Shown: positions 1 to 56,944 of the stretch, piece by piece
Layout of the letters: each line of letters starts with the position of its first letter
Numbering within the stretch: position 1 is the stretch's first letter
Virus record (IMG/VR): IMGVR_UViG_3300030376_003596
Location: 1-56,944 of that record
Length of the DNA: 56,944 nt
Strand: one strand, 5' to 3'
From: a virus
Taxonomy: Duplodnaviria; Caudoviricetes
Position numbers and translations under genes: made by a program
The notes under the pieces: generated by a model
Seen by the model: only the letters and a program-made list of their open reading frames with translations
What the model was told of the DNA's origin: nothing
Database searches by the model: none

Positions 1-1
1 A

Positions 2-1087
2 GTTAAGATATCCAAGAACACCATTACCACCATAGACTACATGGACTTGGGTGGATACGTTTGGAAAGACCATGTTATAAATAGAAACTTTACACAGTGC
101 AGTGTAATCAACTGCGACTTCAAACAATTTGTTAGCAATATATGTAAGCAAGACTCAAGTCGTGCCACATCCATGGAGTCTACACTTGGATACATGATGC
201 ATGGATATAAGAACTTAAGTTACTGTCCTGCTATCATCTTAAATGATGAGGTAATATCAGAGAACCCTGAAGGTGGCACAGGCAAGGGATTGTTTATGAA
301 TGCCATGCAGAAGATGAAGAAGGTGGTAGTGATTGATGGTAAGTCGTTTGCATTTGAAAAGAGTTTTGCGTACCAACTTGTATCGGCAGACACGCAGATA
401 CTTTGCTTTGATGATGTGAAGAAACACTTTGACTTTGAGAGATTGTTCTCGGTTGTAACTGAGGGACTGACACTTGAGAAGAAGAACAAGGACGCTATCA
501 AGATACCATTCTCTAAGTCCCCTAAGATTGCCATCACTACGAACTATGCAATCAAGGGTGCAGGTAATTCATTTGCAAGGAGGAAGTGGGAGTTGGAGTT
601 ACACCAACACTATTCAAAACATTACACTCCTCTTGATGAGTTTGGTAAGTTAATGTTTGGGGATTGGGATGAGGAAGAGTGGTGTGTTTTCGACAACTAC
701 ATGATAGGTTGTTTACAACTTTACTTAGATAAAGGATTAGTTAAAAGTGACTTTGTTAATCTAAAGATTAGACAGTTGTCAGCAGAGACTTGCCATGATT
801 TTATTGAGTGGTGTGGTTTAGTTGATGGGCAACCTGGAAACAATTCATTACGAGACAATGAGAAGTTATATAAGCAGGAGTTGTACTTTGATTTCATATC
901 CGAGAATCCTGACTATGGACCAAAGGCTAAGATGACTATCAGTAGAACAACCTTCTATAGATGGTTAAAGTCTTATGCATTATATAAGTATCAAGTAAGT
1001 CCGAGGGAGGGTAGAGATAGTAATGGAAGATGGATAGTCTTTCAGAGAGTACAAGACGTAGAACAAACTTCAAGCCTTCCGATATGA
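2..1087 (+). CDS. Primase-helicase, C-terminal P-loop NTPase part (continuation of 55615..56944)
   Basis: Frame open from position 2 (VKISKNTITTIDYMDLGGY...); Walker A GGTGKG, Walker B ILCFDD and ITTNY motif typical of SF3-like primase-associated helicases. Confidence 0.85.
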   Translation, partial: VKISKNTITTIDYMDLGGYVWKDHVINRNFTQCSVINCDFKQFVSNICKQDSSRATSMESTLGYMMHGYKNLSYCPAIILNDEVISENPEGGTGKGLFMNAMQKMKKVVVIDGKSFAFEKSFAYQLVSADTQILCFDDVKKHFDFERLFSVVTEGLTLEKKNKDAIKIPFSKSPKIAITTNYAIKGAGNSFARRKWELELHQHYSKHYTPLDEFGKLMFGDWDEEEWCVFDNYMIGCLQLYLDKGLVKSDFVNLKIRQLSAETCHDFIEWCGLVDGQPGNNSLRDNEKLYKQELYFDFISENPDYGPKAKMTISRTTFYRWLKSYALYKYQVSPREGRDSNGRWIVFQRVQDVEQTSSLPI

Positions 1088-2313
1088 TAGAGTATAGAGA
1101 TTATCAATTAGCAATTATAGAGTTAGGAACATCTATAATCCAAGTCCATGGCTTCTTGTATCTTGCGATGGAGGTAAGGACAGGTAAGACGCTAACAAGT
1201 CTAGGTATTTGTGAACAACTGAATGTGGAAAATGTATTGTTCTTAACCAAGAAGAAAGCGATCAGTTCTATAACTTCAGACTTTGATATGATGTGTCCTG
1301 CTAACTTTGTATTATTTACAATCAACTACGAGAGTATGCATAAGCTACCCGATGTTAAGTGGGATGTAATAATATGTGATGAGGCACACAGTCTTGGTGC
1401 ATTTGCTAAGCCAAACAATAGAGCAAAAGCTGTGAAGGCTTTGATCCAAAAACACAGGAGTCGTGTCATCCTGATGTCGGGAACGCCTACACCTGAGTCA
1501 TACTCACAGATGTATCACCAGGTGTATGGTATTCCTAACAATCCATTCAAGGAATACAAAAACTTTTATAAGTTTGCTCATGACTATGTGAAAGTAACAC
1601 AACGCAGAATCAACGCATTGCTCATTAACGACTACTCTAATGGACTTAAAACAATTTTAGATAGGATGAGTCCATATACTATCCGTTTCTCTCAGGAGAA
1701 CGCAGGATTTAAAGTCAAGACTACCGAGAAAGTTTTAGAGGTAGAGATGGAGGAGGACACATATAAGATTGCCAAGCGATTACAAAAGGATTTGGTAGTG
1801 GAAGGGAAGGAGCAGATAATACTTGCCGACACCCCTGTAAAGTTGATGATGAAACTGCATCAGATATTCTCAGGGACTGTGAAGTTTGAGTCCGGTCATT
1901 CCATGGTCATGGACTTTAGCAAGGCTGAGTTTATTAAGAAGCATTTCAAAGGACAGAAGATTGGAATCTTCTATAAGTTCAAGGCAGAACTTGCTGCACT
2001 TAAACAAGTGTTTGAGGATGGATTAACCACAGAGTTGGAGGAGTTTAACACCACTGATAAATGTATTGCATTACAAATTGTAAGTGGACGAGAGGGAATC
2101 TCTTTGAAGAAAGCACAAGCACTTGTATATTATAACATTGACTTTAGTGCCACCTCGTATTGGCAGAGCAGAGATAGGATGACCACCAAAGATAGGCTAC
2201 ACAACGATGTGTATTGGGTTTTTGCTAGGGGTGGTATTGAGAGACAGATATATAAAGCAGTAACCAAGAAGAAAGATTATACTATTAACCATTTTAAAAA
2301 AGATTTCAAATGA
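1084..2313 (+). CDS. SF2 (SNF2/DEAH-like) helicase
   Basis: Motifs EVRTGKT, ICDEAH, SGTP, REGISL, QSRDR; ATG 1084 overlaps upstream stop. Confidence 0.85.
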   Translation: MIEYRDYQLAIIELGTSIIQVHGFLYLAMEVRTGKTLTSLGICEQLNVENVLFLTKKKAISSITSDFDMMCPANFVLFTINYESMHKLPDVKWDVIICDEAHSLGAFAKPNNRAKAVKALIQKHRSRVILMSGTPTPESYSQMYHQVYGIPNNPFKEYKNFYKFAHDYVKVTQRRINALLINDYSNGLKTILDRMSPYTIRFSQENAGFKVKTTEKVLEVEMEEDTYKIAKRLQKDLVVEGKEQIILADTPVKLMMKLHQIFSGTVKFESGHSMVMDFSKAEFIKKHFKGQKIGIFYKFKAELAALKQVFEDGLTTELEEFNTTDKCIALQIVSGREGISLKKAQALVYYNIDFSATSYWQSRDRMTTKDRLHNDVYWVFARGGIERQIYKAVTKKKDYTINHFKKDFK

Positions 2314-2507
2314 CAAAGGACGAACAAATTAAGAGACTAAATAAACTTCTTCACACCAAGGAAGAGAAGATCGGAGAACTAATGAGACTCAAGGTTGAGT
2401 TAACCAACTCGGTCAACTATTATGCAGCACAAGTACACTACCTGAAGAACGAGTTAAAAAAACAAGAGGCTCAGATTTTAGTGGGTAAGATTGCTGATAA
2501 ATTTTAA
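2310..2507 (+). CDS. Hypothetical coiled-coil protein
   Basis: ATGA overlap with helicase stop; heptad-like sequence. Confidence 0.6.
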   Translation: MTKDEQIKRLNKLLHTKEEKIGELMRLKVELTNSVNYYAAQVHYLKNELKKQEAQILVGKIADKF

Positions 2508-2538
2508 AAACAATTTTGTAACTTTATAATAATTAAAT

Positions 2539-2730
2539 ATGAAAAAAGTAGGTAGCTTAGAAATAACAAGATATAACTATGAACTAATAGATGGTGAACC
2601 CAAGATTGTAATCTCCATGGTAAAAGTTTTAGACCAGGAAGGGGGGTACATTAAGTTCGCTAAACTAAAAGATGTTGAACCATACCTATCTTTGTATACT
2701 GTTAACTTTAAAAATAAAAAAAATGATTAA
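2539..2730 (+). CDS. Hypothetical protein
   Basis: A-rich start context, co-oriented in operon. Confidence 0.6.
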   Translation: MKKVGSLEITRYNYELIDGEPKIVISMVKVLDQEGGYIKFAKLKDVEPYLSLYTVNFKNKKND

Positions 2731-3040
2731 AGAAAATTTCACAAGTGCTAAGGAGCTGAGTAAAACTATAGGAACTCACAGCTATAAAGAAATAATGAAA
2801 GCAGCTAACGCTCTTGAAGGAAAGTATGGACACCCTATACAAAGAAGACAGCTAGGAATAAAGCACCCTTGGATTGGTATTGTTGAGGGTAAAAACAATA
2901 AGAGTATAGACACAATGTTTCATAACGACTTCATTGTTAACATATTAAAATGCTTAAATGGTATTGAACTAGATGTTACAAAAAAACCATACAGTAAAGA
3001 GGCAAAGCTAGAAGATGACCGAGCAACAAATCCAATCTAA
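2723..3040 (+). CDS. Hypothetical protein
   Basis: ATG 2723 after A-run, overlapping upstream stop. Confidence 0.55.
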   Translation: MIKENFTSAKELSKTIGTHSYKEIMKAANALEGKYGHPIQRRQLGIKHPWIGIVEGKNNKSIDTMFHNDFIVNILKCLNGIELDVTKKPYSKEAKLEDDRATNPI

Positions 3041-3257
3041 ACGAATCAAACAACTTGAAGCTGAAGGATACTACGTTATTAAGTTAGTCAAGACTAACAA
3101 GAATGGAATACCTGATCTCGTTGCCATACCAAAGGACAGCGAGGTCTTATTCAGTGAAGTGAAGACACCCAAAGGGAAGGTGTCTAAGTTACAGGAGTAT
3201 AGATTAAAAGAACTAAAAGACCATGGATGCAGAACAGAAATATATAGAGGAGGATGA
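3015..3257 (+). CDS. VRR-NUC domain endonuclease (resolvase-like)
   Basis: TEQQIQ...GIPDL...EVKTPKGKVSKLQ, the PD-(D/E)XK VRR-NUC signature. Confidence 0.85.
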   Translation: MTEQQIQSKRIKQLEAEGYYVIKLVKTNKNGIPDLVAIPKDSEVLFSEVKTPKGKVSKLQEYRLKELKDHGCRTEIYRGG

Positions 3258-3576
3258 TGGGCACTTCGAGATTGATGAGAGATTCTTAGATGACATGAAA
3301 CTTATTGGATTGGATTACTCAATAGAGATAGCAGGTCTGATAGACTTGAACGCTTACTTCCTCCCTGAGAAAGACCGAAAGGTTCAGAAGGTAGGTGGTG
3401 TAGTTAAGTTTGAAGAGCCATTGTTTTTTGAAATAGAATATTATAAACCTGTGGAGGGGATACCAATCTACATATCCATGAAGGAGATTGATGTAGATGA
3501 TTACTTAGATTACATAAACTTAAATCAAATTTTTAAACATGAGAACATACAAGATAACGCACACCAAACTAATTGA
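3223..3576 (+). CDS. Hypothetical acidic protein
   Basis: Tightly packed ORF in operon. Confidence 0.6.
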   Translation: MDAEQKYIEEDDGHFEIDERFLDDMKLIGLDYSIEIAGLIDLNAYFLPEKDRKVQKVGGVVKFEEPLFFEIEYYKPVEGIPIYISMKEIDVDDYLDYINLNQIFKHENIQDNAHQTN

Positions 3577-3826
3577 AAGTGAATACGATACTTCAAAGAA
3601 GGTATACGATACCACCCACTACACCATTGTTCATGCCGAGAATAAGGAGCAGGCTATTGAAAAGGTTAAGCCTGAGATAGTGTTACACATAGAAGATAGA
3701 GGATCAAAGAAAGAAGATATATTTAATGAGTGGTGGGAAACCTGGAGTAATAAAGCAAAGAAACACAAGGAAGATATCCTATATGAGATAAGAAAAATTA
3801 AATCTCCTTCGCAAAATAAAAAATAA
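3539..3826 (+). CDS. Hypothetical protein
   Basis: Tightly packed ORF with TTTTAAAC-ATG start context. Confidence 0.6.
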   Translation: MRTYKITHTKLIESEYDTSKKVYDTTHYTIVHAENKEQAIEKVKPEIVLHIEDRGSKKEDIFNEWWETWSNKAKKHKEDILYEIRKIKSPSQNKK

Positions 3827-3875
3827 TTACTATATTTATAGCCTCATATGTTTTAAATAGCGGTTTATCCGATAG

Positions 3876-3903
3876 AAGGGATGGTAAGTCATCCCTTTTT
3901 TTT
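3876..3903 (+). terminator. Rho-independent terminator
   Basis: AAGGGATG-gtaagt-CATCCCTT hairpin followed by T-run. Confidence 0.8.
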
Positions 3904-3919
3904 ATGCCTATAATTTTTC

Positions 3920-4273
3920 TTTACCCATCATGCAAATAATTTACCCATTGTTTGGGGATAATTTATGTCTTGCCCCTAAATGGGCAGGCTGAAACCCTTA
4001 TAAACACTAACCATGTTATAGTCTTGCCCCTAAATGGGCAAAGTTTGGAGTGGTTTGGAGTGGTGTTGAGTCCAAACTATTTCTGTGTTCAGATTCTTAA
4101 ACAAAATTGTTCAGATTCTTGGACACGATACCGTATCTTTTTGGGTACGACACCGTATCTTTTTATCATTAGGGGGAAATAAAAGTTGGGAAAGTTGGGA
4201 ACAGTTGGGAAAAACCCAAACTTTTTATAATAAAAGTTTGATTTGTTTGATGTAGTTTGATTAAAATCAAACT
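3920..4273. repeat. Intergenic mosaic array of seven short repeat families
   Basis: TTTACCCAT x2; GTCTTGCCCCTAAATGGGCA x2; GTTTGGAGTG x2 plus inverted TCCAAACT; TGTTCAGATTCTT x2; ACGAYACCGTATCTTTTT x2; AGTTGGGA x3 plus CCCAAACT; GTTTGAT x3 plus inverted ATCAAAC. Confidence 0.9.
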
Positions 4274-4304
4274 ATTTGCTATTGTAACCTATCTTTTTAT
4301 TTAG

Positions 4305-4312
4305 TATATTTG
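4305..4312 (+). promoter_or_regulatory. Bacteroidetes-type -7 promoter box
   Basis: TATATTTG (TAnnTTTG) with upstream TTG, 10 nt before ATG 4322. Confidence 0.65.
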
Positions 4313-4321
4313 TGTACACTC

Positions 4322-4513
4322 ATGAATACAAGTGCGGTAGAACGGGAACGCTTAAATCATATTAACATTATGATGAAGGGTCTGCACGAAAAGAATAATC
4401 AAATTTACGAACACTTAATAGACCGGGAATACGAGCAACTAAAGTCTGTCCTCAAGGAACAGATTGGTGAGCTGAAAGTTTTATTAGATTCGTTAGAAGA
4501 TGAAATCAATTAG
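4322..4513 (+). CDS. Hypothetical helical protein
   Basis: ATG after promoter; overlaps next gene. Confidence 0.6.
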   Translation: MNTSAVERERLNHINIMMKGLHEKNNQIYEHLIDREYEQLKSVLKEQIGELKVLLDSLEDEIN

Positions 4514-5210
4514 ACCAAGACTCCAAGGAAAAAGATTGGAGGCTTTTAAAAACCTAAACAAAAAAGAGAGAAGGATTCTAGTGATAGGAGACTTACACGC
4601 ACCCTTCATCCAGGATGGGTACTTTGAATTTTGTAAATACATTTATAATATTTATAATTGTAATCACGTAATATTCATAGGAGATATTATAGACAACCAC
4701 TATGCCTCATTTCATTCAACCGACCCGAATGGGATGAGTGGTGGTGATGAACTTAGTGCAGCCATCAAGGTGTTAAAGCCATGGAAAGAAACCTTTAAGA
4801 AGGCAGATGTAATAGTGGGCAACCATGATCGCATGATAATGAGGAAGGCTTTCTCATCTGCTATACCTAAGCAGTGGATCAAATCTTATAACGATGTGCT
4901 TGGAACTAAATGGAATTGGAAAGATAGAATAGTATATGACAAGGTGCAGTATGTACATGGAGAAGGAGGGACAGCTAGGACTCGTGCCAAGAACGATATG
5001 TTTTCCACGTGCCAGGGCCATATACATACCCAGGCCTACGTGGATTGGACCTGTGGCACAAATGAAAAAATATTTGGAATGCAGGTAGGATGTGGTCTCG
5101 ATAGAACCTCATATGCCGCTGCTTATGCCAAGAACTTTAAGAAGCAGGCGATAGGAGTTGGGGTTGTAATAGGTGGTCACACTGCAATAAATTGTATGAT
5201 GGACGTATGA
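4500..5210 (+). CDS. Calcineurin-like metallophosphoesterase
   Basis: GDLH, GDIID, GNHD, HG and GHIH motifs. Confidence 0.9.
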   Translation: MKSIRPRLQGKRLEAFKNLNKKERRILVIGDLHAPFIQDGYFEFCKYIYNIYNCNHVIFIGDIIDNHYASFHSTDPNGMSGGDELSAAIKVLKPWKETFKKADVIVGNHDRMIMRKAFSSAIPKQWIKSYNDVLGTKWNWKDRIVYDKVQYVHGEGGTARTRAKNDMFSTCQGHIHTQAYVDWTCGTNEKIFGMQVGCGLDRTSYAAAYAKNFKKQAIGVGVVIGGHTAINCMMDV

Positions 5211-5620
5211 GGTTTGAAACCAAAGATGATATTGAAAGAGAACGCAAAGCCATTAAAGTTTATGTAAAACTTTTTGGTGGGTCATTTGAAAAACTTGGAG
5301 AACATGATATTGATTATAAGGTATTTAATAAGGATGGAGAACTTAAAGGCTACGTTGAAGTCAAGGGACGCAATAGAAAAATAAGCAAAGCCTTTCCTCT
5401 ACCTGTAGCTGCTCGTAAGTTAGTTAAACTAGCAGACAAAAGATTCAATCCTATAATGCTATGGGCGTGTGAGGATGGAATCATTTACTCTCCTGTTGAA
5501 AACCTGAAGGGAGATATACGATGGGGAGGTAGACCTATCCGGGATGGAGCACCCAATGACAATGAACTCATGGCATACTTTCCCTTTACAAAAAAATTTA
5601 GATACGTTAGGTTTCGTTAA
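5207..5620 (+). CDS. Putative PD-(D/E)XK nuclease-like protein
   Basis: IDY...VEVKGR motif; ATGA overlap. Confidence 0.55.
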   Translation: MRFETKDDIERERKAIKVYVKLFGGSFEKLGEHDIDYKVFNKDGELKGYVEVKGRNRKISKAFPLPVAARKLVKLADKRFNPIMLWACEDGIIYSPVENLKGDIRWGGRPIRDGAPNDNELMAYFPFTKKFRYVRFR

Positions 5621-5623
5621 GTA

Positions 5624-8600
5624 TTATCTCTCCTCTCTTTCTTCTCTCTCTTTTCTTTCTTCTCTCTCGTCTGTTCTCTCTGTTCTCTCTTCTCTCTCTC
5701 CTTTTTTAATTTTATTATATTCTTTATACACTTCTTTTTGAGCAGCCTTATTAACATCCTTAAAGAAAGGCATTAAGTTTAACATACCTAAGGCTTGTAA
5801 CCCTATTAGCACACGCTGAGGATTTACATCTACCTTTGTAAAATATAAATCAACCTCTCCTATTTTTTTCTTTTCACTTACCTCTTTACCCCATTCTTGA
5901 ATTATTTTTCCTGTTATTTTAGCCATAACAGAATATGGTCCTGTTAACTTAGTAATCTGTTGATAAGGGTCTCTACCTTGTACCTTTTCCTTTTCTGTAG
6001 GTTTAGTATATGGAGAAAATCCTATGGCATCTTTGTAAGGATCATACTCTCCCTCTCTTAAAGACTGTCCATACTTTTCATTAAAGTATTCAGTACCCAC
6101 ATAAGGATTATTAATTATACCCCTTACTACTTGTCCATAAGACCTACCAAATAATAAAGTATTAACTGTAGATACTGCTCCTTGAGCAATTTGTTTTTCT
6201 ATATCTTTTTCTTCTTCCTCATCCTCGATGTCAAAGCCAAACATCTCTCTCATCAAGTCGGCATATATATTACTTAACACTCCTACAAAAGAACTATATA
6301 ATATCATTCGTGTAGTTGTCGCTGCTAATAGTTGCCCTGCTTTTATTCTTGATATTTCTCCTCCTCTTAGCAAAACATCGACAGCAAGTCTAGTATTTTC
6401 ATACTCTACAAGTAAGAACCTCAACATAAACCTATCCACATTTTTATATATCTTTTTACCAAGATTATCATCTTGGCGTTTAACATTTTTAAGAATACCC
6501 ATGAAAGGATTATCTGTTGCACCACTGAAGAAGGAATCTCTATCAGCTATTTTAGTAGCCTCTTGTAGTGCCTCCTTGTTAGCATTCATATACGCCTCAT
6601 CATTTTGTTCTATTTTCTTAAAGTCTATATCTTTACCTGTAAGTTTTTTAAATTCCCTAGCAAGTGTACCATACCATAAAGGTCTCATTACTGCTTTATC
6701 AGGAGCACTAATCATTGTATCCGCTAGTATTTCTAGTCCCTTTCTAGGTGCAGAAAGGAAAATTGATATTTGTTTAGCTCTATTACCTACTTCTGTTCTT
6801 ACCTTTTTATTTCTTACCCCCATGTTTGATTGGATAAGTCCTGGCTCTATCATTCTTCCCGTTAATGGGTCACCATATAAACGCTGTTGTTGTTTAGAGT
6901 TTAACCTTCTTATTATGGTTGCTTGATCTACACTACTTAAATCTTTTGTAACTATTTTAAGACCCTTCTTAAATCCTAAAGGATTTATTACGGCAGCATT
7001 AAGTAAGTTTACACTTGTTTCTAATCCCATTCTTGGAACACCTGCTAACATACTACGATAACCTGTCTTTGCTAGGTATGTAAAAATTTCATCTCCAACA
7101 CTTGAGTTATTAAGTCCTCGTCCAACAACATCCTCAACTACCTGCTTGTATGCCATCTCCACACCATCAAATATTTCTCTAACCTCTCTGCTTTCACCCT
7201 TCAAGTCTTCCTTCATTTTAGTTAGGGTCATGTTGGTTTCTCTAATCACAGGAGTCATGTGGTAATCAAGTAGTGTCATTCTAGCACCTCGTTTCGTTGC
7301 ACCAAACGGATCAAAGTTTAATGCTCTTGATCCTGTTTCACGACTCTCTATGGTTTTAGCTTTAGTAGAAACACTTGTTCCTCTTATATAATCATTGAAC
7401 TCTTTATTGTCCTCTTTGTAAGGATTGTCTGACTGTTGTGTCCAATGGTGGATATAGTTTACAATAGGTTTTATTATTTGCCCTTGTATAACTCCTGCAG
7501 TATACTCTGCTTTTTCTGTTAACCCTGTATTAACTTCGTCAATAACTTTTATAGCATTTCTTTCTGCTCTATTTAAACTTTTGTATATCGTCTTCGCCTC
7601 AATCTCTCCATCAGCATTACTATACTTTTTTAGTACCTCCTCTAACATCTTTGCCTCTCGCTGATCTGACAACTCACTTTTACCTTTATAAAATTCAATA
7701 GTATCTTTTAGATAAGATGCCGCAGAATAAACCTCTCCCTTTCTTCCAGGATTGGATTCGAACTCTCGTTGTAAAAGATAAGTCATAAGAACAGTCTGTG
7801 ATTTTTTTATACTGTTCGGATTATACTTATACTTCCACATGATTTTGTTTAATGCCTCATCAAGTTTTTTATCTACAAGAGCTTGATCGGTTTCCTGATT
7901 GCTGTAAGCCTTTGCACTACCCTCAAATATGTTTTCAAAAATAGGTTTGCCTTTACGGTTTCCTAGTACAAGGTCAATGTAATTAAGTGAGCCTGTAGAT
8001 ATAAGTTGGTATACATTGTTTTTTCTTTTGCTAGTTTTACCACTTAATGACTTATTAATAGTTGCTCTAATTTTTTTAGCACTTACAATGGAACTAAAAG
8101 GTTTTGAAGTTTTAACTGCCTTGTTGGTCACCTTGCTTTTGTTAGCTGCATTAATTTTGTACACCATAACTTGTGCTAAGTGTGGAAGCCATCCATTATT
8201 AATGTTGTCGATAACTTGTTGCAATCTTTTTAAATCTAAATTATCTAGTTCTTTAATACCATCAGACTTAATTAAATTATTTAATGTCTTGGCAAGTTTT
8301 CTTTCGTCTCTTGTGGTTAGCTTCTCGCTATTTATTTCACTGTCTTTAATCTCTTCTTCTAGGATTTCTTTTTCAATTCGTTGTTCCTCTTCTTTTAACG
8401 CAATCTCTTCTTTAGTTTTAGGAGCAGGTGGTGGAAGTATTTCTTTCTTATACTTCATCATTTCCTCTCCTTGCTTTTGACTGATAACTTTTTGTTCAAC
8501 CAATTTGTCAACAGTCTTTTTATAATTTAAAGTACCATCCTCGTTTTTAACATTGGTATCCAATATATTATCCTCAATCAACATGGCATAGGCAGGTATT

Positions 8601-11600
8601 CTAGAAGTTTCTTTTTCTATTTCTTCTAGTATTTTATCTACTGTTTTTTCTACGCTGCTTATTTCATCCAAGGATAGAACTGATTTCTTCTCACCAATTT
8701 TACTTACCAAGTTAGTATACTCATTTAATACTGAGTCAGGAATAAGAGATGCTTCTACAGCAAACAACCTTTCCATTTGTCGAGTAACTACCTTTGGTAT
8801 ACCAAGTTTACCTCGGTTAATATTCTTGAGTGCATTCTCTCTTCTTTTGTTTAGAGCTGACCTTCTAACTTTTTTCTCAGCCTTGTTAAGTTGCTCGTCT
8901 ACATATACCATTACATCCATCACTGCGTCCATGTTTAGGACTCCTTCTTTAGTAAATAAGTTAGCATTATTTATTTTAGATGTAATATTTTTAAGAGTGG
9001 CAGGACTTAGAGATGCTTTCCTTCCTTTAGTTATTTGTTTTATTTCTGCCTGTATTTCTTTTCTAATAGAGTCAACTGCTCTTTTTACATTCTTAGTTTC
9101 CCTGGCAATCGCTCGTAACTTTTCTTTTAGTGCGGTGTTAACTTGTATTGTTATTTTCTTTGGCTTAGGTTTACCAATTATCTTGGCTGCACTTGGTGCT
9201 TTCTTTACTTTAAATATCCTTTCAATAACAGACTTGCTTACACCCTTGGATTCAAGTGCTGTCTTGATGGCACTATCACTGTACCCTCTAGACTTAGCTT
9301 TCGATACAAATGAATTTATTTTATTAGTGTCACCTAACTGTCTTTTGATACTTGCTTGTTCAGGATCAAATGTTACATTACTTCCGTCTGCTAATTTTGC
9401 TTGGTTAGGTTCAAAGGCAACAATCTCTAATCCATTATCAAAATCTATTCCGTCAAAACCATCTGTTAAAAGAGATTTTTTAAAGTCTTTGTTTGCTTTT
9501 CTTAAAGAAGCAGGCGAAGTATATTTTCTTGAACCATCAGAAGCCCAATTTAAAAGGTCGTTCCATTCTTCATTTGTTGCTTTATATGGATTTTTAATAT
9601 TTAAAAAGAATGCTCTTGACTCGGTAAGTTTGTTTTCCATATAAGGATTCTGAAGTCCTCCTATAAAAGCATATTGGTCTGCGGATGCTTTGTTAGAGGC
9701 AAAAAAGAATCCTGCTTGTGCTATTTCAGTATTAGTCAAAGAGCCAAGTTTCTTTTTGTCAAACACATCAAAATCTGCTGCACTGCCATGATACACTACC
9801 ATAGGCTCACCATTCTCATCAACAATTTTACTTGCATTCTCAGGGTCAGTCTCCCAATTACCAAACCATTTCTTAAATGCAGGGGTTCGAACTAACTTGT
9901 ATTGCTCAGGGTTTAGATTACTTGGTTGACCATTAGGTGCTAACTGTCTTTTGATTTCAGCCACTTTAGGAAGAGAACCTGCAGATGATGTTACGTTAGA
10001 TGCTACAAAACCTTTATCTGTTTTACGAGATACCTTAGTCTCGTTAGTATTATATTTAGTGTAAGTCTCTGTTAAGTCATATGATTTATAAAACTTATTA
10101 GGCTGATAAATTTTTTCAATCTTAGCTTTTACCACCCATCCAAAAGAAGGATGGTGGTCTACATCATTTGGATTTGTTTTAGCCACCTCAAATGTAGTAG
10201 GATCAAATTGAACAAAGGTCATTATCTCTCCACCTACTACCCCTTTATTTAATGGGTCCATTATTCTTTGATGGAACTGTCCTAAGTTTTTAATACCTAT
10301 AGCTTTTTGAAACTTCTTATTAGCCGCTATCTTTTGGTTTAATCTTTTTCTTAAATCAGGAGATAAGTTGTTTTCAATATTTAAAAGTTTAACTAATTCT
10401 TTAGGGTTGTTTAAAAAGTCATTTAAGTTTTTTGTATTTTTTAATTTAGGAAGGTTGCTGCCTTCTTTTGATTGCTCTTCATTATATTTTCTAATAAACT
10501 TTCTAAGAGGCTCAATTATTTTTGTAGGCTTTACAGGAGATTCTTCAACTCTCTGTTTATCTTTATTTAAATAGTATCCTTTATTATTAAAACTTTTTAG
10601 ATTCTTTTTATACTTCTTTAGTTCTGACTCTAATGCTTTAGGAGTTCTAACAAGCCCTTGATTAAATGCATTTATTAATTCTTTATTACTTAATATGTTT
10701 TCATCCAAAACTAGATTTACTAACTCCTCAAAAATGTGTTGTTGAAATTGCCAGGACCCATCTAATGTTCCTGAATGTGGAGCAAACAAATTAGCCTTCC
10801 CTTCAATAGCATTTCTTATAAACCCTTCGGCTTGTGATTTAGTATTAAAGGCTGCAAGATTAGAAACATCTCCTAGTTTTTTATTTAACTTATCCATTAT
10901 TATAGGAACATAATTCCTACCACCTAGTAAATTTATTTTATATCCATTACCTAAATCCGTTACACCTGCATTAGTGTAATCATACATATTAGTAACAAAA
11001 TTTTTACCATTAAAATCTTTTACTGCTAAAGGATCAACTAATCTTCTAATCCAACTTCTCGAATCTTCTTGAGGATTAGGAGCATCGATTACTTCTTCTT
11101 TTGCTCTCTTTAATTTTATTGTACCTACCTCGCCTGACTCTCCTTGTTCTTCTTGTTCTAATAATTCTTCTTGTTCTTTAGTATTTAAATCAGCCTCAGT
11201 TATTACCTCACCCTTCGATACTTTAGTAGCTAGGTTGTTCATTAGTCTAACCATAGCTGCGTTATCTTTAGTGAAGTCCCCTTGGTATTGTTTAAGGTTC
11301 AATAGGGCAGCTAACTTTTCAAGAAGTCTTTTAAAAATATTCTTTGATCTTACATCTAATGTATCATAATTAGTAGCAAGGTCTCCGAATATCTCGGCAA
11401 GTTTCTCCTCGTTATGTTGACCTGTGTCTTCGTATTGGGATATGTACTCCTCCAACTTAGCCTCCATCTCTGAGCCTTTCTTAGATGCTTTCTTTAAACC
11501 ATCTAACATCTCTTTAGAGAATGCTTGAACAAGAGATTCTTTACCAAAGGCATTATATAAAAGAGCATGAAATGCCTCATGATTTACAGTGTTTCCTTTA

Positions 11601-14600
11601 GTACCTGAAGCAGCATTTAATAAGTTAATGTGTATGGTGTTTGTATTAGGATCATAAGCACCCCTCTCTCCTGCACTAGTTCCAGGAACTGATGCCTTAT
11701 ATTCTTGTGGAGTAGCGTGTAATATTATCTTAATGTCAGGAGCAATTTCTTTTAAAGATTTTGCTACGTTCTCAGCTTGTTGTATTATCTTTTTTACCAC
11801 ACGAGATAAAGGTCTATTCGTAGGGTTATTTACAGTAACCGTTTCTGTAGTAACAATTTTCTTTTGTGGTTTAGTAGTCTGCTTCTCTCCTACAACCTCA
11901 TCAAACAAAGTATCTAATTCACTTTGTTCTTTGCTCTTACTATCTTTCTTATCTTGGAGTTTCTCTCCGGTAAGTTCTTTAGACTTTGTTGTGGATTCTC
12001 TTGTCTCCATCTTCGATGCATCTCGGGTTTGTTGAGTCGCATCCACTTCTCCTGGGCTTTGCTTTTGAACGGCATCTTTTTTTGTTTTATCTTTTATAAC
12101 TTCTTCTGTAGTAGTAATCTCCTGAGTCACTTCTTCTAACACCTCATCTAACACCGCCTCTTCTACTGCACCTATTTCATTTTCTCTTTTGATTATAGCT
12201 TCATCCAATGCATAGTTTGCATCTTCTACTACCATAGTGTTTCCACTCTTATCTTTTAAAGTAACACTTTCAGGGTTACCATCAGCATCATAGTTTATTT
12301 CAGGATTACCCATGTCCTCATTTACTAAAGTAGTAGCACCGGATAAGTATTCTATAACATACATATCCTTGCCATCTGCTCTTGTTTCTTTTCTAAGAAC
12401 ACCTTGATCTCCCTCTTGTTTATAACCTTTACCTGTGAATCTAACCTTTAGTCCTTCTGCTTTGGGGACACTTGTGGTTTTGATATTTTGGTTTTTAGTC
12501 TTTCTTCCAACTTTTCTAGCACCTTTAACTGTTGTCTTTTTGGTAGTTGTGCCAACTTTAGTTTCTGTTTCAAATTCATAACCTTCTAGTTTTCTTATTT
12601 CACTTTCTATTTTTTCTTTGATACGTCCTTTAGCTTCTTGACTAATGTCTGTTCTTTCATCTAGTTCTATTAAGTCATCATACAATTCGTCAGCAGCTTC
12701 AGAGATTTCTTTTTCATTAATAAGTTCTGCGTTATTCATTCGAGTATCAAGACTATCAAGTCTTTGGTTTTTCTCTACTACATTAACACCCTCTCTCTTT
12801 GGTTCATAAGTCTGTATCTCTTCATTAAACCTTACAGTATCAGACATAAACTTACTAGCCATCTCTTGCTCTTCTTCTGTCAACGACTCAACACCTTCCT
12901 TATTTATTTTATCAGAAATATATAATACAGTTTCCTCACTTACTTCTCCTGTATCTTTAAATTGTTGATACCTTGAACCGAAGGGAGCTTCTCCTTTAGC
13001 TATGTTCTCTACTGCTTTAATATTTCTTCTAAATGGTATTCCCATACCCGATGCCATGTTGTCTCCTGATCCTTCAACTACTTGATAACTAAATCTATTT
13101 GAGACACCATCTATATCATTTATCTCTTTAATCTTTTTGTTTAACATATCAGCAAGTTCAACATCGTTGCTTACATATAAACCACTCATTACTACATCCT
13201 CTTGTGTTTTAAGGTTGTTGATTTTTTCAATCATTTTTTCCCTTGTAACAGTAGATGCGTTAACGTGCATATTATTACCTCCCTTTATAGTCTTGGTTTT
13301 TTCATCATATACACTGCCTTCAGATGGAGTATATACCACATAATCCCCACTCTTTTGTTGAGCCAGTTTGTCAACATCCCCTATCTCTTTTAACCGAGTA
13401 TCAATAGCCTCTATTTGCTTTTTAATATTTTGTGAAAGGGATGGGTCTTTGTTTTCTATCTCTTCTTGTAATTCTTTTTTCTGTAACAATAAACCAAGTG
13501 ATTCCTTTTGTTGTCCAATACCTAAGTGCGTTGGTATCTCATTAGTAGTTTGTGATACTTGTTCAAATATTTCTAAATCTTTTTTAGCTTGTTTGGCTGT
13601 AAGTTTACCATTTAAAACATCGACTTGAAGTCTTTCTTTTATCAAGTCCATAGCCTTAGTATTATTTTTAGAAAACTGAAACAGTGCCCACTGTTCATCA
13701 GTCAACTCACTAAAGTCATATTTTTGTTCTGCTATATTTTCAACACCAAATGCTTTTCTTACTCCACCCTCTACTTTAAGTCTGACTCCTGGACCGACTT
13801 TTGTTTTACGAACTATGTTGGATACTCTTCCCACATTGTCTACTATAGCACCTCCAATTGCTCCTGCAAGAGCCGCCTCTCCAACTTGTTTTGCTCCTTC
13901 CATTACGGTTTCAGGAGTTTGAAATGCTTCTATATCATTAGCATTATTGAAAGCAATTTGCCCAAGTTGATCTACTAATTCTTGAGCTGCCTCCGTTTCT
14001 GCTTCTGCTAAAGCGGAAGCAAATGCTGTTGCTCCATATCTTTTTATACCATTATTTATTTCAGTTCGTAGTATTTCATTAAAAGTTTTAGTAGATGTTC
14101 TTTTACTACTTACTCCCAATGCCTTACTTAATATGTTTTTAAACATAGGAGACTTGCTCGTTACATTTCTAAAACCAAAACTTTCTAATAAACCAATGGC
14201 AGCCATCATTGGATATTTAAATTTATCTTTTTCTTCTTCACTTAGTTTATCAAATGCAGGGTCTTCGCTCATTTGCCTATCAATATGTTCATATGATTGA
14301 GCAGTAAATGCAGCCACGCCAATAGCAGGGTTAATTAAACTAAGTGCCATAGCCGGAGCACTACCTAATACACCAAAGAATCCTTGAGCTAAAATGCTAT
14401 CCTCTTGCATTTTATCTATGTAAGATTGTTTAGTAGGGCTATGCATAAGTGCATCAAGAACCACATTATCTCTCATCGTACTTAATACTCCTTTGTCTAC
14501 TTCTTTATCCACACCTGTAGCAGCTTGTGAAAATTGATTTACATCTTTAGGGTTTATAATCAATCCCTCTCCATACTTTTGTTTTTTTCTTTGAGCGTCA

Positions 14601-16588
14601 CTATATCCCGCATTAATTGCATACATATCAAGAACAACACCTGTTGCACCTATAGCCATAGCATTAGTTTCTTTAAGAACATGATTCCAGGTAGCACCTG
14701 CAAAATTACCTGTAGGTAAATTTTCAAACATATATAATTCTCCTGCCGCTCTATCTAATGTTGACCCCATAGCAGCATACTCTCCTCTTAACCACTCCCA
14801 TCTTTTCATTTCTCCATCTACCCTATCCCACTCTTCTTTAACTTGATTTCTAAGGGTCTCGTAGTTAGGATCATTTTTATCCATCCTTTTTAGAATTGCT
14901 AGGTTTTGTTCTAGCTTAGCTTTATTTTCTTGCACAGTAGCCGTAGTCTTTTCAAAACTTTTAGTAAGATTATTAAACTTTCTTAACTCTACGTCTAATG
15001 CTTCTTTAGTGTTAAATCTTTTCTTTGTAAATTCTTCTCGTGCATTTCCTCTTTTAGGACGATGCCTCATTAAAAAGTTTTTTAACTTTGTGGCTTCTTC
15101 TGCATCACTGCTTATAGTATCTAAATCTATTTCTTCACTAAACTTAGTTCGGCTACCTGTAATTGGGTCTAACTTATAAACAATCATTGCATCACCCCCA
15201 TCTACACCAAGTAAGCCGTCATCTTCTACAAATTCAAAATCATATTCACCGAATATTTCATTCATTTGTTTTACAACAGTTTCTTCTATAGATCCCATTG
15301 GAGCGTCCTCACCATCAATAAGTTTTTCTGTTATGAATGTATTTACATTATCTCTAAATCCATCTACATTTTCTCCCCAAATATTTTCTTTTTCAATTTC
15401 TCCATCAGACCATATGTTTGCAGCACCATATCTATCATCCTCTATCTTTCCTTTGGATGCTAAATCAGCTCGATAATCCTGCCATTGTTTATTAGTCCAT
15501 TGGCTAGAGTCTACATCTTTTAATTCAGGATTTTTATTTATAAAATTTTCGTATACTTGATATGTTTCGGCATCAACTATTGATTTATTATTCTTAATAT
15601 AATTTGGGTTTACATCATATGGTAAATTTTCTGCACCTTGATTTCTTAAAATACTTGGTCTTCTACCTGCACCTTTGCCTCCTGTTTCTTTGTAAGATTT
15701 ACCACGATTCATTTCATCAAATCGTTGAGCAATCTCTTGACCACTTTTGTCTTTATATATATCCCTAGCTAATTCTGAAACACCACTATATCCAAATGTT
15801 TGGTCATCAAGTTTTTTCTTACCACCCGTAAAATCATAATACTTTTCTGCCTCTGTCTTTGGTTTTTCTTCGGGAAGTGCGTACCTATTTTGGGTATATA
15901 TATATTCTTCAATATAGTCAGCCTTATCGTTTTCTCCCTTTTGTCTAAGTTTATCTGCTTCTTCTATATACTTTTTTTCTAACTCAGTAAGCTCTTCTTT
16001 ACCAACCCTATTTATTTCTTTCTCTATTTTTTTAGCCTCCTCTTTTTTCCCTTCTTCTCTTAGCTTCTTAGCCTTTTTATACTTTTCTTGTATCGAAGCA
16101 TCCAATTTACCACCTCCATCCTGTGGTTTATCTTCAGCGTAAAACTCTTGAAGTTTTTTATTAGACTCAGATTCTCCATCAGCGGGAGATTGAAAATAAA
16201 ACTCAGCTTCTTTAGCCTTAAAATACTCTTGGTATTTTGCGTCTTCTTCTTTAGTGGGACTTGTATCAAAAAGAATCTCTCCTCCCACAAATACATCCCT
16301 AGGGTCACTTTCTTGTGAATCCGAAGAACCATCTGCCGAAACAGATTCCGTATCTTGTTGTGGTTGGTCTTTTTTTTTTACAGCAACTTCGGTTTCTTTA
16401 CCACCTACACCCATTAAAGATTTAAAATCATTTAATCCTTTATTATATCCTGTAGATTTAAAATGTGAATAGGTATCATTAAGTGCATTTTCATTTGTGT
16501 TAATCAATGTAACATAATCTTCATAACTTCCATTGTATCCTGTACTAACAAAATAATTGTACCCATCTTTTATTGCTTCCTCGTTCAT
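5624..16588 (-). CDS. Giant (3654 aa) polyvalent virion/ejection protein with zincin metallopeptidase and ADP-ribosyltransferase domains
   Basis: GAYDP..TIHIN..HEAFH..EEKLAE (HEAFH at 11567-11581); VRTPAFKKWFG..VDENGEPMVVYHG..GFFF..LNIKNP..GFDG..VAFEPNQ (ART-PolyVal-like, ~9350-9940); last gene of the virion module. Confidence 0.8.
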   Translation of the reverse strand: MNEEAIKDGYNYFVSTGYNGSYEDYVTLINTNENALNDTYSHFKSTGYNKGLNDFKSLMGVGGKETEVAVKKKDQPQQDTESVSADGSSDSQESDPRDVFVGGEILFDTSPTKEEDAKYQEYFKAKEAEFYFQSPADGESESNKKLQEFYAEDKPQDGGGKLDASIQEKYKKAKKLREEGKKEEAKKIEKEINRVGKEELTELEKKYIEEADKLRQKGENDKADYIEEYIYTQNRYALPEEKPKTEAEKYYDFTGGKKKLDDQTFGYSGVSELARDIYKDKSGQEIAQRFDEMNRGKSYKETGGKGAGRRPSILRNQGAENLPYDVNPNYIKNNKSIVDAETYQVYENFINKNPELKDVDSSQWTNKQWQDYRADLASKGKIEDDRYGAANIWSDGEIEKENIWGENVDGFRDNVNTFITEKLIDGEDAPMGSIEETVVKQMNEIFGEYDFEFVEDDGLLGVDGGDAMIVYKLDPITGSRTKFSEEIDLDTISSDAEEATKLKNFLMRHRPKRGNAREEFTKKRFNTKEALDVELRKFNNLTKSFEKTTATVQENKAKLEQNLAILKRMDKNDPNYETLRNQVKEEWDRVDGEMKRWEWLRGEYAAMGSTLDRAAGELYMFENLPTGNFAGATWNHVLKETNAMAIGATGVVLDMYAINAGYSDAQRKKQKYGEGLIINPKDVNQFSQAATGVDKEVDKGVLSTMRDNVVLDALMHSPTKQSYIDKMQEDSILAQGFFGVLGSAPAMALSLINPAIGVAAFTAQSYEHIDRQMSEDPAFDKLSEEEKDKFKYPMMAAIGLLESFGFRNVTSKSPMFKNILSKALGVSSKRTSTKTFNEILRTEINNGIKRYGATAFASALAEAETEAAQELVDQLGQIAFNNANDIEAFQTPETVMEGAKQVGEAALAGAIGGAIVDNVGRVSNIVRKTKVGPGVRLKVEGGVRKAFGVENIAEQKYDFSELTDEQWALFQFSKNNTKAMDLIKERLQVDVLNGKLTAKQAKKDLEIFEQVSQTTNEIPTHLGIGQQKESLGLLLQKKELQEEIENKDPSLSQNIKKQIEAIDTRLKEIGDVDKLAQQKSGDYVVYTPSEGSVYDEKTKTIKGGNNMHVNASTVTREKMIEKINNLKTQEDVVMSGLYVSNDVELADMLNKKIKEINDIDGVSNRFSYQVVEGSGDNMASGMGIPFRRNIKAVENIAKGEAPFGSRYQQFKDTGEVSEETVLYISDKINKEGVESLTEEEQEMASKFMSDTVRFNEEIQTYEPKREGVNVVEKNQRLDSLDTRMNNAELINEKEISEAADELYDDLIELDERTDISQEAKGRIKEKIESEIRKLEGYEFETETKVGTTTKKTTVKGARKVGRKTKNQNIKTTSVPKAEGLKVRFTGKGYKQEGDQGVLRKETRADGKDMYVIEYLSGATTLVNEDMGNPEINYDADGNPESVTLKDKSGNTMVVEDANYALDEAIIKRENEIGAVEEAVLDEVLEEVTQEITTTEEVIKDKTKKDAVQKQSPGEVDATQQTRDASKMETRESTTKSKELTGEKLQDKKDSKSKEQSELDTLFDEVVGEKQTTKPQKKIVTTETVTVNNPTNRPLSRVVKKIIQQAENVAKSLKEIAPDIKIILHATPQEYKASVPGTSAGERGAYDPNTNTIHINLLNAASGTKGNTVNHEAFHALLYNAFGKESLVQAFSKEMLDGLKKASKKGSEMEAKLEEYISQYEDTGQHNEEKLAEIFGDLATNYDTLDVRSKNIFKRLLEKLAALLNLKQYQGDFTKDNAAMVRLMNNLATKVSKGEVITEADLNTKEQEELLEQEEQGESGEVGTIKLKRAKEEVIDAPNPQEDSRSWIRRLVDPLAVKDFNGKNFVTNMYDYTNAGVTDLGNGYKINLLGGRNYVPIIMDKLNKKLGDVSNLAAFNTKSQAEGFIRNAIEGKANLFAPHSGTLDGSWQFQQHIFEELVNLVLDENILSNKELINAFNQGLVRTPKALESELKKYKKNLKSFNNKGYYLNKDKQRVEESPVKPTKIIEPLRKFIRKYNEEQSKEGSNLPKLKNTKNLNDFLNNPKELVKLLNIENNLSPDLRKRLNQKIAANKKFQKAIGIKNLGQFHQRIMDPLNKGVVGGEIMTFVQFDPTTFEVAKTNPNDVDHHPSFGWVVKAKIEKIYQPNKFYKSYDLTETYTKYNTNETKVSRKTDKGFVASNVTSSAGSLPKVAEIKRQLAPNGQPSNLNPEQYKLVRTPAFKKWFGNWETDPENASKIVDENGEPMVVYHGSAADFDVFDKKKLGSLTNTEIAQAGFFFASNKASADQYAFIGGLQNPYMENKLTESRAFFLNIKNPYKATNEEWNDLLNWASDGSRKYTSPASLRKANKDFKKSLLTDGFDGIDFDNGLEIVAFEPNQAKLADGSNVTFDPEQASIKRQLGDTNKINSFVSKAKSRGYSDSAIKTALESKGVSKSVIERIFKVKKAPSAAKIIGKPKPKKITIQVNTALKEKLRAIARETKNVKRAVDSIRKEIQAEIKQITKGRKASLSPATLKNITSKINNANLFTKEGVLNMDAVMDVMVYVDEQLNKAEKKVRRSALNKRRENALKNINRGKLGIPKVVTRQMERLFAVEASLIPDSVLNEYTNLVSKIGEKKSVLSLDEISSVEKTVDKILEEIEKETSRIPAYAMLIEDNILDTNVKNEDGTLNYKKTVDKLVEQKVISQKQGEEMMKYKKEILPPPAPKTKEEIALKEEEQRIEKEILEEEIKDSEINSEKLTTRDERKLAKTLNNLIKSDGIKELDNLDLKRLQQVIDNINNGWLPHLAQVMVYKINAANKSKVTNKAVKTSKPFSSIVSAKKIRATINKSLSGKTSKRKNNVYQLISTGSLNYIDLVLGNRKGKPIFENIFEGSAKAYSNQETDQALVDKKLDEALNKIMWKYKYNPNSIKKSQTVLMTYLLQREFESNPGRKGEVYSAASYLKDTIEFYKGKSELSDQREAKMLEEVLKKYSNADGEIEAKTIYKSLNRAERNAIKVIDEVNTGLTEKAEYTAGVIQGQIIKPIVNYIHHWTQQSDNPYKEDNKEFNDYIRGTSVSTKAKTIESRETGSRALNFDPFGATKRGARMTLLDYHMTPVIRETNMTLTKMKEDLKGESREVREIFDGVEMAYKQVVEDVVGRGLNNSSVGDEIFTYLAKTGYRSMLAGVPRMGLETSVNLLNAAVINPLGFKKGLKIVTKDLSSVDQATIIRRLNSKQQQRLYGDPLTGRMIEPGLIQSNMGVRNKKVRTEVGNRAKQISIFLSAPRKGLEILADTMISAPDKAVMRPLWYGTLAREFKKLTGKDIDFKKIEQNDEAYMNANKEALQEATKIADRDSFFSGATDNPFMGILKNVKRQDDNLGKKIYKNVDRFMLRFLLVEYENTRLAVDVLLRGGEISRIKAGQLLAATTTRMILYSSFVGVLSNIYADLMREMFGFDIEDEEEEKDIEKQIAQGAVSTVNTLLFGRSYGQVVRGIINNPYVGTEYFNEKYGQSLREGEYDPYKDAIGFSPYTKPTEKEKVQGRDPYQQITKLTGPYSVMAKITGKIIQEWGKEVSEKKKIGEVDLYFTKVDVNPQRVLIGLQALGMLNLMPFFKDVNKAAQKEVYKEYNKIKKGEREERTERTDEREERKEREEREER
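9334..9955 (-). repeat. Perfect 16-bp direct repeats flanking the ART domain
   Basis: CTAACTGTCTTTTGAT at 9334-9349 and 9940-9955, 606 nt apart (in frame; both encode IKRQL). Confidence 0.9.
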
Positions 16589-16595
16589 TTTATTT

Positions 16596-18236
16596 TTAGT
16601 TGTATTTAGAACCCGTTCCTCCTCCTGATGTAGGATTTAAATTACCCCCTTGAACTCGGGCTTCTTGTTCAAGCACTTTTCTTCTCGCTTCTAATTTATC
16701 GAAAATCGCTTTTTGATCTGAAGTCATACTTGCGTATTTCCCTGTTTTAGTCATATCTGCCATTTTTAGAAGCAAATTTTCATACTCCTTTGCAATTTTA
16801 TCAAATCCTCTTCCTGTTTTCTCGTCTACCTCTTTCTGTAGTTTGGTTACCTCAGTGTTAAAAGTTTGCCCCTCTATATCAGTAGGCATCTTTTTTAATC
16901 TACCTATTTGCTTTTGAAGTTTATAAAAGTTATTTTTATTTCCTCCCATTGTCTCAAATAAAATAAGTAAAGAATTTTGAGGATCAGATGGGTCTAAGTT
17001 TTTAGTGCTTGAAATATCACCTGAAGTTAAAGCCTGATTATACATATTTCCACTAATTGTAATCTGTGCAGCTCCTCCTCCCGCTAAACGACCTGCACTT
17101 CCTAATGCGTCATATCTAATTTGATTTGGATTTTCTAAAAACTCTTTAGACTTCCGATAAATAAGTGCATCCAAATTTAAAACCTCCTTAGCCTTCAACT
17201 CCGGAGCTGTTGGAGCTCTACCTTGTACTACTTTTTTCTCATATGCTGTTTCCTTAATATCTGATGCATTAAGAATCATGTCCTCAAATCTAGTGTAGAT
17301 TGCCTCTTCTTGTTCTGTGGTAAAGGCAGGTTGTTTTATTTTAGTAATGGGGTCTTCTTTCATATAGACATTATACGAACCATCTTCATTTATACCTGTA
17401 CCCTTAACATCATCTTGTGAATAAACATAGTTAATGTTAGCTCCCATGTCTTTCTCAAGAATAGATAAGCGATCAAAAGAATTTGTTAATTCAGTTTTTG
17501 CTGCATTTCGTAAAGCGTTCTTCCAATCATCTCTTCCTTGAATAGCCTCCCTAGTAAATACACCTTCTTTTAAAATTGCTAACTTAGTAACACCAAACAT
17601 ATCTACAGCTTTTTTTACACCTGCGTTTGTATCAAACTTGTCGTAATACATTGTGGTTTGTTTTCGGGCTATAGCTAAACTGATTTTATTTTCATCACCC
17701 TCCAACAGTTCTCCATCAGGTCCAACTCTTTGGTAAAAAGCCTGATCATGTTCGTTGTTAACAACTCTCCATTTGGTGTAGTCATTAAAGTCTTGTATCT
17801 GTGACATAGATTCTGCTTCCCAATTCAAAGACTCATCATTTTTTTGGCGAGTTATTTTCTTGTCATACATCGTAGCAAAGTCAGTCATTAAACCAAGATA
17901 GTTCTCAATGTTATCGCCCATGTTTTGTCTACGTTGAACCCACTCGTTTTGTCTACCTTTACCTGACTTGAAGTCTCGGTATGCATCCATTAAACTATTT
18001 ATTTGGGTATTTGTAGTTTGAAGTATTTGATTGTTTAAACTTGCATCCGCAGTTGAGGGAATACTTTCCCCTGCACTTTTTACAATATCTCTAACAGCTT
18101 GTTCTTCTTCAGCTTTTCTTCTCTCTCTATCTTTAGCTTCATTTTCTATGGCATCAGATATCTTTACGCCTACGTCTGCCCAATTGAATCTATTCTTTGT
18201 GTCTCGTTCTTTATATCCGTAATAAGTCTTTGCCAT
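16596..18236 (-). CDS. Putative internal virion/ejection protein
   Basis: Helical, charged 546-aa ORF between pilot-like protein and giant protein; podovirus synteny. Confidence 0.55.
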   Translation of the reverse strand: MAKTYYGYKERDTKNRFNWADVGVKISDAIENEAKDRERRKAEEEQAVRDIVKSAGESIPSTADASLNNQILQTTNTQINSLMDAYRDFKSGKGRQNEWVQRRQNMGDNIENYLGLMTDFATMYDKKITRQKNDESLNWEAESMSQIQDFNDYTKWRVVNNEHDQAFYQRVGPDGELLEGDENKISLAIARKQTTMYYDKFDTNAGVKKAVDMFGVTKLAILKEGVFTREAIQGRDDWKNALRNAAKTELTNSFDRLSILEKDMGANINYVYSQDDVKGTGINEDGSYNVYMKEDPITKIKQPAFTTEQEEAIYTRFEDMILNASDIKETAYEKKVVQGRAPTAPELKAKEVLNLDALIYRKSKEFLENPNQIRYDALGSAGRLAGGGAAQITISGNMYNQALTSGDISSTKNLDPSDPQNSLLILFETMGGNKNNFYKLQKQIGRLKKMPTDIEGQTFNTEVTKLQKEVDEKTGRGFDKIAKEYENLLLKMADMTKTGKYASMTSDQKAIFDKLEARRKVLEQEARVQGGNLNPTSGGGTGSKYN

Positions 18237-18248
18237 TGTGAGTATGTA

Positions 18249-19172
18249 TTATTGTCCCATTACTTTATTTGTACGACTACCATCTACAACCCATTTTCTG
18301 TTTTCGTAATCGTATTTAGCAGGAGTTCCATCCTTAAAATATCTATCAGAGTGACTTCCTCCTCCTTCACCTATACCTTGCATATCCCATGCAATTTTTG
18401 CACTTTCACTCCAACTCAACCCTTCAATAGTATCAGGACTCCAAGTTTTCATTTCTTGTAAAGATAAGGATTTAGTTTGTGGTGGAGCTACTACCGATGA
18501 TTCATTTGATTTATCCTTTACAGGTTCTTCAATCACTACTTCTTTCCCAGGATTAGTTGCACTTCCTGTATTTTCTTGAGTAATTGTAGTCTTTTCTACC
18601 CCATCTCCTTCAGTAGTTGTTTTCTTTTCAGGGTATAACTTAGGAATACTTAAAGCAGTTGTCACTCCTTTTATTAAACCTTCTCCTGCAGACTTAAATG
18701 CTCCTTGAGCTAAATCTTCTCGGTTCGCTGCTGCCCTAGCTGCACCTTCAGCCTCGCCTTTTCTTAGTTCTGTTTTAGCAGCAATATTAGCTTGTTTTTG
18801 AGAAAGGATTTTATTTTTTCTATCTTGTTCTCTTCTACTTGCATCAGCTAAAAGAGATAACTCAGATGCGACTTGGTTTTGTCCCATAACACCTGCAACA
18901 CTTGCTATACCACGAACACCTTGTTCTGCTGCTTGTTGCAACATCGCTTGAGATCGAGTGTCAATTGCAGTTCGTGCCAACTCTATGTCCTGTTTATTAA
19001 CAGACATATTTTCAAATGCGTTAACATCTAATAAATTCATTGCTTTAGCAAAGGCAATACCTGCTTCACGCTCCGCTTCCTTGGCTAATTTTTGTTGTCT
19101 TAATCCTTGATAAAAAGATGCTCCTGCTGATATACCTGTAGTAGCAAGACTTGCTATTGCTCCAAACATCAT
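18249..19172 (-). CDS. Putative DNA ejection/pilot protein
   Basis: Gly/Ala-rich hydrophobic N-terminus followed by Ala/Gln-rich coiled coil; promoter box at 19196-19203. Confidence 0.55.
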   Translation of the reverse strand: MMFGAIASLATTGISAGASFYQGLRQQKLAKEAEREAGIAFAKAMNLLDVNAFENMSVNKQDIELARTAIDTRSQAMLQQAAEQGVRGIASVAGVMGQNQVASELSLLADASRREQDRKNKILSQKQANIAAKTELRKGEAEGAARAAANREDLAQGAFKSAGEGLIKGVTTALSIPKLYPEKKTTTEGDGVEKTTITQENTGSATNPGKEVVIEEPVKDKSNESSVVAPPQTKSLSLQEMKTWSPDTIEGLSWSESAKIAWDMQGIGEGGGSHSDRYFKDGTPAKYDYENRKWVVDGSRTNKVMGQ

Positions 19173-19195
19173 AGTAAAATATTTAGTTATATCTA

Positions 19196-19203
19196 CAAAG
19201 ATA
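19196..19203 (-). promoter_or_regulatory. Bacteroidetes-type -7 promoter box
   Basis: TATCTTTG on - strand upstream of 19172; similar - strand boxes at 28166, 28548, 31957, 40274, 41204, 43735, 43993, 46302 and 46795. Confidence 0.7.
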
Positions 19204-19210
19204 AGAAATT

Positions 19211-20086
19211 TTAAGGATAACTTTTCATTACCTCTGATTCTACTGCATACATTTCACTTGCAGCAGTAAATGTGCTAGGCAATGTAAGTGTAAATTCACA
19301 GTAATGACCAAGCATTCCATGGGACTCAGCCGTAGCATTTTTAATTGCTAAGAAGAAAGTTGCTACTCCAGGAATAGCACCACCACCTGTATTATCAATC
19401 ACAATAGTATTGATACCACCTGAAATGTTTACATTGATTTGTTCAATGATTCCTGCAAAAGATGGAACACCACCAACCATAAAATATAGATAGTCCCCAA
19501 TACTTATGATGCTACCTATGCTTGTGGTAAGTGGGAATGTTATAGTGGTTTTCCCTACACCTGGCACACCAACTTGAACATTGGTACTTGTACCTATACC
19601 ATTTAAATTACGCAATGCGTATTGATCTGTAGGCACAGGATTAGTAGGATCATTCTCTGCTCTAACAAAACCAAACCAATCACTCTCTTTCTTTTCAAAC
19701 CAATTGTATTCTATCAAACCATTTGTTTGTAAGTCCGTACTTAGCTCTGCTTTCCATGGGTCAGTAGACTCAAGGTTAATCGTTTTAAATATTTTATTTT
19801 CTAATGGTGCATCATTAAACACACTCTTAATCATAGAGGATATAGTTGAAGCAGCAACTGCGGCAGCAGGATCTGCAGGCGTAGTATAAGGAGGGGAATA
19901 AAACTTATCCCAATACTGTCTGTAGTATTCATTACGGGTATTGTTGGTATTGTGTCTATACAACTCTCCGCCTTTAAAAGAATAGAAATAATTATTCATT
20001 CCTATCATCATGTCAGGAATGTATCCATAAAAAGATGGAAATCCTTGAACACTCTCGCTATATGTTAATGTATATTCTTGTGACAT
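19211..20086 (-). CDS. Tail protein resembling the C-terminal part of a stabilisation/muzzle protein
   Basis: TLTYSESVQGFPSFYGYIP..NNYFYSFKGG.LYRHN..FKTINLES, as recalled from muzzle C-termini of Bacteroidetes podoviruses. Confidence 0.6.
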   Translation of the reverse strand: MSQEYTLTYSESVQGFPSFYGYIPDMMIGMNNYFYSFKGGELYRHNTNNTRNEYYRQYWDKFYSPPYTTPADPAAAVAASTISSMIKSVFNDAPLENKIFKTINLESTDPWKAELSTDLQTNGLIEYNWFEKKESDWFGFVRAENDPTNPVPTDQYALRNLNGIGTSTNVQVGVPGVGKTTITFPLTTSIGSIISIGDYLYFMVGGVPSFAGIIEQINVNISGGINTIVIDNTGGGAIPGVATFFLAIKNATAESHGMLGHYCEFTLTLPSTFTAASEMYAVESEVMKSYP

Positions 20087-20089
20087 ATT

Positions 20090-20380
20090 TTAATATTTAC
20101 CTCGTCTTGTTGAAGGAGAACTCTTTGTTGAGCCACCCTTACCTGCCCATAACTTCTTACACGACCAATACCTTGCAGTTAGCTTTGACTTAGCTGTACT
20201 ACATTTGTGTCGTGCCTTAAAACTTTTTCGTGCAGCCGCAGAATAGTTGTGTCCATAACCTTTAGCACCAAAGTGAATAAGTTTCTCCTTGCCACCTTCA
20301 CAGGCTTTAACCATCTTCTTCTTTCCTGCTCTATCGGATGCAACTACTTTGTTGCATTTCATTTTGCTTTTAGTTGCCAT
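20090..20380 (-). CDS. Small basic protein
   Basis: IHFGAKGY..ARKSFKARHKC..ARYWSCK; very Lys-rich. Confidence 0.75.
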   Translation of the reverse strand: MATKSKMKCNKVVASDRAGKKKMVKACEGGKEKLIHFGAKGYGHNYSAAARKSFKARHKCSTAKSKLTARYWSCKKLWAGKGGSTKSSPSTRRGKY

Positions 20381-20381
20381 A

Positions 20382-20615
20382 TTATGTTACTTTTCCTGCT
20401 TTGGTATTCGATACAAACTGTTTCGTTCTACCATACTTCTTTTTCTTTTTAGCTGTGGCTGCCCTTTCAGCTTTAGTCATCTTATTTGCTTTCGTCAAAG
20501 GTAAGCATCTGTCAGGATTTTTTTTATTCTTACTCGTGCCACACGCTCCAAGTATTGAACCATCAGTTCCTATACGAACCCACTTCTCGTCTCTCCATTC
20601 CTTTAGCTCACCCAC
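20382..20615 (-). CDS. Small basic protein
   Basis: LKEWRDEKWV..CG..RCLP; packed with neighbours. Confidence 0.75.
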   Translation of the reverse strand: MGELKEWRDEKWVRIGTDGSILGACGTSKNKKNPDRCLPLTKANKMTKAERAATAKKKKKYGRTKQFVSNTKAGKVT

Positions 20616-20739
20616 GTTTAGTTTTTTTAGTTGGCTTCATGCTCTTTAGCATCTTATCAATCTTTGCTGCTTGACCTTTATGCATAGCAGACGCTTTTTT
20701 CAATTCACTTGAAATTTTTTGTAGTTTTTTCTTATCCAT
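20608..20739 (-). CDS. Small basic protein (MDKKKLQKISSELKKASAMH...)
   Basis: ATG 20739 two nt after upstream stop; Lys-rich. Confidence 0.65.
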   Translation of the reverse strand: MDKKKLQKISSELKKASAMHKGQAAKIDKMLKSMKPTKKTKRG

Positions 20740-20740
20740 T

Positions 20741-20896
20741 TTATTTATCTTTTTTTGCGTAATTAGGGTCTTTACAATATTTACTCGCAGCCATATTCGC
20801 ATATGCTGATGGGTATCTATCAAAAGTTCTTTTTGCCCATGCTATTCCTGCAGGACATATCTTATTATTTTTTTTTGTTCTTCCTTTCTTTGCCAT
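20741..20896 (-). CDS. Small basic protein, 51 aa (not in ORF track)
   Basis: Manual translation MAKKGRTKKNNKICPAGIAWAKRTFDRYPSAYANMAASKYCKDPNYAKKDK. Confidence 0.7.
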   Translation of the reverse strand: MAKKGRTKKNNKICPAGIAWAKRTFDRYPSAYANMAASKYCKDPNYAKKDK

Positions 20897-20906
20897 TTTT
20901 TATATT

Positions 20907-21857
20907 TTAAGGACAATTACCCTCCCCAATTACCACACTATTTGAATCTAATAAAAACCAAGAAAAACCACTTGGACTCAGAGGATTAACCCACTTATAA
21001 TATCCTGCACCATATGAAGTGGCTACAGGAAACTGTCCGTTCACATCCGCAAACACCCAATCATACATACCCGGACTTCCTGCCGTTCCTGTTACAGGAG
21101 CGTTGTAATAAGTTATGTTAGGAGTAAGTAAACAAACGGCACCTGAGTTTAGTGCAGGAGTTAGTGTGCTTTGAAATCCTGTTAAGTTTGCAGGACAGGC
21201 TGCAGCTAAAGTGAATGTACTATTTTTACAAGGAGCGATTACTTCTAGCTGTAGGCTAATAGGTCCTGTTAATGGCTTAGGTACAACAAGCACCGAAGCA
21301 CCGGGTGTTCCTACTGTAGTTTGCATCTGACCTGCCACTACCCCTCGTGTTACATACAATCCACTTGCTGAAAAAGCTCCACCTGAATAAGGATAAGTTT
21401 CTAAATTATATGGACTACCTGCAACGATGCCACAATCAGCAGCCGTATCTCCTAAAAATGTAGGAACACTTGTTGCTGTACTTCCCTTATAACCAAAGTT
21501 AGTCGTACTAAATTTATTGTAAACTATCGAATCAAAAGTAGCCTTTACACCTACAGGAATAAAAGTTCCACCAGGAGTTAAAGTTATTAGTATTGCACCT
21601 GTTCCCGTACCCACCGTAAAGGAAACTGTATAGACTCCTGCATCCGTAGCTGATCCTGATATTGGAGTACCACACACTGTAGTACACGCAGGACAAGTTA
21701 CCACCGGACCAAGCAGACAACCTGTCTGTTGGCGATAATGAACACCATCTGAATACAATCCATCAGCCGCACATATAGTTAGTGCCGCATCAGTAAACAC
21801 TCTTGTTGCAGTAGTGAATGTTGGTGAATCTATATAGTATGTTCCGAATGCTGCCAT
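20907..21857 (-). CDS. Cys/Thr/Gly-rich virion surface (tail-associated) protein
   Basis: Beta-rich composition with many Cys; follows tail stabilisation gene. Confidence 0.55.
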   Translation of the reverse strand: MAAFGTYYIDSPTFTTATRVFTDAALTICAADGLYSDGVHYRQQTGCLLGPVVTCPACTTVCGTPISGSATDAGVYTVSFTVGTGTGAILITLTPGGTFIPVGVKATFDSIVYNKFSTTNFGYKGSTATSVPTFLGDTAADCGIVAGSPYNLETYPYSGGAFSASGLYVTRGVVAGQMQTTVGTPGASVLVVPKPLTGPISLQLEVIAPCKNSTFTLAAACPANLTGFQSTLTPALNSGAVCLLTPNITYYNAPVTGTAGSPGMYDWVFADVNGQFPVATSYGAGYYKWVNPLSPSGFSWFLLDSNSVVIGEGNCP

Positions 21858-21866
21858 TTTATTTAA

Positions 21867-24800
21867 TTAAGGTGTACAGGTTGTGTTTATAGTTTCAGTA
21901 GGCACAGTGGTTGAAGTGCTTATTACTTCAAAGCATTTTGAGCCATGGTTAATTAAAGTATAGTACGCTCCTATCACTACGGTTGTAGGAGATATTGCTA
22001 CATACTCTTCAGTAGCATCTGCACTGTTTCTCATTAGATACCAATTGAAAGTACATACACAACACACATCCGTTATTGAAGCGGCATCATAACATAAACC
22101 ATGTTCAACACTGTTACGGTAGTCGTATATAACATACAATCTTTCATCAGTACCCGCAGGCATTGTAAACTCTGCATAATAACTATTAGGTGCTCCTGTA
22201 GTTACAAGAGGTAATGCTTGAGTAGACGCAGCAATTAATGCAGCAACATCTACAGGGTTGTTACTGTATACTGTATTGGTTCGTAAGTATCTAAACTTAT
22301 CGTTAGCTGTGTCAAAAGTAAAGTTATCAAACCCTAATCGCTGAGAAGTTAACCTAACCGTACTTCCGTTAGTAGGGCATACACTATCTCCTTGCACCCC
22401 ACTAAATGTATCGTACTGCGATATAAGTGGATTAGTTGTACCTGCCACAAATGTTACAGCACTAGAGTTGGTAGGAGAAATATATGTTCCATCCACATAT
22501 CCAAACTCATTGTGAATCATTTGTGCATTATCTATATCCGATGTAACACAAACTTGGATAACTGTTAGTATAGTTGTTTGAGGACACTCTACAGTAAACC
22601 TTAACGTAGCCCCTGAAAGTGTAGGTGTAATAACAAATGAAGCAGTAGTAACTGATGGTAGGTTCTTGCTAAAGGAAAGTGTTCCACTTCCACTAACAAT
22701 ACCTGTTGATGTAGTTACTCCATTATAAGTAACTGCAATAGTACCGCTATCCCCTACAGCAAAAGCGTATGGTATATCTACTGTACCTGTTACTGTTCCA
22801 AACTCTGCACAGAAAGAATACTCTCCCGTTGCAGGAACTGTTATGTTTTGTGTTATACCACACTCAATACACTCCTCAATAACAGGTAGCTTTATGGTAT
22901 TAGATGACAACACATACTCATTCATGTATGGATCAAACCCTCCTAGTTTTTGTGTATCCCCATAGTTTATAAATAAATCTCTAAACCAACCACGCATACC
23001 TACTTCAGATAGAACGGTAAGCTGTTCATTTTGTCCTGCACTTCCACTTAGCCTTAATACTGCTCCACGCTTTGAGTCAGTAAAGAACTTGTCGTATCCA
23101 AAGACTACAAAACTTTCAGCATTATTACTAATACCATATTGGTCTTGTCGTGCTACTTGTTGTCCTAATACCTGGGGGACGGAAGTTACTGTTCCACCAC
23201 CTACAGCATCAGTTAAAATATTTTTACCTACGGTTACATAAGATATTCTATCTTCTTGTAATACAAGTAGGTCTGTTGCTCTTGCGTGTAATATTTCTAT
23301 AGAACCAAACGAATCTTCTAATGGTAAGAAGTTTGCTAGTCCTAAATTAAATTCATTTAGTTTATTAACATTTGATTCGTCATTGTATACACCACTATAT
23401 GTAATATCCGCAAACCTATCTGCCTCTTTATAATCTTGAGCAGCTACTGATGTTACTCTATTCCCTAAACCAAAAGGTTGTCCTGATATAGAGTCTTCAA
23501 TCTGATAGCTCTCTACACCATTACCAAAAGATATGCAATTAGAAAAGTTTAAGTTTACAATTGCAGGGTCTACTGCTGTTTGATTTTGGTCTCCCGGTGC
23601 ATTACCTGACATATGTTTACCACTCTTTATGTCAAATGTTTGGCTGCCTTCATAAAACAAATCAAGTTCTGATTCGGTAGGCATTGTCTCAAACACTGTA
23701 AGTTGGTCTGCTCTTTGTACGGTAATATTAGTAGTAATACACGACTTTCTTTTTGAATTGGGAGCAAGGGAACAGGCTTCTGTTCCGCTTGAAACTTGTA
23801 AAAACAATTGATTACTACCTGCACTTGTGTTTCTCCAAAATCTATAAGTGTTTACATTAGGTATAAAAGTTGGTTGAGTAGGATTAATTGGAAGAAGTAC
23901 ATCAGCTAAGTAGGTTTGAGTAATAGTTGCTCCACTACTTAGTTGGTTTCCTGTATTAATAACAGGAGCAACTTGAGCTTCCCAAAACAATTGAAAGTTA
24001 GCATAGTCCACCGTAGCTGTGAAATTTTTAATAAACTCATACTCATAGTGGTCACAAAGTGGAAGTCCAAAATAATCGTACCCCTTTTTTAAAAATTTTA
24101 TATCAATGCTTACTGTACTTCCTTGAGGAATAGTATAGTCTACATATACAGTTGAACCTGCAGGAGTATCATTGCAAGTTCCATTTGCTGTAGGAAAATC
24201 TCCTGCTGTTAACTCACAGGTTTTACCACCATCAAAAATAATTTTTGTTGAATCATCATTGTAATTAGCAGCAAACCCTTTAGGTAATAACTTTATATAT
24301 ACTCCTGCTTGAGGAGGCACGAAAGGACCTGTACCTGCTCCGCCTCCATCATCAATAAACCCCTTTGGCTGTGCTTCTTTTTCTAATACCATAGTATAAG
24401 TACAAGATGAAACAGCTCCCTCAGTGTCTCTTTTAACTTTTAACTTATCTCCCTTCTCCACCTTAGCTGCATTGTCACCCTCTAATAAATACCAATAATA
24501 ACCACCTACATTGTCAGGATAAAAGAAATTACTAAATACATTAAAGTATGTTTCTCTATCTGCCTTGCAAACAAACCGATAGTGTTCTGCCCATGAAGGA
24601 GGTAGTTGGGTTGTAGGTATAGTTACTTGTATTTCGTTTTTTGTGACTGAATTAGCACATGGAACAAAAACTGTATTGTTTATACTTGTTAATGCTGTAG
24701 TAGCTCTACAATATTTGTCAAGGTATACTATACCAATATCATAATCTCTATCGCTATGTAAACTTTCTGCATTAGAAAGAGAAGAGTAAGTTAAACTTGC

Positions 24801-26492
24801 TTGGGTTATTTTATAATATTCATAAGCAAATACAGCCGTCCCTACATATGCAACAGCAACAAGTTGCAATCCAACTACATTACTTGCAGCCGATGTATCT
24901 ATTGCTATAGGTTGACCTGCCGTAGTTATACCACTTGCTGTTTTAGTATAAGATCCAAGAGTTGTAGGGACGCTACAGTTTTGAAAGTCTGTTAATGTTG
25001 CTCCTGTACATGAGTTAGGAACAGTTTGTATATTGGTAATAGTTCCTATAGCATTTTCAAACGAAGTGCTTTGTGCCATATCGAAGACGGAGTTAAAGTC
25101 TTGAGGTAAAGTATAGGTAAGAGTAATAGTAGTTAAAGGAGTAGTAGGAGTAGGAGGCGTTGAAGTAAACTGACTATGAATAAAAGTTAGAGTAAGATTA
25201 AAAGTAGTTCCTGCCGTAAGAGGCATTCCTGTAAAGTCTATACGTGCCTCACAATTAGTAATTGTTTGCGGTGCAACCGAACCATCAATTTGATAATTAA
25301 CTCCATCTGCTAAAGTAATTTGACCTGCAGGTAAAATATTAAAATCAATTTCATTAGATATTAAAGATGTAGAATAATCAAATCTAACTGAATTGTTATT
25401 TGAGTCAAGTAAATCATATCCATCAATATAGTTTCCATACATCAATCGATTACCCATTATGCTTTGTGCTTTAGCAAAACGAGGAACATTGTCATACAGT
25501 CTAAGTATCTCTGAACTTGGTAAAACCGTATATACTTTACTATTATCAAAACCTAAACTCCAAAATGATTGGTCAGGAACTCCTTGCTTTACTTTGTCTA
25601 TTCTTTCAATAACCCTTATAATAGTAGAGTTCGCTTCTTTAAATAACAAATCAAAACCTTTTACCAAAGAATCTCCTGTATAAACCTGCACTTGTGCCAG
25701 GTTGTATTCATTTGTCATCCCTGTGTTCAAATAGCTTGAAGCATCTATCCCAAACGGTTGGGATGTAAATGCAATAGGACTAAAAGGAGATGTAGCACTG
25801 TACTCCCCATTCTCATACTTGTATCTATAAGCAAAACAAATAAATTTATCTTTCAAATAATTATTAGTGCTACCGTTGTTACTTAATGTAATGATAGGAG
25901 CATCCGTTGGAGGTCCTTTGATAACTAATATATCATCAGCTATAAATCCATCTATCCCTGTAGGACCTGCAGGACTTGGCACAGGGTAACTTTGTTTTAT
26001 GTTTATTCTTCGTGGTGGATTATAATCATCCGTAAAGAACAATAAATCATCAACCATGTCTACGCCTGTAATTAAATACTTTGGGTTAAAGTTTAATCTT
26101 GTATCAGTAAAACTTGCATCATTATTAATACTAATAATATGATATGTAATTAAAGATAAAGTAGTGTTGTATGAAAGTATTAAATCACACTTACCGGATG
26201 AAGACCCTGCAAGAGGAAACTGAGGATCAGTAACAAACCAATAAATAGTTTCTCTTGCTCCATCTTCAAATGCTCCAATACATTTTGCTGAGGTACTTAA
26301 CTTTTGTCCATTAACCTCAATGTCTGTTAATGCTGTATTTCCTTTGGTATTTTCTACAGAACCTATCTCGCTATTCTCTGTTGAACCAAGACGCACATTC
26401 ATTGCGTCCACATATTCACCTTGAGGCACAAGTCTCTCATCAAGAGACTTATTCATTCTACCTCTAATAAAATTTCTTTTTAAGTTAGGCAT
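21867..26492 (-). CDS. Tail stabilisation/muzzle protein (P22 gp10-like) with inserted domains
   Basis: F..GRMNKSLDERLVP.GEY.DA.N N-terminus; FAYRYKYENGEYS; GNRLMYGNY; YGISNNAESF..FFTD.KRGAVLRLS. Confidence 0.75.
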   Translation of the reverse strand: MPNLKRNFIRGRMNKSLDERLVPQGEYVDAMNVRLGSTENSEIGSVENTKGNTALTDIEVNGQKLSTSAKCIGAFEDGARETIYWFVTDPQFPLAGSSSGKCDLILSYNTTLSLITYHIISINNDASFTDTRLNFNPKYLITGVDMVDDLLFFTDDYNPPRRINIKQSYPVPSPAGPTGIDGFIADDILVIKGPPTDAPIITLSNNGSTNNYLKDKFICFAYRYKYENGEYSATSPFSPIAFTSQPFGIDASSYLNTGMTNEYNLAQVQVYTGDSLVKGFDLLFKEANSTIIRVIERIDKVKQGVPDQSFWSLGFDNSKVYTVLPSSEILRLYDNVPRFAKAQSIMGNRLMYGNYIDGYDLLDSNNNSVRFDYSTSLISNEIDFNILPAGQITLADGVNYQIDGSVAPQTITNCEARIDFTGMPLTAGTTFNLTLTFIHSQFTSTPPTPTTPLTTITLTYTLPQDFNSVFDMAQSTSFENAIGTITNIQTVPNSCTGATLTDFQNCSVPTTLGSYTKTASGITTAGQPIAIDTSAASNVVGLQLVAVAYVGTAVFAYEYYKITQASLTYSSLSNAESLHSDRDYDIGIVYLDKYCRATTALTSINNTVFVPCANSVTKNEIQVTIPTTQLPPSWAEHYRFVCKADRETYFNVFSNFFYPDNVGGYYWYLLEGDNAAKVEKGDKLKVKRDTEGAVSSCTYTMVLEKEAQPKGFIDDGGGAGTGPFVPPQAGVYIKLLPKGFAANYNDDSTKIIFDGGKTCELTAGDFPTANGTCNDTPAGSTVYVDYTIPQGSTVSIDIKFLKKGYDYFGLPLCDHYEYEFIKNFTATVDYANFQLFWEAQVAPVINTGNQLSSGATITQTYLADVLLPINPTQPTFIPNVNTYRFWRNTSAGSNQLFLQVSSGTEACSLAPNSKRKSCITTNITVQRADQLTVFETMPTESELDLFYEGSQTFDIKSGKHMSGNAPGDQNQTAVDPAIVNLNFSNCISFGNGVESYQIEDSISGQPFGLGNRVTSVAAQDYKEADRFADITYSGVYNDESNVNKLNEFNLGLANFLPLEDSFGSIEILHARATDLLVLQEDRISYVTVGKNILTDAVGGGTVTSVPQVLGQQVARQDQYGISNNAESFVVFGYDKFFTDSKRGAVLRLSGSAGQNEQLTVLSEVGMRGWFRDLFINYGDTQKLGGFDPYMNEYVLSSNTIKLPVIEECIECGITQNITVPATGEYSFCAEFGTVTGTVDIPYAFAVGDSGTIAVTYNGVTTSTGIVSGSGTLSFSKNLPSVTTASFVITPTLSGATLRFTVECPQTTILTVIQVCVTSDIDNAQMIHNEFGYVDGTYISPTNSSAVTFVAGTTNPLISQYDTFSGVQGDSVCPTNGSTVRLTSQRLGFDNFTFDTANDKFRYLRTNTVYSNNPVDVAALIAASTQALPLVTTGAPNSYYAEFTMPAGTDERLYVIYDYRNSVEHGLCYDAASITDVCCVCTFNWYLMRNSADATEEYVAISPTTVVIGAYYTLINHGSKCFEVISTSTTVPTETINTTCTP

Positions 26493-26493
26493 C

Positions 26494-27417
26494 CTACTTT
26501 ATCCATTTATCTCTTCCTCGTAGATTCATTAAGAGTCTACCAGGATGAATATTACTTATTCTAATCTTTGCATTACGCAGTAAAGCTGATTTATTTTTCT
26601 GTGCTCTTCTTACAATATATTCTTGTGTGCCAAGTTTACTATTTAATATTGCGTATTGAATATAAGCATAAATAAAATCTTCAAACAATTTATTTACAGT
26701 AACCTTTGAATCAGAACCATTCTCCATTCCATCAGAAACATACTCTAATATAAAGGTTTCTCCTGAAACTCCTGAACTAAAATTAATAACACCACCTTTA
26801 CTATCTATTCTAAATGTAGGATTTTGATTAGCCGTTTCAGTATTTAAACCATATCTTGCTCCTATGTTATATTCAAAATACCAATCCCCATCACAACAAA
26901 AACCTTCTCTTCCATTGAATGGACTATTATCATTAAGATAAATACTTTTTTGTGATCCTGTTATTCTATCATAGTCTAGTTGTGAATACTGTGGTGACAA
27001 TGCATTCCCATTTATATCAAATAATATTCTACAATTTTGGTCTTGAAGGTATGCACTTGCTCCATTAATCTGAATGTTCTCTGTAAGAGGTCTTAATACT
27101 CCGTCCTTATACAAGGATACCCTAACCCAATTAACGTAGTCTGAGGGTAAGACAAAGCGTAATGTGTCGCATACTTGAAGCTCTAGTGCTTTAATTTCTT
27201 TGAACGCATCATAGTTTAATTCCTGGATTGCTCTCTTGGCATGGAATAAAATTTTATATCGCTCTTCATTATTAACCAACTCATGGTTACCATTGTACAT
27301 TAACATGAAGTTGTTTACCACATCTTCTAAACTAACGTATTGGTATGAACCCCAATTAGCATTTTCAGGTAAATTACCTGAGTTCTCATAATATGCGTAC
27401 TGTGATATATATGCCAT
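26494..27417 (-). CDS. Structural protein (head-tail ring/adaptor)
   Basis: HAKRAIQELNYD..LPSDYVNWVR..LEYVSDG; synteny after capsid genes. Confidence 0.6.
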   Translation of the reverse strand: MAYISQYAYYENSGNLPENANWGSYQYVSLEDVVNNFMLMYNGNHELVNNEERYKILFHAKRAIQELNYDAFKEIKALELQVCDTLRFVLPSDYVNWVRVSLYKDGVLRPLTENIQINGASAYLQDQNCRILFDINGNALSPQYSQLDYDRITGSQKSIYLNDNSPFNGREGFCCDGDWYFEYNIGARYGLNTETANQNPTFRIDSKGGVINFSSGVSGETFILEYVSDGMENGSDSKVTVNKLFEDFIYAYIQYAILNSKLGTQEYIVRRAQKNKSALLRNAKIRISNIHPGRLLMNLRGRDKWIK

Positions 27418-27419
27418 GC

Positions 27420-28151
27420 TTATCTACTTTCTTCATTAATGTTTTGTGTCTCTTCTGCTTTAGCAAATTCATATGCCATTTGTTCCCTAATAGATATACC
27501 TGCATACTCAAGTATCTTTGCTACTAAGTTTGGCTCATCTGATAAAGGTAATTCAAAATCTTGATAATCTACTGCTCCTCCATCAAATACAGGCTCTCCT
27601 CCTGTTACATTTAAATAAGTCCACTTAGGATCTTTAGGGTATCTAAAGTATTGACACTTCACCTCGCCATTCGCATCAATAGTAGTTGGATACGCAGTGA
27701 TAACATCTCCCTCCAATGTATAAGCAGGAAATGTTTCATTAGGTGCAGTAAGTAAAGAATTGAGTAGCATAGTTATTTTACTATGCGTAACCTTATCCAT
27801 CTCTTTTAACTTTGTTCCGTTGTTAAATAAAACTTTATTAATAAGATAGTAGTCACTACCTGTTGTTGCCGTAGTAGGAACGGTGAATGTATTTGTAGCA
27901 ATGTGAGTTAAGTCTGCGGTAACAGAAAAGAACTCGATTACTTCTGCCAAACTTTTCTTTAAGTCAGCTATACCTGTACCTGATCTTCTTGCATTCTCTT
28001 TGTTAACTTGAAAGTTATAAGTGTAAAAATAATCTTCATACAAATCAAGCTGTGCTTGTTTAGCATATAGATTAAAATCAGATGGGGATATGTATCCGTA
28101 GTTGTTCTTGTTTAATACAGCCAATACAGTTGCTCGAACAGAATTTATCAT
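27420..28151 (-). CDS. Structural protein (tail tubular/ring protein)
   Basis: NKNNYGYISPSDFNLYA.QAQ..YFRYPKDPKW..DFELP; synteny. Confidence 0.6.
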   Translation of the reverse strand: MINSVRATVLAVLNKNNYGYISPSDFNLYAKQAQLDLYEDYFYTYNFQVNKENARRSGTGIADLKKSLAEVIEFFSVTADLTHIATNTFTVPTTATTGSDYYLINKVLFNNGTKLKEMDKVTHSKITMLLNSLLTAPNETFPAYTLEGDVITAYPTTIDANGEVKCQYFRYPKDPKWTYLNVTGGEPVFDGGAVDYQDFELPLSDEPNLVAKILEYAGISIREQMAYEFAKAEETQNINEESR

Positions 28152-28176
28152 TGGTAATCTTTTTACAAAGATAAAG

Positions 28177-28209
28177 AAAAAAAAAGAGGATGCATTTTTT
28201 ACATCCTCT
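28177..28209 (-). terminator. Rho-independent terminator
   Basis: AGAGGATG/CATCCTCT stem with T-run on - strand. Confidence 0.75.
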
Positions 28210-28231
28210 AATAATAAAGCTATGGTTTTAG

Positions 28232-28516
28232 TTATGCTATAGCAATACCACTTACTGCTTTAGTAGGTGCTACTGTAGTCACAACATTTTGCCACATAGT
28301 TTGATGTGCTGAAACAACTGCATCTTGAATAACATCTCTCATCTCTTGACCACTTGATTGAGTAGCGTGAGTAATTGTTATAACATCTTGTGATGCTGCT
28401 CCTCCGTATACAATTGTTACGGTAGTAGTTGAAGCCTGCTCAATAAGTTTAATGTTATCAGCAGATACTAATTGATTCCCTTCACTTGTTACAGGGATTG
28501 ATAAAAACTTTGCCAT
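28232..28516 (-). CDS. Small putative virion (decoration-like) protein, monocistronic
   Basis: Own promoter box (28548-28555) and terminator; Thr/Ala/Val-rich. Confidence 0.55.
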   Translation of the reverse strand: MAKFLSIPVTSEGNQLVSADNIKLIEQASTTTVTIVYGGAASQDVITITHATQSSGQEMRDVIQDAVVSAHQTMWQNVVTTVAPTKAVSGIAIA

Positions 28517-28566
28517 TGTTAAAAAATTTAATGGGTTAATAATAATACAAAGATACTTAAAATAAA

Positions 28567-29316
28567 TTAGTCTTCTAAGTTTGATTCAAGCATCTTCAAC
28601 GCATCTATTCCCTCTTCAGATTGAAGGTAAGATGAAGCTACATAATATGGGTCTTCACCAAAAGGAACGGTTAACATTTTCTTTTTACTTGAAAGCGTAT
28701 TATAAAATATATCCTTTCTATTATTTCTAAACTTTAACAATCCTTTTTCAAAGAATGTATTTACTTGGGCATTAAGTGTTAGTTGAGGATCATTAAGAAC
28801 TTCCAGGAAATGCTGAGGTTCTCTTCTTGCATATACAAGTACATCTCTTTTTAACTCTGCTGTAGAAACAGTGTCTACATTAGTTCCAAATAAAACTTTA
28901 TTAACCATCTCAAGTTGAGATAAAGATAATTGTTTAGCGGCAATTAATGCGTCCACCTCTACTTCAAGTGAAGCGATATCTGCCTTTGCCTCTTTTTCTT
29001 CATTCACTTCCTCATATACTCGGTCTCTATGGGGATGTAAATATAAAAATTCTTGAAGAATAGGGTTTGTTGCTTTAACAGTCAAGAAACCATCTTCAAA
29101 AATTACAGGTTCAAGAACTACGTTTCCATCTTGCTCATCCTCAAAAGGACTCTTTTGATTAGATGCATAACGTAATGCTCGGTTTGAATTTGTTTTAGTA
29201 TCAAAGTAAAGTAACGATGATCTTCTAGTATGTCTTGTGGGTAAGATATAAGTTAATGGAGCTGCGTCCAATTTTAATCGATAAGTTTTATCGGTAAGCG
29301 TGTTTTGTTTTTTCAT
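28567..29316 (-). CDS. Hypothetical protein downstream of the major capsid gene
   Basis: Long ORF (LRYASNQKSPF..FEDGFL) in structural operon. Confidence 0.65.
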   Translation of the reverse strand: MKKQNTLTDKTYRLKLDAAPLTYILPTRHTRRSSLLYFDTKTNSNRALRYASNQKSPFEDEQDGNVVLEPVIFEDGFLTVKATNPILQEFLYLHPHRDRVYEEVNEEKEAKADIASLEVEVDALIAAKQLSLSQLEMVNKVLFGTNVDTVSTAELKRDVLVYARREPQHFLEVLNDPQLTLNAQVNTFFEKGLLKFRNNRKDIFYNTLSSKKKMLTVPFGEDPYYVASSYLQSEEGIDALKMLESNLED

Positions 29317-29335
29317 TTGATTTAATTTAAAATTT

Positions 29336-29365
29336 AAAAAAAAAGGGAGGGGATTAACCCTCCCT
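29336..29365 (-). terminator. Terminator after major capsid gene
   Basis: AGGGAGGG/CCCTCCCT stem plus T-run on - strand. Confidence 0.8.
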
Positions 29366-29379
29366 AATAATAATTATTC

Positions 29380-30819
29380 TTAGTCTTTGAATAAGAAGAA
29401 GTTGTTCGCTCCAAGCGTACAAACTGCTCTTTCAGATAAGAAGTTTACTTCCATTGCATCCAAGTCAGAAGTTCTTGCACCTCCGGCTGAACCTGTAATC
29501 CAAGTTTTGTATCGTCTGTCTTCTGTTTCAGAAGCTCTGTAACGTACGTGTAAGAAAGGACGTTTTGCATTCTTTCCAAGGATTTGGTCATATACAGATG
29601 TTGAACCTGCAGGAACTAAAAGTCCATTGATTCCTACACCTGCTCCTGTGATACCACCTCTCATTGTTGGGTCATTTAAGTATTTCCAATCTGTCTTGTA
29701 GAAGTCATATCCTCTTCGGAATCCTGAGAATCCTAAGTTAAGAGCCATCTCTTCGTCATTGTCAAATAGTCCGTAAGACGTACCACCTGCACCGTAAGAG
29801 TTTTGTGCTGCTAACATATCATCTACATCAAATCCAAACTGACGATTCAAGAAGATAACATTCTCTTCAATAGAACCTTGCTTGTCTAATCTTTGGATAA
29901 CTGTATCAAAGTCACCTAAGACTTGTGGATTACCACCACCCCAAACATTTCCACGAGTGTTTACTACATGGAAGATTCCTTCTGAACCGATGAAACCTAA
30001 CTGCTGTGCGTTAGACTGACCACCAACAGGAACTGTAGGTGCTGTTGCAGGAACTGCTTCAATCATTGCTGTCTCTAAGTAATCTTCAAAACGTAGTCTT
30101 GTTTCATGCTCAGACTTCAAATACCAAAGGTATCCTGTTCCACCATTCTCAGTTGAGATTTCAACCCATCCAATTTGAGCCATATCAGAACCTGATACTG
30201 AATAAGTATCTTTGATAATGATTGGATTGTTTTGGAAGAAGCTATCATCTGCCTCTACTGATCCTTGCATTCCATTAGTTCCTTTTTTAAATTCAGAACC
30301 ATAGATGAAGATAGTTGAATCAGAGCCACCTAAAACTGTACCTGCTACTGCTAAACCACCCGCCTCATAGATTGCTGCGTCAAATTGGTTTGCTCCTAAG
30401 TTTACAGAAGTAATGATTGCTTTGTTACTACCTCCTCCACCGTTAGATACAATCATAATAGTTTGTCCAACTCTTAGTGAAATACCATTAGCTGCAGTGA
30501 ACGCAGGAACACCTGTGTCATTTACCTGGAATGTAACTGCGGAGTCTCCTGCCGCACCTGCACTACCTACTTTGGTATACTTAGTGTGTAATCTTCCTTG
30601 CTCTGCCCACTTGATAAGGTCTGAGTTAGATGGCATCTCTGCTCCTACTAAACGTAAGAAAGATGCTACTGTTCTATTACCATATCTCTCAAATTCCTTC
30701 TCATAAGTATCAGGTAGATACTGATTCAAGAAATCAAAGTTGGTAATATAGTTTGTTTGTAAAGGGACTTGTTGCGATGATGGTTGCAAATCAAATCCCG
30801 GAGTTGCTAATACTGCCAT
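29380..30819 (-). CDS. Major capsid protein
   Basis: 479 aa, after portal and scaffold and followed by a strong terminator; QYLPDTYEKEFERYGNR..WAEQGRLH. Confidence 0.8.
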   Translation of the reverse strand: MAVLATPGFDLQPSSQQVPLQTNYITNFDFLNQYLPDTYEKEFERYGNRTVASFLRLVGAEMPSNSDLIKWAEQGRLHTKYTKVGSAGAAGDSAVTFQVNDTGVPAFTAANGISLRVGQTIMIVSNGGGGSNKAIITSVNLGANQFDAAIYEAGGLAVAGTVLGGSDSTIFIYGSEFKKGTNGMQGSVEADDSFFQNNPIIIKDTYSVSGSDMAQIGWVEISTENGGTGYLWYLKSEHETRLRFEDYLETAMIEAVPATAPTVPVGGQSNAQQLGFIGSEGIFHVVNTRGNVWGGGNPQVLGDFDTVIQRLDKQGSIEENVIFLNRQFGFDVDDMLAAQNSYGAGGTSYGLFDNDEEMALNLGFSGFRRGYDFYKTDWKYLNDPTMRGGITGAGVGINGLLVPAGSTSVYDQILGKNAKRPFLHVRYRASETEDRRYKTWITGSAGGARTSDLDAMEVNFLSERAVCTLGANNFFLFKD

Positions 30820-30836
30820 TTTTTAATTTTTAAAAT

Positions 30837-31940
30837 TTATTTTCGTTTAATACTTCTAATTTTAAGTCCTCTTCCCGAATCGGGATTAACGGACCTAATT
30901 TTCATTCCCCCTTTGGTTACAACTTCAGGTGCTCTGCGTGTGTTAACTGTTACGTTTTTTTGTTTACGCAATACATCTTCAACTGCTTCCGATTTACCTT
31001 GCTCATAAAAGAACTTAGCAAACCTGTCCGGGTTCATTGCTATTGATAAAGCTCTATGGTATCCTTGAGGATCTGAAAGTAAGCCTTTATCATCTAGATA
31101 TTTGCCATAAAAATTAGCTATATCATTCTGAGCTTTCTTTAACTCCTCTGCGTCTCCAGGAGAATAAGTAACTTTCCGGTCATCTAACTTAAACTCAAAA
31201 CCTTTGAACTCATTGTTAAATACTTCGTTGGTCTTTTTTAAAAACCAATCACTCTTTCTTCTGTTTTCTTCTTGATACGATTTCGCTTCCTCAAGATATT
31301 GCTTATATGCCTCCTGTTCTTTTCTAGCTTCATCAGACATCCCAACCGTACTTGACTCAAGGGGTTGTTTATACATATCCTTCTGCTCATTAAAAAACTT
31401 TTTAGCTTTAGCAAGTTCTTTTTTCTTTGCTAGTTTTAATTTCTTTATCTCCTTTTCTTCATCAAGGTCTTCATCAAAATCAAAATCATCTACCATATCT
31501 AGGGCATCTGATTTATCAATACCCTCTTCGGTAGATAAATAATATTCTGCTAACAATTGGTCTTCTTCCATGGAATCAAAGTCACGTTGTAACTTCATGT
31601 AATCTTCCATGCCTCGACCTGTTTCTTTTTTATACTTAAAGTAGGCAGACACATCTTCAGGTAATTCTTCGGATGCTTCTCGCTCTGCCATCAACTCATC
31701 AAATGAATTGATTTCCTTTCCGTATCTTTTTCCAATATATGAAAGAACGTCTTCATCCGTTAAGGATGATTCTTCTGTAACCTCCTCTTTCGATTCAGTT
31801 GTTTCAGTTCCTTCTACTACAGTAACTTCTTCTGCTGTGGTATCTTCAAACTGTTCCTCGTGTTTTTCAAGTAATTCTTTTTCTACTTCTTGAACACTTT
31901 TGTTATCTGAGCCTTCAATAGCTCTTACTTTAATTTCCAT
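30837..31940 (-). CDS. Scaffold protein
   Basis: Highly acidic, helical; lies between portal and major capsid gene. Confidence 0.65.
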   Translation of the reverse strand: MEIKVRAIEGSDNKSVQEVEKELLEKHEEQFEDTTAEEVTVVEGTETTESKEEVTEESSLTDEDVLSYIGKRYGKEINSFDELMAEREASEELPEDVSAYFKYKKETGRGMEDYMKLQRDFDSMEEDQLLAEYYLSTEEGIDKSDALDMVDDFDFDEDLDEEKEIKKLKLAKKKELAKAKKFFNEQKDMYKQPLESSTVGMSDEARKEQEAYKQYLEEAKSYQEENRRKSDWFLKKTNEVFNNEFKGFEFKLDDRKVTYSPGDAEELKKAQNDIANFYGKYLDDKGLLSDPQGYHRALSIAMNPDRFAKFFYEQGKSEAVEDVLRKQKNVTVNTRRAPEVVTKGGMKIRSVNPDSGRGLKIRSIKRK

Positions 31941-31989
31941 TTGATTTGATTTTTTACAAAGTTACACAAAAATTTTACAATATTTTAAG

Positions 31990-34425
31990 CTACCTTGGAG
32001 AAAACTCTGCAAGGTCAAAGCCATCCAAACTATCTTCATTAGATTCAAAAGTTTGAGGTGGTAGATTATTTTTACGTTGATTAATCAATTTTGACTGCTC
32101 ACTATTCTGTTGACTGATTCTTTTTGACTTAGCATCTTCTCTTTGAGTCTCTCTATCTTGTAAAGCTGTTTCACTTTGTCCACGCAATTGTTGGTTATAA
32201 GCAAACTCTTCTGCCATCAACTTACTTTTCATTTCTGCTTCTGCCTGCATCTTTTGAATTTCATATTGAATCTCTGCTTCTTTTAATTGCATCTTAGACT
32301 CAAACTCCATTTGTGTTTTTTGCATAGATGCTTGAGCAGCCATCTGTTGTGATTGCATTTGCTGTTGAGCCTGCATTTGCTGTTGCATCATAGCCATCTT
32401 ATCATCGTGATCTTGCTTCTGTTGACGTTTCATTTTTAATAATTGAGTAGCAAGTTTAATATTTCTTACCTCTCTAATGTCAATAGCATCTTCAAGATTA
32501 ATATCACCTTTAGATAAAGCCATTTGAATATTTTGCTCAAGCATTGCCTTCTGTTCTTCATCAGGACTTACTTCAATAAAAATTCCAAAATCATATATAT
32601 ATAACTCTCTTATCTCATTCAATAAGGATACATTATACTTTCCTATTTGATTAGTAAACTCTTCTGCAAAATCTGTATACTCTAATAAGTCAGATACTCT
32701 ATAAGTAAGACCTTCTGCTAAAGTTCTATAAATATATAAACTACCATTAAGAATATGTCTTGTTGCAGTATTACTATTTAAAGCTGCAAGTTTTTGAACA
32801 CCAACTAAAGAGTTAGGATCAGGTGTTGATCCATCTCTTGCTTCATTAAGTCCTGTAACATCTCTAATCATATTTAAATAATAATTATAGTTGTTAACTA
32901 ACATACTTAATTTACTTGCCCCTGAATTAGTGTTTAACTCCTGGATAGGCATTCTTGCTTGGTTGTATTCTCCATCTTGAGTATAACTTCTACCAATTAC
33001 ACTACCTGTTTGAAAGTATAATCTTAATGCATCTTCAGGGTTGTAAGCATTACCCGTACCTAAATCTACTTCATTCAATCCATCAGCATCTATGAACACA
33101 CCATCAGGAACTACTCTTGATAATACTTGTTGCAGTTTTAAATGAGTCATTTGAATTAAATCGGCAAATGGAATCATTCTTCTTACAAGAGACTCAATAA
33201 CTCCTTTATACATTCTTGGTGCTACAGCTACATAACTTGGAAGAGCGTGTTGACTTGCGGACTTTGGTCTAACCATATTCTTAGCAAGTTCCCACTTTAA
33301 TATAATGTTAGTTCCCATAACCATGACACCTTCATACCACACATCAATAGTCTTCTCTATCTTTTCAAATTTTCCTTCTTCCATCATTTCTTCAGGTGGA
33401 TTAAATGAGTCATCCTTTTCGATTACTCTACTACCTCCACCCTCTAACAATTTCTTTTTGTAAACAGTCTTTTGTGTGGTCTTATAGTTAAAATATAATA
33501 AAGTACAAGTGTCTTTATAAAATAAACTATTCTCATAGAACTGAGCTACGTTATAATAGTTGTACCAATTTTGACTGTACTGACTAATCTTTTCTAAATC
33601 TTCTCTAGTTAATGTAGGGTCTATCTTCATCAACTCTGTAATACCAAGGGTTTTAATTTCACCCCAATAGAAACAATCCTTAAAGTGTGGGTCTTCAGTA
33701 TAACTATAAACTACATTAGCAGGATCAACATAAGAAACTTTTATTCCTGCTCCAGGAAGAAACTCATGCTTTGCCATTCCAATTCCAAGAACCATTAAAT
33801 CATAGTCACATCTTTTTCTTGTATCTTGATAATGATTGGAATCTAATATAGTATTGATAGCTTCTTCCTCTGCTATTTCAATAGCAGGTTTATAATTTAG
33901 TTGCATATATAAAGACAACTCTTCGTCTGTATTAGGAAGTTCTTCTTCAGGCATTACAAAAGCATTAACCCCTGTTTGTTCTTGAACTTTTTTAATTAAG
34001 TCTTTACCTACCATCTGCGTTTCAATCATGTCTTGATACTTGCTTCTCTTTGCTTGAGACATAGCATCTTGAGCGTAGGCATTTACTTTAAATAATCTGT
34101 CAGACATTCCATTAACTACAATGTCTACAAACTTTGGAATAATAGGAACGGGTGTCCAATCTAAATTAAGATAAGATAAATCACCATCGATAGCTAACTC
34201 ATTTTTATATTTAGCTATAGACTGTTCTCCTCGTGCATATAATCGCAGTCTATTAAAGTTAGCAAACTGATTATAAAACCTACATTGGTTTCCATCTTTT
34301 CTAAACCACTCGTATTGAATAGCTTGTCCAATTTGTAATCCATATTCGTCTGTTGCTTTTTCAGCATCCGATACAAATTGATTTGGAAAACCAACATCGG
34401 AGATATTTATCTTTACTTCTTTCAT
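31990..34425 (-). CDS. Portal protein
   Basis: 811 aa after terminase; PIIPKFVDIVVNG; Gln/Met-rich C-terminal coiled-coil barrel. Confidence 0.8.
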   Translation of the reverse strand: MKEVKINISDVGFPNQFVSDAEKATDEYGLQIGQAIQYEWFRKDGNQCRFYNQFANFNRLRLYARGEQSIAKYKNELAIDGDLSYLNLDWTPVPIIPKFVDIVVNGMSDRLFKVNAYAQDAMSQAKRSKYQDMIETQMVGKDLIKKVQEQTGVNAFVMPEEELPNTDEELSLYMQLNYKPAIEIAEEEAINTILDSNHYQDTRKRCDYDLMVLGIGMAKHEFLPGAGIKVSYVDPANVVYSYTEDPHFKDCFYWGEIKTLGITELMKIDPTLTREDLEKISQYSQNWYNYYNVAQFYENSLFYKDTCTLLYFNYKTTQKTVYKKKLLEGGGSRVIEKDDSFNPPEEMMEEGKFEKIEKTIDVWYEGVMVMGTNIILKWELAKNMVRPKSASQHALPSYVAVAPRMYKGVIESLVRRMIPFADLIQMTHLKLQQVLSRVVPDGVFIDADGLNEVDLGTGNAYNPEDALRLYFQTGSVIGRSYTQDGEYNQARMPIQELNTNSGASKLSMLVNNYNYYLNMIRDVTGLNEARDGSTPDPNSLVGVQKLAALNSNTATRHILNGSLYIYRTLAEGLTYRVSDLLEYTDFAEEFTNQIGKYNVSLLNEIRELYIYDFGIFIEVSPDEEQKAMLEQNIQMALSKGDINLEDAIDIREVRNIKLATQLLKMKRQQKQDHDDKMAMMQQQMQAQQQMQSQQMAAQASMQKTQMEFESKMQLKEAEIQYEIQKMQAEAEMKSKLMAEEFAYNQQLRGQSETALQDRETQREDAKSKRISQQNSEQSKLINQRKNNLPPQTFESNEDSLDGFDLAEFSPR

Positions 34426-36656
34426 TACTTAATTAATTCACTGTAAATTCCTTTGTTTCTATACCTTGCAAAGTTAATGCTTATTTTTGACTCTTTTTTC
34501 TCAGGTTGATATAAGTGCTTCTGTATAGCCATAATAGCTAACCCTGAACTTATTGTTGCGTCATATCGAGTTCTATTATTAATATCAAACTTTGCCCAAT
34601 CTTCTAATGTTCTTGTAAATAACATTGAACCCATATCATCATTATCTCTATACGTTCCTTCTATATCTATCCCTACATACTTTTCAATATATGATTCTAC
34701 TGCGGATGCGTGGGACTGTTTTACGTCCTCAGAACTATTAGGTATACCACCTAATTCCTTTTCTGTCTTAGATAACTTGTTATATATTTTATCAGGTCTA
34801 TTCATAGAGAATCCTCTGTACCCTCTATTCTTAAAATGATATAATATCCTTGGCTTGTTGTTCTCTGCAAGTATTGGCATTCCATAAAAAACACAAGCCA
34901 TTAGCACCTCTTCAAAGAATATCTCAGCCGTTTGAGGTCTTGCTACATACTGCAAGAAAAACTCATTACTTGGTGCATTGTCCATATTGAATTTAGTTAC
35001 ACCATGTAATGCACCATTAGAACCACCACCACCTACAACTCCTGATATATCATAGGAGTCACAACCAAAAGCACCTAAGTGTTCATTACCTGGATACTTC
35101 ACTCCATTCTTTATTATAACTCTATTTTGTAATCCTTTCTCCGGTGTCCAACTAACTAAGAATCGTCCTCGTGTATCAGGACTAAATACAACCTTAGTAT
35201 CTTTCTCTCCATTCAACCACCTAAATGATCCTCGTGTTACATGATGATCCATCATCAATGAGTCGTTATAATCAATCTGTTGGTATATCTTGGTTAGATT
35301 AAACAATGAGGCTTTACTCTCATCTCTAAATGCGTGTGACTCTGTTCGGGGAAACTGTCTGTAAAATTCATTCAATGCATCCGGATCACCCTTTAAAGAA
35401 TGAACTTCATTCTCCCAATAGTCAATAGCACCTAAATCTATCATCTCATCATCTACCCCTCTCACTTCTTTACTTGGTGTTCTAAACACAGGGTATCCAT
35501 ATCTATCTATAAATCCTTCCATGTTCCACTCCATAGGAATAAATAAAGAATACATACCACTCTTTGTCATTCCATTGGAATTTCTTTTTCTTACATCAGA
35601 ACTCTCATATAACTTCTTAAAGTTGCTTCCTCCTTTGTTTAATGCGTTAGAGGTTGAACCCATCATGCACTTACCAATTATCTTGCTACCCAAACGCAAA
35701 CACGTTTTAGTTACCCTCCAATTGTTTAGTATGTCATTTGGCTTTAACCACTTACCACTCTCATCGTGTACAAGTAGTAATAACTTCTCACCATCATAAG
35801 AGTTGTCATCTGTATTTTTCCAATCAATAGTCGTATCCAATCCCTCCATCTCATCTTCTCCTATCTCATGCATATTCTTTTTGGTAATCTTAGATGCAGG
35901 CACACGATAAGCTAACTCAGTCTTTGGTCTGTCCATACCATCTTGAATAGGTTTGAAAAAGAATGGTAAGTGCTGAGATATAGGAACTACCTTATCAGTA
36001 AACATCTTCTTTGCATCTGAACCTGTCTTAGATAATATACCCACCCGTGAATCTCTTGCAATGGTTGCAGTGTTAACCGCTTCTGCTGATCCCATAAAAG
36101 AAAATCCGGAACGTCTTATCTTTAAATACACCATACCAAAACATCTTTTATCAGCTTTACACGCTTCCCAATATATAAAGAATATACGATTAGCTTCTCT
36201 ATAGTCCGGATAACCTACATCAATCTTAGTCCACTGTAAATACATATAGTGTGCTCCTGTAATATAGGTAGGAATGTTGTTGTTTAAAAACCAATAGCCT
36301 TCTTCTCTATTATCAAACTCTTCTTCAATGTAGTCTACCCACTTATCTTTAAACTCTCGTGGCATTTCATTCCATTGGAAGATACTATTAATTCTTTCTA
36401 AATGTTTTGGGTATTCTTTTCGTGTCCAATAGTTTGCACCTTTTTTTATTTCTTTAGGAGCTTTGGGTAATCCAATATATAAACCACTAATACAAACTAC
36501 TTCTCCTATCACACCATCTTTAGAAATTACCACTAAGTCATACTCCTTATTGTATCCATAGTCCCAGGACTTAGTTCTATTCTTACGAGATAAAACTTTA
36601 GGAGTAATATAATCTTTTATTACTTTATATAAACTATTTTGACCTTCGTTCTGCAA
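34425..36656 (-). CDS. terL: Terminase large subunit
   Basis: Walker A LKIRRSGFS, Walker B LVHDESGK, motif III GSTS, nuclease GCDSYD and C-terminal YDATISSGLA. Confidence 0.85.
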   Translation of the reverse strand: MQNEGQNSLYKVIKDYITPKVLSRKNRTKSWDYGYNKEYDLVVISKDGVIGEVVCISGLYIGLPKAPKEIKKGANYWTRKEYPKHLERINSIFQWNEMPREFKDKWVDYIEEEFDNREEGYWFLNNNIPTYITGAHYMYLQWTKIDVGYPDYREANRIFFIYWEACKADKRCFGMVYLKIRRSGFSFMGSAEAVNTATIARDSRVGILSKTGSDAKKMFTDKVVPISQHLPFFFKPIQDGMDRPKTELAYRVPASKITKKNMHEIGEDEMEGLDTTIDWKNTDDNSYDGEKLLLLVHDESGKWLKPNDILNNWRVTKTCLRLGSKIIGKCMMGSTSNALNKGGSNFKKLYESSDVRKRNSNGMTKSGMYSLFIPMEWNMEGFIDRYGYPVFRTPSKEVRGVDDEMIDLGAIDYWENEVHSLKGDPDALNEFYRQFPRTESHAFRDESKASLFNLTKIYQQIDYNDSLMMDHHVTRGSFRWLNGEKDTKVVFSPDTRGRFLVSWTPEKGLQNRVIIKNGVKYPGNEHLGAFGCDSYDISGVVGGGGSNGALHGVTKFNMDNAPSNEFFLQYVARPQTAEIFFEEVLMACVFYGMPILAENNKPRILYHFKNRGYRGFSMNRPDKIYNKLSKTEKELGGIPNSSEDVKQSHASAVESYIEKYVGIDIEGTYRDNDDMGSMLFTRTLEDWAKFDINNRTRYDATISSGLAIMAIQKHLYQPEKKESKISINFARYRNKGIYSELIK

Positions 36657-36915
36657 ATCCTTGTTTTGTGTCTGTTCGTGTTGTTCCTTTACTCTCGTAA
36701 TCTAATCTTTCTTTCTCTTCATCTATACGTTTTAAAATATCAAACGCATCTATGATGGCTAACTTCTTTGTAGCTGCAGCATTCTTTAATCTATCTGCCG
36801 CAAGTTCATCTTCAGGATCAGGCTTTATTATTTCCTCTTGAGCAACCTTTATTAATTCTTTAACTGCTTTTTTTCCTGCCTCTATTATTTTTAGTTTGAG
36901 TTGATTTGATTCCAT
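36634..36915 (-). CDS. Putative terminase small subunit
   Basis: Small helical protein overlapping the terL start; position-based call only. Confidence 0.4.
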   Translation of the reverse strand: MESNQLKLKIIEAGKKAVKELIKVAQEEIIKPDPEDELAADRLKNAAATKKLAIIDAFDILKRIDEEKERLDYESKGTTRTDTKQGFAERRSK

Positions 36916-37183
36916 TTGTTTCACTTAATATTTTTTCAACTTGTTTAATAAAGAAGTCTCTTTCTTCAAGACGTATCATTGCAATCTCCTTTATAAAGTT
37001 TTCTCTTTCCCTATGACACTGACTAAGGAAATGTTCCCTTTCTTTATGCCATACTTCTCTTTCTCTTGTAGACCTTTCAGATATCTCTTCAATCTTTCTG
37101 AGTAACCAACGCTCACGAGTAATGGCATACAGAACCCATATGCCTAATACTCCATACTGTGTTAATATCTCAAACGTATCCAT
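36860..37183 (-). CDS. Holin-like membrane protein
   Basis: N-terminal TM (QYGVLGIWVLYAI) followed by charged coiled coil. Confidence 0.5.
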   Translation of the reverse strand: MDTFEILTQYGVLGIWVLYAITRERWLLRKIEEISERSTREREVWHKEREHFLSQCHRERENFIKEIAMIRLEERDFFIKQVEKILSETNGIKSTQTKNNRGRKKSS

Positions 37184-37746
37184 TACATTACAAATGTTAT
37201 ATTGTTAGTAAACATTCTATACAATATTTCATCATCCACTCTGAACTCATATTCGCTTTCAGGTTGGAATGAAACCTCATCTCCTTCTTGTACACCATAT
37301 ACCTCAAGTTCTTTGTTAATATACTTAACAATTCCTTTCAATGGTTCATACTTAACACCTTTCTTAATAAAAGTGTCTTGGGCATCTAATGGTTTAATAA
37401 AACAATTTTTACCAAACGCATTCCACTTCCCATTTTTTTTATACATAAAGAACTGATCGTATTCAATAAAGAACAAATCATCTTTAAAAAAACTTCTACC
37501 ACTCTGTCTTCTGCCTTTCATGTCGTTATAAAACTTAAAGACATTGTGATGAACAAGTAAAATATCTCCTGGCTCTATCTCTCCTTTATAATTTAAAGGT
37601 ACAGATATAACCTCTGCCTCTCTATTAGAGAACTTAAAATCTTCTTCAGAAGTGCTAGTAATAAACTCTAACCCTCCTATCTCTTTGGTATTATTATACC
37701 TTCTTCCCTTCACAGGTTTAACTATGAATCTATCAGGTGATTGCAT
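37183..37746 (-). CDS. Tandem two-domain GroES-like protein
   Basis: Two units with GroES-like pattern: RFIVKP..AEVISVP..IEPGDILLVH and CFIKP..GIVKY..VQEGDEVSF..EFRVDDEILYRM. Confidence 0.55.
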   Translation of the reverse strand: MQSPDRFIVKPVKGRRYNNTKEIGGLEFITSTSEEDFKFSNREAEVISVPLNYKGEIEPGDILLVHHNVFKFYNDMKGRRQSGRSFFKDDLFFIEYDQFFMYKKNGKWNAFGKNCFIKPLDAQDTFIKKGVKYEPLKGIVKYINKELEVYGVQEGDEVSFQPESEYEFRVDDEILYRMFTNNITFVM

Positions 37747-37752
37747 TTAATT

Positions 37753-38436
37753 TTATTTAATTAATAAAGCTGTAGTCGTAGCACCACTAATTAGCCCTAC
37801 TCCAAACCAAAATAACTTTCGGTCATAAAATTTCTTATGGTCTTTTATAACTACATTCGATAATCCTAATGTGCTTACATATGGATTGTCATAGTCTACC
37901 ATTACTACAGGCTTAGGTTTTTTAAAAAGTCCCTGCGACTGTAGACCAATATTTACATTCATTGTATTAAACAACTTCATGCTATCTACTACCACCCCAT
38001 CTTCTTCTACTCTTCCTCCAATAGAATAGTATTCGTCAAGAAGACTAAACTTTTTAGGAACAGTAATAGAACTTAGATGTGTAGTGGTGTCCATATACAC
38101 TGTATCGTATTTCATTACAATACTGTCTTTTATATATGGAACAAAAATACTATCAAGCCTTGTTACTGTTTTTACCTTAACATGGCTTTCTAACTTCTTT
38201 AAACGAAGAAAGGCTGCCAACCCTTGGTCGATAGCCTGTTCTTGGGTAAGGATTAATTGCTTTTGTTGAGCTATTAACTTGCCGTTCTCGGTTTTAATTA
38301 TCTCGAACTTCTGTCCTTCAGTAGTTAATTGTTTAACTTGACTTTCAAAATGTTTAAGTTTCTTATAATTACTCCAGGCAGAACAACCACTAATACAAAG
38401 TAATAAAGCTAATAAAGCTATTACAATGTTTCGCAT
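37753..38436 (-). CDS. Putative spanin-like lipoprotein
   Basis: Signal MRNIVIALLALLLCISG-C with lipobox-like Cys, coiled coil and C-terminal hydrophobic helix. Confidence 0.5.
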   Translation of the reverse strand: MRNIVIALLALLLCISGCSAWSNYKKLKHFESQVKQLTTEGQKFEIIKTENGKLIAQQKQLILTQEQAIDQGLAAFLRLKKLESHVKVKTVTRLDSIFVPYIKDSIVMKYDTVYMDTTTHLSSITVPKKFSLLDEYYSIGGRVEEDGVVVDSMKLFNTMNVNIGLQSQGLFKKPKPVVMVDYDNPYVSTLGLSNVVIKDHKKFYDRKLFWFGVGLISGATTTALLIK

Positions 38437-38452
38437 TGTTAATATATCATCC

Positions 38453-38641
38453 TTATCCTTTGTCATCTTTAGGTAACGCAATTAAGGAATCCTTAGATCG
38501 TAAGAATAATAAAGATACGGCTAACCATCCACTCATGTCAGTGCTATCAGCTTTACCTGTATAAATCATTACTAGGCAAAAAGCCATAATTAAAAGCCCT
38601 ACTATTGTAGTGACATAGTTTGATACTAATCTGTTTTTCAT
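38453..38641 (-). CDS. Putative holin
   Basis: 62 aa, two hydrophobic helices and a charged C-terminus. Confidence 0.5.
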   Translation of the reverse strand: MKNRLVSNYVTTIVGLLIMAFCLVMIYTGKADSTDMSGWLAVSLLFLRSKDSLIALPKDDKG

Positions 38642-38643
38642 AA

Positions 38644-38868
38644 TTAAAAGTTTATGTTATACTCTATTGAAATAGGAATAGGAGAAGTAAACTCTTTCCA
38701 TAAAACTACTTCATTGGATTTTATAATCCAAATCTTAAATGATTTTTTTATCTCATCAAATTTTATAAGATGTATTTTGTAACTTCCGTTGAGAACGTCT
38801 TGCCCTACCAAGTAGTGCATCGCTCCGGACTTGTAGTCAGGTCCAATGGAAATTTTTCTAATATCCAT
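38644..38868 (-). CDS. Hypothetical protein
   Basis: IRKISIGPDYKSGAMHY; packed in operon. Confidence 0.65.
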   Translation of the reverse strand: MDIRKISIGPDYKSGAMHYLVGQDVLNGSYKIHLIKFDEIKKSFKIWIIKSNEVVLWKEFTSPIPISIEYNINF

Positions 38869-40031
38869 TAGAAACGAATCATTAATATTCCCTGTCCATT
38901 TGTATTAGCTGCAGTTGTTACATAAACATCTCCCACTGCTAAACCTGCTGCTGCTGCTGCTGTATTATCAGCATATGCTTGAAGGTTAGGAAGTTTTAAA
39001 GCATTAGCAGCACTACCCTTTAAATAAGACCCCGCTTCTATTTGCTGTAATGCTGTTATACTGAACGTTGCTGATATGTCACCTGTTAAGCTCATTGACC
39101 CAATACGAGTAATGTCACCTGTTCCGGTAAGGTCACCTGTTAAAACTATATTATTAGTAGCAGTATTACCTGAAGTTAATACAGCGCTTAAATTTGCAAC
39201 AGATGGAACTACAGTTTCCCATGCTAAAGCATTTGCTGCAGACTTACGAAGATACTGTCCTGCTGTTCCATTTAAGTTTGTATTATCTTCAATGTCGGTA
39301 GCAACTAACGTAGGGGTAGTAACGGTAGTTGTTGCTGTTAGACCTGCACCACCTATATCACCCGTTGCTATAATAGCTCCGGTTAGATTAATCTGCCCTG
39401 TAAGATTAACGTTACTTGTCGCAGTGTTCCCTGCAGTTAATACTTCTTGCAAAGTGTTTGCCCCTACAGTTTCCCACACAATTCCTCCGGGTTGAAAACG
39501 TAAGTATTGTCCTGCTAATCCTGTGGAGCCTATACTGTCCTCAATGTTTGTTGGTCTAACCAATGGAGTAGTAACCGAAGTATTACCTACAACAAGTGTT
39601 CCTGTTACTCCTGCACTTGCTATTAAGTTTGTACAGTTAATATCACCTGTAAGGTTAATATCGTTTGTCGCAGTATTACCTGCAGTTAATACGTTCTGTA
39701 ATGTGTCGGCTGTTCCTGTGCCCCACTCAAGTGCATTCGCTGCACTCTTAACAAGATGCTGTCCTGCCGTTCCTGTATTCCCATTATTATCTTTAATATT
39801 TGTTGGAATAATATTTGTGCAAGTAATATCGCCTGTAAGGAGTATATTGTTAGTAGCAGTATTTCCTGCGGTTAATACTTCTGATAATGTATCAGCAGGT
39901 ACTAATGCAGCAATTGATCCAACTGTAAAAGTTTTGGTTGCGTTGCTATCACTAACATCTGTTCCAATTAAATAATCTCCACTGACAGGAGTTGCTGCAG
40001 GATATGCACTTTGGTTACTTATCTTTGACAT
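38868..40031 (-). CDS. Repeat-containing fibre-like virion protein
   Basis: Four repeats of (T/N)L(S/Q)xVLT(A/S)GNTAT; three repeats of D..G..G.AGQ.L. Confidence 0.65.
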   Translation of the reverse strand: MSKISNQSAYPAATPVSGDYLIGTDVSDSNATKTFTVGSIAALVPADTLSEVLTAGNTATNNILLTGDITCTNIIPTNIKDNNGNTGTAGQHLVKSAANALEWGTGTADTLQNVLTAGNTATNDINLTGDINCTNLIASAGVTGTLVVGNTSVTTPLVRPTNIEDSIGSTGLAGQYLRFQPGGIVWETVGANTLQEVLTAGNTATSNVNLTGQINLTGAIIATGDIGGAGLTATTTVTTPTLVATDIEDNTNLNGTAGQYLRKSAANALAWETVVPSVANLSAVLTSGNTATNNIVLTGDLTGTGDITRIGSMSLTGDISATFSITALQQIEAGSYLKGSAANALKLPNLQAYADNTAAAAAGLAVGDVYVTTAANTNGQGILMIRF

Positions 40032-40032
40032 A

Positions 40033-40257
40033 TTATTTCTTTTCTGTCACCTCTCCTGTTTGTAAGTTAATAACAGAATCAGCTCCGTATTTACTAATTA
40101 ATTTCTGTTCCTCAATACCAAAAGTTTGTCTAAGTTTATCCATTTCTTGTAACATTCCATGGCGTTTTAGTTCTAACTCTCCTAGAGCCAACTTTGCTTG
40201 AGTGAACGAATTGTTTAATTCTTGAACTCGTCCTAGTTCTTCTTTAGTTAATTTCAT
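40033..40257 (-). CDS. Small coiled-coil protein
   Basis: ..KYG...INLQTGE C-terminus; promoter box at 40274. Confidence 0.65.
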   Translation of the reverse strand: MKLTKEELGRVQELNNSFTQAKLALGELELKRHGMLQEMDKLRQTFGIEEQKLISKYGADSVINLQTGEVTEKK

Positions 40258-40292
40258 TGTATTAGATTTTATACAAAGATAACTAAATTTAA

Positions 40293-40901
40293 TTATAGTA
40301 AATCACTTTCTAATAAAAGAGTATAGGTAAAACTATTGCCGTATAGATTAGATGAGGTATTGCAAAGAGTCATGAACTCCTTGAAGTCGTGTATGTTTTG
40401 AAACACCTGGCAACCTGCACTGTATTTATCTACTGTATCTCTATCATGATAAGGATGAGAACGATGAATGTTTATACCAAACATCCCCCACTCTTTTGTT
40501 ACATCATCAAAGTCTAGTATCTGATCCTTGTTGTCATCTCGATACACTTCAACATTGGCTAGTCTTTGGCACAAGGCTTCGTACCTTGTAGTGCCATGCC
40601 CATCAATTTTATAGGTGCTTCGATACTGATTAGGAACAAGTATAGCTGTGCCTTTCTTATTCATGGGATGTTCTAACCAATACAATCCTGCATCTGTAGT
40701 TATAGGATATTCTTTTATAACCCACTTGTCATACTTCTTGTATATAACAAGCATGGTATCGTCAAAGCTGTTCGCTTCTTTAATAGGACTTCGTACTCCT
40801 ATTATGTTTAGGTTATAGTTTCCTTTGGTAAAGAATGCATATTTCTTTTCCGCAAATACTTGTTGTATTTTTGTTAAAGCAATTTCGTCTATTAGATTCA
40901 T
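40293..40901 (-). CDS. Putative endolysin with L,D-transpeptidase (YkuD)-like catalytic motif
   Basis: GINIH...SAGCQV (H-x14-S-x-G-C); next to membrane-protein genes. Confidence 0.6.
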   Translation of the reverse strand: MNLIDEIALTKIQQVFAEKKYAFFTKGNYNLNIIGVRSPIKEANSFDDTMLVIYKKYDKWVIKEYPITTDAGLYWLEHPMNKKGTAILVPNQYRSTYKIDGHGTTRYEALCQRLANVEVYRDDNKDQILDFDDVTKEWGMFGINIHRSHPYHDRDTVDKYSAGCQVFQNIHDFKEFMTLCNTSSNLYGNSFTYTLLLESDLL

Positions 40902-40904
40902 ATT

Positions 40905-41171
40905 TTATTTTAGTTGGTAAAGTCTTTCTTCCATTTTGTCAAGTCGAGATTTTATTTCAGTTATCTCGTCTTTAATATATTGCATATCACTATTCATTTT
41001 AAGAACAGCTTCTCTTACAATTTTATCGTTTTTATTTCTAGGTAGTTCTTTTGCCTCTTCAATTTGTCCATTAAGGTGAAACCATATACCTGTTACTGCT
41101 GCTACTGTAGTTATAAGTGAAATAAGATTAGCAGGGGTAAAAGTTATTTTAGTTCTTTCTGATAGATTCAT
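40905..41171 (-). CDS. Membrane-anchored coiled-coil protein (lysis-associated)
   Basis: One TM segment then coiled coil; adjacent to endolysin. Confidence 0.55.
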   Translation of the reverse strand: MNLSERTKITFTPANLISLITTVAAVTGIWFHLNGQIEEAKELPRNKNDKIVREAVLKMNSDMQYIKDEITEIKSRLDKMEERLYQLK

Positions 41172-41234
41172 GACATAAAAAATTGTCTATTAATTAATTA
41201 TCACAAATATACAAAATTTTAAGGAACGTCTAGA

Positions 41235-41498
41235 TTATATTGGCTCAGGTAAGGACCATGTGCTTGTAGCCATTAGCTCTAAACATTCCTCATGAGTGTA
41301 CAAGCCGTCAGGTATAACTGTGCCATCCGCAATAAAGGTAGGCTCAACATCCCACTTAACCACAAACTGTGTGGGTGGGTCTAATAAATTTTTTCTTATT
41401 GTGTCCTCTGACGTTTCTCCTATCTGTGAGAAATCAATCTTTGATAAGTCATTTAAACTTATTGTTGCGTATGTTTGAAATGCTCCTTTTAATTGCAT
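41235..41498 (-). CDS. Hypothetical protein associated with LamG gene
   Basis: IDFSQIGETS..TIRK..YTHEECLELM...W. Confidence 0.65.
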   Translation of the reverse strand: MQLKGAFQTYATISLNDLSKIDFSQIGETSEDTIRKNLLDPPTQFVVKWDVEPTFIADGTVIPDGLYTHEECLELMATSTWSLPEPI

Positions 41499-41507
41499 AG
41501 TATATTT

Positions 41508-42254
41508 TTAAGGTGCGTCTGTACTAAAACTTGTTCCGTTAACAAGTGTTGCGTTATTACCACCACTCCCTTCGTCAGTTACTGTAGTGCCTAAACCTCC
41601 ATTATTATCCCCATTACGCCACCAACCTAATGGTGAATATGAATCAAGGCTTTGGGGTTTTCCACCATTGTAAATTGCAGTCACATCACCTGCCGATATT
41701 TCCGTTGTCCAAAGTCCAACCTCATCTGCTAAACCATCCCAATATAAATTTCCATAACCGCTAATTAACCAAGCTCCCATTCTTGTAATTGTTGCTGAGA
41801 AATCATTCCACCAAGCGGTTTTGTCAGCAGATGAAATAAAAGTTTGTGCTACTGCATTCCCATCAATATAAAGTTTTGCCTCCGTTCCATTGTGCGTTAA
41901 AACTATATGCGTCCAATTAGACGCATTTAATACTGCATTATCAGTTTCAAGTTTCCACTTTTCATTTGAACTTAAATTCACTTGTGCCCTCACCTTTCCA
42001 TTGGATAGTGTTCTAATACCAACAAAAGTTCTGTAAGTATTAGCATCACTTGCTATCACCCACCTATCATTAGTTAAGTCAGGTTTAACCCACAAACTAT
42101 AAGAACCTGTGGTACTTGTTAATGAAACATTAATTAATGCATATTGGTCAACTCCGTCAAAGTCACATGAGTATTTATTATTGAAAGATACACCACTTGG
42201 AACACCGCCTGTGATAGCGTTTCCTATCATGTTGGCTAGTCCTTGTCCTACCAT
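41508..42254 (-). CDS. LamG/concanavalin-A-like lectin protein (putative receptor binding)
   Basis: FDGVDQY, SLWVKP, WTHIVLT, KLYIDG, DEVGLW, IYNGG, GWWR motifs. Confidence 0.85.
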   Translation of the reverse strand: MVGQGLANMIGNAITGGVPSGVSFNNKYSCDFDGVDQYALINVSLTSTTGSYSLWVKPDLTNDRWVIASDANTYRTFVGIRTLSNGKVRAQVNLSSNEKWKLETDNAVLNASNWTHIVLTHNGTEAKLYIDGNAVAQTFISSADKTAWWNDFSATITRMGAWLISGYGNLYWDGLADEVGLWTTEISAGDVTAIYNGGKPQSLDSYSPLGWWRNGDNNGGLGTTVTDEGSGGNNATLVNGTSFSTDAP

Positions 42255-42772
42255 AATGCTATAATAGACGCTGCCGTTGTGTTTGTTTTGTAGACCTTGT
42301 ATACATTAACAGGAATGAATTGTCCGGCATTAACACCTTTGAATATAATTTTTCCATTTAGTATATGATTTCCACCATTTGCTACAGGGCTAACCTCAAT
42401 GTTAGCACCTCCTGTTACATCCCCTACATACAAGCAACATCCGTTTGATGGATTGTCTGTTTGTGAGTATATAGCATAATTTCTTAATGTGTTAAATGCT
42501 GCACCGCCCGTTGAGACATTAGTAACTGTGATAGTCGTGTCATTATTTACAACAGATACAGTACCTGCAACACCATCTGCTGAGTATACAATATCACCAA
42601 CCTTAATGTTATCCGTTAAGAATGTAGCATTAGCATCAATAAGTTGGTCACTTGCTCTACCATCTGCTGTAGTTGTTCCCACTGCTGCCTCTGCTGCAGG
42701 GTTGGGGATTGGTACATTGTCTGCAGGTATAACATCTATCGCCCTGCCGGCTTGTAATTTTTGATATGCCAT
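42248..42772 (-). CDS. Putative virion structural protein
   Basis: LYVG..G.FIPVNVYKVY..T.A..IIALW C-terminus; beta-rich. Confidence 0.55.
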   Translation of the reverse strand: MAYQKLQAGRAIDVIPADNVPIPNPAAEAAVGTTTADGRASDQLIDANATFLTDNIKVGDIVYSADGVAGTVSVVNNDTTITVTNVSTGGAAFNTLRNYAIYSQTDNPSNGCCLYVGDVTGGANIEVSPVANGGNHILNGKIIFKGVNAGQFIPVNVYKVYKTNTTAASIIALW

Positions 42773-42782
42773 TTTTTATATT

Positions 42783-42962
42783 TTATTTACAAAGTTTACT
42801 CGCAAGTTTATTTGCTTGTTGAGGAGTCTTTCCTTTTTTAATAAAAGAATCATATGCATCCATCCCTTTTTTACACATAGGACTTGCCATTTTTTTATTT
42901 TTACCGTTTCCATTTTTATTGAAAACAGATATAGATAATGGTGATGATAAATCTCTTTTCAT
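42783..42962 (-). CDS. Small basic protein, 59 aa (not in ORF track)
   Basis: Manual translation MKRDLSSPLS...QANKLASKLCK; ATGA overlap; internal ATG at 42890 is an alternative start. Confidence 0.5.
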   Translation of the reverse strand: MKRDLSSPLSISVFNKNGNGKNKKMASPMCKKGMDAYDSFIKKGKTPQQANKLASKLCK

Positions 42963-43126
42963 TTCTTATAAGGTATTATTCTATTTAAGGTATCCCTTCT
43001 CTTTCCACAACCACAGTCTTCAACTCCGGCAGCCTTGCTTACTTTCTTGACTACAGACTTTATACCTGTCTTGGTAGTAAACTTTTCTATCGAGTCTCCG
43101 AAACCTCTTGACTTGTTCTTGTGCAT
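42959..43126 (-). CDS. Small basic protein with CGC motif, 55 aa (not in ORF track)
   Basis: Manual translation MHKNKSRGFGDSIEKFTTKTGIK...DCGCGKRRDTLNRIIPYKK. Confidence 0.7.
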   Translation of the reverse strand: MHKNKSRGFGDSIEKFTTKTGIKSVVKKVSKAAGVEDCGCGKRRDTLNRIIPYKK

Positions 43127-43128
43127 AG

Positions 43129-43326
43129 TTATTTTCTTTTACATCCAAAGTTATTAGCGTAGTTTGCCATAGCAACAACCTCCTTTGAATACTTGTCTGT
43201 CTTCTTCATTACTGCTGAAGCCGCACTACACGCATCCTTGAAGCCATTGTTCTTAGCCCACTTAGTGAACTTTCCCTGATCAGCTTTCTTAACTTCAGGA
43301 AATTTAGTTCTACCTTTCTTAGCCAT
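43129..43326 (-). CDS. Small basic protein
   Basis: MAKKGRTK..GKFTKWAK..MANYANNF. Confidence 0.7.
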   Translation of the reverse strand: MAKKGRTKFPEVKKADQGKFTKWAKNNGFKDACSAASAVMKKTDKYSKEVVAMANYANNFGCKRK

Positions 43327-43550
43327 TACTTCTTAATTAATCCTGTAAGATGTTTTCCTACATAGTGAATACACTCAGGATGAGAATGACGATAAGACAT
43401 CCCTTTGTCTGCTCCATAAGAGTGACCGTACATTTTTTTAGACATAGCTTTACTTTCGTCTCTTCTGTCTTTCATTGATTGACTGTGAGCTCCTTTGTGT
43501 CTTCCACCTATTGACTCATCAAGTCTTGCGTTGTAACCTTGTTTTTTCAT
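43326..43550 (-). CDS. Small basic protein
   Basis: KKQGYNARLDES..QSMKDRRDESK. Confidence 0.7.
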   Translation of the reverse strand: MKKQGYNARLDESIGGRHKGAHSQSMKDRRDESKAMSKKMYGHSYGADKGMSYRHSHPECIHYVGKHLTGLIKK

Positions 43551-43554
43551 AATA

Positions 43555-43713
43555 CTAGTATTTAATTTCCATGCCGTAGCCAGGGTTGTTTTTTATTTTG
43601 CCTCCCATGTTCTTAGCAAACTCTGACGCTTGTGCTTTACCTACTGCATTGTAAGCAAACTTTTTGGTTTTCTTCTTTCCGCTGTCAGGGCATTTGTATG
43701 TAACTGTTGGCAT
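43555..43713 (-). CDS. Small basic protein, 52 aa (not in ORF track)
   Basis: Manual translation MPTVTYKCPDSGKKKTKKFAYNAVGKAQA...; promoter box 43735-43742. Confidence 0.65.
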   Translation of the reverse strand: MPTVTYKCPDSGKKKTKKFAYNAVGKAQASEFAKNMGGKIKNNPGYGMEIKY

Positions 43714-43765
43714 GATAATTTATTTTTCTTTCAACAAAGATAATGATAAAATTTAATATGTAAAA

Positions 43766-43972
43766 TTACATATATCGTCTTTTTTTTCTTTCTTCCTTTG
43801 CTAAGGTTTTACCTTTTTGATTAATTAATTTGTTTTTTGCTTTTTGTTTGTTAATAATTTCTTGGTTAGCTAGTTTACACGCTTTTTTTTGTTGACTGAA
43901 TGCTTTAAATTGACTACAATCTTTTATTTGAGGTGTACCACTCTTAGTGGTCATTTTGGTTTTTATTGCCAT
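43766..43972 (-). CDS. Small Lys-rich protein
   Basis: ATG downstream of TAAATTTG box (43993-44000). Confidence 0.55.
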   Translation of the reverse strand: MAIKTKMTTKSGTPQIKDCSQFKAFSQQKKACKLANQEIINKQKAKNKLINQKGKTLAKEERKKRRYM

Positions 43973-44015
43973 GATTTTTTATATTTGTTCTACAAATTTA
44001 ATAAAATATAATTTA

Positions 44016-44468
44016 ATGCCTCAAGATGATTACCTCAAGTATTGGCGAGTAATACGATACTACATCCTTAGAAAGAATAACCTCAAGCCTGCAGAACTAG
44101 AAACACTTATATTCCTTAGATCAGAAAAGTATTTTACTAAACGAGACTTTGATAGATTTACAGAAGTGTATCCCTGGAACAGTAGACGCTTTGATGATTT
44201 ACTCTCACATGGATGGATCGAAGTGTTCTCCAAACCAAAGACTAATCCCCGGAAAAAAAAGTTCCAAACAATATACCAACTGTCACAAAAATCAAAACGA
44301 GTGGTAAAAGATATGTACGACAAACTCAGTGGTGATGAACTGTCAGTTGACCATCAAACCAATCCGATGTTTAAAAAGAATGTGAAGTACACCGACAAAG
44401 TTTATCGCAATATGATTATTAAGATGAATGAGTTTATAAGACAACAACGACATCTCTCTCAAGAATAA
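44016..44468 (+). CDS. Winged-helix (MarR-like) DNA-binding protein, counter-oriented in the late region
   Basis: LKPAELETLIFL..F..LLSHGWIEV..YQLSQKSKRVV; own promoter TATATTTG at 43980-43987. Confidence 0.6.
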   Translation: MPQDDYLKYWRVIRYYILRKNNLKPAELETLIFLRSEKYFTKRDFDRFTEVYPWNSRRFDDLLSHGWIEVFSKPKTNPRKKKFQTIYQLSQKSKRVVKDMYDKLSGDELSVDHQTNPMFKKNVKYTDKVYRNMIIKMNEFIRQQRHLSQE

Positions 44469-44691
44469 TCGTTACCGGGTTGTCATCCACTAACATCGAG
44501 TGACCTGCCCTCTTGTCATAGTACACCTTGTCCCCTTTATTGATTACAGTCACCTCAGTTCCAGGAGCAATTACCTCGCCCTTCTTATAACGAAACTTGT
44601 CACTGTCCTCAGCAGATAACAATAATCCTGTTGAGGTCTTTAGCTCCTCCTTTATCTCTTTGATGATAATGTATTTGTTAATTGGTTTCAT
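44434..44691 (-). CDS. groES: Co-chaperonin GroES
   Basis: MKPINKYIII..TSTGLLL..GEVIAPG..GDKVYY..ILERDVV; overlaps groEL end. Confidence 0.9.
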   Translation of the reverse strand: MKPINKYIIIKEIKEELKTSTGLLLSAEDSDKFRYKKGEVIAPGTEVTVINKGDKVYYDKRAGHSMLVDDNPVTIILERDVVVVL

Positions 44692-46279
44692 AACTCCTAG
44701 CCATTGTGATTATTGCATTTGTACTTAGTATCGTTGTCGCTACTGACATCGCATTAATTAATGCGTTCTTGGTTACCTTAGCCGGGTCTACTATCCCCAT
44801 GTCAACCAAGTTCCCCTTCTTCTCTCCCTTCACATCATAGCCATGGTATGCAGGAGGAGTGTCTTTGTATATCTTGTCAAAGTCTTTCCCCGCATTCGCA
44901 AGTATCTGTCGTGCAGGTGCGGTAAGTATTCTCCTCATGATCATGTTCGATGCGTCAATGTTCTTGTCCTCATTACCCATCGTGTCAAATGTATTGGCAT
45001 ACTTCATTAAGGCTACTCCCCCTCCAGGAAGTATTCCCTCCTGCAAAGCTGAACGTACTGCACATACTGCATCATCTACTCTGTCATACAACTCCTTCTG
45101 CTCAATGTCTGTACTCCCACCAACATAGATAACACCTATGCCGCCCGTAAGGGTGGCAATCCGAGATTTTATAAATTCCTTATCTACCTTTGTCTTGGCT
45201 AGCTTCTCAGCTTCCCATAACTCTTCAACCCTCTTGTCTATCACCGCATTGTCTTCCTGGGAACGAATAATAATAGATGAGTCTCTACCCACAATAATCC
45301 TAGCTGCATGACCCAAGTCACTGAAGTTTATTAAACTCAAATCATCCCCTGTCTTCTCACTGAAGTATGTCGCACCCACTGCTATAGCAATGTCACTCAT
45401 CAGCTCGTGCTGCTTGTATCCAAAGTTAGGTGGCTGTATCGCACATATCTTTAAACCATTCTTCATGACATTCGCAGCCAAGGTGTTTACCACATTCGTA
45501 CCACATGGTGCTATCAATAATAATTTCTTACCCTCAGATATAATTGGTTTGAGTATACTCTCAATCTGTAGGATGTTACTTATCTCTGCTCCGGATACCA
45601 ACACATGAACATCGTCAAGTATACACTCGTCCTTCTTCTGATTGTTTACAAACAACTCACTGTAGTACCCCTTGTCTACCTTCAATCCATTGGTGGTCTC
45701 TGCATAAGTCTCGGAACTCTGTGACTTCTCCACTGTAACCAAGCCATCTTTTCCTATACCACTGTATGTCTCTGCTATCAACTCTCCAATACTGTCATCG
45801 TTGTTCGCTGATAAAGTGGCCACATCTTTTAAACGTTCAGGTGTCAACTCAATTGAGTCCCCATCCAATGCCTCTACTACTATGTCCTTGGCAAAGTTCA
45901 ACGCCCTTAACACCTCTGTCCTGTTATGCTTGTCTGTTATTAATTCATCTCCCGCATTTACAATAGCCTCGGTTAATACTATCGCTGTTGTCGTTCCATC
46001 ACCCGCAATACTCGCAGTTCTATCTGCTGCTTCCTTCATCATCTTTACTGCCAGGTTCTCAACCGGGTCTATCAAGTCAACTGACTTTGCTACAGTGACA
46101 CCATCCTTGGTGACTGTGATTCCTGATGTGTGATGTTGGGATTCTATTAAAACAGTATTCCCTCTTGGACCAAGGGTACTCTTTACTGCGTCTGATATTT
46201 TCTTAATACCACTCTTTAACTTTGATCGTCCTTCATCCCCAAAGTTTAAATCCTTTGGAGTGTATCCATGTTGCTGCAT
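44678..46279 (-). CDS. groEL: Chaperonin GroEL
   Basis: STLGPRG, VTKDGVTVAK, AGDGTTTA, RVDDA, GILPGGG, GIVDPAKV; lacks the GGM tail. Confidence 0.97.
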   Translation of the reverse strand: MQQHGYTPKDLNFGDEGRSKLKSGIKKISDAVKSTLGPRGNTVLIESQHHTSGITVTKDGVTVAKSVDLIDPVENLAVKMMKEAADRTASIAGDGTTTAIVLTEAIVNAGDELITDKHNRTEVLRALNFAKDIVVEALDGDSIELTPERLKDVATLSANNDDSIGELIAETYSGIGKDGLVTVEKSQSSETYAETTNGLKVDKGYYSELFVNNQKKDECILDDVHVLVSGAEISNILQIESILKPIISEGKKLLLIAPCGTNVVNTLAANVMKNGLKICAIQPPNFGYKQHELMSDIAIAVGATYFSEKTGDDLSLINFSDLGHAARIIVGRDSSIIIRSQEDNAVIDKRVEELWEAEKLAKTKVDKEFIKSRIATLTGGIGVIYVGGSTDIEQKELYDRVDDAVCAVRSALQEGILPGGGVALMKYANTFDTMGNEDKNIDASNMIMRRILTAPARQILANAGKDFDKIYKDTPPAYHGYDVKGEKKGNLVDMGIVDPAKVTKNALINAMSVATTILSTNAIITMARSYETN

Positions 46280-46324
46280 ATTTAATTAAATTTAATTTTA
46301 GCAAAGATAAAAAAATATATCATA

Positions 46325-46488
46325 TGTCGAATGTCGAAAAAATTTCTACTATTATATATATATATATTATTATTATTATTATTATAATTAATATACGAAG
46401 AGAAATAATTGACATTATCGACACTACTACTGATTATCAATAAGTTAACTAAAAATAATCGGCACAGAATCGACATAGTACCGACACA
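46325..46488. other. Origin-like element copy A
   Basis: TGTCGA x2, (TA)n/(TTA)n tract, CATTATCGACAC, TGATTATCAATAAGTTA, then three GACA-type boxes at 11-bp spacing; same architecture at 55459-55620. Confidence 0.6.
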
Positions 46489-46505
46489 ATATGGGACGAT
46501 TATAC

Positions 46506-46535
46506 AAAAAAAAGGGACACCATAAAGGTATCCCT
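46506..46535 (-). terminator. Rho-independent terminator
   Basis: AGGGATACC-tttat-GGTGTCCCT plus T-run on - strand. Confidence 0.7.
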
Positions 46536-46565
46536 CTCGTTAGAACAACATTAAGGACATCGTTG

Positions 46566-46775
46566 TTAGAGTTTCTTAACTTTTATTCGGATCATATCGT
46601 CCATGGATTTCATCTCCTCTGCCATGCGAATACCCTCTGCTATCTCAGCAACTCGCTCCGCTTTCTTTATTCCTCTCCTGGCATTAGCCGCCATTTGAAT
46701 TCCTGTTATACCATCAGGGCGGTCATTAATTAACCTACCGTTCTTTACATATAAGCCGTTTACATAATCATTCAT
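46566..46775 (-). CDS. Hypothetical protein (first gene of the leftward arm)
   Basis: MNDYVNGLYVKNGRLIN...; promoter box 46795-46802 and own terminator. Confidence 0.6.
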   Translation of the reverse strand: MNDYVNGLYVKNGRLINDRPDGITGIQMAANARRGIKKAERVAEIAEGIRMAEEMKSMDDMIRIKVKKL

Positions 46776-46849
46776 AGTCGTAGTATTATAATAACAAAGA
46801 TACAAATTTTTTTTAGATGCTTGGAGGTATTGGGTTATATATAGCATTT

Positions 46850-47130
46850 ACGCCAACACCCCGATCAGGAGAATGACATTTTTTTGAGCACCCCCCCTCA
46901 ACAAATAGGTTGGTTCACTCGGATTTTTTGGCGTTTTTGTTGACTACCCTTGCCACCCCCTTGACTTGCACCACCCCTCATCGCTCTGTACCCCACGCCA
47001 GGCCTGGCCTGCAGGAGTTTTGCCCTACCTTCCCCTACCCCTCCCCCCTCTTCCCCTCTATCCCTTATAGAATATAGGTTATATACCTTTAACCATAGAG
47101 AGGTAAAGGATAACCCCCTCAAGCCCTCCA
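46850..47130. other. C-rich non-coding divergence region; probable genome terminus/packaging region
   Basis: Multiple C-runs and palindrome GCCAGGCCTGGC (46997-47008); lies between the divergent arms. Confidence 0.45.
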
Positions 47131-47278
47131 AGAATTATAAATTATTTTGTCGGAATTCATCGAGTGTTTTACGTATATTTTACAAGGCTTTCAGAATGAT
47201 TGTGTAACTATATATAAAAAGATGCGTAAAAATGATCAAATATTTTACGAATATTTTTTTTTATTTCACGAATAATTT

Positions 47279-47286
47279 TATATTTG
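47279..47286 (+). promoter_or_regulatory. Early promoter -7 box
   Basis: TATATTTG 25 nt before ATG 47311. Confidence 0.7.
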
Positions 47287-47310
47287 CAATAACAATTTAA
47301 AACAAAACAT

Positions 47311-47508
47311 ATGAAAACACTCAAGAATTTTTTATTATTACAGTCTATAGCCCTTGGCGTAGCATCATTCTTAGCGATTGTTGACTTCAACAATCCAAGA
47401 GGAGAAAACGAGATGATAGTTAAAATCGCATTAAGTATTTTTTATGCCTTACTATCATTTGGTTCATTTAAATTTTATTCATCAATCCGTAAAACCCTAA
47501 AAAAATAA
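47311..47508 (+). CDS. Small two-TM membrane protein (first early gene)
   Basis: Two hydrophobic helices, basic C-terminus. Confidence 0.65.
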   Translation: MKTLKNFLLLQSIALGVASFLAIVDFNNPRGENEMIVKIALSIFYALLSFGSFKFYSSIRKTLKK

Positions 47509-47512
47509 AACT

Positions 47513-47917
47513 ATGAAAAACGTAAAATTAAATGCAATTGATTTAGTCCACATTAAAATATGCATGGAAGAATCCATAAAGAGTGTACCTAATTCAACAC
47601 TCAATAAAGATTATGAGAAAACATTGGAGAAAGTAAACGCACTTATTGAAGTTAGGACAATTGAGTTAATTCTTGCATCAAGAATAGAGGAGATAAAACT
47701 TATGGATATTGCAATGGTATTAGATATTCATGGTAGGAAAAGTAATAATATCCATGGTTTAGATTACTATTATGGAGAGAATTCTATTTGTGCATACGTT
47801 CCTAAATCAAACACGATAGCGTACACTTGGGAAAATGCTCAAGACTTTATGAAGTCTCACAATATGAGTTTAGTTGAAGACTTAAAAGAGTTTAATCCAA
47901 GAGAGTATATGAAATAA
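47513..47917 (+). CDS. Hypothetical early protein
   Basis: AAAACT-ATG context, packed ORF. Confidence 0.7.
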   Translation: MKNVKLNAIDLVHIKICMEESIKSVPNSTLNKDYEKTLEKVNALIEVRTIELILASRIEEIKLMDIAMVLDIHGRKSNNIHGLDYYYGENSICAYVPKSNTIAYTWENAQDFMKSHNMSLVEDLKEFNPREYMK

Positions 47918-47920
47918 ACC

Positions 47921-47973
47921 ACCTCACTTCAAGTAGCCCAATTCTTTCGAGTCTTGGGCTTTTGGAGGTATAA
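47921..47973 (+). promoter_or_regulatory. Conserved intergenic stem-loop 1
   Basis: ACCTCACTTCAAGT-AGCCCAA..TTGGGCT-TTTGGAGGTATAAA. Confidence 0.7.
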
Positions 47974-47992
47974 ACAATTAAATTTTAAACAT

Positions 47993-48154
47993 ATGACAAA
48001 AGAACAATTAAAAGATTTCCAATCGTGGATAAACGATGGTAACGCATTTGAAACACGCCAAGGCGTATGGGTTGAGCAAACCACCCAATGGAGAAAGGAG
48101 TTCACTCTTGATTCATTAAAGGCTTTTTTTACTAACGAATACCTAAATAATTAA
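47993..48154 (+). CDS. Hypothetical early protein
   Basis: ATG 47993 after TTTTAAACAT. Confidence 0.65.
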   Translation: MTKEQLKDFQSWINDGNAFETRQGVWVEQTTQWRKEFTLDSLKAFFTNEYLNN

Positions 48155-48158
48155 AACT

Positions 48159-48473
48159 ATGAGAAAAATAGAAGAAACGTACTTCAATGGAAGACAAAGT
48201 GTAGAGTTCAAGGGAATCTACAATCACGATGGTAACAAGATTAAAATCCACATCGACATCGATAGCGTTGGATTCCAATCAAGTGCAAGATGTTATGTAT
48301 TCAACAAACAAGAGTTGAAGTGGAACAATTTGGATTCAATCCATCACTCAAATATGAAGAGCAAAGCTGTTTTTGCTTATCGTAAATTTTATGAGTTATC
48401 GTACTCTGAAATAGATGCAATCGAGAATGATGTGAAGACTCTAAAAAAGAAAGCAAAGCAGATTTTGGATTAG
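48159..48473 (+). CDS. Hypothetical early protein
   Basis: Packed ORF, AAAACT-ATG. Confidence 0.7.
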   Translation: MRKIEETYFNGRQSVEFKGIYNHDGNKIKIHIDIDSVGFQSSARCYVFNKQELKWNNLDSIHHSNMKSKAVFAYRKFYELSYSEIDAIENDVKTLKKKAKQILD

Positions 48474-48479
48474 AAACCA

Positions 48480-48534
48480 ACCTCACTCCAAGTGCCTCCC
48501 CTCGTTAGTTCGTTGGGAGGTTTTGGAGGTATAA
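48480..48534 (+). promoter_or_regulatory. Conserved intergenic stem-loop 2
   Basis: ACCTCACTCCAAGT-GCCTCCC..GGGAGGT-TTTGGAGGTATAAA. Confidence 0.7.
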
Positions 48535-48545
48535 AATTTAAAACT

Positions 48546-48950
48546 ATGAAAAGAACATTTAAAGTAATCGAGGGTAAGTCAACATCGGAGTTATGTTTTA
48601 CCTTACAAAGCAATCGACCATTTATGATTGATGGAATCCAATCAGATTATCAAGGAGAATCAGAGCATGAAATGATGTTTTATGGGATGCCAAGAATCGA
48701 CATTCTAAAAAAGGATGTGACTATAATTAACGATGACATTTTCACTAAAAATCTAAAGGAGAAAAAGGCTCATTTAAGAGGCTTACAACACCTCAATGAC
48801 ATATGGATTGAAAATGATTTCAAGGCTATGAACAAATCAGTTGTTAATGAGATTAACGAACTATTAAGTGAGATTGAGGATTTGCATTTTGATACCAATG
48901 AGAACAAAGTGTGCAAGAAAGTATATGACATTATAAACTACATAAAATAA
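48546..48950 (+). CDS. Hypothetical early protein
   Basis: ATG 48546 after TTTAAAACT. Confidence 0.65.
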   Translation: MKRTFKVIEGKSTSELCFTLQSNRPFMIDGIQSDYQGESEHEMMFYGMPRIDILKKDVTIINDDIFTKNLKEKKAHLRGLQHLNDIWIENDFKAMNKSVVNEINELLSEIEDLHFDTNENKVCKKVYDIINYIK

Positions 48951-48955
48951 ATCAA

Positions 48956-49162
48956 ATGAAAAAAGAAAATCAAATCAGAAGTAAGTTGTTAGAAATTATA
49001 ACTAAAGATGGAGTGGAATGGAAAGTTATAGTTGAGGAAATAAAAAAAGTAACAACTATTAAAAATTGGTTGTTAGTTAGAGGCATAATTCAACAGTTAA
49101 AAAACGAAAAGATTATTGCAAGGACTAATAATGTTTGGGAAGAAGTTTATATAAAATTATAG
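48956..49162 (+). CDS. Small protein, possibly winged-helix
   Basis: Helix-helix-helix-beta hairpin pattern (VRGIIQQLKNEKIIAR..EVYIKL). Confidence 0.55.
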   Translation: MKKENQIRSKLLEIITKDGVEWKVIVEEIKKVTTIKNWLLVRGIIQQLKNEKIIARTNNVWEEVYIKL

Positions 49163-49224
49163 GCATTCTGATGATGGATTGAGTATCCGAAACATTAATG
49201 TTGTGAAACATGGATGTCAATGTC
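49162..49224 (+). ncRNA. Hammerhead ribozyme (type I)
   Basis: Stem I GGCATT/AATGTC; core CTGATGA; stem II GGAT-tgagt-ATCC; GAAA; stem III CAT/ATG with GTGA-capped hairpin; cleavage triplet GTC (cut after 49218). Confidence 0.85.
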
Positions 49225-49243
49225 AAATTTAAAACATATAAAA

Positions 49244-49675
49244 ATGAGCAAAAATGAAATGGGTTATCACACCCCAAAAGTGACTACAGAGGTTTCAAAA
49301 AGATTATTGGAAGCCAACATCAAAACAATTGATTTATCATGGCATAATGACGAGGGCGATAGCCTTGGAATTGATGGATGGTATAATGAGCAAACTGATA
49401 GTTCGGATGGTTCTATTTGGATTCCATATGAAGAATGGACAAAGTTTAGCATTGTAACTAACGGTAACCACGACAACTACAAAACAATTGAATTCGATAC
49501 GATTGAGGAAGTTATTAACTATATCAAGCGTAGAGAACTTATTAACACAATTAAAAATAGTTCAACTATTAAAACAATGTGGTTAGAGTCAGAAGTGGAG
49601 AATGTTTCCAACTTACCAACAAATGTATTGGAAGAGATAGTAGAAGAGTTAAACGAAATAATTAAAAATAAATAG
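49244..49675 (+). CDS. Hypothetical early protein
   Basis: ATG 49244 in A-rich context; DLSWHND motif. Confidence 0.65.
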   Translation: MSKNEMGYHTPKVTTEVSKRLLEANIKTIDLSWHNDEGDSLGIDGWYNEQTDSSDGSIWIPYEEWTKFSIVTNGNHDNYKTIEFDTIEEVINYIKRRELINTIKNSSTIKTMWLESEVENVSNLPTNVLEEIVEELNEIIKNK

Positions 49676-49677
49676 TT

Positions 49678-50178
49678 ATGACAACAAAAATAGAGGTAAA
49701 GTACAACAAACCAAACGATAGAATTGTGTACAAAGAATACGACAATGATGGGTGCATTGTAGGGTTAAATTTCATGCAAGGAGATGACTTGGAACACTTT
49801 AAAAAAGAGTACATGAAAAGCGATCAAAAACTTTTTGAGTACGCATTGAATCATCAAGTCGTAAGTGAGTTATATCTCGACACTCAAAAGGATGGAGAAC
49901 ATAGAATAGCATCATGGATAACTGATGATATGTTACACAAAATATTTTGGGATTTTGCAACCCCATTTGAGAGTGCGATGGATGGCATCAAATACTTGCG
50001 TGAGGAACTTGGATATAGAATATTTATGTTCAAAGATACTGATGTATTAAGAAGAAAAGACACCTTGGATGAGGAGCAATGTGAGGATGTATTGGATGAG
50101 GTTGAGTCAATGATGGAAGACTCTTTAAAGAGTAACGTTGACTTTGTTCTTGAGGCGAAAGGATACGATGAAGAGTAG
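49678..50178 (+). CDS. Hypothetical acidic early protein
   Basis: Packed ORF. Confidence 0.7.
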   Translation: MTTKIEVKYNKPNDRIVYKEYDNDGCIVGLNFMQGDDLEHFKKEYMKSDQKLFEYALNHQVVSELYLDTQKDGEHRIASWITDDMLHKIFWDFATPFESAMDGIKYLREELGYRIFMFKDTDVLRRKDTLDEEQCEDVLDEVESMMEDSLKSNVDFVLEAKGYDEE

Positions 50179-50186
50179 GTAAGAAA

Positions 50187-50240
50187 GTCTCCAGCAGAGC
50201 CTCCCTTAATTAGTTTTAAGGGGGGATTTGTGGGATAAAA
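50187..50240 (+). promoter_or_regulatory. Intergenic stem-loop 3
   Basis: CCAGCAGA-GCCTCCCTTAA-ttagtt-TTAAGGGGGGA-TTTGTGG long bulged hairpin before A-rich start. Confidence 0.55.
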
Positions 50241-50250
50241 ACATAAACAT

Positions 50251-50469
50251 ATGAGAACAATGAAACAATTTACAGAGCATGAGATTAAGAAATCTTATCC
50301 TAACATTTACAAGGCATTACTGCCACGAATCAAGGCATTAGTTGTGCCATTAGAAGAAGAGTTTAACAAAGTAAAATGGCTAACATTTGAGTCTTATTTT
50401 ACACAACTAAAAGCGTCTGATGGAACGTATGGAGATACCATCACAATGTTCATATTACAAAACAAATAG
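50251..50469 (+). CDS. Hypothetical early protein
   Basis: AAACAT-ATG context. Confidence 0.65.
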   Translation: MRTMKQFTEHEIKKSYPNIYKALLPRIKALVVPLEEEFNKVKWLTFESYFTQLKASDGTYGDTITMFILQNK

Positions 50470-50470
50470 A

Positions 50471-50860
50471 ATGAAAAGAAGTATATATGTATTCATAACC
50501 CCACTCGGAAACGAGTGGGTTACCTCTAAAAAGTTTAAGACAAAAGAGGAAGAGTTTTCCTGGACTTCTAGGATTATCAAAGAAAAAGGATATGATTTGG
50601 ATGAGGTTTTTGATGCTATACCAAGTAGGTATGGACTAAAAAAAGGAGAGGTAAAAGTGGGAATGAAAGTGAGGTATAAAATAGACCACTCCATGTACGA
50701 ATGGGACAACCATAATATGTACAATCCCGATCAAAGAGTTGAAGAAAAAGTAGATGATAATGACGAGGTTTTTAAGTTAAGCAATGGCATAATTGCACGA
50801 TGGGATGGAACACACTTCATAGTTGGAAACAAGGAAACCATATTGGAAACTGCCGATTAG
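50471..50860 (+). CDS. Hypothetical early protein
   Basis: ATG two nt after upstream stop. Confidence 0.6.
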   Translation: MKRSIYVFITPLGNEWVTSKKFKTKEEEFSWTSRIIKEKGYDLDEVFDAIPSRYGLKKGEVKVGMKVRYKIDHSMYEWDNHNMYNPDQRVEEKVDDNDEVFKLSNGIIARWDGTHFIVGNKETILETAD

Positions 50861-50913
50861 GAATTGTAAAATATTATATTTAAATTCGTAAAATAAAATA
50901 AAATTTAAAACAA

Positions 50914-51117
50914 ATGAGTGTACAAGAATTAACTAAAGATGTGGTAGTCTATAGCCACGACAACAGCAAAGTATATTATAATCAAGGTAAAGAAACCATT
51001 TTCTATGTGGCAACAACCAAGTGGGGTACGAGATACTTTCATTGGGAGAACATGAATGAAATGAGTGAACTTGAGTTTGATATATTAATCAATCATTATA
51101 CAATTAAGGAGGCATGA
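50914..51117 (+). CDS. Hypothetical protein
   Basis: A-rich start; ATGA overlap with methyltransferase. Confidence 0.6.
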   Translation: MSVQELTKDVVVYSHDNSKVYYNQGKETIFYVATTKWGTRYFHWENMNEMSELEFDILINHYTIKEA

Positions 51118-52325
51118 TAAAAGTAGGAAGTGATTTTTCAGGAGTAGGTGCGTTTGACCAAGCGTTACATAGATTAGGCATTGCATACCAAACAATTTTT
51201 GCTTGTGACATGGACAAGTATGCAAGGGAAACTTATGTGGAGAACTATGGAGAACCCACCTACTTTCCTACTGATGTATACGAAAGGGAAATACCAAAAG
51301 AGAGTTTAGATATCTATATGACATCTCCTCCTTGTCAAGCATTCTCAATGGCGGGAAAACGCCTTGGAAAAAAAGACAAGAGGGGAATATTATTTTTTAA
51401 TAGCCATGAGTTTATCAAAGAGAACAAGCCACGCTTTTTTATTTTTGAAAATGTGAGGGGTTTACTTTCAGATGACAAGGGAAATACTTTCCAGGAATGG
51501 ATAAACTTATTAGGAGGTAAGTCAATAAATGGTTTACCAATTTTATTTCCTCAAGAAGATAGTGTTCCTTACCATATATATTATAAGGTATTGAATTCAA
51601 AAAAGGTGGCGAATGTTCCACAAAATAGAGATAGGGTTTTCATTATAGGAATAAGAGATGATGTGGATAATAGCTTCACATTTCCAAAAGACAAACCACT
51701 AACAAAAAAATTAGCAGATGTATTGGAAGAAGCTGTGGACGATAAGTATTTTTTAAGCACTAAACTTGTCAATACATTTATCACAAGACCTCAAGCAAAA
51801 GATTATAAGTTTACTCCTTTAGTAGAAGAGAGTGAATCATCGCCTACAGTATTAGCAAGGTACTATAAATGTGGACCTACTGATCCATATTTGGAGGTAA
51901 AATCTGCTACAAAAAAGGGGTACGAAATTGCAAAAGAGGGAGACTCAATCAACATAACAATACCTACATCAGAAACAAGGAGAGGACGAGTAGGTAAGGG
52001 AGTTGCTCAAACATTAGACACAGGTTGCAACCAAGCGACATGGATAGCAGACTACCGAAACGATGAGGGTTTACGAATAAGAAAGGATAACATTAGTCCA
52101 TGCATGACAAGTCGTAGACATTCAGAAACAGACATCTCTACTATGCCTGCTTTGGTAGGAAGTAAAACAAATGTAAGAAGACTAACACCAAGAGAATGTT
52201 TTAGGTTGATGGATTTCCCGGAAACTTTTACCTGGAAGTGTAGCGATACTCAAGCGTATCGTCAAGCGGGAAATAGCATTGTGGTTGGTGTATTATGTGA
52301 GATAATAAAAAAGTTTAAACTATGA
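51114..52325 (+). CDS. C5-cytosine DNA methyltransferase (orphan)
   Basis: Motifs I FSGVG, IV SPPCQ, VI ENV, VIII QNRDR, IX RRLTPREC, X GNS. Confidence 0.95.
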   Translation: MIKVGSDFSGVGAFDQALHRLGIAYQTIFACDMDKYARETYVENYGEPTYFPTDVYEREIPKESLDIYMTSPPCQAFSMAGKRLGKKDKRGILFFNSHEFIKENKPRFFIFENVRGLLSDDKGNTFQEWINLLGGKSINGLPILFPQEDSVPYHIYYKVLNSKKVANVPQNRDRVFIIGIRDDVDNSFTFPKDKPLTKKLADVLEEAVDDKYFLSTKLVNTFITRPQAKDYKFTPLVEESESSPTVLARYYKCGPTDPYLEVKSATKKGYEIAKEGDSINITIPTSETRRGRVGKGVAQTLDTGCNQATWIADYRNDEGLRIRKDNISPCMTSRRHSETDISTMPALVGSKTNVRRLTPRECFRLMDFPETFTWKCSDTQAYRQAGNSIVVGVLCEIIKKFKL

Positions 52326-52483
52326 GCAGATACAAAACAATATTCAGATTAAACATATTCAAATACAAAATAAGAATTTATAAATTAAGATAAGATGAAA
52401 GCAACTAACATCGCAGATTGGGTAGAGTATTGGGACAGCTTTGACTGTGCCTTATATATTAAATATTTAAAAGCAATAAGGTC

Positions 52484-52702
52484 ATGAATCAAAAGCAACT
52501 AATCCAGGAACTGTTTCGCATTCAAAAACAATTGAATGACCACATCAGAAATGGCAGCACAAGACAAGACAAAATACTCTACAGTACAAATCAGGACTAC
52601 CTTTACAAGAAGGCATCTCAAAATTATTTAGGACTGTGTAAAGCAAAACAATTGGTAGAAGATTTAAGATTATCAATTGAGAAACATGGCTTGGATAAAT
52701 GA
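52484..52702 (+). CDS. Hypothetical protein
   Basis: Packed ORF among several short ORFs. Confidence 0.55.
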   Translation: MNQKQLIQELFRIQKQLNDHIRNGSTRQDKILYSTNQDYLYKKASQNYLGLCKAKQLVEDLRLSIEKHGLDK

Positions 52703-52967
52703 AAATATTTTACTATTTTTAAACAAATATTAGCATGAAATTTAATAATATTTTTAATAAAATTTTACGAGAAAAAATGAAAGGTACACCCAATAGAAAG
52801 TACATTCAAAAACTACAACACCAGGTTGATAAACTATTAAATAATGAAAAGAACAAAGGACATCTTTCTCGAACAAAGAGAAAAAGAAACGATGGAGGGG
52901 AGGTTTGATAACCTCAACCATCAATTAAATCAAGAACATTTATACCAACAACTTAAATTTAAAACAA

Positions 52968-53276
52968 ATGAAATACGTCTTCAACAAAACTCTAAAAAAA
53001 GTAAGTGATTTCTATGGCATAGAGCAGGAGGAATTGTTTGAAAAAAATAAGAAGCAATTGATTGCAGACTCAAGACATTTGGTCTACTACATCTGCTTAC
53101 AATCTCCAAACTTTAAGGTAAGTTACATTCAAAAATACATGGGCGAAAGGGGATACCATGCTGACCATGCAGAGATTATCTATGGAAAAAAGAAATGGAT
53201 TGATTGGATGAGCAACCACCACCCGGATAGTCAAAACAAATTAGCAGAACTAACCCAAGAATGTATAGACTTTTAG
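52968..53276 (+). CDS. DnaA domain-IV-like helix-turn-helix protein
   Basis: VSDFYGI..EEL..K.K...IADSRHLVYY..DHAEIIYG resembles the DnaA C-terminal pattern. Confidence 0.65.
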   Translation: MKYVFNKTLKKVSDFYGIEQEELFEKNKKQLIADSRHLVYYICLQSPNFKVSYIQKYMGERGYHADHAEIIYGKKKWIDWMSNHHPDSQNKLAELTQECIDF

Positions 53277-53680
53277 ATGTATATTACCAAGCAGCAACCG
53301 ATGAAGTGAGCATCAAAGTAGATGGTCCAGGTTATGTTGGTAGGCTACGTCAAGGGATAAAGATAACCAAAGAAGAAAACATAGTGAACATATTCAATAC
53401 AACTAAAGGAGTGTTTTATCGTGAGATAAGCACAACAGATTACCAAACTTTTATGGAGTATGGATGGGTGGTTGGTATATATAAGATGTCATTATCAAAT
53501 AAGAAAAGAAAACTTGGACTAATTGAAAGTAAAATTAGATCAGAAGTTAACAGCAGAAAGAATGACAAACATATCAAGTCACTAAAGAAATCTCGAACAG
53601 AGATATTAAAAGAGTACAATACAATAAGAAAAAAGTTAAATCAATTATTAATTAAATCAAATACAAATGGCAACAACTAA
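53261..53680 (+). CDS. Hypothetical protein
   Basis: Overlaps both neighbours; basic coiled-coil C-terminus. Confidence 0.6.
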   Translation: MYRLLDVYYQAATDEVSIKVDGPGYVGRLRQGIKITKEENIVNIFNTTKGVFYREISTTDYQTFMEYGWVVGIYKMSLSNKKRKLGLIESKIRSEVNSRKNDKHIKSLKKSRTEILKEYNTIRKKLNQLLIKSNTNGNN

Positions 53681-54287
53681 ATCAGTATTTGCTACCTTGA
53701 GTAGCATCGCAGTAAAGGACAAAGTAGAAAAGAAAGGTGGATTAGATTATCTATCCTGGGCAAACGCTTGGTCTCTATTAAAAACAAAGTATCCAACAGC
53801 ACAAAGAGTAATCTATGAGCACGACCACACAGGCTTAAACTATTTTACCGATGGCAACACAGCTTATGTAAAGATTGGTATCATTGTAAATGACATTGAG
53901 CATATAGATATGCTACCCATTATGGACTTTAGAAACAGAGCAATTCACATAGACAAGATAACATCTTTTGATGTAATCAAAACAATCCAAAGGTCAACAG
54001 CAAAGGCAATAGCTATGCATGGATTAGGATTAAGTTTATGGACAGGAGAAGATGTACCCACACCAACTACTGCTCCAGCAAAGGAAGAGAGTGGATTAAT
54101 AAAGTTAACCAAGACTCATCCTAATTTTAAGAAAGTAAAGTTATGGATAGAGAAGAATCCTAAACACTCCTTTGAGGAAGTAATGACACAACTGAGTAAA
54201 GGGTATACTAAAGAAAGTTTAAATTCAAAATCAATTAGTGCAGAGATAGATAGATTAGTAAGTGCTAACCAAAAAAATAATAAGTAA
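53667..54287 (+). CDS. Sak3/DUF1071-like single-strand annealing protein
   Basis: VEKKGGLDYLSWANAW..LPIMDFRN..IQRSTAKAIAMHGLGLSLWTGED. Confidence 0.85.
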   Translation: MATTKSVFATLSSIAVKDKVEKKGGLDYLSWANAWSLLKTKYPTAQRVIYEHDHTGLNYFTDGNTAYVKIGIIVNDIEHIDMLPIMDFRNRAIHIDKITSFDVIKTIQRSTAKAIAMHGLGLSLWTGEDVPTPTTAPAKEESGLIKLTKTHPNFKKVKLWIEKNPKHSFEEVMTQLSKGYTKESLNSKSISAEIDRLVSANQKNNK

Positions 54288-55039
54288 TGACAAAGACAAA
54301 GGACATCATTGAGTCATTAAAAGATGACACGCTATACTATGGAGACTTTGGTAAGCAATACCTCAGCAACTCAGACATAGATAAACTACTGAACAACCCT
54401 AAACAATTTAGGCAACCTGATACACATGATACCAATAGATTAACTGCGTTTGCTTTTGGTAGATACTTTCATCATTCATTTTTAGAGCCGGACAAAGCAA
54501 TGCAGACTCTATGTGTGGATGTAGCTTCTAGAAATTCAAAAGCATATAAAGAGTTTCTTTTGAGTAACCAAGTGGACCACGCTTTATTAGGTAAAGAATG
54601 TACGCAAGTGGTTGAACTTGTGGAGGAGGTCAACAGTAAATACGAATGCTTTGATTTGATCCATGCAGATGGTAACGTATACGAGCAACCAGGAATAAAA
54701 GAAATCAAAGGTCAGATGTGGAAAGGCAAAGCTGATATCATTACTGATGAGTTTATTGTAGACCTAAAGACCACATCAAAGATAACTGATTTCTATTGGT
54801 CAGCAAGGAAGTTTAATTACGACAGTCAAGCATACATATACCAAGAGATATTTGGTAAGCCAATGAAGTTTATTGTAGTGGATAAGATTACAAAGATGGT
54901 AGGTGTGTTTGATGTAACTGAAGAGGCACTACAAAGAGGGGAAGAGAAAGTGGAGAGAGCGATTGAAGTGTATCATAAATTCTTTGGAGAAAATCCAACT
55001 GAAGAGATAAGTAACTATATTATTAGAGGTAATATATAA
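54287..55039 (+). CDS. RecE-like PD-(D/E)XK exonuclease (DUF3799-like)
   Basis: LSNSDI..FGRYFH..LEP..KGKADI..VDLKTT..YDSQAYIY. Confidence 0.8.
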   Translation: MTKTKDIIESLKDDTLYYGDFGKQYLSNSDIDKLLNNPKQFRQPDTHDTNRLTAFAFGRYFHHSFLEPDKAMQTLCVDVASRNSKAYKEFLLSNQVDHALLGKECTQVVELVEEVNSKYECFDLIHADGNVYEQPGIKEIKGQMWKGKADIITDEFIVDLKTTSKITDFYWSARKFNYDSQAYIYQEIFGKPMKFIVVDKITKMVGVFDVTEEALQRGEEKVERAIEVYHKFFGENPTEEISNYIIRGNI

Positions 55040-55040
55040 G

Positions 55041-55119
55041 AATATAGGGGTAGTGTTTATGTCCTACTCTACTCCTGTGTTATGTTTAATTTTTAGGACA
55101 CATAAATATATATAAACAT
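55041..55119 (+). promoter_or_regulatory. Predicted H-type pseudoknot in the ssb leader
   Basis: 13-bp stem 55041-55053/55069-55081; loop TGTCCTA (55060-55066) complementary to TAGGACA (55094-55100). Confidence 0.55.
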
Positions 55120-55408
55120 GGAAGAAAATGTTTTTGTAGAGGGTTTAAGAACCTGGAATCCACACCCGAATGCTCCTGACTTTGTGAAGTATGAGGTTGA
55201 AGTAACAGACATGGAAGAGTTTGTTACATTTTTAAAACAAAATGCCAAGAAAAGAAAGGATGGCAAGTATGGTATGAGATGGACAATTAAGATTGCAAAG
55301 TCTACACAAAATCCATACAATGCACTCAATACTTTTGAGCCAAAGCCACAGGCAGAGAGTAAACCAACGCCAAAAAAAGAAGTAGAGAAGGATGAGTTAC
55401 CATTCTAA
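55118..55408 (+). CDS. ssb: Single-stranded DNA-binding protein
   Basis: APDFV motif and acidic C-terminal DELPF tail; located in annealase-exonuclease module. Confidence 0.7.
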   Translation: MEENVFVEGLRTWNPHPNAPDFVKYEVEVTDMEEFVTFLKQNAKKRKDGKYGMRWTIKIAKSTQNPYNALNTFEPKPQAESKPTPKKEVEKDELPF

Positions 55409-55427
55409 TATTTCTTGTAAGTTAAAT

Positions 55428-55454
55428 GGAGGGGATAACTGTCCCCTCTTTTTT
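55428..55454 (+). terminator. Rho-independent terminator after ssb
   Basis: GGAGGGGAT-aact-GTCCCCTCT plus T-run. Confidence 0.8.
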
Positions 55455-55458
55455 GCTG

Positions 55459-55620
55459 TGTCGAATGACAATTTTAATCTCTATATTATATATATATATT
55501 TATATATATTTTTTTATTTCTTTTATATAGAAGGAAAAATAAATAGCATTATCGACACCCCCCTTGATTATCAGTAAGTTAGGAATAAAAAATTGACATA
55601 AAAACGACATCGTTATGACA
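55459..55620. other. Origin-like element copy B
   Basis: TGTCGA, (TA)n tract, CATTATCGACAC, TGATTATCAGTAAGTTA, then GACA boxes at 55593, 55604 and 55615; directly upstream of primase. Confidence 0.65.
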
Positions 55621-56944
55621 CACACTATTACAATATTCAAGTCCATCAAGGACACAAGCACCCCGTTCCATCGAGATATCAGCGAAATTTTATCTCGAAT
55701 AAAAAACGGCACAGGTAACACCAAGGACCTGATCAAAAAAATAAGAACAGAAAAAAACAAAGTAGAAAGGCTTGAGTTGAAGAAGCAGCTACCTGCTATT
55801 TGTTTCTCCGGAAAGTTTACTAAACGTAATGACGTATCATTAGTTGAGCACAGTGGTATCATTTGTTTAGACTTTGATGGATACCCAAAGAAAAAAGATA
55901 TGCTGAGTGCAAAGCAATTGTTTTCGCAGAACGATTATGTGTACGCAGTATTTGAATCTCCATCCGGGAATGGATTAAAAGTCTTGGTTAAGATACCAAG
56001 AGATGAGGAGAATCACATTAACTATTTCAATTCCCTCAAAACATATTTCAATTCAGAATACTTTGACGTTACCTCCAGGAATGTATCAAGGGTTTGTTAT
56101 GAAAGTTACGACCCTTTGATTCATGTCAATGAGAAGTCTAACTTGTGGGATAAGATTGAAGAGCCTGAGTACAAGGAGGTAAGTAAGTATAGAGATGTAC
56201 CTACCATCCCAATAACTGATGAGAATAAAATCGTAGACATCCTTCAGAAGTGGTGGGAAAAAAAGTACCCCATGAATGAGGGACAAAGAAACCACAATAC
56301 CTATGTACTTGCAGCAGCATTCAATGACTTTGGTGTTAACAAAGCATTAGCTATTCATGTAATGAATAAGTATCAAGCTGAAGATTTCACATACCGAGAG
56401 ATAGTAAGAACCATCGACTCGGCATACGCACAAACTCAAAACTTTGGAACAAAGTATTATGAGGATGAGGATAGAGTGAACACTATAAAAGTTAAACTCA
56501 AACGAGGGGTATCAAAAAAAGAGATACGTTGTCAGTTGGAGGAGTCGAATCTAGACAACGCAGTTATAGACTCTGTATTAAATAAAGTAGAGGAGGAGAA
56601 CAAGAAGCAAACCTTTTGGACTAAGTCAGATAAGGGAGTAATAAAGATAGTTCATGTACTGTTTAAATTATTCTTAGAGGAGAATGGATTCTATAAGTAT
56701 TGTCCTGAAGGGAGTAAGAACTATGTCTTTGTGAGGGTAACCAATAACCTCATCGACCACACCTCAGAAAAAGAGATCAAAGACTTTATCCTGGAACATC
56801 TAATTGAGTTGGATGACATGAGTATTTACAATTACTTTGCAGACAACACGAGATTCTTTAAGGATGAGTTCCTTACACTGCTATCATCTATTGATGTATA
56901 CTTTATTGAGGACTCCAAGCACACTGCATACTTATACTACAGGA
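55615..56944 (+). CDS. Primase-helicase, N-terminal part (BT4734/VirE-N-like plus PriCT-like domain); runs off window end
   Basis: Not in ORF track; manual translation MTHTITIFKSIKDTSTPF..LKKQLPAICFSGKF..HSGIICLDFD..SPSGNGLKVLVKI..EGQRN. Confidence 0.85.
   Translation, partial: MTHTITIFKSIKDTSTPFHRDISEILSRIKNGTGNTKDLIKKIRTEKNKVERLELKKQLPAICFSGKFTKRNDVSLVEHSGIICLDFDGYPKKKDMLSAKQLFSQNDYVYAVFESPSGNGLKVLVKIPRDEENHINYFNSLKTYFNSEYFDVTSRNVSRVCYESYDPLIHVNEKSNLWDKIEEPEYKEVSKYRDVPTIPITDENKIVDILQKWWEKKYPMNEGQRNHNTYVLAAAFNDFGVNKALAIHVMNKYQAEDFTYREIVRTIDSAYAQTQNFGTKYYEDEDRVNTIKVKLKRGVSKKEIRCQLEESNLDNAVIDSVLNKVEEENKKQTFWTKSDKGVIKIVHVLFKLFLEENGFYKYCPEGSKNYVFVRVTNNLIDHTSEKEIKDFILEHLIELDDMSIYNYFADNTRFFKDEFLTLLSSIDVYFIEDSKHTAYLYYR

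Follow-up and report, generated by a model that had tools for sequence, protein, structure and literature searches.

What is a gene-free stretch tiled with repeats doing among the replication genes of a tailed phage? The non-coding DNA of tailed phages is scarce and seldom studied, and the locus that raises this question lies in the window, an entire virus record of IMG/VR (56,944 bp), linear in class and ~95% complete according to CheckV. The plus-strand genes of this record start at ~47.3 kb and continue through the contig ends as far as 5.6 kb, and a minus-strand structural block makes up the remainder; the GC skew flips at ~47 kb and ~5.6 kb, tracking gene orientation. The repeat array, or cassette, begins at 3906, within the same module as the primase-helicase gene and not adjacent to it. 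Indeed, it stands 2.8 kb downstream of the end of that gene (1087), and six small genes and a terminator separate it from the end of the SNF2-type helicase gene (2313). The three-gene plus-strand operon that follows (4322..5620) is its context and lies outside the cassette. All features are collected in Table 1.

Table 1. Position of the cassette components and of the surrounding phage genes in the window.
Feature	Position	Strand	Remarks
Intrinsic terminator, 5' border	3874..3903	+	ends the upstream replication operon (primase-helicase ... o95); 11-pair stem 3874-3899, T-run to 3903; inverted-repeat arms 3876-3883 / 3890-3897
Conserved leader TGCCTATAATTTTTC, then M1 pair, then imperfect ACCC-N7-GGGG palindrome	3904..3966	+	
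M1 TTTACCCAT	3920 and 3940	+	20 bp apart
Conserved core	3967..4040	+	two identical 20-nt palindromic sites TTGCCC-CTAAAT-GGGCA around spacer GGCTGAAACCCTTATAAACACTAACCATGTTATAG
M2 palindrome GTCTTGCCCCTAAATGGGCA	3967 and 4021	+	
D-module 1	4041..4078	+	GTTTGGA, GTTTGGA, GTGTTGA at 10-bp spacing; inverted TCCAAAC 1 nt past last core
D-module 1 motif GTTTGGAGTG	4043 and 4053	+	inverted TCCAAACT at 4071-4078
M4 TGTTCAGATTCTT, 22-bp tandem pair	4086 and 4108	+	within 4086..4164
M5 ACGAYACCGTATCTTTTT, 22-bp tandem pair	4125 and 4147	+	within 4086..4164; contains palindrome GATAC-C-GTATC
TTAGGGGGAA, degenerate inverted copy of the core palindrome's left arm	4169..4178	+	90% complementary to TTGCCCCTAA
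D-module 2	4181..4222	+	GTTGGGA x3 at 9-10 bp; inverted CCCAAAC 4 nt on
D-module 2 motif AGTTGGGA	4184, 4193, 4203	+	CCCAAAC at 4215-4221
D-module 3	4232..4273	+	GTTTGAT x3 at 9-10 bp; inverted ATCAAAC 4 nt on; adjoins promoter
D-module 3 cores	4236, 4245, 4255	+	ATCAAAC at 4266-4272
Promoter-like TTG-N20-TATATTTG, 3' border	4282..4312	+	~10 nt before ATG at 4322
63-aa coiled-coil-looking protein (s63)	4322-4513	+	first gene of operon 3' of cassette
Metallophosphoesterase	4500-5210	+	second gene of operon 3' of cassette
PDDEXK endonuclease	5192-5620	+	third gene of operon 3' of cassette
Primase-helicase	55615-56943 plus 2-1087	+	~800 aa, split by contig ends; BT4734-like N-terminal domain and DUF5906 domain
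SNF2-type helicase	1030-2313	+	family search
o122	2723-3040		
VRR-NUC nuclease (called resolvase)	3015-3257	+	family search
Small Bac_DnaA_C protein	52968-53276	+	family search
Sak annealase	53667-54287	+	family search
Exonuclease	54287-55039	+	family search
DNA methyltransferase		+	in the plus-strand replication/recombination module
Several small ORFs		+	in the plus-strand replication/recombination module
Portal	31990-34425	-	minus-strand block
Large terminase	34425-36656	-	minus-strand block
Virion proteins, GroEL/GroES-like genes, 3654-aa polyvalent protein		-	further content of the minus-strand block

The host is, we infer, a marine member of the Bacteroidota. This assignment goes no further because the nearest named phage, Tenacibaculum phage Larrie, matches the phosphoesterase gene alone and because no cultured close relative of the phage was found.

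The repeat density of the locus has no equal in the record. Between 3906 and 4300, 62% of the DNA falls within 8-mers repeated in the stretch, compared with 15.4±6.9% after shuffling, and none of 1000 dinucleotide shuffles reached that value; it is the top-scoring 395-bp segment of the genome, the next best elsewhere reaching 0.45 and the genome mean being 0.155. The initial annotation had listed seven motifs in non-coding DNA. All seven were recovered at their positions by reading of the sequence, by a repeat finder and by an exact-match scan, which also showed that the longer ones (M1-M6) occur as this one locus only, with no copies elsewhere in the 56.9 kb. The non-coding status was borne out as well. 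Positions 3827-4321 form the longest ORF-free gap of the record, a contig-end artefact aside, and we rejected the two candidate ORFs, 3952-4182 (TTG start) and 4085-4255 (GTG start), because both span modules that carry 9-, 10- and 22-bp allelic indels. A 12-codon minus-strand ORF in the core spacer was likewise rejected as a gene, as its ATG is lost in two of the alleles described below (L062 and L067).

The seven motifs had been considered mostly unrelated. Instead, they fall into roughly four families of paralogs, whose members are duplicated and recombined at the locus itself: palindromes built as xxCCC-N5-7-GGGxx, GTTKGRW cores repeated every 9-10 bp with one inverted copy (the D-modules), and two kinds of 22-bp tandem pair. 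M1 belongs to the first family, as it is 90% complementary to the core palindrome's right arm and thus a half-site of these palindromes; in most relatives its second copy forms TACCC-ATTCAT-GGGTA. Other alleles add the palindromes TTCCCATTTGGGGA and TGCCCCAAAATGGGCA, which all fit the same form. The distance between the two core palindromes is 54 bp, which a 22-bp insert raises to 76 bp in some alleles. M4 and M5 move as a single block in the relatives, and a paralog of M5, M5' (ATGATACCATGTC), stands before the core in most other arrays, where M5 and M5' can coexist. The degenerate arm TTAGGGGGAA, at whose position relatives hold TTCCCATTTGGGGA palindromes, marks where a second, diverged unit starts, and the array of the window as a whole can be read as two and a half diverged units.

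The D-modules follow one shared plan. We counted 21 of them over 12 records, each with two to five cores and each closed by exactly one inverted copy (21/21), 1 or 4 nt past the last core; in 15 modules the sequence of this closer is that of the majority core reverse-complemented. The helical phasing proposed initially holds throughout, since all 42 core-to-core intervals are of 9 bp (20/42) or 10 bp (22/42), and the tandem pairs repeat at 20-22 bp. Cores are constant and linkers vary, single modules mix GTTGGGA and GTTTGGA cores, and every array has its modules in one and the same orientation.

How is this DNA separated from its surroundings? On the 5' side, the terminator hairpin has changed in sequence and kept its shape in the relatives. 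On the 3' side, 10 of the 12 records have a single TAnnTTTG box preceded by a TTG within or bordering the array, namely the promoter-like site; we take this combination to be the promoter consensus of Bacteroidota. Apart from this 3' promoter, no TAnnTTTG box was found inside the arrays, on either strand, in any of the 12 records. With a terminator before it, a promoter after it and no such box inside, the cassette therefore forms a transcription-free pocket.

One possibility is that the cassette is a cluster of terminators or insulators, providing back-up terminators for the plus strand, or else a structured non-coding RNA made by read-through. There are indeed three terminator-shaped plus-strand sites in 3700-4450 (the main terminator, M5 copy 2 and the closer of D-module 2), against 0.5±0.8 in shuffles. 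The uniform module orientation points the same way, as does the folding of the single strands, which is better than that of shuffles (z -4.0 for plus-strand RNA, -3.0 for the minus strand and -2.4 for DNA), and a C-to-T change in L039 would preserve a G-U pair on the plus strand only. However, the strong terminator precedes the array rather than following it, the T-run is missing from the core palindromes and from most modules, and two to five direct cores phased at 9-10 bp have no role in termination. Moreover, there is no internal promoter box, no tRNA or tmRNA was found in the stretch, and Rfam gave nothing above threshold, its sole match (sau-63, E 0.068, 24 bits against a threshold of 100) lying over the terminator. 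We regard this explanation as very unlikely. Two oligo-dT RNA runs yielded one contig each, covering 3384-3701 only, and such contigs cannot show absence over the array.

Several other identities were considered and discarded. RNA repeats of the type III antitoxin (ToxI) kind follow a promoter as tandem units of ~34-45 nt; this array instead has periods of 9-10 and 20-22 nt and lacks an internal promoter box. The initial annotation had reported no recognisable integrase, and rightly so, as no integrase family matched any of the 59 ORFs searched against PHROGs or the 3654-aa ORF searched against Pfam; an attP with integrase arm and Xis sites was rejected on that ground. A pac or cos site was rejected because the large terminase and portal genes are ~30 kb away.

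The comparison of the same locus in related phages for gain and loss of modules, a check set beforehand, revealed both. The gene order primase-helicase, helicase, VRR-NUC, 63-aa gene, phosphoesterase is kept in ~25 IMG/VR loci, and the array is confined to the clade that has the o95 gene. In more distant relatives (58-73% amino acid identity), genes occupy its position; among eight of these scanned for Bac_DnaA_C at that position, five pass the Pfam cut-off, two fall just under it and one gives no match. The array bearers are the window, the genomes G003 and G002, and 10 metagenome loci retrieved with a 22-mer from the core, of which two represent the allele of G002 and two are truncated at contig ends. 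The 12 records that we parsed, G002 being represented by the identical copies L066 and L070, display 11 distinct module architectures, always in the same place between terminator and promoter. A common grammar underlies them: the terminator, two M1 copies, zero to two M5', palindrome-spacer-palindrome, one or two D-modules, an optional block of M4, M5, extra palindromes in some cases and again one or two D-modules, and finally the promoter. Even G003, whose flanks are 96-100% identical to those of the window at the amino acid level, has only four modules, and in a different order. This diversity shows that the array is not an invariant single origin. The seven-module allele of the window is itself found without any difference in a DNA run of another study (X2), and parts of the stretch are common to runs of 14 studies. 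The element was found in marine metagenome and virus records.

Three close relatives do without the array. The first, G001, is complete (59,105 bp, terminal repeats, CheckV 100%) and has o95 directly followed by s63; neither the array, anywhere in the genome, nor the terminator is present. In the second (L059), the terminator is followed by the promoter with nothing between. The third is a 598-nt contig from a DNA run (X3), ~98% identical to the window, which joins 3912 to 4299 at a 4-nt microhomology (ATTT). The cassette is thus accessory, and dispensable in nature. D-type modules were found neither anywhere in G001 nor in 30 loci from relatives further removed. The C-termini of the primase-helicase are nonetheless similar between the window and these D-module-free relatives, which indicates that the GTTKGRW cores are not general essential iterons of that protein.

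The core, on the other hand, hardly changes. In 10 other arrays, the first core palindrome (M2a) and the spacer, 57 nt lying outside the search key, share 93-98% identity with the window, whereas in divergent lineages identity is 71-75% over the last 150 nt of o95 and 77-82% over the initial 150 nt of the 63-aa gene. Within the spacer, the palindrome TAACAT..ATGTTA becomes GAACAT..ATGTTC in L064, and L065 is altered on one arm only. Point changes are few and rearrangements far more numerous, and the 22-bp indel is situated between direct repeats: the periphery reshuffles faster than it mutates, around a strongly conserved core. From these sequences, either strong selection acts on the core or recombination has recently spread the cassette, and both options would suit a useful or a selfish element better than drift. 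As for the modules, their sequences indicate that they arose in place by duplication and not by capture.

The same data could also describe a minisatellite-like by-product with little or no function, in which palindromes lying in a coding- and transcription-free pocket drive slippage and unequal crossing-over, and which spreads by recombination between co-infecting relatives. The 11 architectures in 12 records, the copy numbers of 2 to 5, the cores mixed within modules, the 22-bp indel between direct repeats, the whole-array deletion between ATTT microhomologies, the three array-less alleles in close kin and the excess of rearrangements over point changes are all features that such a process would leave. 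Nevertheless, phages have little DNA to spare and no other genuine ORF-free gap in the record is as long, the core has diverged less than the genes next to it, the D-module cores remain stable between variable linkers with a single closer in all 21 modules, and the exact seven-module allele recurs unchanged in the run of another study. We therefore consider a functionless repeat unlikely.

Where could the sites have come from? The initial annotation had presented them as captured foreign binding sites, and this view found no support in the searches, which cover the longer motifs only, those of 7-9 nt being too short. In 185,579 species genomes, the 17-nt palindrome has 115 single, scattered matches in all phyla, where ~140 would be expected by chance according to our own arithmetic, and no locus has two copies. 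In IMG/VR, the palindrome is limited to this phage family apart from three chance matches in apparently coding DNA of unrelated contigs (flanks read by eye), and the 18-nt M5 to the same family apart from one chance match, also coding-looking. With blastn, neither plasmids nor cultured phages gave a match to the array, and the longer motifs do not recur elsewhere in the loci of the relatives. A mismatch scan of four Bacteroidota genomes gave 1-10 matches against 0-2 in controls, a result biased by the choice of genomes for a prior exact match and hence uninformative. A CRISPR mini-array, or an RNA anti-CRISPR mimic, could be ruled out since the palindrome occurs in species genomes only as single copies and at chance level; furthermore, the array lacks an internal promoter box, the repeat measures no more than 20 nt and the spacer is conserved across phages. 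A search of IMG/VR with the D-pattern returned 25 loci, one of which is G003 (L200), most of the others looking like period-9 repeats in long open frames or other tandem repeats. Another of the 25, L208, on an unrelated contig of 248 kb, has a module of direct plus inverted copies resembling those described here.

These searches bear directly on the idea that the cassette is a natural multi-specific sponge, which would titrate host or competitor DNA-binding proteins (defence regulators, repressors or initiators of other phages) as genome copies rise. An accessory and fast-changing element is what one expects of a conflict, many different operator-like palindromes are offered, transcription is kept out, and no phage-encoded partner follows the array. 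Moreover, arrays that share modules are found in phages whose early regions have no common homologs, which suggests host or foreign partners. Repeated decoy sites do alter regulation in a synthetic yeast system (PMC3322331). Set against this, the longer motifs are not above chance in the species genomes and are absent from plasmids, cultured phages and other IMG/VR families, the modules are in-place paralogs and not captured pieces, and the core is invariant instead of diversifying. A natural phage precedent was not found among the best-ranked literature matches, which is a weak negative. We thus see the sponge as a quite improbable reading; it would imply, with the same doubt, a module set that turns over fast as targets change, and a non-coding counter-defence or competition element of a kind undescribed for phages.

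The position of the last modules suggests yet another function, namely that the cassette would serve as a regulatory region upstream of the promoter at its 3' border, its D-modules and palindromes being activator or repressor sites that time the small operon apart from the replication operon. Palindromes combined with phased half-sites are a typical layout for upstream activator sites. Here, of 10 arrays with an intact 3' end, 9 have a D-module closer only a few bases before the -33 TTG. The centre of the last palindrome falls ~54 bp ahead of the presumed start, direct half-sites spaced by one helical turn lie beyond it in the upstream direction, and the promoter segment moves along with the array. 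However, 100-350 bp separate the second and third units from any promoter-like site, the array-less alleles retain the -7 box and the operon, and the array of L061 ends in palindromes and not in a D-module. In addition, the sites are not reused at the other promoters of the genome, the early region having its own repeated motif (TTTTACGnATATTTT), unlike the cassette sites, and no regulator co-varies with the array. Promoter control therefore seems to us rather unlikely.

Could a protein partner decide between these explanations? No phage protein was found whose presence or absence follows the array. The o63 and o122 genes co-occur with it in G000, G002 and G003 and are both absent from G001, and o122 was rejected as the array partner as it is also present in the array-less L059. 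Its model is all-helical (pLDDT 73); it gave no Pfam match, nothing usable in the Atlas and nothing significant against the PDB, where the best E was 2.2 and only weak XRE-type rows appeared. The DnaA_C-like protein was discarded as an array-tracking partner, being present in the array-less G001. In an alignment of the primase-helicase C-termini, from which the row of G002 was left out as a wrong ORF, no pattern tracks array presence; the alignment displays a stretch 'SRTxFYRWL' that looks, by eye and with no profile match, like an Xis/AlpA-type helix-turn-helix.

The reading that we favour, with a probability of about 0.35, is that the cassette may be an auxiliary replication element, made of iterons and hairpins for the phage primase-helicase. 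Its shielding from transcription, its operator-like palindromes, its phased half-sites and its position in the replication module together point to a cis-element that binds proteins at the DNA level. It would act as DNA, double-stranded or in the form of transient single-strand hairpins, and be recognized by sequence-specific proteins. Among such elements, an auxiliary origin or a priming/loading element is favoured by the similarity to published origins of primase-helicase elements, and the location within the replication/recombination module agrees with it; protein binding and the link to replication are what we infer from these resemblances. The site-like regularity of the D-modules, the constraint on the core, the better-than-shuffled folding of the single strands and the helix-turn-helix-like stretch of the primase-helicase count in favour of this reading as well. 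The cassette could be a secondary origin, or a single-strand initiation or loading site for the primase-helicase, and would stimulate replication without being indispensable, in a phage that also has recombination-dependent functions (Sak annealase, exonuclease, VRR-NUC resolvase). The cassette grows, shrinks and reshuffles through slippage and unequal recombination within itself, and appears to be exchanged among related phages or else to be strongly constrained.

Several observations speak against a replication role. The cassette has no long AT-only unwinding stretch, the longest AT-only runs being of ~15 bp (4222-4235); the promoter stretch 4276-4312 is AT-rich by our own count. The GC skew, if it is a replication skew, would place an origin near 47 kb, and the natural array-less alleles (G001, L059, X3) do without the cassette. 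Judged by what characterizes iteron origins, short direct and inverted repeats in non-coding DNA are present, in the form of three modules of three direct and one inverted copy and of two 22-bp tandem pairs, but the array does not stand directly beside the primase-helicase gene or another initiator/helicase gene, and it is not conserved in all close relatives that share the initiator. An essential origin is indeed excluded by complete relatives that have neither the cassette nor similar repeats.

An auxiliary origin or priming site would provide a first handle on how replication starts in primase-helicase phages of marine Bacteroidota-type hosts, and would illustrate that an origin element can come and go in the manner of accessory genes; a protein sponge would represent a new class of non-coding conflict element. 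As natural array-plus and array-minus alleles with near-identical flanks exist, the function will be directly testable once the host is cultured.

Our literature search returned nothing on such arrays in flavobacterial phages, and comparison must be made with better known elements. Phage P4 has octamer iterons, direct and inverted, and a second, distant cis region, crr. The origins of SaPIs consist of short iterons in series immediately past the helicase gene, and the putative SCCmec origin is intergenic, with inverted repeats and three 5-nt direct repeats, and is bound by the Cch2 helicase (PMC7581432). The array resembles the SaPI, SCCmec and P4 origins in its short direct (5-8 nt) and inverted repeats, placed in non-coding DNA of the replication module of a primase-helicase element. 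It differs from them in not being beside the helicase gene, in having four site families and not one, in its hypervariability and in being missing from complete close relatives.

Single-strand initiation signals and the single-strand origins (sso) of rolling-circle plasmids help priming, and the sso elements are dispensable, cassette-like and host-dependent. The RepB' primase of RSF1010 initiates on two 40-nt inverted repeats (PMC8567376). The array shares with these RSF1010 sites, ssiA and ssiB, and with sso the organization of an orientation-specific hairpin cassette, and RepB' is a primase of the archaeo-eukaryotic type. Unlike them, its hairpins are short (5-bp stems), are mixed with phased direct repeats and belong to a double-stranded tailed phage.

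Extra initiator-site arrays such as P1 incA and E. coli datA are unneeded for initiation and act by titration or handcuffing; they repeat the origin's own site, whereas the sites of the array match nothing elsewhere in the genome. The origins of lactococcal and streptococcal phages hold several kinds of direct and inverted repeats near the replication genes; cloned, they confer 'Per' resistance, as they titrate phage replication factors in multicopy. The array is like them non-coding, near replication genes and composed of several repeat kinds, but Per origins are the phage's own required origins. Decoy transcription-factor arrays, which sequester a factor, are also tandem binding-site repeats (PMC3322331), although the decoy system is synthetic, eukaryotic and based on one site type. 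Among cis-elements built of iterons and palindromes, the cassette stands out by being optional and insulated, and by its hypervariability around an unchanging core.

The site that the array and its upstream neighbour o95 take up in the clade of the window is filled differently in more distant relatives. In these (loci L003-L031), a small helix-turn-helix gene of the Bac_DnaA_C type (DnaA domain IV) lies between VRR-NUC/o117, genes of the replication module, and the 63-aa gene that starts the downstream operon, that is, exactly where o95 and the array are found in the window's clade. A different DnaA_C-like gene is retained in the window, at 52968-53276.

The primase-helicase of the replication module is a single gene split across the contig ends (see table). 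Its two parts align to positions 1-439 and 458-791 of PHROG 28855, and the record is therefore a circular permutation with only a few dozen bases missing. The polyvalent-protein gene is convergent with the three-gene operon downstream of the array, the gene ends lying 4 bp apart, and the ADP-ribosyltransferase domain of its product covers residues 2257-2407. Among the chaperonin genes, the GroEL-type one matches Pfam Cpn60_TCP1 (E 7e-53) and carries the PHROG annotation 'chaperonin groEL'.

Features discussed in the text, with their positions in the window
Feature	Position	Strand	Basis or content
Polyvalent protein, 3654 aa	5624-16588	minus	ART-PolyVal ADP-ribosyltransferase domain
GroEL-type chaperonin and two GroES-like co-chaperonins	44678-46279, 44434-44691, 37183-37746	minus	Pfam and PHROG matches for the GroEL-type gene
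Primase-helicase, one gene split across contig ends	55615-56943 and 2-1087		PHROG 28855
Divergent region separating structural from early blocks	46848-47310		C-rich tract and repeated motif

The region 47311-52700 is a hypervariable early gene block, which in its entirety is devoid of homologs in two complete relatives that are syntenic elsewhere, the array-less G001 and the array-bearing G002. In the adjoining divergent region, TTTTACGnATATTTT occurs in four copies, direct and inverted, and is probably an early operator or promoter motif; the equivalent regions of G001 carry a different repeated motif, ATGTCGAT. An odd C-rich tract, with runs such as CCCCTCCCCCC, is also seen there at about 46880-47070.

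In the genome itself, the most repeat-dense 395-bp windows after that of the array (32000-32200 and 39300-39600, with 0.41-0.45 of positions in repeated 8-mers) fall within coding regions. One metagenome allele, L061, bears a second, diverged cassette at about 391-590, which splits the promoter into its -33 part on one side and its -7 part on the other. In this cassette other palindromes, namely TTCCCATTTGGGGA (twice), TACCCGAAATGGGTA and TGCCCCAAAATGGGCA, flank a diverged copy of the spacer that separates the two core palindromes. An intergenic GGAGTTGGGA/GGAGTTTGGA run was noticed at L208 (about 560-660, minus strand), with five direct copies at 11 bp and an inverted TCCAAACT as closer. L208 is a viral contig of 248 kb that is not related to the phage and has a higher GC content. 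Its run follows the same plan as the D-modules of the array, 7-nt cores at 9-10 bp, namely direct copies closed by an inverted one.
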